Source: Botryllus schlosseri (Eukaryota). From it: a stretch of DNA of 64,000 nt. The position numbers and the translations under genes are program-made. Where the stretch lies: positions 25,546,001 to 25,610,000 of the forward strand of contig CM119372.1 in assembly GCA_051294905.1 (NCBI GenBank). Direction: 5' to 3'. Below, piece after piece: positions 1 to 64,000 of this stretch (position 1 is the stretch's first letter; every line of letters starts with the position of its first letter). The notes beneath the pieces are model-generated. The model was given only the letters and a program-made list of their open reading frames with translations, ran no database searches and had not been told where the DNA came from.

Positions 1-689
1 GGAGCCTTCCGTGACGCAGCACTCCGCCAGGCACGGGTCTGCGCTCGTACATTGTGGTTAACGGGCTATTCTCCGCATCCGTACCAGTGAAGTTAATTTT
101 AGTATCTGTAGTGACGTTGGAAATTTTCGCCTCCGGCGCTTCGCGCGGGTATAGTGATTTTGCGGTACTGTCGCGTACGCGTACACCGTATTAGGAAAGA
201 ATATACGGAAATGTCCTAGCCAAGTACACGTCGGCAAGACAATGAAATGTTGAGAAAATACGTTTGCCTATCATACAAGTTCCAAATTCAGCACGTTTTT
301 AGCAGCGATATTACATGAAGTGACCGTCTCATTCTCAGTATTCCGTATCATTGCTATATCTATAATTCAACGCATTCAAAGTGACGGCAAACGCGGTTGC
401 AAATAATAATTGAATAATATGTTCATTGTTCATATTCATATTATTCAATTGTATATTGAAGTTCAGTACCTCCAAGATGATTTTGAACTAATCTGTTCAA
501 CGGCACAGTATATTTAATGTTAGGTTGCATTTTGTGGCGTGTTCACTGTTCACGAACGGCAGAAGTGATTTCGTTGCCTGAGTGCGTAAGCGTAATTTCG
601 ATCCCATGTTAATAATGTTGTCAAACCGTTGACTTTTTAGGCTTTACCAGGGCTTCCTAAATTTCATATCATAGCGCTCATATAAATAG

Positions 690-10038
<9,349 letters not shown>

Positions 10039-10329
10039 CACAAGACGGGGGCTCGGCGCTACGATGATCGCGCCGTCAGAAACTGAGGGGGGACCCACGC
10101 CCGGCGGATGAAATAAGTAAACACAGTGCGGCATCGTCGGCGGCGCGGTCTTGCAGCCGCGCGGCGCTCCGTTGTGCCATACTAATTTTCTAGCAGATGA
10201 TGATATAAATCGTAGTTCCATTGCTTTAGCTATTTTCTATTTCTCTATTCCTGTTTATTATTAACTTTTCACTAAAATGACGTGCGTCTGCTCTTGTCAA
10301 AGCGTATATATGAAATCGATGTTTTATGC

Positions 10330-11124
10330 AGGGCCGGGAATGATGATCCGAGTACTCGAATCTGTAATGAGTATTAATTGCAATGATTCGAGTCTAGTGA
10401 GAGTCGTTTTATTCGAGTACCGAAATTATGCGCAATTTTCCATTAAGATTCTATTACCAACGAGAAATATTGTTTTGATTGGGTTACCATACGTCCATTT
10501 GTTCTCCTTGTTCAGGAAATTGAAAATGTCCTCATTTCTGGCAATTCGTCCTTTTTTAGAGCTTTTACGGCTAGTATAACGGACAGAATAACAGAATAAC
10601 TGAATTTTTTTTTGGTCAACATCATAAGATTCCCAGTAAATATTACAGAATCAGCAGTTTTCAATTTCGTTCAACAAACTTTTATGATTTGGTAAAAGTG
10701 TCCTATCCCGAATCCAAAATATGCTAACCCTAGTTTTGATGCCAACGTGGAATCCGTGAAACCTCGATTGATCGTATCACATCTTCCAAAACATGGAGTA
10801 TGAAGCCGCGCACTATATCGAGAATGGCGTTCCTGTGAAGCCGTGATCAACCAACTCATAGCATTGATGTAAGTGCAATGAAGTACTGATGTAGGTGTGG
10901 TCGAAAACGATGTTACCTTGGTCACAAATTCGTGTATAGACATTGATGAAGTCAGTCCGGACATGCAAAATTAATTTGGATGGCGTGCTTCGTTACCTTT
11001 AACATCTCAAGGCATCATTACTGTTACGCCTTACGACTTGATAGGTGATGCTCGAATACTGGACTCTAAGGTTGATTCTCGACTCAGAATCAGGTCACGC
11101 AGGTACTCGATTTTGCCCGGCCCT
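10330..11124. mobile_element. TIR element downstream of the MEF2 stop codon
   Basis: AGGGCCGGG...CCCGGCCCT termini with subterminal GAGTACTCGA-like motifs; hosts a nested MITE. Confidence 0.55.
10480..10732. mobile_element. hAT-type MITE (TAGG(G/C)TTACC family)
   Basis: Termini (T)GGGTTACCAT / ATGCTAACCCTA; perfect 8-bp TSD GTTTTGAT at 10472-10479 and 10733-10740. Confidence 0.85.
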
Positions 11125-12121
11125 TAAATTCTTTCCCTCGCGAATATGTCCAGTCGGCGTTAGCTTTTATCGCGGCCGACTGTGCGTTTTGTGCTTACGA
11201 TTTAGTCCCGTGGGACGGCTGGCCTAGGTTTTGCCAGACTGCTGCGTTGGCCGATTGTACAGGCGCGCTATGTGCGATGATTCGGTTTCTAAAGCGCGCG
11301 CTCTGCCAACGGTAATCGGCGGGGGTAAGCGCGGTTTGGGGTTTGAGGGTGCGGTGGAATTCTTACTGTTCACTGCCAGCGTGGTTTTGAAGAAGCTTGT
11401 CTCGAAGTGCGAATGTCGTCATTTCTCTATCATGTTACGTCTCTTTTATTAATTTGGGAAACGGTTGAATTCAAATGCAACATATTTTGAATACATGGTT
11501 TTCAGCAGAGCTGGACGTTGGTGTGGCGTGTGTTTTGGTGCCAGCGTAGGGTGGATTGCCGCGAGATGGAGTTGAGATCTGCTGGTGGTAACGATTTAGG
11601 CCACAGTGGTTGTGACAGAGCGATTCCAGTGACGATGTTCTTGTTTGTTATTCGTGAGGTTTCGACAGCATTGGTCATTTTACACCAGGCCGATATTCCA
11701 TATTATGATTATGATTCCTCATTTTACCGACTTGTAAACACGGCCGACTTCTAGGCTTTTAAGACTCCGCCTGTGCGGATCACGTGGTGAAGAGAATCCT
11801 AGATAAACCCCTAGCACTTGGTGAGATAGTGACGATGTAATTGAAATTGTGAATGCATGAGAAACATTAACAGGGGTTATTAACCAGGGGTAACCGTACC
11901 AAACCATTACAATGTGATTTTCACACAGCGAAAACATAATGAATGGAAGTCAATGTGATTTCTGCTGTTCCCTTTTAGAGAACTTGTTGACTTACGGCGC
12001 ACCACTAATCGCAGCTTTTACAATGACTTTGGGTGGAGCCGTAGTGAATTTTAATATTTACGCACTATATTTTTACGTAATCCAATGTATGGTTCGAAAG
12101 CGTGTGTATACGTATAGTTAA

Positions 12122-12444
12122 TAGGATTACCATACGTCCTCCTTTTCCAGGTTTTTCAAAATGTCCTCCGAGAACACCTAAATATCCTCCTTTTTGGCAA
12201 TTCGTCCTCCTTCACAACTTTTAGAGCTAAGATTGTCGATAGTTTCGAGTGAAAATGGGCATAAATGATGCTAAACAGCAAATTCGTGGTTCGAAGTGCG
12301 AACGAAAGTGACGAGTTTTTTTAAGTCAACCTACCAAAATGTCGTGGAAAATTTACCATTTTTTCCGGATTTGACTCCAGTATTTTATGTCTGAAAATTT
12401 TCAAAGAGTGTCCTCCTTTCCCGATTCCAAAATATGGTAACCCC
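12122..12444. mobile_element. hAT-type MITE (TAGG(G/C)TTACC family)
   Basis: TAGGATTACCATACGTCC...AATATGGTAACCC, with GTCCTC repeats like the other copies. Confidence 0.75.
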
Positions 12445-12949
12445 AAAAGTGGCAGGCATACAGTAGGCCTACGCGGAAAAAAATGACGTAAAATTGACTT
12501 TCCGCTTTCATTCTCTGATCAATCATCATATTTTCGTAATAACGGTTCGATTGGCACGAGGCACGAACATAGTAGTAAATACCAACATTACAGACTCACA
12601 TTTGCAAGTTATTGTTACGCAAACGCTATAATTTTGGGTCGACACGGCACCAGACCGATCTGTTAATATGTCTGTGATATTTGTTCAATTTCTTGCGAAA
12701 ACATTTATTCGCGCTTCGCCCGAATTCTTGTGGATATTTTTTTGCATCAATCAGGTTTATTAATATTTTCATCGTTGCAAAACATCACAAGACTACGATA
12801 CAATGAAAAGATATGAAGGTGTCGAAACAACTTGGAGTAGCCTTTAAGATCAGACATCCAACTTAGCCTAGGTGAAGTAAATAAGAGGCATGCACACGGA
12901 ATGAAAAGTAATGCAGAGAATATAATACGCGAGCGACAAAATGAGGTGG

Positions 12950-13700
12950 CATGTGGCGGAGGGCGAGGTCGATGTTAGGTCGTGGTCCGGTAATCCTGGA
13001 AACTGGCTAGTATTCATTTAGAAGAAATTGCTTTTATTTCGACTTGAATGCGGACATGCTCGACGACTGTCGGAGTGTCGGATAGCCGGCGAGATGCTGT
13101 TCCACAATTGGGGTCCGGCATACTTGATAAAGCAATGCGTTTTCTTGTATTCAGTCCTGATCATATGGTGTAAGTTGTTCTTCGTTGACGCGCACGTGCT
13201 ATACTTGTGCGCTTTTGTCTCCGAGGTGAAGTAGTCGTTGAAATTTGAGGTACATTGACCTCAATGGAACTGATACATAAACTTGGCAATTTCTAGCTTC
13301 CTCATATCTTCTAAGTTTAGAACACCAAATATTTTGAGAAGCGATTTATCAGTTGCACATCCAGGCCCCCGTGGGGCTTTGGCAATGATAGGCCTACGGA
13401 TGATCAGATGTTGAAGTTTTTGCAGTGGGCCAATTGTATTCTTGCAGGCAGCACCCCAACAAGGAATTCTGTATTGTAACTTTGATAGGAATAGAGTGTT
13501 GAAGAGTATCAACAGCACGCTGACTGGCAGTGTAGCTAATGCGGCGAAATAGACCACATACCTTCCATAGTAGTGGTTTGAGTGATTATTGTACGTGACT
13601 CTTCCAGGACATGTCCGAATCCAGTAAAACACCAAGGTATTTTGCATAACGCCCAAGGTCACTGTGTTGGTTAGGCCTACTATAGCCATAGGTGAGACAC
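12950..13700 (-). mobile_element. Decayed CR1/L2-group LINE 3' fragment
   Basis: Frameshifted minus-strand peptides KYLGVLLDSDMSWKSHV, SKLQY..CWG...LQKLQ, KFMYQF and KYAGPQLWNSI, typical of the CR1-group RT C-terminus. Confidence 0.8.
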
Positions 13701-13993
13701 GCAGAAAATATGGCTTGATCATGGAAATGTACCAACCTTTGTATTTCACAAATTGGTTTCAACTCATGATAAGATTTGTACAACTGGTTTCTGTGATAAA
13801 CACTGTGGAAGCCCGTTGGAATGCTTTAATGTAGGGGTGTGCAACGAGGGAGTGCGAGCCAACGCGACACATATATTTCGAGGTAAACGCCTTCTGCTTC
13901 CGGACACATGTCATCCGACAATCGACGAGCATGTCCACTTGTCCAGTGTCCACATTCAAGTCATAATACAAGCAATATCTACTAAATAAATAC

Positions 13994-14624
13994 TAGAGAT
14001 GTGAAAAAAATAGCAGCCTGTTAAAAAGTAACAGTTAAGCTTTTCAAGTAGCAGTAGCAGTTACCTGATAACCCGAATCACAGTTAACCGAATAGCACTT
14101 AAGCACATAGCCTTGACATTCAATACATTTATCCCGGTAGTTCTCTGGTTTGTTTCATCATTCGAGAAATGAGTGTCACTGCAGTACAGTCTCAACCAGA
14201 AAACCACATCACACTCGTGACAATAACAGGGCTTATCCTCAACCAACGCCCAATTTGACTGGACATCTTCGGTTGCTAAATTAAATCCATGTTTGTCATG
14301 AAGGGCATAAAGTGGGCGCTTCTGTAAATATACTCCATGAAAGGATTTTCTGCAAGCGTAATAGTAAGATGAGGCCAGACGACTCCGTATGATTATGATT
14401 TCAATCATAATCAATTGTTAGTTTAAAGTTGAGGTTTGATATCGGCGAGTTGAGAAGTGAACTAATACATTTCCACTTTTTCGACTAAATTAGCAGTCAA
14501 TTGTGACGTATAGGCTTTACCTCCAATTTAACTGCTAAAAAGTAACAGTTAAAAATCACAGTTAAGATTTCGAAAGTAGCAGTTGGTAACTGCTACTGCA
14601 AAATATCGGTTAAGCCCATCTCTA
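13994..14624. mobile_element. hAT-type non-autonomous element
   Basis: TAGAGATG...CATCTCTA termini; perfect 8-bp TSD ATAAATAC; subterminal AGTA(A/G)CAG repeats. Confidence 0.85.
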
Positions 14625-14653
14625 ATAAATACTAGACCGCCCTCAAGATTAAC

Positions 14654-15248
14654 TATAGATAACTAACCTACGGATAGATGGGCAGCACGAGAGTCACGGT
14701 CGAGTGATGCGACAACGGCAGATTTGTTGTCGTTTCATAGCATGAAACGGGAGCGTAATTGCTAATCCCATAGATGACGACCCGAGCGCTCAAATTAAAT
14801 AAAGTTGATCTTATTTAAAAGCTACAGTCGCGCTGATTCTGATAATATACATTAAATTTACATCAAGGCAATGGAACCACCTCGAAAAAGCCTTCAAAAT
14901 ATGAAAATCGGCATTGTTCTAAACAATCGCAACCACGCACGGACCGTTGTTATGGTCATTGTGCTGCGCCGTTGCAATTGTTTTAGAACAATGCCGATTT
15001 TCATATTTCGAAGGCTATTTCGAGGTGGTTCCATTGCCTTGATGTAAATTTAATGTATATTATCAGAATCAGCGCGACTGTAGCTTTCAAATAAGATCAA
15101 CTTTATTTAATTTGAGCGCTCGGGTCGTCATCTATGGGATTAGCAATTACGCTCCCGTTTCATGCTATGAAGCGACAAATCTGCCGTTGTCGCATCACTC
15201 GACCGTGACTCTCGTGCTGCCCATCTATCCGTAGGTTAGTTATCTATA
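14654..15248. mobile_element. Foldback (near-perfect palindromic) element A, TATAG...CTATA
   Basis: ~275-bp near-identical inverted arms; perfect 7-bp TSD GATTAAC at 14647-14653 and 15249-15255. Confidence 0.92.
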
Positions 15249-15262
15249 GATTAACGATCTTG

Positions 15263-15435
15263 CCTTTTCATTTAGCATTGTGATCGAGTTTTGAATTGTG
15301 ACGCAATAATGCTGTCTGTTCCTTCTTCTTGGCTTCACTATAGAATGTAAACATTCTATAGCTTCACTCTCGTTTTACCAGACAGAATTGTTGCGTCACA
15401 ATGTCAAAACTCGATCACGATGCAAAATTCGAGGC
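15263..15435. mobile_element. Small palindromic MITE hosting a 22-bp TATAG...CTATA insert
   Basis: Inverted arms GCATTGTGATCGAGTTTTGAATTGTGACGCAA / TTGCGTCACAATGTCAAAACTCGATCACGATGC. Confidence 0.7.
15339..15360. mobile_element. Minimal TATAG...CTATA element or excision footprint
   Basis: TATAGAATGT-AA-ACATTCTATA flanked by the perfect 7-bp direct repeat GCTTCAC. Confidence 0.8.
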
Positions 15436-15949
15436 TGATTTGGGGGGTTCCAAGACCATGAGCAGAATAAAATTTTATCTTTTCGTAATCGGTACAGCAG
15501 CAGCTTTCCATTTATACCCATTTTATCTAATTTACCGGATTAATCGGATTTCAGTACTCGACTATTTTGCCTTGACGCTAAGATTTTAACATTCTCTTTA
15601 CATAGATCCCTTGGGCGGTAGACCGCGGCCTTCCGAAGGGTTCACGGGCCTCAATTTAGGAATTTAGCGTTACACACTTGTTTTGTTGGCTCATGCAGAC
15701 TCATTTCAATACTTGTTGACATTTCTATCTAAAACGTTCAAAAAAATCTATATTTTGGTAGATGCCAAAAATACCAAAACTACGTTATTTTTGGCATTTC
15801 ACAATTTTTATTTTTGGCAGTTTTGGCATTTGGTTCCCGAAATGCTCAAAATAACACGACCTGCACATTGCACATGTACACTGGATGAAAAGAAAGGATA
15901 ACATAAAAGGACTAGCGATGAAAATCAATGTAGCATATGTTTGTATGCA

Positions 15950-16130
15950 AGGTCGATGTATCATGTCGTGGTCCGGTAATGTTGAGGGCTATATCAGTAG
16001 AAACTGCTTGTATTTCACCTTGAAAGTGAACACTGGACATCCTTGACGACTGTCGGATACTGCTTCACAGTTGTGGTCCAGCATACTTGATAGAACGTTG
16101 ATCGGGGTCGTCAACCAAAAGGCTGGGAAC
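15950..16130 (-). mobile_element. Short CR1-like 3' end fragment
   Basis: Shares gtcgtggtccggtaat, gacgactgtcgga and IKYAGPQL with 12950-13140. Confidence 0.65.
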
Positions 16131-17699
16131 CAATGCTGCATGATACTTGTACACTCGCAGGCTCGGCATCGGTGGGCTTTTTATGCTCCATCCACTCAAG
16201 ACGAACAATGTACAACGCAAGACACACTGCGCTATAAACAGCAGATGGGGGACTATCGAATGGACCAACTACTATGTCTCTTAGAGTCACACCGAAAAAT
16301 TGCATCAAAATGGTAGAGCAATTAAAATGAAAGGTGTGAGTCGGTACAGCCTACGCCAGGGGTTGGCAACCTATACGGCCCGCAACACCGTGTTGTGCGG
16401 CCCCCGGAAGCCTCGAGAATCGTTGTAAAAATATTGATAAAATGCGAACGAATATCAAATTACTGTGGGTATCGTACTTGATTTAACTTTTTCTTAATAT
16501 ATTCTATGACAGATATAGCCCGTCCGTCGTCTGCGGATAGTATACGGCAAGTCCGTTGTCTACGGATATCAGCTTACAGTTTATACTTAACTGACACTTC
16601 CGCAGTAGCTGACACGAACGTCCTGTGTTCGGTGTAGTTCTTGACTGGCAGTTCAATAGAGACGACAACAATTGCCTTTTCCAGATATATTGTACAGTAA
16701 TTCGGATAGTTTTAGCAGTAAGTTTCAGCGTACATGAGTCTCGTATATGATCTATTACACGATATGCGCTAGGTAATATACCAGCGATAAGTCACGTGAT
16801 ATAGCATTATACCATAACAGATAGGAGAGAGAAGGGGCCAGAGCTCCACAATTCTAACATAATAATGATGAGTTATATTCTTATCAAGTTGAGTTTGAGA
16901 CGCCGATCCCGACTTTTATTCACGACTCACTCCCATCTAAATTTGCACTGTGCCCCCGGCTCTTTAAAATCGTATTGTAAAAAGTGCGACTCGATCCCGA
17001 CTCCCGCCTTTGACGAGCGAAGCGAAATGTATTACGGGTCGTGAAGTCTTTACATAAATCGTGTATTCAGTCACGTACAGTGCACGGAACGTCCGCTTAG
17101 CTTGGCCGTCATGAACTGCAGTTCGTCACGTCATGTCGCAGATGACTTGCTCCGCTCAGTCGTCGAGTAATCACGATGTCATTTCGCTTTCGTTATAGGG
17201 CTATTTTAATCTCCGGATAAAAATGACAGGCCCCGACAGAGTACTCATATCGTTTGTTACAACACTGTATAAGTTACTATAGCAGGAGTAGCCAACTAAA
17301 AATGGTTCGCGGGCCACTTTTCAAATTTTGCAGAGGCCGCGGGCCACAAGAATGCAATGTCGAGACAAAATAGGCCACACAGTTGAGCCAGACATATGCC
17401 ACTCCTGGTTTCTTCTACCCAGATCCGTTTTTTTTATCATCACCGGGTTTCTGGGTTTTTGTCCCTCAAATCTGGATTTTTTCAACATCATGTTCGTCAA
17501 GTCAGTTTTACGCTCGAAAATTAATCATTAGATTAATAAGATCATAATATCATAAAATGCACGCTCTTGAGTTCGCCATTGTGAATGGATTTCGCTGTTA
17601 TTGTAAGTTTGTAACGACAGCGTCTTTGAGATACTGTTTCATTACTTAACTGATAGGTCTTCGCGTGATGCGATGGAGCTTCATTGAATAGTAACTTCC

Positions 17700-18570
17700 A
17701 GGTCGCAAAAAGTCATGTTCATAGGGCAACTTATTGGATCCGCTGTCTTACAGTTAAAAACGATTTAAGACTTGAATGCCAGTAGCACTCCAAAAATTTA
17801 GTAACAACAGGGACACTCGGACGGAGACCGAGATCCAGTTGTGTACACCCCCAGCAAGTTAGTCAGAGGCTTTGATGGTTATCAGAACATTCGAATACAC
17901 CCTGAATTTCATGGTTTAGAAGTTATTTTTTCGACTAAACATGGGTCTGTGTGAGTGTGACTATCATGTCGTTCTCAGTTATTCCATCAATATAAACGTG
18001 ACCTGATGCGAGAACTTTCTTTGTTAAAAAAGCAGTTTGTCAAGCCTAAAAATTGTACATTTGCCTAATGGAAATGTATTTCTCTCGTACCAATTGGTAA
18101 TTCTACTTAGATGAAAGAGGAGTATAAAGCTATCAAATTTGTCCCTGGAAAGCTTAACTAAAATACTCATATGCGTCTCATCTCTTTTCACTTGTAAATG
18201 GATAATGGATCTCAGATTCGAATACGGACTAATGATTACAATTTCATATTAAGAAAGGTGCTCACTGCATGGAATCCCTTCTAGGATGCAGTAAGTAAAA
18301 GTTTTTGGAAGATCACAAAGCACCGAACTCCAAATAGTTGGTCCGAGAATTGGTATCTGCATATGGAAACCACGTATCAAACATGAGCATTAAATCTCAC
18401 TTCATGTTCAGTCATCTTGATATATTTTCTAATAATATTGTTGATTAGAGGGAATAGAAAGGGAAATGGGTCCACCAATACATCATAACAACATGAGAAA
18501 GATATCAGTGCAGATGCGACGAACATATTATGGCAGACTTGCCGGAGCCTTTCGAAAAACTGCACTAAAT
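17700..18570 (+). pseudogene. Decayed Chapaev3-like (CMC) transposase
   Basis: Stop-riddled HKAPN...LVRELVSAY...NMSIKSHFMFSHLDIF...ERYQ...IMAD matches the recalled MSLKIHFLHSHLDFF...RYQG motif. Confidence 0.65.
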
Positions 18571-18733
18571 TGCTTACAACCGAAAATAGTACAATAACCA
18601 ATTTTGCTTTAAGATAGGTTATTAATATTATATTCCAACTGAATATTTTGAATTTAAAATAGGTGGTTGACATAAAACTAATTAAATTATTGCAACGTTA
18701 TTTGAGTATCTAGGTATATACTTATATACATGG

Positions 18734-19470
18734 CAGTGTTGGGATCAAGTCACTACCTTCGAGTCACGAGTCATTTCGAGTCACTGCACATTTTGACTCG
18801 AGTCAAGTCAAGTCAATCGATTTTCGAAAGTGACTCGAGTCAAGTCAAGTCACCCGATTTTTGGAGGTGACTCGAGTCAAGTCGAGTCAAGTCAAGTCAC
18901 GAGTCAAGTCACAATTCAAGTCAAGTTGCCTTTTCGAAGTATGGGGCATGATTACGTCATTGCATTATTCTAGCTGTCTGAAATACAGATTGAGTAGTCA
19001 TTGATTCTGAACCGATGAACGAATGCAGAGTTAAATATAGACGCTGTATCGCTCACATTTATGTAGAAGTCAGTGTTGGGATGACTCGAGTCACCTTTTT
19101 CGTATGACTTGACTTGACTCGAGTCACTTTGCAAAATGACTTGACTTGACTTGACTCGCCGTATCAGAAATGTGGATTGAATTGGGACTCGGAGCAAAAT
19201 TAACGAGTCAATTTCAAGTCATCAAGTAATCGGTGTGGATAAAAATCACTGTATCTTGCATATGGTCGAATTGTTCGCGAAATGCTGGCGTAACCCGCAA
19301 TCATTAAATGATTCAATGATTTAATGAGCCACCATTGTCCTCTCGCAAATAAATTGACCTCAAACGAAGTGATCGAAGCTTACAGCTTACGTTGTCGTAA
19401 ACTAGTATAGTAAAGTAATTTAACAGCAAAATGTCTATTTCTGTTTTTACCTTAACCAAGCCTCTTGTTT
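18734..19470. mobile_element. Rearranged CAGTGTTGGG-family element (left end plus inverted right end)
   Basis: Left end at 18734 with GAGTCAAGTC arrays; a right end in reverse orientation begins at 19071. Confidence 0.7.
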
Positions 19471-19652
19471 TATTGATATTGAATTCGAATATAGTTTATA
19501 TAGTTTTCAATCATTGGCGCAGGCTCGAATTGTATCATATCAATTTGTAAGTGGGTAATGTATTGCATCTTATCAATTCGTTTCATTATTCTCTATTCTG
19601 CTAAGAACTATACACTGAGGCTATGCAATTACTTACGTAGTTTAACACTTTT

Positions 19653-20615
19653 CAGTGTTGGGAATCACTGCCTTCGAGTCACGAGTCATCTCGAGTCATT
19701 GCAAATTTTGACTCGAGTCAAGTCAAGTCAATCGATTTTCGAAGGTGACTCGAGTCTAGTCAGGTCACTCGATTTTTGGAGGTGACTCGAGTCCAGTCGA
19801 GTCAAGTCAAGTCAAGTCACGAGTCAAGTCACAATTCAAGTCAAATTGAATTTTCTAAGTATGAGTGATGCTTCAAAGTCATAACATTTTGCCAGCTGCG
19901 TGAATGACAGATTATTAAGCCATTTATCTTGAACCAAATCACGAATATAAAGTTAAATATGCATGCAAAAAGGCGTTGTATCGCACAGACACACGTAGAA
20001 CTGCTAATGAAATAAGTGAGAAACTGTATATAGTTACATGCACAGTCTGTTATTATCAGCTAAAATAGAGGATCGAATACGAAGCCTCGAGAAATTTAAA
20101 CAAATTTATATGGTACAATACACTACCCATCCGTGAGAACTTAAACGCATAAACTATATTCATTCGATTTAAATCATACATGAGGGTTGGTAAAGGTGAT
20201 CACTGCGCAATGTAAGCTCTGAGCCGACTAAGAAACACAGATACGTTGCTATTAATCAACTGCTACTACTACTATGGCAACGTATGCTGTGATCATTCCG
20301 TTTACGGCCAATTTATTTGTGATGTAACAATGGAGGACCAGTGAAACGTATACAAAAGTACATGGCTGGTTGCTCTCACGTGTGTCGTCACCGGCGTATC
20401 CCGAATAGTCCGAATATGCAGTGATTTAGTCAACACCATTTACTTATTGATGACTTGAAATTGACTCGTAAATTTTGCTTCGAGTCACGAGTCAATCCGC
20501 ATTTCTGAAGCGTCGAGTCAAGTCAAGTCAAGTCATTTTGGCAACGTGACTCGAGTCAAGTCAAGTCATACTAGAAAGTTGACTCGAGTCAATGACTCGA
20601 GTCATCCCAACACTG
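19653..20615 (+). mobile_element. CAGTGTTGGG-family hAT-type non-autonomous element
   Basis: TIRs CAGTGTTGGGA / TCCCAACACTG; subterminal GACTCGAGTCAAGTC arrays; homologous to 44832-46334 and 50617-54218. Confidence 0.85.
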
Positions 20616-20859
20616 ATTATTATTAAACCATGTAACAACATTTTGCAAACTTGTAGTCGAGTAAAAATTTTCCTGTATTGTGTTCTGCTATTCTAAACTA
20701 ATCACTAAAATACAAAAAAAAATTCCGAGGTTTCCCTAGTCTTCGAGAAATGTCACTTTTTCAGATTTCTAGTTTTACCCAAAATTTCCATGTAATAATC
20801 AGCATAATTCGTTACTCGTGATTTGCGTCTATGAAATGAGAAATCTTCTCTTATTATGG

Positions 20860-21610
20860 ACCACAAATATAAGCCCCCAGCATAATGATGCATCTCCACC
20901 TTCCTTAGTATCCTCTTTCCAAATCAGAAATATCCTTCTGAAACACTTCACCATGTTCCACGCATACATCACCCATTTATTTGGACTAGAAAAATCAATG
21001 TGAGAGTGCAGGTTATGAGTTTTTAAGGACATGCCCCACTGCATTCTTCCGTGCACTTTTTCATCCATTTTCATACATTATATCGAGAATAGTGTTCATG
21101 TCAGCTCGGAAATCCCATAAACAAAGAAAACAAGAATGCTCTGTATAACATCTTTGGAATCCTGTCAAGAAGCCAATCATTTTTAAATCTCGGCAGAGTT
21201 ACCAGTTGTATATCTGGCATAGTTAATACTATTAAGAAGAAGTTTCACATTTTTGTTATATTTTATCATTCGGGCAGAATGCCCAACGGGTGTAGATGGA
21301 TCCTGGTTTGCATTGCTAGGGAACACTCATTTTGGACGTTAGGAATATCTGCCACTGGCTTAGGTCATTGGCAATTCCTATGTCTTTAAAAAGGTTGTCA
21401 ACATTGCTGCACAAGCAAAGAGACCCTGCCGCAGAAAATTACCTTGAAAATATTTCATGCCTTTTTCTCGCTGAAGAACATCGGCACTTGAATCAAGCAA
21501 GTTCCCTACTTTAAACCTTGAAGTCAAAAGATCCGCATTTGATTTAGTCACGTAACTTTTTAGTTCTTCTGAACCCTGAAATGTCACCCATATTACAGTA
21601 ACAGCCATCT
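20860..21610 (-). pseudogene. Decayed Chapaev3-like transposase (second copy)
   Basis: KSNADLLTSRFKVGNLL and GMSLKTHNLHSHIDF motifs; frameshifted. Confidence 0.65.
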
Positions 21611-22204
21611 ATAAGTTTCCGGGGCTCCTCCAGATTATTTAATACAGGGTTACCAATACGTCATCCTTTAGGAGGATTTGTCCTCCTTTTGCAGGTTTTT
21701 GGAAATGTCCTCCGAGGACCCGTAAATATCCTCCTTTTTGAGATGTTGTCCTCTTTTTTGTGAATTTTTGTTAAACGTAGGGCAAAATCGACTGAGATAG
21801 GCCTACAGTAAATCAGCACTGAAGTAACGTTCCGTCGACTATTTTGGGAGCTGAGCCGGAAAGTTGACCTTTTTTTTGTTGGTCAACCATATAATAATGT
21901 GAAAGAAAAACTGTATTTCGGTCACTGAGCGAGAAAGTTGACCTTTTTCTTTAGTCAACCACCTTTAATGTGTAGGAAAAACTGTAATTTTTACAGCCTG
22001 ACTGTATAGAGTCAAGTGTAGCCTACCTGTTTGATGCTGGTGTGATCAGTCTAGTTGACCTTCACGGTCGTATCGATCATTCCTATCTGATACCGAATAC
22101 TGTGCCAAGTGTGCATGCATTTTTTATGTAACACCATCGTTGCCGTCTGTTTTTCATGTATTTTGGTTGGATGAAAATAAAGACTCTCTCTTTCTTTCTC
22201 TTTT

Positions 22205-23353
22205 TCGAAGTACTCGAGTAGTTATCCTCTACTTCTGGTACTTACTTAAGTAGATCGATTTTTCGCTACTTCTACTTCTACTTCGTAATATTTTGTGAAA
22301 TCTTACTTACTTTTCACTATTTTTAGTTTGTCAATTAGAAGTAGTTTAATCCCCCAGTAAGAAAGATAGCCTAAGCCGCTAAGGAATTTCGGGGCTGTTT
22401 TCACGTAGTACCAACATTTAATTTTCATAAAAGTCATGTAATACCCGAAATTTTCGCTGCGTGACAAATATGTTTTAACGAAAGTATGGCTGAATATAAT
22501 TTAGATACCGGGTTGCGTGGTTCCGTTCACACCACATTGTCGCATATATCAAATATTTCATTACAGTAAGTATGGCCTCCCATAACATTTGAGACTACCG
22601 TTTCGCAATCTAGCAATTACCTATTATACCTAGCAGCCCATGACATGTCCTAATCTGGAAAAGTTGACTTTGACTTTTTTTTTTATGTTAGACTTGTTTT
22701 AGCAGACCACCGTTGAAACTTGCTGGACAAGAGACATGAAATATATTTTCCGCTTGTTAGAAGTAGTATTTTTCGTTCAAATACGAGTATTATACGTTGA
22801 GTTTTAATTATAGTCTCAGTTCTTTTGTCTGGAGAACATGCATGCGGAAGTATAAAAGCAAGTGTAGTAATGCCCTGTATTTTCCGAAAATAAAGCCGTA
22901 TCCGACACAACTTCTCCGTTTTGCTCTTCGACTGAACTAGGGGCCGTATAATATGGGGGAGGGCGCCATGCCATGATATTCTCTAAAACGGGATGTTCGA
23001 GTAAATAAAGGATTAGTATCGCATTTCCATATCAATACTATCATTTACATCCCATGACGTGGACGAGTGCTTATTCTATCAAAATTTGGAAACTCATCAA
23101 TATAAATCAAGCTCTCTACACCTTCCGCATAACTCCATTTGCGGCTTTTGACAGTCCATGCGAACGAATGACGATGATCGTTTTCACAACTACTTACTTA
23201 CTTGAGTAGATTTAAAGTCTGTCAATTCTACTTCTACTTCAAGTAGTTTTAGGTTGCTTATGAAAGAAGTACTTCTACTCGTACTTGAGTAGATTTTCGT
23301 CGTTACTTCTACTTCTACTTGAGTAGCTTTCTTGACTACTTTAACCACCTCTG
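22205..23353. mobile_element. AGTAG/CTACT-repeat TIR element (family of 47138-50006)
   Basis: Subterminal TACTTCTACTT arrays; right end ACCACCTCTG; internal homology to 47412-47480. Confidence 0.65.
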
Positions 23354-23544
23354 CACACTTTAGACCAGGTGTGGGCAAACTACGGCCCGCGGGCCGCATG
23401 CGGCCCTCCACGTCGTTATGTGCGGCCTGCGAGAGTCTAAAGAAACTTATTAAAAATGTTGATAAAACGCGTACTAAAAATCGAATGAAGGCCGGGACTT
23501 GATTAAACATTTTCTTGGTATATTCCACCATGATAATTCAAAGA

Positions 23545-24810
23545 CAGTGGTTCTCCAACTGGGGGCGCACCCCCCTGGTGGTGGTGAAAGCATCTGAAGA
23601 TGGGCGCGAGTCTGAGCTCAACTGAAATTATTTTTCGCGCTTCGCACGATCTACATCCCATTCATACTTGTTGCTCTGCATATTTAGTCTGAATTTTAGG
23701 GATGGTGTGAACTTCTGAAAGGTTCAGGTTCGTGTGAACGCGAACCTTCTTGAAAGGTTCTGTGTGAACGCGAACGTGAACCTCGTGACGTCACGTGACG
23801 CCATATTGCTAATTCCAACCCTACATTTCAGTGAAGTGATACCTAACGACGACTCAGGCCACATTGCTGAAGTAGGCCTACATACTGACTTTTTCAACGT
23901 CACCAAATGTATCAATTGGAGCAATCAAATGATATAATAATCCCATAAAATCAATATCATTCGTCGCATTGTCTACAATTTCGACGAGGAGTTGCAAAGG
24001 AATATAAGCTTACGCCCTAACGGTCTGGGCCAGACCGAACAATGTATTTGGCGTCTGAGTGTTGCTACGTTGATATTGATCAGAGTGTAAACGGGTTTTA
24101 CCCCATTAACCATTCATACAGCAGTAGCCAACATCCCAATCGCACGGATTTGGTTTGTATGATACAATAATCATGAAATCGAGATGGACCCCTACGCTAC
24201 CTAGATATTTTACATCAGAGAACGATATCAATTTAATTGAATAAGCATCATCTGCTGGCTACCTACATGTATAGCTCTTGCTGTTTTGCGTTTGCGGGTC
24301 AAGCTCACAGCAGAGCGTCACTAAATATTCACAAACAGAAAGCTGGATATTTCGAGAAAACATTTGTAACAAAGCAGCTAAAATTTTTGAGATTGTCGAT
24401 GTGCATGTTCGTTAAGTGTTGATTTTTTTATGCTGCCAGCGACATGCATAGAGTGGCCCGCAATTGAAATGTAATAAACTTTAACCAAAGATGGTATAAT
24501 GATGTTAAAATTGTAATATATAAAAAAGGTTCACAGTGCAGAACCTTCCGAGGTTCGTTTGTGAACGTGAACCTCTAAATTTCCGAGGTTCACACACAGA
24601 ACGCGAACGTGAACCTCACGTTCACACCATCCCTACTGAATTTCATATTTAAAAAATCTCTCATCCACTGTCGTAACCTTCCATGCCACTGTCCGTTAGG
24701 TTTGCTAGCATCCTGGTTGCGATTTGTGATATGACGATAAGGGGGTGCGAACTCTTTTACCATCATAAAGGGGGTGGGGTGGCATGTCTTGAAAAGTTTG
24801 AGAACCACTG
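23545..24810. mobile_element. CAGTGGTTC...GAACCACTG hAT-type MITE with nested insertion
   Basis: Matching TIRs; uninterrupted paralog at 55527-55822. Confidence 0.8.
23697..24635 (+). mobile_element. TAGGGATGGTGTGAAC-family hAT-type element
   Basis: TIRs TAGGGATGGTGTGAAC / GTTCACACCATCCCTA; perfect 8-bp TSD CTGAATTT; GTGAAC arrays. Confidence 0.9.
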
Positions 24811-27236
24811 TTCGGAGTTAAATACTTCCTATATCATTTTCTATGTTTAATTTCTGGCGCGACATCCCGATCTCAAGGTCCCCGCAGATTGAATGATTTC
24901 AACTGATAAACATCACATAAATCCCAAACAAGATTGACATAATTCGGATCACTAGTGTGATTTCAGATTGGCCAATCCAGTTTTAATTATTTCAGTGATG
25001 TGCTTATAAAAACGATTCGCGCGTGCTTACGTAGATTCGTTCCTCCAATCTTGGCCAAATTTACTGGAGCCAGAAAATTTCGCACCCTTATGTTCATCAA
25101 ATGCAATCTAACAGTGTCCGAGCAAGCATAGGCGCCGAGTTACGGAGTGGCGGGGTGGCGGCCACCCCGTGTAATTAGATTAAACGCCCGCCGTCTGCGA
25201 TTTCGAATCATCAGCATTAAAACCCCAGGTGTGTAGCCAGGGAGTTCCTCATTTATAACTAGAAATCCCGTCCTTTTGAAACGCCAATTCACTAATTCGT
25301 ATTATCGATGCTGTGTACTGCAAATTAGCGAGAATCATTTGTATGCAAAATGGGTCATCGATATCTCATGTGCACTATCGGCGGTGGTTTGATTTAGCGC
25401 GTCCTTATGTAGGCTCGCTCCCGTTCGCAGATACACTTTCTCCAAACAGTAAAAATCTCTGAGTGCAATATTGTTTGTGTTTATGTATCTTTTTGATTAA
25501 AACTTATGCCCGCGTCTGAACAAATTGTGCTCTTTGCCATTGCCGAATCTGGGTATTCAGGTATGGCTAGCACACCCTGCAATTGTAATTATTGCAGGTT
25601 CGCGGCATGTCTGAATTTCGTTATCAGCGCAACCTTACCGGCCGATTGTACGCACAGTCCTATAAAATTGATCACTGCTATGTATTTCGCACAGCGTACT
25701 GAGGCTGACTTCAGCAAACTAACGATCCTTATTAGATGTACAAATTCGACCTCATCGTTAGAAACGTAGATTGACGACCAAATGCACGTTCACCTTCTAC
25801 AAATTAAGGTGCATTATTTGCATTTATGAGGGCCGCAAGCTGCGTTTGAAGTATTTTGTGAACCATATTTGTGATAAATATTCTCGGAGCGCAAAGTTGA
25901 ACAATGTTTAATTGTGTGTGCCTGCTAGTTGAAATTTATTCCAGTGCCCTTTATATTAATCCAATTATGCTTTGCGTATACGTAAATCGGGAAATGCAGC
26001 AATGCAGTCAAAATCGATGTTTCAAATAGCAACCAATTGTCGCGATGCGAGCCACTCAATACTAAGTAAAAACCCATTGTGTTGGCGGCAAAGGATAATT
26101 ACTGATTGGCCGCGCGCGTTTGTAATCATAATTCTTGTCTGTCTTTCGTGTTCTAGAATTGTCGCGCCGTGTTACTGCTCAGTCCAGCGACGAATGCCGA
26201 GCGCGCGGCAATCAATGACATAATTTCGCAACCGTCGTAATACGAATCTCGCTAATTGGTCGCGGCCCTCGTAACACTAATAATACAACTTGTTGAATTG
26301 CAACTGAATATTAGCGTCAGAATGGTCATTTCAAAAGGACGGGGTTTTGCGTTTGAAAAGGAGGGGGTTTCGACACCCCCCAGCCTGCGTACCATATCCG
26401 ACCAATTTCTCACCGCTATAACTGGCATCATTTCTAAAACTGTGTGTTTTGGTTTTTGTAGCGGAGGTTATTTGCCGGCTGTGGCCATAAAATGCCTAGG
26501 TGGTAGGTGAAAGGTGGGGGTACTTGAAACAAAGCCTTGATGAAAGATTTCTGTTACAAAAACGAATATTAAACACGTTTTGACAGTAGATTACTCAATA
26601 TAGTAGTAGCCTACGTGGAATATCCAAGTCGCGTGTGTCAGTCGATTATTATTTCATACCGCCGTTCCTGACAAACAAGCCCAGTAAAAAAGACCAAATA
26701 AAGAATGACATATAAACAAGAATAAGAAATAGCGACTTGAAACCAATGAATAAAGAATAACGTCGTAAAGATTGTGATTCGGGCACTAGGCCAAGATGGA
26801 TGCCAGATCAAAAGAGCCACAACTGTTTGTTTCAGCATCCTCCCATGTGTTCCTTACATCGTTGTAAGTGTCTCGCGCAGATGAAAATATAATCTGACGA
26901 TTGATTATATTGATTGATTTATGAATCGAATCGATTCGATAGTCTACAACAGGGGTTCTCAACCCGCAGACGTTTATTTTGCGGCCCGCGACATGTTTCA
27001 TTATGAACGCAATTACTACTGAGTACTGTCGCAATTTGTTACATATGAATTAAGCTGCGTTAGCTCTCTTATCGCACCGTCTCTGTTTCGTTTGAACATA
27101 CTCATTCTTCGATGTGTTCTGGTTTCTTGATATATGCTCGGGTTTCGATTCTGATTGTTTTGAATCGGTATATATTCGGCTCGACTCGGGTTCAAGAGAA
27201 TCCCGCTGCGTAGTACACTTAAGGAGAATGTTTCAC

Positions 27237-27811
27237 TATAGAAATTAAACATGGAACGGCAACGACCGATTTTGCAGCTTCGTTCCGCTTCGCCGGGGCT
27301 GGAGTGGAGAATCGTTTTGCGTAAGCGACTGTAGGATTTCTGGCAATCCAAAAGCTATCTTCCCGAGCGCAGAAATTATGGAATCTGGTCTTGATCGAAA
27401 GCTACTGTTGCACCGACTCCGAAAATATACATTAAAATATTGATCAGGCACTGATCCACCTAGAATCTGTCCTCCAAGTCTGAAATGTCGGCATTGTTTA
27501 GAACAATCGAGTAACCGCAACACAATGACCATAACTCTCCGATTGTTCGAACAATGCCGATATTTCAGACTTTGAGGACGGATTCTAGGTGGATCAGTGC
27601 CTGATAATTATTTTACTTTATATTTCCGGAATCAGTGCAACAGTAGCTTTCGATCAAGACCAGATTCAATAATTTCTGCGCTCGGGAAGATAGCTTTTGG
27701 ATTGCCAGAAATCCTACAGTCGCTTACGCAAAACAATTCTCCACTCCAGCCCCGGCGAAGCGGAACGAAGCTGCAAAATCGGACGTTGCCGTTCCATGTT
27801 TAATTTCTATA
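27237..27811. mobile_element. Foldback element B, TATAG...CTATA
   Basis: ~270-bp near-identical inverted arms; perfect 7-bp TSD GTTTCAC at 27230-27236 and 27812-27818. Confidence 0.92.
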
Positions 27812-27858
27812 GTTTCACTCACCAAGAATGGTTTGAACAGAAACAAGAACAAGGAACG

Positions 27859-28239
27859 TAGGCTTACCATATTTTGGAATTCTAAAAAGAGGACACTTTT
27901 TCAGAAATTTGCAACTTGCAAAACCGGAGTAGAATTCTCAAAAACCGATTAATTTTTCCCACTTTGTGACCGGTTGACTAAAAAAAAAAAGAAAAAAAAA
28001 AGGTCATCTTTTCGCTCAGAGCTAAAATCACCGTTTTTCACTCCTAAATACCCGCCGGAGCTTCACTTCTGTGCTAATTTGCGGCATATCACTCGCAATT
28101 TGCTCTAAATCTGACCTAAATTTTCAAAAAAGAGGACAAAATCTCAAAAAAGAGGACAAAAGGGCGTCCTCCGAGGACACTTTCAAAAAAGTCAAAAAAG
28201 AGGACAAATCCTCTTAAAAGAGGACGTATGGTAAGCCTA
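27859..28239. mobile_element. hAT-type MITE (TAGGCTTACC family)
   Basis: TIRs TAGGCTTACCATA / TATGGTAAGCCTA; perfect 8-bp TSD AAGGAACG; near-identical to 45305-45754. Confidence 0.92.
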
Positions 28240-29205
28240 AAGGAACGAGAAATTGAACGGCGAAAACTGGGTTTGTAACTCTGCGTGGAACAATGAATTT
28301 TCTCCCTCAGATACAAATGGAAACCCGACGTGTCATATTTGTCGAAGAACAGTTGTCGTAACAAAGCGTCGAAGCTTAAAATGATACCACGAGAGTTTGG
28401 CCTGGAGTTAGACATATCGCCTGTTCCGGAACTTAGCAGCAAGGACAACATCACCTGACAAATTTTGAAGCTACAATTGTCTGATTCAACCGTGACCGGA
28501 AGAGTATCAGCTATGACAGTCAATTTTTTGTCGCATGTTCTGAATCACTTTGCGGCGTAGACTACTTTAGCCTAGCATTGGGCGAAGCCACCTACTCCAC
28601 AGACATTGCATATAGCTACTTCTCCGGGTTTATTTTATCAGAGTGGACATGGACATATTTGCAGACGAAAAGCTGGCAGGGCATATACGTGGAGAGGGGA
28701 CCAGCAAAAACATCAACTTGACAAAGCTGACTTTTTAACTATCGGTGCAGGGCTCCAGCCACGAAAGGAAAGGAGAAGGGTTGATTGGTTTGCTCAGAAA
28801 TTATCCCGAACTCCAGATTTCTTCTCATATCACTGAAAGCTCAAAGCGACAATGGTCTCTGTAACGGAAAAGTTACCGTAATTTTTCTCGCTCGAACATT
28901 GAAACACGGGTTTTGGTTCTCTGGTTGAAGGGTTTGAAGGCTTGCACACTGCAACGAATGCAATGCACGCTTCATGAAGGGATTTGCTTGCGCCGCTGGA
29001 ACATGGCATATTCTCACAAGAAGCAGTAACTGCAAACTCACGAACGCTGTCCATAACGACTTTAGAATGCATAAAAATCCACTAAATGCCCGTATGTGAC
29101 TGGTAAATATAGGCTACAGTAGCCTCAATTTAATAGTAGCCCACAGATACACGGCAATAATGGTCTGCGGCCCGCAGCGTTTTCTGCTGTTAAAATGCGG
29201 CCCGT

Positions 29206-29261
29206 GAGAGAGAGATAGAGATATGATATTCTTTTCCAATTTTCGAGTCTTTGGTATGACC
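29206..29261 (-). mobile_element. 3' part of a tRNA-derived SINE split by the LINE
   Basis: Minus strand GGTCATACCAAAGACTCG...AAAAGAATATCATATCTCTATCTCTCTCTC; the tail matches the SINE copy at 59517-59539. Confidence 0.7.
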
Positions 29262-32258
29262 GTTTTAGTGATGTTTATTCAAGTATGTACATAAAATATC
29301 AAAAATTTCATAAAGAAAATCTTTCCCCATCATCGGTTCATCTCGTCTCAGCCGTTGCCGAAGTCGGATTCGTATTCGCTGTCGTGGTAGACGCCGTCGT
29401 AGGTTGGCGCTCGTAGTCGCTCGGCTCATCTCATCGCATCAGTCGATGTCGATTCGTTGTTGCGGTCGTAGTAGGAGTCGTCAGTACTTGGCGCTCGTTT
29501 GCGTGTGTTTTTCATATAAATTTGGTGGAGTGGTGAGGGGTGGGGTAGGAATATGGTAGGGTTAGGGGTGGATAGGGTAGGGGGGTTTGTTGTTTAGGGT
29601 TGAGGTAAAGAGGGATGGGATGGGAGGTTTGGGGGGGGATAGGTGGTAGGTGGATTGGTTGGGTTTTGTGGGTCGATAAATACAATACAATTTATCGCGC
29701 GAGCGTTTAATGGGCTCGCTTAAATTATTCGGTATATTTTACTTCTTATATCGTTGATGCGTTCGTCAATATTTTGGGCGTATTCATTTTGTATGTCGAG
29801 TGCATTTTTCCATTCCCACACAAGGGTTTTCACGTTCATAAAAGCTTGTATTATAGTCGGAGCTTGCGGTCCGTCGTAGACGTTGCGTATGATCTCGTCT
29901 GGTGTAGCGTCAATAGTCGTTTGCAGGTCGTTCTCGAGATCCTGTATTACAAGAGAGAACAGTTTTTTGTAAGTTGCACATTCTGCGAAAGTGTGGCGCA
30001 GAGTGTCTTCGGCGTGTTGGCAGAATTTGCATTTGTTTTTCAAGTAGGCATCTTTTCGTCGTACCCAGCCTGCGTTGGTTTTTCTGGAGCCTGTAAAGTA
30101 GCTCTCAGTGTTAATGCGATACGAAATCTCACGTTTCTTGTTGTCAATGTGGTCTTTGATATTGGGTTGGTATAGCCATATCTCTTTCCAGTCCGCCATG
30201 CGGCTTCCTCCTTGTTGCGTCTTCGTTTTAACAAGGATCTGGTACATTTCTTTCTGGCGTAGTTCTTGTATATCTTGTGATTGGCTTTTAATTACGTCGA
30301 AGATTTTCTTTTCCTTCTTCCATTCCTCCGTCAATGTATTTCTGTGAGGGTATAGGTTGTTGTATAAATTGCAATTTATATCTCTCACCTTCGTTGTTAG
30401 ATTGTATATCGCTTCTGCATGCCAGATATCAATCGGGTTTTCGAGTCGACTAAGTTGTTGTAGTCTTTTTGCTCTCTTTGCTTGTGTTGCAGATTCGATA
30501 TCTGGCATATCAATCCCTCCTTCTGGCTTAGGTCTGATCAGTTGTATTCTGCTTTTCTGCTCGAGCTTCTCAGGACTCCACAGTAGGCCGAAGACGAGGC
30601 GTTCGAGTTGCTTGAGCTTGTCGTCTGGAATTTGCTTGTTGGCATATGTATAAGTTATTTTGCTAATTATATATGCCTTAATCGCCGTTATTTTACCAAT
30701 CCAAGAAAGCCGTTTTGATTTAATATGCCTTACGCTTTTCTCGACTCCTTGCCAGAGTCTGTCGAAGTTCATTTGCAGTTCGCTTTCACCGTGGTATAAG
30801 CCCAGTATCTTAATTACTGGCTTCAGCATATGTGCGTGCGCAGTTTTTTGCAGTCTGATACGCGATTTTTCGTTCAGTGGTAGGATTTCCGTCTTGCCTG
30901 TGTTGATATCTTGACCTGTCACTCTATGCAGGCTTTGATATTCGTTAAGGACTGCTGTAATAGAGTCAGTTGTTCTTAGATACAGTGTGACGTCATCAGC
31001 AAATTGGTCTAATTTATGCTCTATCCCGCCGATTCGGATAACTCTGATGTTGTCGTTAGTGCATAGTTTGTGGGCTAGAGGGTCTGCGCTAATCGCGTAT
31101 AGTGTCATACTTAAAGGACATCCTTGTCTAATGCCCCTCGTACAATTTACATTTGCTGCTTGGAGGCCGTTAACCTCGAGGGTCGCAATAGGATTATCAT
31201 ATATGGCTTTGATCACTTTAAGAGTTTCTCTCTTGACGGGCAGTTTATCAAGCACTTTGAACAGCATTTGGTGATCGACCTTATCAAAGGCTTTTCTTGC
31301 GTCTATGGTCATTATATAACCTTCCAAAGGTTTTTCTTGATGATAATTAACAATTGCACTCACATTGTTGTGTATCACGTCCATTTGTCTTCCGGGAATT
31401 CCCGCTTTCTGTGTCATGTTGATGTTGCTCGAAATATCCTCAACCAGTCTGTTGTTGAGAATTTTCGCCATTATTTTGTAGTCCGTGTTTAACAGCGAAA
31501 TGGGTCGCCAGTTCGCTAAATCCTTTTTGTCCTTTCCTTTGTGAATCAAAATAATTTTAGCACGTTTCCAACTATGCGGTATGTTTCCGTATATTAGCGC
31601 GTTGTTTATGATTTCTGTTAATCTCGAGCCAATGTTTTTCCACATTGCAAGGTAGAATTCCACTGTTAGGCCGTCGAACCCCGGCGACCTTTCCCTGTTC
31701 ATTGCTTTCAGTATTTGTAATATTTCGCTAGATTGTATTACCGATGTTTGTTCATTGTCTTTCCCGTGCATGCAGTCTTGCTTATACGATGATAGATATT
31801 CGTCTTGATCGTACGAATTAGTGCCGTCGTGTCGGGTCCACAATTCTGTGTAAAATTGTTCAATCTGGTTAGCAATAATATTACGGTCAGTCGTTACCGT
31901 TCCATCTCTGAGCTGTAGTTCTTTAAGCTCGATCTTGCGCCGTCTGGTCTTCAATTCTTGCCAAAATTGTCTCGTCGTGTTAGATTCACCTTCGCAACGG
32001 TCAATTTTGGTTAACATGCGCAATTTTCCTTTTACCCTCTGATACGTTATCTGAGGGTCACAGGTTTGATATTTGTCTATTTCATATCTCTTGCTTACGT
32101 TGGCAATTCTATCTTTTAGTCTGTCCCACCATTGTTGTATTCCGTGGCAGTGTTGAATATTATTCTCCTCAAAGCTTATGAGATTAGATATTATATCTCG
32201 GTACACGTCATCTCGCAAAAGGTCATTATTACACTTCCAATTTTTTCTTCCCCATAGA
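29262..32258 (-). mobile_element. 5'-truncated Tx1/L1-clade non-LTR retrotransposon
   Basis: Intact RT ORF; ~460-nt 3'UTR; AATAAA (plus-strand tttatt 29274-29279) then a short A run; flanked by GGTCACAC/GGTCATAC (8-bp TSD, 1 mismatch). Confidence 0.88.
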
Positions 32259-32332
32259 GTGTGACCCGGCCGGGAATCGAACCCACGACCAACCGCTCGA
32301 AAAGCCGGACGCATAACCATCACACTATTCAT
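29720..32332 (-). CDS. Tx1/L1-type ORF2 reverse transcriptase lacking the APE endonuclease (870-aa open frame; first ~25 codons SINE-derived)
   Basis: SPGFDGLTVEFY, NWRPISLLNTDYKI, DARKAFDKVDH, GIRQGCPLS, QFADD, EGGIDMPD and the C-terminal CKFC...H...C zinc knuckle; no stops. Confidence 0.9.
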   Translation of the reverse strand: MNSVMVMRPAFRAVGRGFDSRPGHTLWGRKNWKCNNDLLRDDVYRDIISNLISFEENNIQHCHGIQQWWDRLKDRIANVSKRYEIDKYQTCDPQITYQRVKGKLRMLTKIDRCEGESNTTRQFWQELKTRRRKIELKELQLRDGTVTTDRNIIANQIEQFYTELWTRHDGTNSYDQDEYLSSYKQDCMHGKDNEQTSVIQSSEILQILKAMNRERSPGFDGLTVEFYLAMWKNIGSRLTEIINNALIYGNIPHSWKRAKIILIHKGKDKKDLANWRPISLLNTDYKIMAKILNNRLVEDISSNINMTQKAGIPGRQMDVIHNNVSAIVNYHQEKPLEGYIMTIDARKAFDKVDHQMLFKVLDKLPVKRETLKVIKAIYDNPIATLEVNGLQAANVNCTRGIRQGCPLSMTLYAISADPLAHKLCTNDNIRVIRIGGIEHKLDQFADDVTLYLRTTDSITAVLNEYQSLHRVTGQDINTGKTEILPLNEKSRIRLQKTAHAHMLKPVIKILGLYHGESELQMNFDRLWQGVEKSVRHIKSKRLSWIGKITAIKAYIISKITYTYANKQIPDDKLKQLERLVFGLLWSPEKLEQKSRIQLIRPKPEGGIDMPDIESATQAKRAKRLQQLSRLENPIDIWHAEAIYNLTTKVRDINCNLYNNLYPHRNTLTEEWKKEKKIFDVIKSQSQDIQELRQKEMYQILVKTKTQQGGSRMADWKEIWLYQPNIKDHIDNKKREISYRINTESYFTGSRKTNAGWVRRKDAYLKNKCKFCQHAEDTLRHTFAECATYKKLFSLVIQDLENDLQTTIDATPDEIIRNVYDGPQAPTIIQAFMNVKTLVWEWKNALDIQNEYAQNIDERINDIRSKIYRII
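32259..32330 (-). mobile_element. tRNA-derived SINE head (Pol III A and B boxes)
   Basis: Minus strand TAGTGTGATGG (A box, 32317-32327) and GGTTCGATTCC (B box, 32273-32283); 25/27 identity to the head at 59685-59711. Confidence 0.8.
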
Positions 32333-34297
32333 ACACCATTACACCACACGAGGAAAGTTGAGAACCCCTGGTCTACAAGATTCATTTTCTATATCTTTTC
32401 AGTGTATCACTCTTTCCACATAGGCTATTTTAAAATGATTAAAGTAAATCGCGAAGAAATCTAAAATATGGTAGCGAATGTGGAATATATCGTAGAAAAT
32501 AATATTGATGTTTTGTTTCACTTTCCTTATCTACAAGAAACTGACGCCGTTCCGGATATCCAATCCGGTGTTCGGATCCGAACCTACTGCATGTTGTTTT
32601 ATGAAGAAATCAATGGAGAACTAATGCCTCCACAGAATGTAGATCTCTAATGCTTCTATGTAGAGTTTCTATTAACACACAAATGATTCAGATATAGAAC
32701 TATAATGTCGACATCATACTTCATATCCATGGGACTATTTACTGTAAGCGTACAAGTATGACACGTGATCGAACGTAAAACGCATCTCTCTGAGTTCTGC
32801 AATTCAAGATTTCGATTCCCGTTTCAGTCTGGGTTGGGTAAATGTAGTTTTGGGCTTTCATCGAGGCTGGGGTGTGTCTGTCAGTAATATGAGGTTGTTC
32901 TACGTATTACATGCATGGCTGTACCATTTTCCATCATGGGTTGGCGTTTTTTTTTTCGAATTAAGAGATTGAGTTGGCGTTGTTTATGGTATCACGGTGT
33001 TCACGACCGTGTATGTTCTTAGCGCGTCTTGGGCCTTGTTGAAACGAAAGTATAATTGCTAGCTGACACCTTCGTTTCAGCCGTACTATATTCATACTTG
33101 CTATCGTTTCTACATATTCTAATGAGAGGATCCATCATTTGGGTTCTTGGAAATGTGACGTCATATATGTAAACAAGTGTTCTAGGATTCGTAGGGCGTT
33201 GAACGGGACACGAAACACCCAAATAAATGCAATACCCTGTATTGAAATCGCCATTCGGGTGGATGTTAGTTGAGTATAGGTCTGTTCTGTACCTTGTTAT
33301 GTAATGACTGTTAATCGAACTTTTGACCAATAATATCCTATCATAGTCGCCTATTCACCTCACCGGTTGAAATTGAAACTAGGTTTGAATGACATAAGCT
33401 TGACCAATTAAATCTGAATGTAAAATATACCTGGTGTGTGGTGCTAACTGCTCTGAATTTATGTTCTTGAATCTGGAAATGATTCGGCACAAAAATGCTA
33501 CGATATTCCAAAATGCCAGACTTTGCTCAAATAGAATGTCATTTCATTGCCTTATGCACTGAAGAGTTATCCATACATTAGTAAAAAGCTGTTCAATGTG
33601 ATAGTCATGCCCGAGTTAGTCTGTACAGCTAACCTCTGTGAATTGCTATATTACTTCTGTGTCACTGGTCTTATTTTGCCTGTATCCGATTCATCATTGG
33701 TCACTAGTATTATCTGTTCTTAATACACTAAACAAATACTAACAGAAATTCTATCACAAATCTTGATTAAATCGCATGAACTCTGTAAAGGTCCTGCTTT
33801 GTTTTATATTTAATTGTAACAGTTAGCACCGTAACTCAAAGATGTTATGGTACCTACAGTTGGCTATATTGATCTTGTTGCTCCAGATTTAATTGTTCCG
33901 AACACATATTGGCCTAGTACACGAAATTAATGGCAATATATATGTATATGTAACTGACAGAAATTGAACTGATGTGATGAATATATGTAAAGCCGCAAAC
34001 TCATCTCGTGTTAATGAACTAGTGTAGTCTGCTTTTCTCTAAACACCCTTTTATATGCTACCATGCGTATTGTCTTCGTCTTTCATTGAACCCTTACCTC
34101 ACAATGATGACCGATCTATAGCTCCGCCCTGAGCGTCGTCGTATCAGTATTCTTTTGCATGATTGATAGGATGACGTATTGTGGTAAAGTGCATGATCGG
34201 ATTGGCGAATTTTCTACAAATTCTTTGATGATATCTCAATGAATTGTGTGAAATTTTCAGAATAACGTTCTTAATAAGAGTAAAATCTTTCGTTGAA

Positions 34298-34461
34298 ATG
34301 GTAGCATCTTCATGGCCAATAGGTACTACAAAGCCTCGTAGTAGTTTGCCTCGGTCAGCTGTTATGATGACACCAAAAGAACTCTGTGATTTTGATGATC
34401 ATGCCTCTTCGTTGATTCTCGACCCCTATTTGGGATTTCGTACGCACAAGATGAATGTGAA
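34298..34461 (+). CDS. KMT5B: SUV4-20 coding exon 1
   Basis: ATG at 34298; [11 protein letters not shown]...THKMNV; donor gtatg at 34462. Confidence 0.88.
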
Positions 34462-36514
34462 GTATGTATTGAAGATTGCATAGATCTGAGGTGCACGATA
34501 AAATGCCAACTTCATTGAAGGTTTCGGCCTGCCAATGGACGATCCCACGACCTTCTTCGGATCGTCACCCAGTTTCAACGAACTGTCGATTATGACTATG
34601 CAATTAGGTGTCTCACGAGTATGGATTCAATCCAATTGGCATTTCTTAATAAGAATATGCAACAGAAATTGGTGAGCAGAATATATGCCATAATTTCTGC
34701 TGTTGGATTTTACGAGCACTGTGTTACAGGCATTTGAAACCCACCTCATGAGATATCTGGCGATGTTTGACCCGGTGTGCGGATACAATATCAGAAAATG
34801 TACACGGTACTCCATGGAAGGAGTGGGCGCTAAAATTGTAGCCACTCAGGAGTGGCTGAAACATGATAAGGTTCCGCTTCTCATCGGCTGCATCGCGGAG
34901 TTGACAAAAGAAGAGGAGGGACAATTGTTACGTCCCGGTGAAAATGATTTCAGCGTCATGTTCTCTACTAGGAAAAATTGCGCTCAGCTCTGGCTAGGCC
35001 CGGCGTCCTTCATTAACCACGGTAAGAACTTTTGAGATATACCTACTGGTTTGTTTAGCAGAAATTTGGCCAACAAGACATGGAGCTTTTTGTTTTTTCA
35101 TGCATCCTTACTTTAATATGTCAGTCAGTACCCATAACATATTGTCCTGTGCCCAACATCTGTTTTTGGAATTGATTTGTTGAGCATGGTACGTCCATTG
35201 TTTAAAATGAAAATCTCAGTTGATAATCTCAAACTGAGCAACGGTAGTTCTGCCAAACACCTATATATGTGTTCAAATCAGACCATGGCATGCTATATGA
35301 TAACTATTATTGAATTCTCAGTCTGGTGATAAACAAAGTGTGTTGGGGCCTCCGCTCCGGGCCCCTAATACCAGACACCCCCCTTTATCATGCATATCTC
35401 ACTAGTCAGTTCGCAAGTCCTCATTTACGGACAAAAATGTGTAGGAAGATATTTGCGTATTTTGGTTATTATGATATGTTGCCTTGTTCTTTTTTGGGTG
35501 ATTTTTTACCCCTTTATATTCCAGATTGTCGACCTAATTGTTGCTTTGTGCCCACCGGCCGAGACACAGCGTGTGTGAAGGCTCTGCGGGACATTGCGTG
35601 CGGAGAAGAGCTGACCTGCTACTACGGCGATTCATTTTTTGGCGAAAAGAATTGCCTTTGCGAATGCGAGACCTGCGAAAGGTGACGTCACCCATATGAT
35701 TGGATCGGTCTTGTACCAAATATTTCTAGTCTTGTTATTGTTCAGGCGAAGAACCGGCGCTTTCAAGGAGCAAGATTCTGAGGGCAGCCCACGCAAGATT
35801 TTTTCCAGTAAATACGGTTTGAGAGAAACGGAGAAACGATTAAAAAGACTGAAACGGTCGAAAGACACGTCGCCCTCGACTTTGAGTAACTCTGATCCTT
35901 ATGAGAAAGGCGAGCACTCGCCGTTGAGCGATTACGAGTACATTCCATCGCCGAGCGAGTGCGGCAGTTACGACTCAGATTGCAATTCCAACAGCTCGTT
36001 TTTATCAACGACAAGCGCTTTTAGTGATAAGAACTCGAAAATGCCGCCGAAAGAGAGTAATAAATCTAAGAGAAGGAGGGAGCCTTCGCCCGAAGAGAGT
36101 TCCAAAGCGATAAGGAAGGGCATTTTTGAAATGGACTTTACGAAACGAAATACGGAGCGGAATTATGTGATCGGCAACGCTCCGAATTTTCTCGACGATA
36201 GCAAGCACGCGCCCGCCATGGTCACGCCCGCTATCGGGCAGGAATCGACAATGCCGCCGAGGCGAAAACGGAAATGCGCAGCGCCCGTTAAACTATCCTC
36301 GTATTCCGCGAGGCCCCGCGAGCAGGCAAACGATATCATGGTGAGGAAGTTGAATAACCCGATCGTGCCCGTGATCATGCCGTTGAAAATTAGCATCCGA
36401 CGGCCTTTGAACTGCAAGCACGCGCCGCCGTACGCCGAGATTATTAAAACTCCCTATGGCGTGTACGCGGAGGATCCGAGTCGTTCGCAAAGACGTCGGA
36501 GCCCGAGGTTTTGA
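34298..36514 (+). CDS. KMT5B: Histone-lysine N-methyltransferase SUV4-20 (KMT5B/KMT5C family, H4K20me2/3), 5 coding exons, ~510 aa
   Basis: Exons 34298-34461, 34521-34671, 34730-35021, 35525-35681 and 35746-36514 join in phase (1533 nt). Motifs: [96 protein letters not shown]. Confidence 0.95.
34521..34671 (+). CDS. KMT5B: SUV4-20 coding exon 2
   Basis: FRPANGR...CLTS...[10 protein letters not shown]; donor gtgag. Confidence 0.88.
34730..35021 (+). CDS. KMT5B: SUV4-20 coding exon 3 (SET domain)
   Basis: [13 protein letters not shown]...LGPASFINH; donor gtaag. Confidence 0.93.
35525..35681 (+). CDS. KMT5B: SUV4-20 coding exon 4 (SET C-terminus/post-SET)
   Basis: DCRPNC...CECETCE. Confidence 0.93.
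35746..36514 (+). CDS. KMT5B: SUV4-20 last coding exon
   Basis: RRTGAF...[11 protein letters not shown], then a Ser-rich/basic tail to TGA. Confidence 0.9.
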
Positions 36515-37495
36515 GGTCTGTCACTTTACAAAAGGGACTGCCATTTAAAATGAGTAATGTTACCCTCGTACGCCGTATTAACTCTGACCACTGTCTTATT
36601 CTTGCGACAAAGTTGTCAGGCGGCTTACATATTATGTCGGAATGGAATTAGTTATGAAAATGACATGTTTCTCGGTAAAAAATAGTAGGAAAATTTTTGA
36701 CGTTTAATCAGTGTGACCTTTCTGTGGTTGCTGAAATTAGTGAGATCATGTTATTGTCACTAGGGCTGGGCGTAACAAATCAGGATCTCGAGTTTTACTA
36801 AACATGATTTGTAGTTGGTAAGAATTGGCCTACATGGTGTGTTAGTGGTTGTGCAGCGACCGTGATAGTAGAATACACGACTCGAAAACGAATTTTGCTA
36901 GAATATGCAGGGTTACCATTGTCATGTATCAAAAACTAGGGACAGCCAAAGTCACTTAGTTAAATTGTAACTGCAAAGCTTGTGAACATGGTCAACCTAA
37001 CCATGGCCTTCGTGCATAAAATAAGATGGGACAAATATTAGAAATAACAGTATGGCAACTCGAGTATATCAGATACGTTTACCCGGAATTAGGCCTTGAT
37101 ATGGTTGAGGTCCCGGACATATATAGCTTTTTACTGTGCTGTCTGTTAGTGGTGGGGCACCATGAGATAGCTGTTGCACGTTCGTCTGCAAACATAGTGG
37201 TATTTATGAGTGTTTGTTTTTAGCAGTATTGCTGGCATTGGGAGTGGTTCGGGACAGGATGGTTGGTTAGGGAGGTTGAGGTTTTTATTATGCTGTCTCG
37301 TGTGGTAAGATGCCTTGAACTTCCGCAGGGGCTGGTGAAAAGAATCAATCTTTTTTAAAATTGAAGGTCGTTCACAAATGTTATTGCGCCAGATCGAATC
37401 AATTAAATGCTTTCACACACATCGAAATCAGAGGCAATCCCGTAGCGAAGGGTCCGTGGACATTGAGCAGAACATGCGAGACTTCGGTATGCGGC

Positions 37496-37661
37496 ATGAG
37501 CACGTGGGTTCAATTACGGGTTAGGGTTGGATTTAAGGTTTCGTACGGGTAAGGCATGGATTTAGGATAGATATAGGGGTTAATTGTAGGAGTATGTTTA
37601 GGGTTAGTTTGGGGTTATACAGTGACGCACGCTCAGCTGTCGTACTCCATTGCGTGCTCAT
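37496..37661. mobile_element. Small MITE with internal GGTTAG-like repeats
   Basis: ATGAGCACG...CGTGCTCAT inverted ends around degenerate TTAGGG hexamers. Confidence 0.55.
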
Positions 37662-38133
37662 TATCATATGTCGGGCAACCGTAGCTAACGTCCCATACTG
37701 AATTGACGTAGAACAGGGATGGACTGCCAGTTTCAATGGCTGGTCGTAATCAGAATTTGGAATATGAAGGTAATCCGCTAGCATGATGAGCGAAATGGCG
37801 ATGGTCAGATTATTGCCTAACGAATGTCTGTCGGCGACACCAGGACGAAGTTCTGGAGAGGTAAGTTAATTTACACAATGTGTAGTTATAGTTATAGTTG
37901 AGAGTTTAAAAAAATTAGTAGTTCTAGTTTCGGTTGTAGTTCTAGTTTGAAAATCCAGTAGTCTGTACAAGTCTGAACTACATGTCTGTTCTTACGCAGT
38001 AGAGAAAAGGCATTCAACAACAGCAGTCGTTTGCGGGCAGCATTAATGTTCACTTGTTCAGTGTACTGTATACTGTTGCAGTGCTAGTAACATACATGTG
38101 GCTTTATACAGACGATATTGTTGACATATAGCA

Positions 38134-39529
38134 GGGGAGACCGCGGGGACAAATGTAACTAGAGGCAAATGTAACAATCGACCTCACCGCTAGTAGGGTG
38201 GATAACTCACCTTGATATTTTGTGTGCGCATGTGGTAGTTATCTCTCCTAACATATCTGAAGTTACGTTGAGATACGACGCGACACTCCAAAATAATTTG
38301 AAAAAAACGAAATTTTGGACACTTGAGTAAATATTTTCTGATCTGGAATAATTTGTTCAAACGAATAATACCTCAAGTGGTTTCAACGTAATATATGTAG
38401 CTGGAACAATGTTACCACAGTCTACCTTGATGATAGAAAAACTAGGACTTGCATCGCCGGAAAGGTACCATACTGAGACACTAATCATGGTCGAGCGTGT
38501 CAGGGGCAAACGTAACGCTCTGTTACTTTTGCCCCGTTACAACATCTTTTCAATACTGAATAGTGAATATCTTTGTTCATATGTTGGTATAACCATTTAT
38601 CTACTGCAGATGAATCTTGAAACAGCCAGAAGTTCAATACCAGAACAGATAATACCTTGCCATACCAATTCTAACATGATTATCTGTCGGAATGGCCATA
38701 CAGCAGTGGTGATGTGAATCTTACGGTTCGGTTATTTCCGTGATTCTACCACCCTTCCTCATGTTGATCGACTTTTGGTGTGTCGACCTTCAATGGTCAC
38801 TTAAGAACTTGCCCATATGACTGAATCCTCATCCTCTGACTTTGAGCATGGCCCAATTACATTTTGTCATTTGTTGTGAACAATTTCCTACAGAACAGGA
38901 GAATGCCATTAGCTTTGACTCCACAAAATGTTGTGTCCTCGTTTTGCTACACTATCATCGGCGCATTCAACCAAAATATTTTAGCCAGGTCGGTTTCGCA
39001 CCTTCGCAGGTGACCCAATGCCTAACCCATTGTGCACGCTGAACAACAGCACCTTGGCAGAAGATGACTAATATGTGTTGGGAGATGATGGAATGAATGT
39101 GGTTCTTGTACACTTTGAGCTCATGAAGAAGGCACGAAGGGTGATATTGTATTTAAATGCCAAAATGCTATGGGGCGTAGCCTGGAAGCGTTCAAACTTC
39201 TATTTCTTTAGTTTGATGCAATAATACAAGATATTGTCCCGTTTTCGTTGTTCATTTTGTTTATTTTCAGTTATAAATAACACTGTTATACTTGCCCCGC
39301 ATGGGTGGTACAATTGCCCCTGGGTACGGGGCGATTGTAACATTTGAGCGGCGATTTTCGCGATTCGAAATTTCCATGATTGAGTGTTGATTGAGTTCCA
39401 TTTTAGTTTCTATATAAACTATCGAGTTGTTGGCTTCCTTATATAAAACTTTGGAAATGAAATTTCCACGAGAACAATACGTGATGTTGGAAAATCCAAA
39501 AAGTGTTACAATTGTCCCCGGCCTCCCCC
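38134..39529. mobile_element. TIR DNA transposon deletion derivative (possibly pogo/Tc1-like)
   Basis: TIRs GGGGAGACCG(C)GGGGACAAATGTAAC / GTTACAATTGTCCCCGGCCTCCCC, with internal repeats of the same motif near 38500 and 39290. Confidence 0.7.
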
Positions 39530-39977
39530 ACTTTATAGACCGCACCTCAAATCCGAGTTTTGTTAACATCTCGCGATCCACCCATACGTTCAGAACCTCT
39601 CCAATCTTGGCGAAAAGATTGTGTATTCAGACCCCAACTGGTGGAACACGAAAAGGGAATCTATCTCACCCCACATATATGTAAATCAGAGGTCTAAAAC
39701 TCAAATGTGCTCGCGGACCAATTTCCTCATTTTTGATGACGCCGCGGGCCGCAGCATCAATAATAGGGGTATTCAATGTATAATATCCAAGTAGGCCTTA
39801 TTTGACGGAACCTTGCAGACAGGCATTTCACAAACATCGTGAAAATGTAATTTACTAATATACTATTCACGCTTGACACAAAAAAAGATCATATTTTCAA
39901 ATATTTGAATAAAATAGTTTTTGTGCCGCGGGCATAATTCGTTAAAATAATGAGTTATAGACATCATGCGAGAGTAC

Positions 39978-42520
39978 CAAGGCTGTGGAGTCGGAGTCGG
40001 AGTCGGTGGAGTCGGAGTCGGAGTCGGGGTAATTTTCGCTTGATGGAGTCGGAGTCGGAGTCGTGAAAACTATTGTAAGATCCGTCCCAGCAGGGTGCCA
40101 GTAATCTTCCCTCATTTCCCACGACCCTAATCTCTTATTGATAAAGTAGTCTGCGAAGCACAAGCCACGTGCTTTGAGAGAATGCCAGTGTAGCGCCGTA
40201 GCGCGCGTGTTCGCGAGTCAGTCGCAGAGTCGTACACATACAATTAGATACATCTAACTTTGTTCTTTCTATATTCGTTAATATGTTGCAGTATGATGTG
40301 AACCTGGTAAATCTACAAGTTTCTGACCACTAATTACTACTATTTGGCTGTTCTTTGCTAGTAAAGAAAGCTCCTTGGATCTGCGTGTGTGATCAGGATT
40401 GCAAGAGTATACTCAGAGCTGTCATTAGTCAGTGACTAGTGCGTACAACAGGAACTGTAAGCTGTAGCGTCGACTCCAATCAAGCACTATACCAGCGTGT
40501 CTTGCAACAAGCCGTTGCAGCGACCGCTACAACTATCATAGCTGGAGTCGGAGTCGGAGTCGGTGGGAAAATACTGACTGGAGTCGGAGTCGGAGTTTGT
40601 GAGAATGACTGTGACTTCGACTCCGACTCCGACTCCAACTTCTCTATCATGAAAACATTTGCTTTCAAAGAATTTCCAATAGAATTTTTATGTACCACCA
40701 ATCACTGTTATTATTAAACATATAGATCAGGTGCGGCCATCCCGTGGCACGCGGGCCAAATTTGGCACACGAGAAGGTTGGATGTGGCCTGCGAGGTAAT
40801 TCTCGAAATTATTTATGACATCAGGTACAATTGCAAGGCCAACCAAAATTTGATTAGCATGACCGCGAATTTTGATGATGACTAAAACAACAGTTCTGAC
40901 GCATTGACGTGTCCAGGGGCCAGCCACATTTATCCCAGATCTTCGTATATGACCATGAAGTAGAATATTTCATAGCTGATTAATTTGACTTGAAATTTTT
41001 CTCGGTACTTCGTATGATTCGTTGTCACTAGATTTCTTGCATTCAGTATTTGAGCCCCCTTCTGAAAATTATAAATACATATTATTCACAGAATTGAGTC
41101 TAACTATATGCGAAATTAGGAGATACGGCTTCGCTTGTGCACTCGCAGCGAGATCGTCGACAAAACATTTGCACAAAATGATAGAGGCATGTTCACTGAT
41201 ACCGTCGATTTTGCTATGTCTAAACGTTGAATAATCCTGTCCTTGCCAAATGAGCCCAATGGTATATAGATGCGACCCCCAATGTATGTTAGCGACATAT
41301 TTATTGATATAGCTATAACCTAATTATGTCGTTATCTTGCAAAAAAATTTCGCGCTTCGCGCGACCAGGGCATGATTGCGCACTGCACAGTTGCATGACA
41401 TATTGTTATCAATATTAGAGCGTAATAATATAAGTCTTGTTTGGCATGTTACCTAATTCGGTTCGCTCCTATCGACGACTAAAAAAAGGTTATCAACATT
41501 CCAGTTGCCCGCGCAATGGCTCGTAAATCTCAGGTGTCCCTTTCGCCGAAAAAGTTGCCCACCCCTGATATAGATAAAATTAGACATTACTTGCAAATTA
41601 CAACTCAGTTGCAGAGGGGAAGAAAATCGCAAGATGCGTTTTCGCGATGCAGTCAAAATTGATGCAATTTTTGGAATTGTACCATGATACTGTGACAGAG
41701 AAAATGCATCGGCTGGTTTTGTCAAATTGTAAAAATGATGTGAATATCACCAAACGATGCTTCCCACTTGAAAAAATTAAAAATATTTGTAGTGTAACTT
41801 AGCTGTTTGGGTCGAACAATGATTAAGAAAGACTGCAAGTCCCAATCCTTAATACTTGATTAAGTATAAACATGTAGACTAGACATTGGCTATGGTCTTT
41901 GACTACTTAACTAAATTCCATTTATGACCAATGTCTATTATTAGTAGTAAGTGTGTTTTTGCTTGTAATCAGGATAAGGTGCGATGACAAAATTAGTAAG
42001 TTCAATTTCTTTATTAGTTGCTGAGTCATACACAAGAGCTACACTTGCATTTTTTTATCTACATTTTTATTATACAGGATTGGATATCTGCCATATTTGA
42101 ATGATTCATACATTTCAGGATATTAGAGAGGCCATGTTGTAAAAACTTAAATAAGGGAGGATATTTAGCAAATCTTTATTTCATGTTAATTGCATAGTGG
42201 ATAATTCGAGCTGTGCCACAATGAAATAATTTAGCATGCCACAGTTAATCATATGTTCGCATATGTTTAATGGTTTTATGATAGTCATTCAACCGAAAAT
42301 GTGGCATATAATTTTCGAAGTAAATTGGTAATAATGCTGGAGTCGGAGTCGGGAGTCGGAGACGGAGTCGGTACGTTTAAAGACCCAGGAGTCGGAGTCG
42401 GAGTCGGAGTCGGTACATTTAAAGACTCAGGAGTCGGAGTCGGAATCGGTATATTGAAAATGTGTGGAGTCGGAGTCGGAGCCGGAGTCGGTGGTAAAAT
42501 TTACCGACTCCACAGCCCTG
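39978..42520 (+). mobile_element. GGAGTC-repeat hAT-type non-autonomous element, copy 1
   Basis: TIRs CA(A/G)GGCTGTGGAGTCGG / CCGACTCCACAGCCCTG; perfect 8-bp TSD GAGAGTAC; (GGAGTC)n arrays. Confidence 0.92.
40074..40531. mobile_element. Solo LTR
   Basis: TGTA...TACA ends; 5-bp TSD ACTAT; absent from the paralogous element (single ACTAT near 51992). Confidence 0.8.
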
Positions 42521-43876
42521 GAGAGTACGCATGATGACATCGTAAAAGCGGTCGGGTTATAATATTGAAGGTAGTGGACCTTTGACGTGCCACAATTTTA
42601 TGTGGAATATTTTAGAATTTACTAAAGATTGATCTGATATCAGAGCATGTGAGCGGTGTAGCCTAATCGGGGTTTCGGATATAGTCGTGATAAGTAAGCT
42701 ATTGTTATTGTCATTGCCAAAGTCAAATTAAACCAGCGTTAGATTTTCTTCGATTAATATTGGAACAGATCAATAACAACTCAAATAGTAATAGCATCGT
42801 TTTTCAACCGTTTTAGCGATCGTACCCCTTGTGATTTCAATAAGATTGCCCGTGTCCCCTGTCCATTTTCAGCACAATTTCTGATGGTAAGTATATAAAA
42901 ATTAGAAAGCCCGTTAACATAAAATCGCGCGTAGCGCGAAGATTATTTTTTCAGTTGAATAAATTAGCCCAGAAAATATTTCACAGTATATAGGCCTATT
43001 TCCACAATGCATCTCGTTCCCCCTGATGTGGTGCTTCGTACCTCGAAGGGGCTACGGACCCTTGGTTAAGAAACCCCTGGAATAGAAATGACCAGTCGCC
43101 GAAGAATCCACTGGTGTAACAGCTGTGGAACGTATCACTGTCTTAATCGCACCCGATAATAACATGAATAAAGAGAACAAACTACACCCAGGATGTAACA
43201 AATTGTACGTCACAGGGGCCACAAAATGCCAATGGTTTCCATATATACCTGGTTAGATACCATACACAACGCAAGCTACGGGGTTTTGATATATTACTAT
43301 TTCCCACGACAGTTTCATAGATTGTTGCGTCCGTATGATTACCAAGTCACTACTCCGAGACGCAAGTCTTTCTCTGATTTTAATGTTTGGCCCGGCTGAA
43401 CTCGAGTCATTTTCAGTTTATCACCCAATCAATCCAAAATCGAGTAATTTGACGAAACGTCGCACCAAACGGAATAACAATTATCAGTCACGAATCATCA
43501 ACGGGTCATGTTTTATTATCATGAACCTGAAATGTGACGTAATAGCGATCTCACACCTCGTGGTACATTTTAGAAGTGATGTGATGGTAAGGTTTGTTTA
43601 GATTTCAGGTTTTTGCAGTAGTTTTAGAGTGAACTTTAAGTTCTTAAATCTAAAAATAATATATGACACTTGAAAATATTGTTGAATACTTCAGATTCCA
43701 AAATGCCTTCGCGGGCCGCACAAAATGTTCTCGGGGGCCGCATGCGGCCCGCGGGCCGCGTGTTTGAGACCTCTGATGTAAATGGTCAGAATTCACCTCA
43801 TTCTGTGAGGTGTAAATCGAATACTTCACCTCACGCATATGAATTGATGGTGGTGTGGATACTTTACACCTCACTG

Positions 43877-44277
43877 CAGAAATGAGCGGATTAGATATTT
43901 CTATGTCCTAATCCAATCCAAATCCGAAGCTTCAAATTCAAATCCTAATCCTAATCTGGTTCAAACTTGGAATTCCAGTTTGAATTCCACTTGGAAAGTT
44001 ATAGCCCACATCTTATGACAATAAAATTCTGTAAAAAGAAATATAACGCTCAATAGGGGCCAAAGTATATGAAGTAATAAATTTGCAAACTTTGTAAAAT
44101 CGAGGTAGGACGAGAAACTTTGTCGTCATTCGCCACAGGACACCAATCTCCCCGAAAATCGGTAAATCCAATCCTACTTCACTGAAAAAAATCTCAAATC
44201 CTAATCCAATCCAAATCCGCGAAAATTTCACAAATCCGGGTTTCCTAAATCCTAATTCTAATTCATGCTCATCTCTG
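43877..44277. mobile_element. AATCC-repeat MITE
   Basis: CAGAAATGAGC...GCTCATCTCTG ends; CCAATCCAAATCC arrays. Confidence 0.7.
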
Positions 44278-44333
44278 CCTCGCCACAATTCCTGTACTCC
44301 TTCCAAACGACCTACTCTTGCCAGTCCACCTAC

Positions 44334-44831
44334 CAGGGTTGTAATGACTCGAGTCGCGATTTTTTGGTTACTCGACTTGACTCGAGTCCATTTTTGTATT
44401 GACTTGGCTTGTATTCGAGTCATTGTGCAGGACTCGAGACTAGGACGACCGAGACTGACATTTCATTGCAACTTCGAAGAATAGTAAAGTTACCCATTAT
44501 TGGTCTATTAGTCCTGATACTTGGACAATAGGGCTAAAAGCTGTCAAGACAGAGGAAAAATACTACATTATGAATGTGAGCCATTCTATATCACTCGAGC
44601 AGAGTTGGAAAAAGTGGATTGAACCGGATTGAACTGATAACTGAACAGTGAACATAATGACTTGGACTCGGACTCGAGTCGAAACACTAGGACTCGGACT
44701 CAACACTCTCCGACTTGGACTCGGACTTGACTGGGTGGTGAATTAAATGTAACTCGACTTGACTCGAGTCAAAACGATGAAAAAGAAATTGAATTGTGAC
44801 TCGGAACCTTGTGACCTGGTTTACAACCCTG
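44334..44831 (+). mobile_element. CAGGGTTGTAA-family MITE
   Basis: TIRs CAGGGTTGTAA / TTACAACCCTG; GACTCGAGTC arrays; paralog at 57568-58163. Confidence 0.8.
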
Positions 44832-46334
44832 GTTGGGACCAAGTCACTACCTTCGAGTCATTGCTCATTTTCACTTAAGTGAAGTCAAGTCGTTCGATTT
44901 GCGAAGGTGAGTCGAGTCAAGTCACTCGATTTTTGGAAGTTACTCTAGTCAAGTCAGGAGTCAAATCACAATGCAAGTCAGATTGAATTTTCGAAGTATA
45001 AGGGATGATTCAAAGTCATTACATTTTGTCAGCTGTTTGAAATACAGAATAGGTCGTCGTTTAGTCTCAATCAAATAACGAATATAAAGTTAAATTACAT
45101 ACAAAAATGAGTTGTATCGCTTACTGCTAATAAAATATGGAACTGTATAGCTACAATGCGTAATTGTCAGTGAAAATAGAGGATCGAATACGAATCCCCG
45201 AGAAGTCGAAACAAATTGATATGATGCAATTCACTACACATCGACACATCCGTGAGATACGATTTAAATCTACTACTTTTGGCGAGTAATATAGAAGCAT
45301 AAACTAGGCTTACCATATTTCGGAAATGAAAAAAGAGGACACTTTTTCAGAAATTTCAAACATGCAAAACTGGAGAAGAATTCTCATAAACCGGTAAATT
45401 TTTCCCACTTCATGATCGGTTGACTAAAAAAAAAAAAAAGGTCATCACTTCCGCTCAGAGCTCAAAATCACGTTTTTCACTACACATTGCCAGGTGGATG
45501 ACTAAAAAAAAAAAAAGGTCTTCTTCTCGCTCAGAGCTGAAATCACCACTTTTCCCTCCGAAATACCCGCCGGAGCTTCACTTCTGCGCTAATTTGCGGC
45601 ATATCACTCGCAATTTCCTCTAAATCTGACCTAAATTTTCAAAAAAGAGGACAAAATCTCAAAAAAGAGGACAAAAGGGCGTCCTCCGAGGACACTTTCA
45701 AAAAAGTCAAAAAAGAGGACAAATCCTCTTAAAAGAGGACGTATGGTAAGCCTAGCATAAACTATATTCGTTCGATTTGTATCACACAAGAGGGTTGATA
45801 AAGGTGATCACCGAGCAATGTGAGCAGTCTACAGAACAGAGATACACTAGTACGCAATGTTCGCTCTAATTTTCATGAGTCTGCGCACACTCACCAACTC
45901 ACTGCGCGGTCCCTTCGACATCGGTGCGTAACGACTAAAAAGGAGAAAAAAAACGTCATCACTTCGGATTTCTTGTGCGCGGCGATTTTGTCAGCAGTGC
46001 GCGGCCCCTCACGCGCGCAGCTTTGAGGGTAGATTGCTAGTACGACAACAACGCAAGCTGTAAGCTATGATCATTTCGTTTGCGGTCAATTTATTTGCGA
46101 TGGAACAATGTGACGCACAATAATGGAATGACTATTTGCTCTTACAATCAAGTCACACCAGCGTATCGCGAACAATCTGAACATACACAGGATTCAGCGA
46201 TTACTTGATGACTTGAAATTAACTCGTAAATTTTGATCCGAGTGACGAGTCAATCCCCATTTCTGAAACGCCGAGTCAAGTCAATTCATTTTTGCAAAGT
46301 GACTCGAGTCAAGTCAAGTCATATGAAAAAGTTA
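44832..46334 (+). mobile_element. CAGTGTTGGG-family element with nested MITE
   Basis: Colinear with 19653-20615; right end CCCCAACAGTG. Confidence 0.78.
45305..45754. mobile_element. hAT-type MITE (TAGGCTTACC family)
   Basis: Perfect 8-bp TSD GCATAAAC; the empty site is seen in the paralog at ~20147. Confidence 0.92.
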
Positions 46335-46389
46335 ACCCGAGTCACCCCAACAGTGCCACCTAGGCCTATGCAGTCATGATTGCATCTCT

Positions 46390-46686
46390 AGTCTATATGA
46401 CTTGCACCGTATAACTAAGGCGATTATTTTGGACCTAACAAGCGAAACAGTTTGCTCTGAAATTTGAGCATAATATTTCACGCTACGGGTGAAGTTTGCT
46501 ACGGCTCTCAATGTTGGTTATCGCCTTCCTATAGGTACCGAACCAAACAAACGATTGTCAAGAAGCCTTTGAAAATTAGGTAGGGATCTACCACTTAGGT
46601 AGAAATCCTGAAGTCGACCTCAGTCGGACTCGAACCCGCAACCTATTGCAGTCCAGCTGTGGAACGTACCACTACGCTATCTCGCC
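46390..46686 (-). mobile_element. tRNA-derived SINE (second family)
   Basis: Minus strand GGCGAGATAGCGTAGTGGT (A box)...GGGTTCGAGTCC (B box) followed by a non-tRNA body; 3' boundary uncertain. Confidence 0.65.
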
Positions 46687-47317
46687 GCCCTATGTGGGGG
46701 TGAGTGTATGTCCAATAAGACTTCTGGATAAAGCTGCCATGCCTATCATTAGTAATCGGCCCAAGGGACGTTCCTCACTGTATTTACCAATTTTGCTCGC
46801 TCTTCAACAATACTGGAAGATCTTCAAAATGGTACCTCCAACTCCAAATACCCTCATTGTCAATCATTTCAATGGTTTATTACGAAGCCGATACATACAT
46901 AGCTTTATATAATATTATAATACGGATCACAGGGGACTCTATTCTTGCAACAGCTATTTTAGAAAACAACGTAATTGAAAAAATACGATGATTGGCCGAT
47001 TAAAGACAGTTATAGACCTCTAGAACAATGACTTTAACGACGATCATAGAAGTTGGCATATTTCTATGCAACTTTTGTTTCAGATGCTATACGTTGGACC
47101 TGTGTATGCATTGTGTTGAATACGACAGATTTACCTGCAGAGGTGGTCAGTAACAAAGAACTCAAAATTTTCGAAGTACTTAAGTAGTTTTCCGTTAAAC
47201 TTGCGGTACTTACTCAAGTAAATTTCATTTTACGCTACTTGGTACTTTTACTTTATCACATGTTGTGACTTACTTACTTGTTTTTCGTCATTTACAGTTT
47301 GGCAAGTAGAAGCTTCC

Positions 47318-47321
<4 letters not shown>

Positions 47322-47411
<90 letters not shown>

Positions 47412-47412
47412 G
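47322..47412. repeat. (GA)n microsatellite
   Basis: ~90-bp AG tract. Confidence 0.95.
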
Positions 47413-49292
47413 CCTAAGACGGAGAAATTTAGCGGCTGTTTTCACGCAGAGTCTTGCATTTTAGTCATTCTTTGCGTGACGGTTGGTCAATATAATTTTT
47501 GTAGCTGTTCCGTGGTTCATGTGCGGAGTTTCAGGCCATAAAGTCGATCATACGACCATTTCCTCAGCAAAACGTTTAGAATTATCCAACTATAGGCATA
47601 CCGTGTTTTCAGTTGCCTTCATAATCACGCAAGACGTTAGTGTAGTATCCAGTACAACTTATCTGTCTATTTCACACCCTGTTAAATACGACGTTGTAAT
47701 ACGTGGAAATGCGCTATACTGTCAAATATTCCTTAAGCAGGCACTGAGGTGAAAAAGGTACATCATATAACCAATCTTCTAATCCTTATGCTGCTCAAAG
47801 TATGTATCTCATGCAAGTGATGTGGAAACGCAAACCCAGCTCTCTGCACCGTGCTTATGTCAGTTTGCAGGTTTTTACGGTGCACCAGGGATGGCCAACC
47901 TCTTTGCAATTCACGGCCGCATTTCGGATTGCTAATGTACCCTACGGCCGCACTCCAAGGCATAGTCCTAATGAAATAACTTAACGCCAAATGTCCATGT
48001 TCAACTGTCCAGTGTCCATGTCCCTTTCCGGTGAGCTCGGGACTAATCTATTTATTCATATCGGCTTGCTATACACGCCGATGTCGCGAGTGGTCATGTT
48101 GTGAATAAATTCGGGGACTCGATATGGGCGCGAAATATTTACAAATTCACGAATGTGGATACTTTACACCTCACTGCAGAAATGAGCGGATTAGATATTT
48201 CTATGTCCTAATCCAATCCAAATCCGAAGCTTCAAATTCAAATCCTAATCCTAATCTGGTTCAAACTTGGAATTCCAGTTTGAATTCCACTTGGAAAGTT
48301 ATAGCCCACATCTTATGACAATAAAATTCTGTAAAAAGAAATATAACGCTCAATAGGGGCCAAAGTATATGAAGTAATAAATTTGCAAACTTTGTAAAAT
48401 CGAGGTAGGACGAGAAACTTTGTCGTCATTCGCCACAGGACACCAATCTCCCCGAAAATCGGTAAATCCAATCCTACTTCACTGAAAAAAATCTCAAATC
48501 CTAATCCAATCCAAATCCGCGAAAATTTCACAAATCCTGAGAGAGAGAGCCTAAGACGGAGAAATTTCGGGGCTGTTTTCACGCAGAGTCTTGCATTTTC
48601 GTCATTCTTTGCGTGACGGTTGGTCAATATAATTTTTGTAGCTGTTCCGTGGTTCATGTGCGGAGTTTCAGGCCATAAAGTCGATCATACGACCATTTCC
48701 TCAGCAAAACGTTTAGAATTATCCAACTATAGGCATACCGTGTTTTCAGTTGCCTTCATAATCACGCAAGACGTTAGTGTAGTATCCAGTACAACTTATC
48801 TGTCTATTTCACACCCTGTTAAATACGACGTTGTAATACGTGGAAATGCGCTATACTGTCAAATATTCCTTAAGCAGGCACTGAGGTGAAAAAGGTACAT
48901 CATATAACCAATCTTCTAACCCTTATGCTGCTCAAAGTATGTATCTCATGCAAGTGATGTGGAAACGCAAACCCAGCTCTCTGCACCGTGCTTATGTCAG
49001 TTTGCAGGTTTTTACGGTGCACCAGGGATGGCCAACCTCTTTGCAATTCACGGCCGCATTTCGGATTGCTAATGTACCCTACGGCCGCACTCCAAGGCAT
49101 AGTCCTAATGAAATAACTTAACGCCAAATGTCCATGTTCAACTGTCCAGTGTCCATGTCCCTTTCCGGTGAGCTCGGGACTAATCTATTTATTCATATCG
49201 GCTTGCTATACACGCCGATGTCGCGAGTGGTCATGTTGTGAATAAATTCGGGGACTCGATATGGGCGCGAAATATTTACAAATTCACGAATG
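47402..49292 (+). repeat. Direct duplication (47402-48155 and 48539-49292) separated by a copy of 43854-44237
   Basis: Near-identical 754-bp units at offset 1137; the spacer matches 43854-44237 at offset 4300. Confidence 0.93.
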
Positions 49293-50067
49293 AATTACGT
49301 CATAAATATTGGTATTTTCACATATTACTATCCTGCCCTAGCCCATGTGATCAGATTCACCGGTAGACTTGATGGAGGGGGTGTTTTCGAAAATTTAGGC
49401 CAAGTTATAAATGATGATGCTTCTTCGGGACAGTCAATTCTTATAAGTCATTTTGTTGCACGCTATTATTTCTTGACCTCCCATCTGGATTGTCGATATA
49501 CTGGAAAGATATTGGAATCGCTCAAACGTATACCAGAAACAAATTTCTTTCGTGAGGAGCACACGATTCCGAGTAGGTATTTCTGGATTGGATCAGATTG
49601 CAATGGGTGATACTACATTCGAAAAATGAAGTCTCGTTAAATCGAGCGCAGCGCGAAGAAAATTTCGTGATTAACAAAAATCTCTCAAAAATCCGGGAAT
49701 CACTTCGTAAATTCAATTTGCATGTCGACGGCCACCAAGAACAATTCACACAATTGAATTTCGTGTCGACGGCTGCACAAATATCCTTCTACGGCCGCAG
49801 GTTGGCCACCCCTGCGGTACACGAAAGCGTAATTATGACTGCTTTCCAAAATTACTTACTTTCTTGAATAATTTAAAAGACAGAAAGCTCTACTTCTACT
49901 TGAAGTTGTTCAAAATGCACTACTTCTACTCTTACTTGAGTGGAATTCTGCGTCACTCTTTCTACTTCTACGCGAGTACTCTACTTGACTACTCTGACGA
50001 CCTCTGTCGAACTGTAATCGCGGATGTCGAGATTCTGTTCATCGTCATCAAATGTGGTATAGTGCCA

Positions 50068-50438
50068 TAGGGTTGCATTTAAAACAAAACAAACATGTTT
50101 AAAACAAGACCCTCAATTGTGTCGTCATAGTAGATTCCCATTGACAATTGAAAATATAGGGTAAATATAGCTCCTTTGACGAAATATCAGTACTATTATT
50201 GTTGAACCGACTGTTTTGAGGGTTCCAACCATCTCATATCGATATACGTCTGCTATATCGGGTGGTAATTGTCCGTAGGCTCATAAAACATGTTTTCGGA
50301 AAGTATTATCGCAATTGTGGCATAATTTTACAGCTTGAAAAAAACAATTTAAAAAAAAAGGCCTTTGTTTAAAGCACTGTTTAACACATGTTTTAAACAA
50401 AGTGTTTTAAAACACCGTTTGTTTTTAATGCAACCCTA
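50068..50438. mobile_element. TAGGGTTGCA MITE
   Basis: TIRs TAGGGTTGCATT / AATGCAACCCTA; flanking repeat AGTGCCA; AAAACA arrays. Confidence 0.82.
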
Positions 50439-50616
50439 AGTGCCACCACATATATTTGAATTATATTGTTTTGGTAACTATTACATACTCCGTGTAACCT
50501 GCATACAACAGTTCCGCATTAGCGCTTTCGCCTACGCCCTTCGTCCTACTCCAACTCCTCCAACTCCATTGATCCATTTTTGCATAGTATATCTGAGCTG
50601 TGTGTGTACATTTGGC

Positions 50617-53600
50617 CAGTGCTGGGATCAAGTCACTACCTTCGAGTCACGAGTCATCTCGAGTCATTACACATTTTGACTCGAGTCAAGTCGAGTCAAT
50701 CGCTTTTTAAAGGTGACTCGAGTCAAGACAAGTCACTCGATTTTTGTAGGCGGCTCGAGTCAAGTTGAGTCAAGTGAGGTGAAGACAAGTCAAGTCACGA
50801 GTCAAGTCACAAATCAAGTCAAGTTGATTTTTCGAAGTAATAGGCATAATTGCGTCATTGCATTTTGATAGCTGTTTGAATATTGCCATATATTTGGAAC
50901 CGACGGACGAATATACATGCAAAAAAAGGCTTCGTATCGCTCACGCATACGTAAAACTGTTAAACTACCTAAGTAACTGAATTGATATGATGCAATTCAA
51001 TAGCCACGTACACATCTGGGAGATATACTTTAAGCCTGGGCCGATGGTTGACGAGTAATAGACTTAAGTTCGATTCAAATCATTCACGAGATTTGATTAA
51101 GGTGGGTATACCGATCACAATGAGCATATAGAAAAGAGATCTATACTTTGCCATCAGATTATATTACTTAACTACTATAGTTTACGAGCTGAGATCACTT
51201 TTTTGTGGTCAATTTATTTGTGATCGACCAATGGAGGCTCAGTAAAACGCAAAATCATTGAGTGATTGCTCAATGCTCACTCTCACAGGTCACACCAGCG
51301 TATCGAGAACAATCCGAATATATGCAATATCCAGCCGCGTATCCAGCCGAGAAATAAGGGGGAGGGGGAATTTGAAATAAAAGTGGGGGCTTCGATTTTT
51401 TTTGGAATTTACTAATATAGCATCAATTCATTAGGGTTAGGTACATGCGTAAATGACGATTATAGAATCTCCTCGTGTTCACGAAGTTACGCGTATGAGA
51501 AGCTTGTCAACGAATCTGAGAGGGCTGTCAATTGACGAGTCCCTGATCTCTGGTGAACAATAAGACACGCGCGCTTATCAACGCGTATTACATGGCCTAG
51601 GCGACGATTTGCGCAAGCCAAAATGTCCGAAATGTTATGGAATCTGTTCTATAATGGCACCGATTTCAGGTGGCTCAAACCGGATCTTTTATAACTCAAG
51701 CCTTGACACACATCTTCTGATGGTCATGTTTAAGCATTAGCGGAGATCAATTACTCAATACCCATGTAGGCACGCACAGTCGCACATGTTTGCCGACATT
51801 CGATGTCACTCAGTTCGCGATGTCACAATTTAACCACAATCGCTAATCAGCATACACTAAACGGCATTGTCTCCTAGCCATCGAGAGATAGGAGCCAAAG
51901 TCAGCTAGTTCCATCCAGGGCTGTGGAGTCGGAGTCGGAGTCGGAGTCTGGGTAATTTTCGCCTGATGGAGTCGGAGTCGGAGTCGTGAAAACTATAATA
52001 GCTGGAGTCGGAGTCGGAGTCGTGGGGAAATACTGACTGGAGTCGGAGTCGGAGTTTGTGAGAATTACCCTGACTTCGACTCCGACTCCGACTCCAACTT
52101 CTCTATCATGAAAACATTTGCCTTCAAAGAATTTTCAATAGAATTTTTATGTACCACCAATCACTGTTATTAATAACCATACAGATCAGGTGCGGCCAGC
52201 CCGTGGCACGCCGGCCAAATTAGGCACACGAGAAGGTTAGGTGTGGCCAGTGGCCTGCGAGGTAATTCTCGAAATTATTTATGACATCAGGTACAATTGC
52301 AAAGCCAACCAAAATTTAATTAGCATGACCGCGAAATTTGATGATGACTAAAACAACAGTTCTGACGCATTGACGTATCCAGGGGCAAGCCACATTTATC
52401 CCAGATCTTCGTATATGACCATAAAGTAGAATATTTCATAGCAGATTTATTTGACTTGAAATTTTTCTCGGTACTTAGCATGATTCATTGTCACTAGATT
52501 TCTTACATTCAGTATTCGAGCCCCCTTCTGAAAATTATAAATACATATTATTCACAGAATTGAGTCTAACTATATTCACAATTAGGAGATAACGTGTCGT
52601 CCAACATGCGGCTTCGCTTGTGCTCTCGCAGCGAGATCGTCGACAAAACATTTGAACAAAATGATAGAGGCATGTTCACTGATACCGTCGATTTTGCTAT
52701 GTCTAAACGTCGAATAATCCTGTCCTTGCCAAATGAGCCGAATGGTATACAGATGCGACCCCCAATGTATGTTGGTCACATATTTATTGATATAATTCAG
52801 TCATTATCTTGCAAAAAATTTCGCGCTGCGCTCGACCAGGGCCTGATTGCGCACTGCACAGTTGCATGACATATTGTTATCGATTTTAAAGCTTATTAAT
52901 ATAAGTCTTGTTTGCGATGTTACCTAATTCGGTTCGCTCCTATCGGACGACTAAAAAATGTTATCAACATTCCAGTTGCCCGCGCAATGGTTCGTAAATC
53001 TCATGTGTCCCTTTGCCCGAAAAAGTCGCCCACCCCTGATATAGATAAAATTAGACATTACTTGCAAATTACAACTCAGTTGCACAGGGGAAGAAAATCG
53101 CAATATGCGTTTTCGCGATGCAGTCAAAATTGATGCAATTTTTGGAATTATACCATGATACTATGGCAGAGCAAATGCATCGGCTAGTTTTGTAAAATGA
53201 TTAAGAAAGACTGCAAGTCCCAATCCTTGAAGACTTGATTAAGTACATGTAGACTAGATATAGGCTATGGTCTTTGACTGCTTAACTAAATTCCGTTTAT
53301 GACCACTGGCTATTAGTAGTAAGAGTGTGTGTGCTTGTAATCAGAATAGTGTGCAATGACAAAATTAGTAAGTTCAATCTCTTTATTTGTTGCTGACTCA
53401 TACACAAGAGCTACACTTGGATTTTTTATCTGCATTTTTATTATACAGTATTGGATATCTGCCATATTTGAATGATTCATACATTTCAGGATATTAGAGA
53501 GTCCATCATGTTATAAAAATTTCAAAAAGGAAGGATATTTAGCAAATCTTTCTTTCATATTAATTGCATAGTGGATAATTCGAGTTGTGCCACAATGAAA

Positions 53601-54218
53601 CAATTTAGCATGCCACCGTTAATCATATGTTTGCATATTTTTAATGGTTGTATGATAGTCATTCAACCGACAATGTGGCATGTAATTTTCGAAGTAAATT
53701 GGTAATAATGCTGGAGTCGGAGTCGGGAGTCGGAGTCGGAGTCGGAGTCGGGACGTTTAAAGACCCAGTAGTCGGAGTCGGAGTCAGTACGTTTAAAGAC
53801 TCAGGAGTCGGAGTCGGAGTCGGTATATTGAAAATGTGTGGAGTCGGAGTCGGAGCCCGAGTCGGTAGTAAAATTTACCGACTCCACAGCCCTGGTTCCA
53901 TCACGCGATAGGCCAGCGATTATAACTTTCGTACCATAGGCCTATTGCAGAGGCGATTGTGTAGACCGATGATGATATCGTGTGCACCAGGCAAAGCAGA
54001 TGCGACTGGGCAGGCCATTTTTATGGACACCGTTGCTTAATGACTTGAAATTGACTCGTAATTTTGCTCCAAGTCGCGAGTCAATCCACATTTCTGAAAC
54101 GCCGAGTCAAGTCAAGTCAAGTCATTTTTGCAAAGTGACTCGAGTCAAGTCAAGTCTAGGAAAAAAGTGACTCGAGCCCGACTCGAGTCAAGTCATGACT
54201 CGAGTCATCCCAACACTG
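50617..54218 (+). mobile_element. CAGTG(C/T)TGGG-family element with nested insertions
   Basis: TIRs present; 8-bp TSD CATTTGGC/CTTTTGGC (1 mismatch). Confidence 0.82.
51916..53894 (+). mobile_element. GGAGTC-repeat hAT-type element, copy 2
   Basis: Perfect 8-bp TSD GTTCCATC; colinear with 39978-42520. Confidence 0.92.
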
Positions 54219-54271
54219 CTTTTGGCCTTCTAGCAATTTGGTGTATATATCACCGACTTGTTCGTAATGAT

Positions 54272-55246
54272 TAGGGATGGTGTGAACGTGAGGTTCACGT
54301 TTGCGTTCTGTGTGTGAACCGCAGAATTTTAGAGGTACACGTTTACAAACGGACCTTGGTAGGTTCTGCACTGTGAACCTTTTTCATGTATTAAAATTTT
54401 CACTTCATTATAAGATCTTTGATTGAAATTTATTGTATTCCAACTGCGGGCCCTCTATGCATGGCGCTGGCAGCGTAAAAAAATCAACACTAAGCGAGCA
54501 TGCACCTTGACCATCTCAAAATTTTCTGCTGTAAGCTTGACCCGCAATGGCGTAACATCAAAAGCGAAATACACTACATGTAGATAGTCAGCGAATGATG
54601 CTTATTCAACCAATCAATGAAATTGATATCGTTGTCTGATGTAAAAAATCTAGCAGGCGTACGGGATCAATCCTGACCCCATATGTTTATTGTATCTAGG
54701 GATATCTAGACATCCCTGATATGATTATATCATAAAAACCAAATCCGTGCGGTTGGGGTGTTGGTTACTTCTGTACAACTTGGTAATGGGGTAATATCGG
54801 TACCAAGTATAGAAACCCGTTTTACACTCTGCTCAATGTCAACGCAGTCTTGTCAGACTCAGACTCAGACGCCAAACACATTGTCCGATCTGGCCTAGAC
54901 CGTTAAGGGGTAAACTTAACTTTCCTTGCAAGTCGTCGTCGAAATTGTTGGCAAATGTTGTCGACGGAAGATATTGATTTCGTGGGATCTTTATATTATT
55001 TGATTGCCTCAGTTAATACATTTGGCGACGTTTAAAACGTCAATATGTACTTCAGCATTGTGGTATTATGTGGCCCGAGTGCGGTCGCCAGGCATCGTGT
55101 ACAATTTGTACAATAATATAGGCTATCACTTCATTGAAGTTTAGGGTTGGAATTACGAGGTTCACGTTTGCGTTCACACAGAACCTTTCAAAAACCTTCA
55201 CGTTCACACGACCCTGAACCTTTCCCAGAGGTTCACACCATCCCTA
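54272..55246 (-). mobile_element. TAGGGATGGTGTGAAC-family element, copy 2 (inverted relative to 23697)
   Basis: Same TIRs; internal homology in reverse orientation. Confidence 0.85.
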
Positions 55247-55526
55247 GAATGATGACTAGAGTGAAAACGCAACGATGCCGCCGGGTGGTTGGAAGTTGGC
55301 CTATGAATAATGAACGTGTTCTACCTTTGCTGACTAGAGGGATTATTTGCGTGAAATTATTTCTTGGTAAGATCCCAACTTCTTTTAGAAATGTGCTAAG
55401 GCCGCAAACCAAACTTTTCGCTGATTGGTCGAGAGACAATGGCCATGGATACGTCGCAGCAACGGAGGACGCTGCATTTATCTAAGCCTAGTTGGCACTA
55501 CGCTGTATTCCTATAGCCGTGTAGAC

Positions 55527-55822
55527 CAGTGGTTCCCCTTGGGGGGGGGGGGGGCGTGAAAGCATTTGAAGGGGGCGCGAAGAAGTGATAAACTGAAAAA
55601 AAATTCGCTCTCTGCGAAATTTACCTCCAATTCACGCGTGTTTCTCTATATATACACCGAATGTAATATTTTTTAATTCTCTCATCAACAGACATAACCT
55701 TCCATGCCATCAAACAATCTGTTGGGGTTGCTAGCATCCCGGATAGGGGGGGGGGGGGGGGGGCGCGAACTTTTTCACTATCATAAAGGGGGGCGTGTCT
55801 AAAAAAAGGTGGAGAACCACTG
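55527..55822. mobile_element. CAGTGGTTC hAT-type MITE
   Basis: TSD GTGTAGAC/GTATAGAC; G-runs. Confidence 0.82.
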
Positions 55823-56429
55823 GTATAGACTGAATAAAAACGACAACACTACAGTCAAATGTTTATTTCTTCAACAATAATAAGAATTAGGAAAAGGAAA
55901 TCAAATATTTACACACATACTAAAATACAATGCTGAAATACATACTGCTGTGTTCATAAATGCAGTGCCACCAATGGCAATGAACTGCTGGGAAAGAACA
56001 GATCTTTCAATTCATTTCCTTCAAACGCAAAGGACAGGAAGGAGGAAGGCTTGTGAATGCAGAGTAAGAAGGCAGGAATTCAAGCCTACTTCCACAAGCT
56101 TCATTTGCTGCTATCACTTTTGCAAGGAATAATTTGCCGCTAGCGAATTAGATGCACCAATATAGTTTCGAAAATCACGTCTAAAAAGGGGTGCGATTCC
56201 CTGTCACAATCTCCATGGGAAAGAAGATACAGCAGAAGATACGAGCATTGCAAAAAGGCGGACCTTGAACTCCATGCGGTGTCAACTGTCTTCCTCCGAT
56301 GTTGTGGATTATACCTATTCAGGAACTAGTTCTGTTGAAGATAGAGATATGTCAGTCCAGTTCCGTTCCGAATTATAAATTGATTTTTTTTTTGCCAATA
56401 AAGAATAGAGAAATTCGAATTATGACTTG

Positions 56430-56700
56430 AATAGATAGATGGCTGAGCATCACATTCAGATAAAATTCCTGGAGTTTTGGAACGTTTTTTCCTGTCACGG
56501 TCTCTTGATACTTTGCAAATCCGCATATCCCTTTGTAGTCCAAACAACAAAATGTGCCCAGTCCCTATTTGTGGCATACATTTGGGCCTGTATTTAATGC
56601 TAATAAGAGTGATTTACTTGTAATTATCCAGCAGCAGTCAAATAAAAACTCTTTTTCTGTGATTTCTGCCCAAGTTCAAATTTCATGAGCTCATCGACTG
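56430..56700 (-). pseudogene. Decayed YqaJ/lambda-exonuclease-like domain fragment
   Basis: SFYLTAAG*LQVNHSY*H*IQAQMYATNRDWAHFVVWTTKG, then (shifted frame) VPKLQEFYLNVML; matches the H.YY.QIQGQM..T...W.DFVVWT.KG motif. Confidence 0.7.
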
Positions 56701-57567
56701 TGTTCTTACGAGACGGGCCGCGTGTTTGAGACCTCTGACCTAATGCCCTAGCAGCAAAATCTTCCTTTCAAAGTGTTAGGAGCAAATGAAGCTTATTTGT
56801 TAAAGTAGGCTTGAATTACTGCCTTCTTACTCTGCATTCCCAAGCCTTCCTGTCCTTTGCGTTGGAAGGAAATGAATGCAAAGATCTGTTCTTCTCCAGT
56901 TCATTACCATTGGTGGCACTGCAAACACAGCAGCAATTCGGCATTATATTTTAGTATATGTTACTAAATATTTTATTTCCTTCCCTAATTCTTATTATTG
57001 ATGAAGAAATAAACAATACTTCATTCATCCAGATGTACCAGAGAGGTGTGACGGTACTCGGGGTGGCAACCGGGGCTCACTCATCACTTACTCAGATTTG
57101 CCATTCAACGGCACAACACGATCGAAGCCAACTATCGTGAGACTGTGGCACTCACGTATTGGAACACTTCCTTAGTGTATAATACGAAGGGCAAGTTGAC
57201 CGACACAACCAACGAAGCAGCCTGCCTCCAACGGGAATATCCGCACCCCACAAAATCGGTCCCCCGAGGATTCAAACAGCCTGACTTCACACTGTTCGCA
57301 CCACCTTTCCTGCTATGTGCTCTAAAGGACAAGGAACTCCTGTGTGGAAATAACGAGGCTATGTGCCGAAACGGAGGACGAGGGCCAGACACCCAAGTCA
57401 CCAAGAACCCAAGGGACACAGGCTAACCTAGTTTGTGGTAGTCGTTTAGTCGTATGACCTTTATCTGAGTGTGTCAACTATATGTGCAATAAATTTGTGG
57501 ACGCCTGCGGGCCCCGAAAAAAAATACGTTGTAGTGCCAACTAGGCTTAGGTAAATGCAGTGTCATC

Positions 57568-58163
57568 CAGGGTTGTAATGACTCGAGTCATGACTCGACT
57601 CGAGTCCGACTCGAGTCACGTTTTCCAGATGACTCGACTTGACTCGAGTCATTTTCTCAAAATACGGAAATGACTCGACTCGACTCGAGTCAATTTGTGT
57701 ATTGACTCGACTTGGACTCGAGTCATTCTGCATGACTCGAACCAAGTCATATGACTCGAGACTCAGACGGTCAAGACCGACGTTTCATTTTAATTTCAAA
57801 GAATATTAAAGTAAACACATTATTGGGATTTCTTCTATTGGTACTGGTACTTGAAAACACGTCCAGAAACTGCTAAAAATGACGAAAATTAGTATATTAT
57901 AAATGCGAACCATTCGATATCACCAAACAGAGTCATAAAAAGTGGATTTAACAAGCCTTTAACTGTAAACTGGGAAGTCAACATAATGACTTGGACTCGA
58001 CTCGAGTCATAATACCATGACTCGGACTCGAACCTCTGCTCGGTGACTTGGACTCGGACTTGACTCGGTGGTGAATTGAAAATGACTCGACTTGACTCGA
58101 GTCAAAACTATAAAACTGAGATTGACTTGTGACTCGGAGCCTTGTGACTTGGTTACAACCCTG
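57568..58163 (+). mobile_element. CAGGGTTGTAA-family MITE, copy 2
   Basis: TIRs; GACTCGAGTC arrays; TGTCATC repeated on both flanks. Confidence 0.82.
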
Positions 58164-59516
58164 GACTGTCATCCGTTGCTGCGTCGTATTCATGGCCATT
58201 GTCTCTCGACCATTCAGCGCAAAGTTTGGTTTACGGCCGTATACAAGCATTTACAAATCTACTCAGAATTGCATCCCGAGCCGTATAAAAAAAACCTAAC
58301 AAATGAAAAATGATTTTGAATCAAGCGAAGAAAATTCTACGTTGAATTTTTCTGCCCCAAATTAATCTTTCTGCCCTTTGCCAATTTGCGAAATAACGGC
58401 GGGGTTTGGCTGCGTCATTTACGGCCCAGGCTATACTAGTACTCTGAATGCAAGTTTTAGGAAGATAATGACTAAAAAAGATCATCACTTGCGACCAATA
58501 AAATCATGGTCCAACACTTATAGACATTACATTCATTCTTGCGGCACCCCTGTGTGGTGCAGTCAGCAATCGGTACCGCATTGTGCCGTGGCACACCAGT
58601 TGAAACCACTGGGTTAGATAGTGAAGACTGCTATCCAAAAGTGTCTGCAACCCGTTTGAATTGTTAAATGGTATTGTGGTCTGTATGTATGCCGGTATCT
58701 TTATAACGAAGTCGAATAGTGAATCGACTATTGAACTCTGATATTGCAGAAGCAGTATAGGTCATTTTGTATCGACGAATTCGCTCTCCGCCATCGTTGT
58801 CAATTCGGTGTTTCTTCTTGTTCGTTAACACTGATTGGGTACTGCACGTTTTGTGACTTCCGTTTGACGAGAAAGACAAAACTAAAATATTTTGTATGAT
58901 TAATCAGAGTCTACATATATTGATTCATGGTGATGCAAAAAATAAAATCTGAAACATGCTAATAATAAGCTATTTTTGACATTTCCCCAAAATAGCTATA
59001 TATACATGGTCATTGCTCATTATGAAATAACAATGAAAGTGCAAATATGTCACTTTATTCGACCGCAAATAATATAATACCGGTTACACTACAGTGAAAA
59101 TAATTTGGTATTTTTAGACCATATCTATTTCATAGCCGTTTTAGGACAATGCTATTTCACAAAAATCTCGCTTTTTCCGCCAACATGTGCAGCATGGGAC
59201 TACAGATTTTCGATGCGAAGAAGGTCTCAAGGCTTCCACGGCCAGCAGAAGGTATGAAAACCATGATTCGTGCTGATAAATAACAAGTAGCGGAACAAGG
59301 CACAACTCCGATTCTGTTTTTTGAAGCTCTGGACCGACTCCTAGGTCGGATTCTAGACATGACCGTTGATTGAAACAATACAAACAGGACATTAAGGGAC
59401 ACTCGAGGATCAAACCCAACCCTTATCTGAAGTAATTATGCCAACTTGGACTTGGCATGTGGTTTATTTCCATAAACGTTTTACTTTAACTATAGATTCG
59501 AGGGTGGAAGAGGGCA

Positions 59517-59712
59517 AGAGAGAGAGATGATATTTTTTCGCCTGCACCGTCGAGATGCTTTGACGACGGAGATGCGATACGACCTTTAGTAAGGTCATCT
59601 AGGCCTAGTCTACACCCCATTTTTCTCAATGCTATCCGTGGATGCTGGTCTGACCCCGTCGGCGAATCCACTGCCTACCTATTAAAAAGCCGGACGCATC
59701 ACCATTACACTC
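59517..59712 (-). mobile_element. tRNA-derived SINE, internally deleted, with (TC)n tail
   Basis: Head AGTGTAATGGTGATGCGTCCGGCTTTT and tail AAAAAATATCATCTCTCTCTCT match the two halves flanking the LINE. Confidence 0.7.
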
Positions 59713-59961
59713 GGTAAGACTGTCATATTCTTAGTAAAAAGTGCTGATACGGCTTCGATCCGACTCCGGCCGTATCAGAAAAAGTACTGATCCGGCTCCG
59801 GTCAAAAATGAGAAAATCCGGCCGGATATCCAATGCGGGTCCGGTCCATGCTCCGGGCCCTTCTATCTATGCGGTCTCTATGGTCTAGCTCAGGGGTGGC
59901 CAATTGGCCAACCTTTTTGCTATGCATTTATTCACCTTTCATCGGGATTGTTGGTATATTG

Positions 59962-61012
59962 CAGTGGTCGGGAACCTATAGCTCGCGAGCCATATATGGC
60001 TCTTTTGGGTATAAGATATGACTCTTTGCCAAATTTTTATTTTTGTATCGAATTGATCAATATTGCAGCAACTTGTTAGAAAATTTGCCTCACGGCCAGA
60101 ATAATTATTCTCGTGACAGTATAAACATGTCTTTGAGAGGTAACGACAATGTCGTCTTCAGGTTTATGGGGCTCGGACCCCTCTTTGCAAAATCCTCAAA
60201 TTGTAATAGCCTAACTGATGCGACGGCGACCAATATCACTCGCGAATTCGATGTAGGCTACCCGACTCGAAATTTGATTGATTGGATTGCGTGATACGTT
60301 GATTGATCAAAGAGAATAGCAGAGAGAGCGACGTCCATATGACAACGACACATTGTTTTCCTGATCTACGGCACGAAATCAGCTGCCGTGGACGTTACAT
60401 TCACAATTACAAACTCGAATTACAAACAATGTCATAGCTATCCACGTTCTTGGTTGGTAAGTAGTTCTGTAGTACCGGCGATAAAATGTGGCGTGCAGCG
60501 CAACGTATGTGTTACCGCCGAATGCATAAAGAATTGAGAATCCGATCAGTATTTAGATTTTCGGAGTCAATGCGACAGCTAGATTCGATTAATGTCAGTT
60601 ATAATAAATTCTAAGCTATTTACGATGAATTGCGTTATCGGTGGTGAGGCTTGGTCCGCCTGTGCCTTACCTCTCGTTTCGCGCTTTATTTCCGAATAAT
60701 AAATATGCATGCACCTACGCCTGTGATCATGGGTTCTCACATTTAAAGGAGCATCACGACGAACCTACGTTCTCGTAACTCAAGTTTCGCGCTTAAATAA
60801 GGCAACCAGCATGATTAGTACTAGTTTATAGAGAGAAAATGTGGCGCACACGATGAATCCCATGTATAGTGAGTTCGAATTAGTGCTACTATGACGTCAC
60901 GAATTTCCAATTGTGACATAACAGTTGATTGACATGGATGGCTCTTTGAGACTTAAAATGGAAAAAATAGGGCCAATACGGCTCTTCGGACAAAAAAGGT
61001 TCCCGACCCCTG
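59962..61012. mobile_element. hAT-type non-autonomous element
   Basis: TIRs CAGTGGTCGGGAACC / GGTTCCCGACCCCTG; GGCTCT(T/C) subterminal motifs. Confidence 0.72.
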
Positions 61013-61525
61013 GACTATAGTGGGAAGATATTGGAATCGCCCAAACATACCCAGACACAAATTTTTTTCGTGTGAAGCACGCAATTCCGAGTTGTTATTT
61101 CTATATGGGGCGCATCATTTTCCTCTGCTGTTCGCATCTGTACTGTGGGGCTCAGATTGCAAAGAACGCTATATGAGCTATATGAGCATCGATAAATGAA
61201 GTGGCATTGAATCGCGCCACATTGAATACCATAATCATCAAATCTCCCTATTTTTTTCGCACTTCGCGCGTAATTTGCGGACGGTAAACGATACGTATTC
61301 ACGACTGCAACGGTCCAAATAATAATTTATGTAAAATGCGACGACACGGTCGCTCATAATGCAATTTCGTCACACTGTAAAATGTTTCGGACTCCGTATT
61401 GTAATCTTGCAGCACGCGGCTTGCCCAAATCTGTAAAATCCATGACCATGAGTTTGAGAGTGTGAAAGTCTATTTCAATCCCGGTAGATCAACTTGAAAG
61501 TTTTTTTTTGTTAATTGGATAAACT

Positions 61526-61848
61526 ATGGTTCCATACTATTACCGAGAATGCTATTACCGAGAATGCTATTACCGAGAATGGACATTACCGAGAACGGAC
61601 ATTACCGAGAATGGACATTACCGAGAATGGCCAATGCCAAGAATCTAGCTTAAAGTAACGGAAACTGTCGAGAAAATTATACCTGAGAATCGATACCGAA
61701 TGTGGCAACGCCGTGATGCACACACACGACCTGTTCATGTGCATAACATGCCTGCATTGCATATATTGCATTCTCGGTAATGTCCAATTGTCCATTCTCG
61801 GTATTGTCCTTCTCGGTAATAGCATTCTCGGTTTTGACCGGACACCAG
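61526..61848. repeat. MITE built from 15-bp TTACCGAGAATG(C/G) tandem units, inverted at the right end
   Basis: Six tandem units at 61539-61630; reverse-complement units CATTCTCGGTA at 61769-61832. Confidence 0.8.
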
Positions 61849-62933
61849 GCAACTTCTATTCCTATTTAATTCAACAACCTAACTGGATATATTACCGCAG
61901 GAGCCATAATATAGGTCCATATATGACCTGACTGCTGTACACGTCGGAGAAATATATATTGGGCTGTTTCCATTGATTAACACTTAATATGACTGTCAGT
62001 ATTACATCACACTGTGATTGTGAGAAATATGCTATTGTTGAATATTATTCAAGTATTCATGAGGAGTTCACATCTTAGTGCAAAAATTATTTCTTAATTT
62101 TGTCTGATACGGAGAAAATAAATTGCATTGAGCTGGTCTCAGTATCATTCAGATTTGGGTTACTTGTCACATATATCTTTATATTTCGCGTCGTATTCGA
62201 ATGTCAGAGGCCTGATATTTCCAATGTAGGTATGGTTTGAAAGTTCCACTTCCATAAAATTATAATCTACTTCAAATCCTACAAATGAACGGTTTTACTT
62301 GATGACTCACTGGCTGGTTTCGCGGAAATGTAATGAGATGGTTTGTTACGCGCTGGTCGTAATTGCTACAAGAATCCAAACGCTGTGGGAGCTCTACGGA
62401 CAGTTTGCATCGCACAATACAGGTGTAGCGTCGATAGCATCTGGCAATGATAAATGCATAATCTTTCATGACACTACTAAGTCTCAAATCAAAACTTTGA
62501 TGTGAGAAGATCATGGAAATAATGGCAGCTCTTTTAAGGACGCCGGCCGTAAAATACCGCGTGAATTGAAAGATATAAGAATCATTACGCATGACCGATT
62601 TATACCCAGCTGTGCTGGGGTTAATATGTTACATAATATATGTCAAAACAGTAACTTTCCCGCTATATCGCCTTCGCAGATGGTAATTTTCATACGAATA
62701 TATCTGATATTCCTGTTTTGTTATCGTCATCAAAAGCGGGTATCGTTGCTCCGATCAAGCGCGGACATATCCTATTTGCATTTGCAAATTTCATGAGTTT
62801 ATGATTTTTTCTTTCTCGCACTGATAAGCTTGTCATGTTTGTCGCGCTATTCATCCTCCTGAACCGCACTAGATCGTGACTAGAATTAGTTGTTGTTAGG
62901 CATTCTTCGCTGTTAGTGACGCATATTTCACAG

Positions 62934-63824
62934 GTGCATTGCACAATGAAACGTCGTCGAGGTGGGCCTATAGTGCTGACAGACGCAACCCGATGTCCTT
63001 ATTATCCAACAAAACCGCAATAAGCAAAGAGATAACTGATGTTTCTGCAACACAACAAATACGAAGGCGACGTGAGTAAATGCAGGACATAATTGATAAA
63101 CGTATATTCAGTGCATCCGCGAACTAAGGCCCCCTATTGCCGCACTTTATTTTATGACCTCATTTATTGCTGCTGCTGCTGCTGCTGCTGTTGTTGTTGT
63201 TGTTAGCATGTAATTGGACTTTTCCAATGTCCACACATCAACTCACAATTTTTGAACATAAGCAACCCTAGACGGGTTGGCTGAATATGAAAAGTTGCAA
63301 AACTGTACTAACGAACGGATTGGAGTTGATTTCCGTAGAAATTACTTGGACGAGAGAGAACTGCTCCGACAATCCTTTGGTATGGCATCGGCATTAGATC
63401 ATTTATTGATTAGTCTTGTCAACGTTCCGTGAGTGGGATATAGTGCGAACTGGAAAACGGTGACGACCTCACAACCTCATATAACTTACAACTAAAAAGT
63501 CAGCACACATAACGTTCGCAGATTATAAAGGCTATATAAATTACCACAATCTTGTTTGCTATTTATTGAGTGTTGCGGATATTCCTATTGTCTTTTTCGC
63601 AAACTACCGGAATAGCGAATAAACTTTCAAGATTTACTGCAAATTTATGCGGATTTTGACAATATTACTCCACGCCATGAATGTAGAAGAGTGACCACAA
63701 TCACCTGATGAACTTCACAGTGCAATGTGAATTGGATAATGCTGATAGTTTAAAGAGAGAACTTCCCGTGTTTTGGCGTTGGAAACCACAAAAATCAATA
63801 CCAATCAACGAACTTTCAGAAAAA
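62934..63824 (+). other. Candidate exons of an unidentified (pseudo)gene
   Basis: Acceptor/donor-bounded open segments 62934-63071 (ttcacag/gtgagt), 63339-63428 (ccgtag/gtgagt) and 63721-63824 (cacag/gtaagt); phases not reconciled; no family recognised. Confidence 0.25.
63167..63204. repeat. Compound (GCT)n(GTT)n microsatellite
   Basis: tgctgctgct...gttgttgttgtt. Confidence 0.9.
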
Positions 63825-64000
63825 GTAAGTGATATGTGCCGTGTTGTCACAATGTGTGAGACATTGATGTGTTGATTAAGTTTGAAAATATTGATAGATT
63901 ATTGCGGCAGACATTGTTTATGAGTTATAATGTACCATAATCCTCATCATCTTAATCGCATCGTCATGGGAAACGAATCTGCATATTTAATGGTCATGTA

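Follow-up and report, generated by a model that had tools for sequence, protein, structure and literature searches.

Two palindromic elements, A and B, in the window (the whole analysed stretch of 64,000 nucleotides from Botryllus schlosseri) are best explained as diverged members of one high-copy, non-coding foldback clan, which would be mobilised in trans by a transposase of the P superfamily (Galileo/1360-like), with its arms recopied and its central motifs acting as binding sites. We give this reading a probability of about 0.7. It is built on the homology of the inner arms, the shared ends, the 7-bp duplications of G-N5-C targets and the many insertion sites, together with the replacement of outer-arm segments in subfamilies, the changes in step between arms and the blockwise conservation of the centre. 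These palindromes are mostly ordinary mobile DNA, and their one testable oddity is the conserved central motifs.

Both palindromes proposed by an earlier, sequence-only reading proved real, with lengths of 595 bp and 575 bp:

14654..15248, no strand assigned: element A, a 595-bp non-coding foldback, with public contigs stacked deep on 14905-15248
14647..14653, no strand assigned: left target-site duplication of A, GATTAAC
15249..15255, no strand assigned: right target-site duplication of A
27237..27811, no strand assigned: element B, a 575-bp foldback, with its centre at 27487-27561
27230..27236, no strand assigned: left target-site duplication of B, GTTTCAC
27812..27818, no strand assigned: right target-site duplication of B

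A is short, has no coding capacity and carries long terminal inverted repeats (TIRs) with a duplicated target at its ends, and the same is true of B. Both start with TATAGA and end with TCTATA, and the direct repeats of 7 bp around them are exact (chance expectation about 8e-5 per element), just as had been described from the sequence. The left and right arms of A differ over the first 270 bp by 4 substitutions and one 3-bp indel, those of B by 14 substitutions and one gap.

The arms of the two elements can be divided into an outer and an inner part, given here for the left arm of A:

14660..14757, plus strand: outer arm of A, without alignment to B and swapped for other letters in sister subfamilies
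14758..14905, plus strand: inner arm of A, with 68% identity to B and conserved blocks that are also common to a degraded relative, C

It had been stated that the arms of A and B show no similarity. This applies only to the outer ~100 bp, where the alignment is at chance level (score 10 versus 7.5 +/- 1.3, reached by 77 of 1000 shuffles). The inner ~150 bp do align, at 68%, with 99 of 146 ungapped columns identical on the left and 99 of 147 on the right; the local alignment score is 47, compared with 8.9 +/- 1.3 for shuffled sequences (0 of 1000 reach it), and blastn matches A to B at 70.9% over 350 bp (E 1.5e-31). A sensitive alignment, which the sequence-only reading had itself named as the test of unrelated and freely exchangeable arms, therefore relates the inner arms to each other. 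What stands of the proposed modularity is the replacement of outer-arm segments: sister subfamilies found in public contigs keep both the inner arm of A and its final ~25 bp, with other letters in between, and the joints lie on A's right arm at 15130/15146 to 15223/15228. Changes in step between the two arms of an element are also borne out, since at 41 of 148 inner-arm columns A differs from B and yet both arms within each element agree. At position 15045, about 99% of the X2 contig depth has another base, and both arms of A carry the rare one. Homogenisation is nevertheless incomplete: A's 3-bp arm indel is present in both states family-wide (22-35% of depth), and 14 sites differ between B's arms.

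Three further relatives were found in the window:

15270..15533, no strand assigned: element C, a degraded relative (nhmmer E 1.9e-7 and 7.5e-9) at high contig depth
15332..15367, no strand assigned: D, a remnant with its duplications, inside the loop of C
60552..60612, no strand assigned: a weak inner-arm fragment of the A/B clan (nhmmer E 7e-4 and 5e-3)

The right arm of C is homologous to the arms of A and B, and its left arm is mostly gone; matched against itself, C gives 74% over 164 bp. It contains ATTGT-N6-ACAAT dyads around a different loop, without the 20-nt motif of A and B described below. D retains 22 bp (15339-15360) from a B-like element, with the 7-bp duplication GCTTCAC on either side. 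It is identical at 14 positions to B's first 16 bases, is closed via a 4-bp microhomology, and is absent from sister copies of C (contig joints 15316/15318 to 15359/15363). D is likely a P-type excision footprint: it fits a 17-nt staggered cut, with the reservation that it is one remnant and that slippage across a palindrome can also give a similar product, and its junctions resemble published ones from P excision, where the overhangs are 17 nt (PMC2895639, Table 1; PMC7776569).

The A/B clan is very abundant and occurs at dispersed sites. The public contigs placed here number 10,424 (X2), 3,588 (X5) and 617 (X6). Arms and core are covered at a summed depth some 10^2-10^4 times as great as single long records reach, roughly of the order of a thousand times single-copy depth; these sums, threefold apart between X2 and X5, are an order of magnitude only and no true copy number. 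Contigs leaving the right end have the loose consensus G followed by TTAGAC, and because its agreement is only 0.39, many different flanks must be represented.

The target is duplicated over 7 bp in three of three cases (A, B and D). Duplications of this length are made by 1360 and Galileo (PMC3698922), whose target motifs are given as GTTNAAC (PMC3276498) and GTANTAC (PMC4168063), respectively. The three duplications here match the 1360 motif at 14 of 18 positions, a fit that 3 of 200,000 triplets drawn at random from the window attain, which supports the P/Galileo-type interpretation of the 7-bp duplications offered earlier. Left end-target junctions read ACTAT in all three; right junctions read ATAG(T/A/C), that is, ATAGT once and one mismatch in the other two. 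Together they fit the P-group motif ANAGT..ACTNT, partly rebuilt by the three terminal bases of the elements. The ends themselves begin with TA in all three, and not with CA, whereas P-group ends are described as CA..TG-type; because of this difference, the clan is classed as one that works in the manner of Galileo/1360 and is placed in neither family. All three targets are of the form G-N5-C, which would also allow the letters to be parsed as a 5-bp duplication around an element extended by one base at each end; the evidence against that reading is only 10 X6 contigs that continue beyond 15248 with a different base.

Ends of the TA..TA kind typify IS3EU/GingerRoot, and their presence in A and B, along with foldback shapes also known in Mutator-type elements, raises the question of whether the mover might lie outside the P group, in a TA..TA superfamily (IS3EU/GingerRoot) or in a 7-bp variant of hAT or Mutator. 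We consider this quite improbable. IS3EU duplications are usually 6 bp long, versus 7 bp in all three cases here. Both the target motif and the way in which it is restored agree with the P group, and in the hAT-like elements of this window the duplications measure 8 bp and the repeats are short.

The centres of A and B contain the following features:

14906..14927, plus strand: left dyad of A, forming the inner end of the arm, 20 of 21 positions identical to B
14979..14998, plus strand: right dyad of A, mirror of the left one
14949..14968, plus strand: asymmetric 20-nt loop motif in A, 19 of 20 positions identical to B, containing the fifth ATTGT copy
27516-27535, minus strand: 20-nt loop motif in B

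The 20-nt motif, already noted as common to both centres, has exactly two occurrences in the window at up to 3 mismatches (A on the plus strand, B on the minus strand), compared with 0.02 expected. As a universal core it fails, C (~15270-15533) being without it. The ATTGTT-N2-4-AACAAT dyads, for their part, are present as claimed, but are the arms' own inner ends, mirrored, and not separate mini-hairpins; the fold prediction pairs one with the other within the long stem. Each centre holds five ATTGT/ACAAT copies, and none is found in 250 bp of left arm. Better conservation of the centre than of the arms, another earlier claim, holds blockwise: dyad and motif are identical at 39 of 41 positions versus 99 of 146 in the arms (Fisher 2e-4, the comparison being chosen post hoc). 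The whole centre, with 45 of 57 versus 99 of 146, has no significant excess (Fisher 0.13). When 203 columns are simulated, two blocks of at least 19/20 turn up in 1.6-5.3% of runs; within the 57 central columns the figure is 0.04-0.17%, and a single 19/20 window appears by chance in 17-23% of simulations. Beside the motif, the loop is unalignable between A and B (3/6 plus a 15-bp gap, and 3/10). Loop variants have a contig joint at 14947, right by the motif's edge, and the consensus of a further subfamily in X5 retains the kernel CAATGACCA with different neighbours, the loop changing there too right at the edge of the motif. The kernel is altered in the consensus of RNA reads from run X23. Judged from sequence, this blockwise-kept centre of five ATTGT/ACAAT copies suggests candidate cis-acting sites, and the short central motifs may be candidate protein-binding sites; the ATTGT/ACAAT letters presumably resemble SOX/HMG-box sites. 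Other ATTGT clusters of the window, at 7881-7988 and 46080-46197, lie outside both palindromes and show that 4 copies per 93 bp can arise elsewhere.

How could such a centre have been kept? It is possible, though not probable, that it is a passive relic, functionless here and retained by descent or by recent subfamily swapping, as in Galileo subfamily E; one central region is found with the TIRs of three Galileo subfamilies (PMC3573991). The absence of a significant excess of identity over the whole centre is in line with this, as is the fact that C does without the 20-nt motif. However, had a swap been recent, a single uninterrupted block of high identity would be expected, while here the loop segments beside the motif are unalignable and the loop changes at the motif's very edge, both at the variant joint 14947 and in the X5 consensus. 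Alternatively, coding constraint in autonomous parents, of which the subfamilies would be cut-down derivatives, may be responsible, the loop motif corresponding to the start of the parent's gene (promoter end and first codons). The block does begin three bases before an ATG, and MVIVLR can be read in both A and B with silent differences only. These are six codons, though, with six frames available; no common reading frame continues past them, the X5 subfamily consensus is without the ATG, and a THAP-like start pattern matches neither centre. We therefore regard a gene start as unlikely.

In the model put forward by the sequence-only reading, a conserved core would template freely exchangeable, unrelated arms, whether as a site of nicking, as the loop of a hairpin RNA or, in an extension of that model, as an origin of replication. 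This model could account for the blockwise central conservation, for arms in step and for the replaced outer-arm segments. It is largely refuted by arm homology, the inner arms being homologous in A, B and C, and has become highly improbable: the duplications and D point to end-directed, ordinary cut-and-paste, C spread without the motif, and no Rfam family is matched at gathering score. The Rfam search of A gave no match, and that of B gave two sub-threshold hairpin matches (49 and 31 bits, versus thresholds of 211 and 100).

Under the preferred reading, that of a clan mobilised by a P-type transposase, the enzyme would cleave the ends with a long stagger and insert the element into GTnnnAC-like targets, and its cut could leave at most 17 bp of each end, as in D. 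Break repair or hairpin template switching would occasionally rebuild one arm from the other, and a rebuilt arm would found a new subfamily with the same new variants in both its arms. Outer arms would be fastest in turnover, probably following different transposase partners, and the ATTGT/ACAAT copies and inner-arm blocks would persist since copies retaining them move more often. This mobility advantage is the weakest step, and we hold the odds for it to be about even. A more elaborate and rather doubtful version would make the centre a cis-acting module, in which a host protein that bends DNA is drawn to the five ATTGT/ACAAT copies at the axis and joins the ends or triggers arm-to-arm copying. 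Module and inner arms would then move as a unit from one outer-arm/terminal cassette to another, each cassette being suited to a different P-type transposase. No description of a central enhancer architecture of that kind was found in the literature searched, mostly non-subscription papers.

Among known systems, 1360 has short TIRs. The clan shares with 1360/Hoppel/ProtoP the 7-bp duplication and the GTTNAAC match at 14 of 18 positions (PMC3276498, PMC3698922), but 1360 forms no foldback. The non-autonomous two-TIR copies of Galileo in Drosophila are closer in build: they have long TIRs with little in between, duplicate 7 bp of a palindromic target that resembles GTnnnAC and form several diverged subfamilies per genome (PMC4168063, PMC3573991), and a central region is common to different TIR subfamilies (PMC3573991). 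Unlike Galileo as described there, the ends here start with TAT; the elements are ~600 bp long without tandem repeats, occur in far more copies, and are best conserved in the centre as opposed to the TIR ends. BuT5, a MITE paired with a divergent P element, is a comparable case, being non-coding, present in many copies and carried by a P-type transposase, but differs from A and B in its 3-bp TIRs, its 8-9-bp duplications and ends that are most conserved (PMC3698922). Finally, the PIF/Harbinger MITE mPing sets a precedent in that its mobility is increased or decreased by sequences in its interior (PMC9921582); it belongs to another superfamily, forms no foldback, and its internal sites are not described there as a central motif array.

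Pattern scans of metagenomes, viral contigs and prokaryotic genomes gave no relatives. The composite core pattern had 0 loci in metagenomes. The core motif was met at four loci in viral contigs and one in prokaryotic genomes, where only the searched 18-23 bases match, and the four viral loci have no flanking arms; the dyad-architecture pattern was met at 46 loci in metagenomes and at one viral locus, none with arm homology. Both sets are taken as chance. The arm profile hit 0 of the 52 pattern-scan loci, among which matching extended outward by at most 48 bp (L050), again without arm homology. No RNA dataset is listed as a carrier of these sequences. In RNA run X23, 147 reads were placed on the region, 141 of them only partly and 92 at under 90% likeness, and for these reasons we attribute them to other copies; they are uninformative on any dedicated RNA. 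No description of the A/B family was found in the literature searched, mostly non-subscription papers.

Mostly, these results correct the record on the palindromes, which are foldback, MITE-like, related to each other and of a kind already known. The clan represents a high-copy, non-insect case of Galileo/1360-like target choice with T-started ends, to which D adds what is probably a P-type excision footprint of natural origin. Should the central motifs prove to be under selection, thousands of natural variants would be at hand for asking which internal sequences aid the success of non-autonomous elements, and the clan would also allow one to ask how foldback arms stay alike.

The two palindromic foldback elements, A and B, are real, and the headline of the sequence-only reading, that their arms are unrelated, is wrong.

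14654-15248: element A, near-perfect palindrome with ends TATAGA..TCTATA and an exact 7-bp duplication
27237-27811: element B, near-perfect palindrome with ends TATAGA..TCTATA and an exact 7-bp duplication

The palindromes, the shared termini and the perfect 7-bp duplications were all seen as claimed, and the 20-nt motif common to both loops occurs twice in the window, once per loop (0.02 expected). The inner ~150 bp of the arms align at 68%: they are identical at 99/146 and 99/147 columns (score 47 versus 8.9 +/- 1.3 for 1000 shuffles, none of which reached it; E 1.5e-31 by blastn). The outer ~100 bp give no alignment, their score being matched by 77 of 1000 shuffles. From the end inward, identity thus runs from 6/6 at the terminus to chance in the outer arm and 68% in the inner arm, then to 20/21 in the dyad, an unalignable loop and 19/20 in the motif. 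The two mini-hairpins that had been described are present as dyads but are not separate: they are the innermost, mirrored stretches of the two arms, pairing together in the predicted fold.

Public runs, four of the 24 listed, were aligned to 14905-15720 at 80% likeness; contig set X2 may be the source of the window. This gave 10,424 contigs (X2), 3,588 (X5), 617 (X6) and 147 reads of an RNA run (X23). Summed depth was divided by a rough single-record depth estimate, a ratio that is no copy number and serves only for order of magnitude and ranking. In X2, X5 and X6 it comes to ~6,300, ~2,100 and ~115 over the core; the top inner-arm bin of each element reaches ~9,400, ~5,100 and ~350, and the outer arm of A ~1,500, ~1,000 and ~60. 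More copies share the core and inner arm than share A's own outer arm. Variants, joints and loose ends are given for the best-supported cases; a further 160 variants, 97 joints and 1115 loose ends had weaker support. Among the best-supported joints, those that start at 15130, 15142 or 15146 and land at 15223 or 15228 carry different letters in the gap; they show sister subfamilies in which the inner arm and the final ~25 bp of A persist but the stretch in the middle has been exchanged. Contigs that run out past the right end show little agreement (0.39, loose consensus G + TTAGAC), so the insertion sites are many.

The two arms of an element change in step. The inner arms span 148 columns: all four arms agree at 95, A and B differ at 41 where the two arms within each element still match, and the other 12 show other patterns. 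At nine checked positions where much of the aligned depth has another base, A's arms agree at eight; at 15045 they share a base that ~99% of X2 depth lacks. New variants therefore enter both arms while a subfamily is still young. Arm homogenisation is episodic: the arms of A differ by a 3-bp indel, both forms of which are found in the family (22-35% of depth), and those of B are unlike at 14 sites. We infer a copying mechanism behind the in-step arms of A and B; for Galileo, PMC3573991 proposes that repair drives remodelling and conversion of the TIRs.

Searching the window with a profile built from the four arms picks out a degraded relative, C, to the right of A (E 1.9e-7 at 15422-15533), along with a fragment whose E is 7e-4 (60552-60612).

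15270-15533: C, degraded third subfamily with its own loop
15332-15367: remnant D, 22 bp with clan ends (the clan being A, B, C and their copies) between 7-bp duplications GCTTCAC, inside the loop of C

C carries ATTGT-N6-ACAAT dyads, and its loop differs, without the 20-nt motif. Its region is deep in public contigs, which extend its arm through a block that it shares with A and B and then diverge. A, C and D lie between the two halves of an 82% inverted pair (13940-13983 and 15996-16039), possibly the termini of an older element that hosts them. D agrees with the first 16 bases of B at 14 sites and joins the other end by a 4-bp microhomology. Contigs of X2 and X5 bypass D (15316/15318 to 15359/15363, among the best-supported joints), which makes it a scar left by an insertion into this particular C copy. 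The cut made by P transposase is staggered by 17 nt, according to PMC7776569, and end-joining at such cuts yields junctions of D's form (PMC2895639, Table 1). D is likely a P-type excision footprint, with sister copies free of it. Slippage across a palindrome is an uncommon but possible source: of 84 junctions at four-base direct repeats that join the outermost 120 bp on B's two sides, 4 keep no more than 30 bp of each end.

Dyad and motif together are 39/41 identical versus 99/146 for the inner arm (Fisher 2e-4, with windows picked after looking), and the whole centre 45/57 (Fisher 0.13). By chance, a single 19/20 window turns up in 17-23% of simulations that span 150-200 columns, and two in 1.6-5.3% (203 columns) or 0.04-0.17% (57 columns). 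The conserved letters are mostly one motif, ATTGT/ACAAT, with five copies per centre in A and B (three mirror-independent) and four in C, whereas 250 bp of left arm holds no copy in A or B; the window background is 0.4 per 100 bp, and two unrelated places also hold four copies. The motif may resemble SOX/HMG-box sites. The kernel CAATGACCA is kept with new neighbours in an X5 subfamily consensus and altered in one from X23. Inner arms too have conserved blocks common to C, so constraint extends beyond the centre.

The central blocks may be binding sites, and internal sequences tune mobility in mPing, as PMC9921582 describes. A recent swap of the centre between subfamilies has a precedent in Galileo, where several TIR subfamilies have a common central region (PMC3573991, section 8), but here blocks stay while the letters between them change, which favours binding sites. 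A coding frame is a weak explanation, although six codons (MVIVLR) lie at the motif and the A/B differences are silent. A more far-reaching reading, in which the ATTGT/ACAAT copies would form a central cis-acting module that recruits a host DNA-bending protein and is passed between outer-arm types, seems to us unlikely.

As to the enzyme, 7-bp duplications are made by Galileo and 1360 (PMC3698922), with targets given as GTANTAC (PMC4168063) and GTTNAAC (PMC3276498, Table 4). The duplications of A, B and D fit GTTNAAC at 5/6, 5/6 and 4/6, a fit that 3 random triplets in 200,000 equal. In the P element the terminal three bases restore the P-group motif ANAGT..ACTNT (PMC2577343); target plus end reads ACTAT at all three insertions, and end plus target ATAGT, ATAGA and ATAGC. 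Against membership, clan ends start with T instead of C. TA..TA ends, which the clan shares, are typical of IS3EU/GingerRoot, whose duplications are usually 6-bp (PMC10045372), unlike the 7 bp here. Since all three targets are G-N5-C, the letters would formally also allow a 5-bp duplication, each end then gaining a base. In its manner of working the clan resembles Galileo/1360, and it is probably mobilised by a P-type enzyme; we place it in neither family.

The window is animal DNA, rich in short inverted-repeat elements with 8-bp duplications.

690-1106: MADS-box exon (Pfam SRF-TF), presumably MEF2-like
35314-35682: SET-domain exon (Pfam SET) within host exons 34694-36514, a gene presumably resembling an H4K20 methyltransferase
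29720-32338, minus strand: reverse-transcriptase frame, 872 aa (Pfam, with the frame given as 29723-32338)
26950-32370: hAT-like element, 18-bp repeats, 8-bp duplication GTCTACAA
27859-28239: 381-bp element, 8-bp duplication, within the hAT-like element
23697-24635, 45305-45754, 51916-53894: short-TIR elements, TAGG/CAGG ends, 8-bp duplications, which we take to be hAT-like
50068-50438: short-TIR element, TAGG/CAGG ends, 7-bp duplication, likewise assumed hAT-like
18750-20600, 44300-46400, 50600-50900, 54000-58200: internal short-unit repeat family, GACTCGAGTCAAGTCAA-type
39970-42520, 51915-53895: internal short-unit repeat family, GGAGTC-type

The hAT-like element at 26950-32370 contains B, the 381-bp element and the reverse-transcriptase frame as nested insertions.

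Metagenome, viral and prokaryotic collections scanned for the clan gave chance matches only. One metagenome locus (L050:950-1110) holds an unrelated ~160-bp palindrome centred on repeated ATTGTT/AACAAT units, without arm homology. The literature searched, a scope that leaves Repbase/Dfam and most subscription papers outside and makes this a weak negative, holds no account of the family. Overall, A, B and C are members of a high-copy clan of non-autonomous foldbacks that a P-type enzyme probably mobilises; their inner arms are homologous, their outer arms turn over fast, and the centre, conserved in blocks, may carry binding sites.

Follow-up and report, generated by a model that had tools for sequence, protein, structure and literature searches.

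LINEs of the Tx1 clade possess an ORF1 with zinc knuckles. Several Tx1 families are known to target other repeats: Tx1L inserts in Tx1D, Tx1-Mar in Mariner-N4_AMi, Tx1-9_AMi in Harbinger, and both Tx1-8_Crp and Tx1-4_AMi in LTR elements; U2 and microsatellites are further targets (PMC4494074). Dewa occupies the tRNA-Leu spacer, Mutsu 5S and Keno U2 (PMC3706591, PMC4494074). According to Kojima, a family counts as target-specific when one sequence type is found in more than 20% of its flanks (PMC4494074). The available text of that study has no SINE among the targets of its Tx1 families, and the available text of another source, which gives 'other TEs' among the targets of non-LTR elements, does not mention SINEs (PMC8869645); nor was a SINE-targeting Tx1/L1 family found in the portion of the literature covered, which took in few subscription papers and no Repbase Reports. 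SINEs of the MetaSINE superfamily have a tRNA head, conserved among members, that is directly followed by the Meta-domain, a segment of 66 bp matching its consensus at 61-86% (PMC4824008). The available text of this paper contains no mention of ascidian, Ciona or tunicate.

In a window of 64,000 nucleotides from Botryllus schlosseri (contig CM119372.1), repeats lie nested at three levels: a hAT-like DNA element received a SINE, which in turn received a LINE. The nesting of the LINE in the SINE had been recognized in the original prediction, which missed the hAT-like level around the SINE. This outermost, decayed element spans 26950-32370 (no strand assigned) and measures ~2.3 kb without the SINE and LINE insert. 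Its ends, 26950-26963 and 32357-32370, are inverted repeats of 14 bp that start with CAGGGG, and it is flanked by a perfect 8-bp target-site duplication, the left copy of which (26942-26949, plus strand) equals the right copy (32371-32378, plus strand). Short inverted ends together with an 8-bp duplication make up the hAT pattern. In contrast to hAT-superfamily transposons, with which it shares the inverted ends from CAGGGG and the 8-bp duplication, the element gave no transposase match: five short frames of 47-86 aa from it had no Pfam match of any kind, the element itself being decayed. Public sequencing runs, compared at the level of contigs, support the outer level. Sixteen runs were found, 13 of which contain part of the stretch, and four were compared; runs X5 and X6 have small word shares (0.14). 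In all four, joints from 29205 to 32348, 32351 or 32355 omit SINE and LINE together. The hAT-like element also carries a palindromic repeat (27235-27813, no strand assigned; 264-nt arms, 95% complementary), likely a separate insertion, so that its spot appears to collect insertions. A relative of the palindromic repeat lies at 14781-15124.

The SINE lies on the minus strand, its head at 32262-32347 and its remainder at 29206-29256. Compared with consensus sequences, the B box (32273-32283) has no mismatch, the A box (32317-32327) two, and a second A-box-like word (32336-32346) one, which bears out the predicted tRNA-like head with A and B boxes. The remainder opens with ~20 nt from the start of a Meta-like domain, followed by an internal deletion, a terminal motif and a (TC)n tract, and the tail does run down to 29206, as originally described. 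The other boundary of the insert, placed at 32332, had to be moved: the insert starts near 32347. A joined form of the SINE, 29256 to 32262 without the LINE, occurs in all four compared runs (3, 1, 2 and 4 contigs), and the ten SINE joint rows listed for run X1 add up to 34 contigs. The two flanks thus belong to one SINE, as had been claimed. In the same run, a contig (record 8) agrees without any difference with the unique flank and with the SINE head as far as 32299. No duplication was seen around the SINE insert, and nothing therefore suggests that the LINE family mobilized the SINE. The LINE sits just after the B box, a position noticed after the fact.

For the unity of the two flanks, the original prediction had relied on an independent SINE copy at 59517-59712 with the same head and the same tail. 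This copy (59517-59715, minus strand) is a second, diverged SINE with a related head, the same last 22 nt and a different body. Its head matches that of the split SINE at 75% over 65-68 nt (E 1-2e-7), the match to 59651-59711 being likewise 75%, and 9 of 10 bases are shared across the junction of head and tail. Of the tail, only the terminal 22 nt agree, at 19/22 positions with E 0.04 and in sequence of low complexity, and ~100 nt of the copy's body are missing from the split SINE. The claim of a common head thus stands and that of a common tail fails beyond the last 22 nt; judged from its sequence, this copy alone would be weak evidence that the two flanks form one element.

By sequence, the split SINE is MetaSINE-like: it has a head with A and B boxes that matches published MetaSINE heads, and a Meta-like start follows the tRNA head immediately, as in the superfamily (PMC4824008, as far as available). 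Across the junction, 46 of 50 bases, counted by hand, agree between head plus remainder and BivaMD-SINE1_AsNo from the supplement of that paper, and loose ends of other SINE copies contain a 13-base word also present in BivaMeta-SINE1_HyCu (PMC4824008). In the split SINE the start of the Meta-domain matches, and further pieces of the domain match within loose ends, 30 letters long, that stem from other SINE copies. Unlike described MetaSINEs in the available text, the split copy lacks most of the domain: the Meta-like start reaches ~29236, which is also as far down as SINE contigs match, and the loss begins ~25 bases past the LINE site. The LINE site is accordingly the boundary between tRNA head and Meta-domain of a MetaSINE-like element.

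The LINE occupies 29262-32261 (3,000 bp, minus strand), and the original description of a 3-kb element ending with AATAAA proved accurate. Its ORF2 remnant (29720-32260, minus strand) comprises 846 aa without stops; the reverse transcriptase (RT) lies at ~30881-31528 and has an FADD motif (RVT_1, E 1.2e-28), and a C-terminal zf-RVT match (E 0.003) is below the cut-off. The remnant aligns at 53% with its relative P0001, in which Exo_endo_phos covers residues 2-194. Since the alignment opens at P0001 residue 219, just past the endonuclease, the LINE copy is 5'-truncated; it lacks ORF1 and endonuclease, and a copy with this content would not be autonomous. The APE endonuclease, absent here, is present in the nearest relatives P0001, P0002 and P0004. 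The 3' UTR (29262-29719, minus strand) contains a C-rich tract and an imperfect duplication with a spacing of 84 bp; after AATAAA (29274-29279) only four A and one C follow. No second copy of the LINE is found in the 64-kb window.

Assignment of the LINE to the L1 group of non-LTR retrotransposons holds, as judged from its predicted RT, and agrees with the original classification at this level. The best relatives of solved structure are human LINE-1 ORF2p (197-200 bits; PDB 8sxt, 8uw3), compared to 47-73 bits for R2; all 10 matches of the structure-relative search are L1 or R2. With human LINE-1, the element shares the RT with FADD motif, 5' truncation, a duplication and AATAAA at the 3' end; it differs in its GC-rich site and in having no long poly(A), and its full-length relatives are shorter (~1070-1180 aa) than human ORF2p (1275 aa). 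Of the target-site duplication and A-rich 3' end of the L1 group, the element has a 5-bp duplication and AATAAA, but its end consists of only four A and one C.

Of 890 homologues, the best 120 are almost all unnamed, and names were obtained for 1 of 10 clusters. A quick IQ-TREE of the RT, midpoint-rooted without outgroup, had 80 rows, namely the query and 79 of 212 eligible proteins: the first 55 eligible homologues, the named rows and every fifth of a further set. The tree left out P0270, the single protein that carries the name TX1 in its source record, and had no named Tx1 or vertebrate L1 reference among its rows. P0221 forms a long branch. The query groups with P0001, P0002 and P0004 (SH-aLRT 99) inside a 51-row lineage with short ORF2 (SH-aLRT 97), whose full-length members have ~1070-1180 aa. 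In this quick midpoint-rooted tree the lineage is apart from echinoderm, mollusc and lancelet rows of ~1290 aa, and also from an L1-like group that scores higher against human L1 (P0049 347 bits, P0117 258 bits). The RT is thus placed in a short-ORF2 lineage of its own, in a tree without Tx1L, Keno, Kibi/Koshi, Dewa and Mutsu references, so that the Tx1 membership given in the original prediction stays putative.

The junctions of the LINE define a 5-bp target-site duplication, GGTCA, with its 5' copy at 32262-32266 and its 3' copy at 29257-29261 (both minus strand). SINE contigs cease matching at 32262, and the five letters at the joint fit either side. Other LINE copies match to 32261 and then continue as LINE: record 16 of run X5 has 168 further letters past this position, and a loose end of run X8 upstream of it is, by hand translation, in register with the end-of-endonuclease segment of P0001. 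As these copies match through 32261, CAC at 32259-32261 is LINE sequence, and together with the five letters fitting both sides this makes GGTCA the duplication. The 8-bp duplication with one mismatch originally proposed is therefore rejected, its extra AC being a coincidence. The filled site as such rests on the assembly of the window, with no contig across the LINE-SINE junctions among the 32 pieces listed of 8,588.

Does the LINE seek out the SINE? In the original prediction, a family targeting SINEs or tRNA 3' ends was thought possible, and differing flanks of other copies were named as the sign of a chance insertion. Joints and ends were seen in part (24 of 540 loose ends, 15 of 71 joints and 32 of 8,588 pieces listed), and one other LINE 3' end is visible among the listed pieces. 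This lone 646-nt contig (record 18 of run X6, a run that bears the label of another organism) matches the LINE at 29260-29486 with 11 other letters and 6 gaps. In place of the SINE it then carries 425 letters of different sequence, where a normal SINE would have prolonged the match by ~20 bases. None of the other visible LINE ends, numbering one, is thus in a SINE, and the flanks do differ in the sole case seen (n = 1). Set against Kojima's threshold, the data here are one SINE site, itself selected, and a single other visible 3' end, which is not in a SINE. With one filled site against one LINE end with another flank, a SINE- or tRNA-3'-end-targeting family is not supported. The same contig excludes that the tail with (TC)n is the LINE's own 3' end, since it has the LINE end without the tail and the joined SINE is present in all four runs. 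None of the 15 joints listed of 71 connects a SINE head with a LINE truncated elsewhere. That loose ends do not pile up at the 3' end of the LINE was set aside as uninformative, since even the SINE, which is far commoner, has only 37 contigs listed at its 5' end. A tRNA gene as the target was also rejected: in the 64-kb window, ARAGORN found no tRNA gene, and the two Rfam matches are both far below the gathering score and lie elsewhere.

Scans of sequence collections gave no second example. The junction pattern, in which the SINE continuation comes directly after a poly(A) signal, gave 5 matches in viral collections, 46 in genomes and 1 in metagenomes, of which none had a LINE ORF by tblastn, and blastn with the SINE head was empty for all 58 loci; these matches are treated as chance. 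The exact 24-base word of the LINE end was absent from the metagenomes and genomes of these mostly prokaryotic collections. Locus scans based on protein retained 0 of 29 viral and 6 of 31 genome candidates, the latter all at 29-32% identity and uninformative for flanks. The null scans carry little weight because the LINE family itself is absent from those collections. Summed contig depth in run X1, a rough measure that is no copy number, was ~2.6e5 for the SINE head, 7e3-2e4 for the LINE 3' UTR, ~2.7e3 for the ORF and 22.8 for the unique flank; this suggests that the SINE is very abundant and that the LINE has of the order of a hundred copies or more. If 64 kb contain 1-2 such SINEs, each 200-300 bp long, and the LINE has 50-300 copies, the probability that chance alone puts at least one LINE into a SINE is 0.14-0.94; the 95% interval of the SINE count widens this to 0.04-1.0.

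Insertion sites of mammalian L1 are T/A-rich. The site in the SINE is GC-rich and is a boundary conserved among MetaSINEs, both of which count against a landing without any preference. On balance, the locus is probably the outcome of ordinary nested insertion, in which the SINE was not a required site, because the joined SINE and hAT forms are found in all four runs, the flank in run X6 differs, the SINE is abundant and the junction scans were empty. By the established mechanism, the APE endonuclease of an active LINE copy would have nicked the SINE DNA; in target-primed reverse transcription, the RT would have begun at the 3' terminus of the RNA and copied 3 kb before it stopped, and the 5-bp duplication would stem from a second nick made at a distance of 5 bp. 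The SINE may then be a frequent bystander rather than a dedicated target, considering the one other flank and its abundance. A mere artefact, either a template-switch chimera of SINE RNA onto the LINE 5' end or an assembly join of repeats, is very improbable: the lack of a junction contig among the listed pieces fits it, as does a SINE copy whose 5' end is odd and whose body has a deletion, but the SINE resumes in exact register behind a 5-bp duplication, and the outer ends and their 8-bp duplication match across 5.4 kb, neither of which a template switch or false join would produce.

The two remaining explanations grant the LINE some specificity. The family might prefer a short sequence around GG-TCA, or its target might be a different multicopy sequence, for instance a gene for 5S, tRNA or snRNA; the SINE would then be a look-alike, hit above chance without being the main target. 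This is unlikely, though not far-fetched: it would suit the GC-rich site, and record 18 of run X6 still matches in the three bases CGG that follow the A run. These could belong to the end of the LINE itself or to a short target motif common to both sites; the CGG match may equally be chance, however, and two sites are too few for a motif. Still less probable is a preference of the family for the boundary of tRNA head and Meta-domain, as Tx1L has for Tx1D and Tx1-Mar for Mariner-N4_AMi. Precedent exists in the repeat-targeting Tx1 families (PMC4494074, as available), and there is one clean insertion with duplication at this boundary, which is both conserved and very abundant; on the other hand, the sole other LINE 3' end visible among the 32 pieces listed of 8,588 is outside a SINE, no joint connects the head to a different truncation point among the 15 listed of 71, and the viral, genome and metagenome collections yielded no second junction. 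The LINE resembles the repeat-targeting families in being an APE-type L1-group element in an interspersed repeat with a short duplication, whereas their specificity derives from many flanks (>20%; PMC4494074, available text), set against a single site and a single counter-example for the present LINE. With Dewa, Mutsu and Keno it shares the insertion beside small-RNA-derived sequence; in contrast to these families, as described in the available texts, its site is a decayed SINE copy, without a gene array and without a tRNA gene in the window.

The locus gives the insertion order for four repeat families. The LINE represents a family from a short-ORF2 lineage of which little has been described, and the SINE a MetaSINE-like family in a host unnamed in the available text of PMC4824008. 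It is improbable, but conceivable, that the endonuclease of this L1-group lineage prefers the head/Meta boundary of MetaSINEs, where a SINE domain that is ancient and found across animals would offer a safe landing site at which an insertion splits the promoter head from the body. Were a preference for the SINE boundary real, the targets known for site-specific L1/Tx1 elements would come to include SINEs; as repeat targeting is already known, this would be a variant rather than a new kind, in which a LINE preys on a conserved SINE domain by means of a new endonuclease specificity.

On the minus strand, an ATG in the head of the SINE that is split by the LINE shares its reading frame with the ORF2 remnant, and the reverse transcriptase (RT) frame starting at this ATG (29720-32332, minus strand) encodes 870 aa without an endonuclease. 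Within the SINE head lies a T4 run (32300-32303, minus strand), at which an early stop of Pol III is likely to be expected; the 870-aa frame is thus probably incidental. The 5' end of the split copy (32329-32347, minus strand) is itself atypical and carries a second A-box-like word; contigs from other SINE copies, assembled in public runs, part from the window copy at 32328. A tRNA-like head differing from that of the split SINE, whose A and B boxes are both perfect and spaced by 32 nt, is found at 46630-46680 (minus strand); this second head probably represents another SINE family.

The hAT-like element, the outermost host of the SINE and the LINE, contains a palindromic repeat at 27235-27813 (arms of 264 nt, complementarity 95%). 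Relatives of this repeat occupy 14781-15124 of the window, and shorter matches to it occur close to 15474-15511 and to 60551-60592; inspection of the ends of the repeat revealed no clear duplication. Elsewhere, a long identical peptide is common to two frames, 44013-44484 and 48313-48684, implying a duplicated segment, and a long (TC)n run (47322-47400) lies between them. Two host gene pieces are present on the plus strand: an SRF-TF (MADS-box) exon, MEF2-like by eye (690-1109), and a SET-domain gene that by eye resembles Suv4-20/KMT5B (34694-36514).

The 3' UTR of the LINE harbours an imperfect tandem duplication (29333-29498; spacing 84 bp, identity about 74%), adjoined by a long C-rich tract. 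A protein-based scan reached loci (L052-L056) with LINE-like RT of about 30% identity, located on short contigs within bacterial MAGs and likely to be host contamination. Homologous proteins in the range P0001-P0056, nearly all without names in the protein collection, represent a large lineage of L1-group elements, well supported in the tree and marked by a short ORF2 of about 1070-1180 aa.
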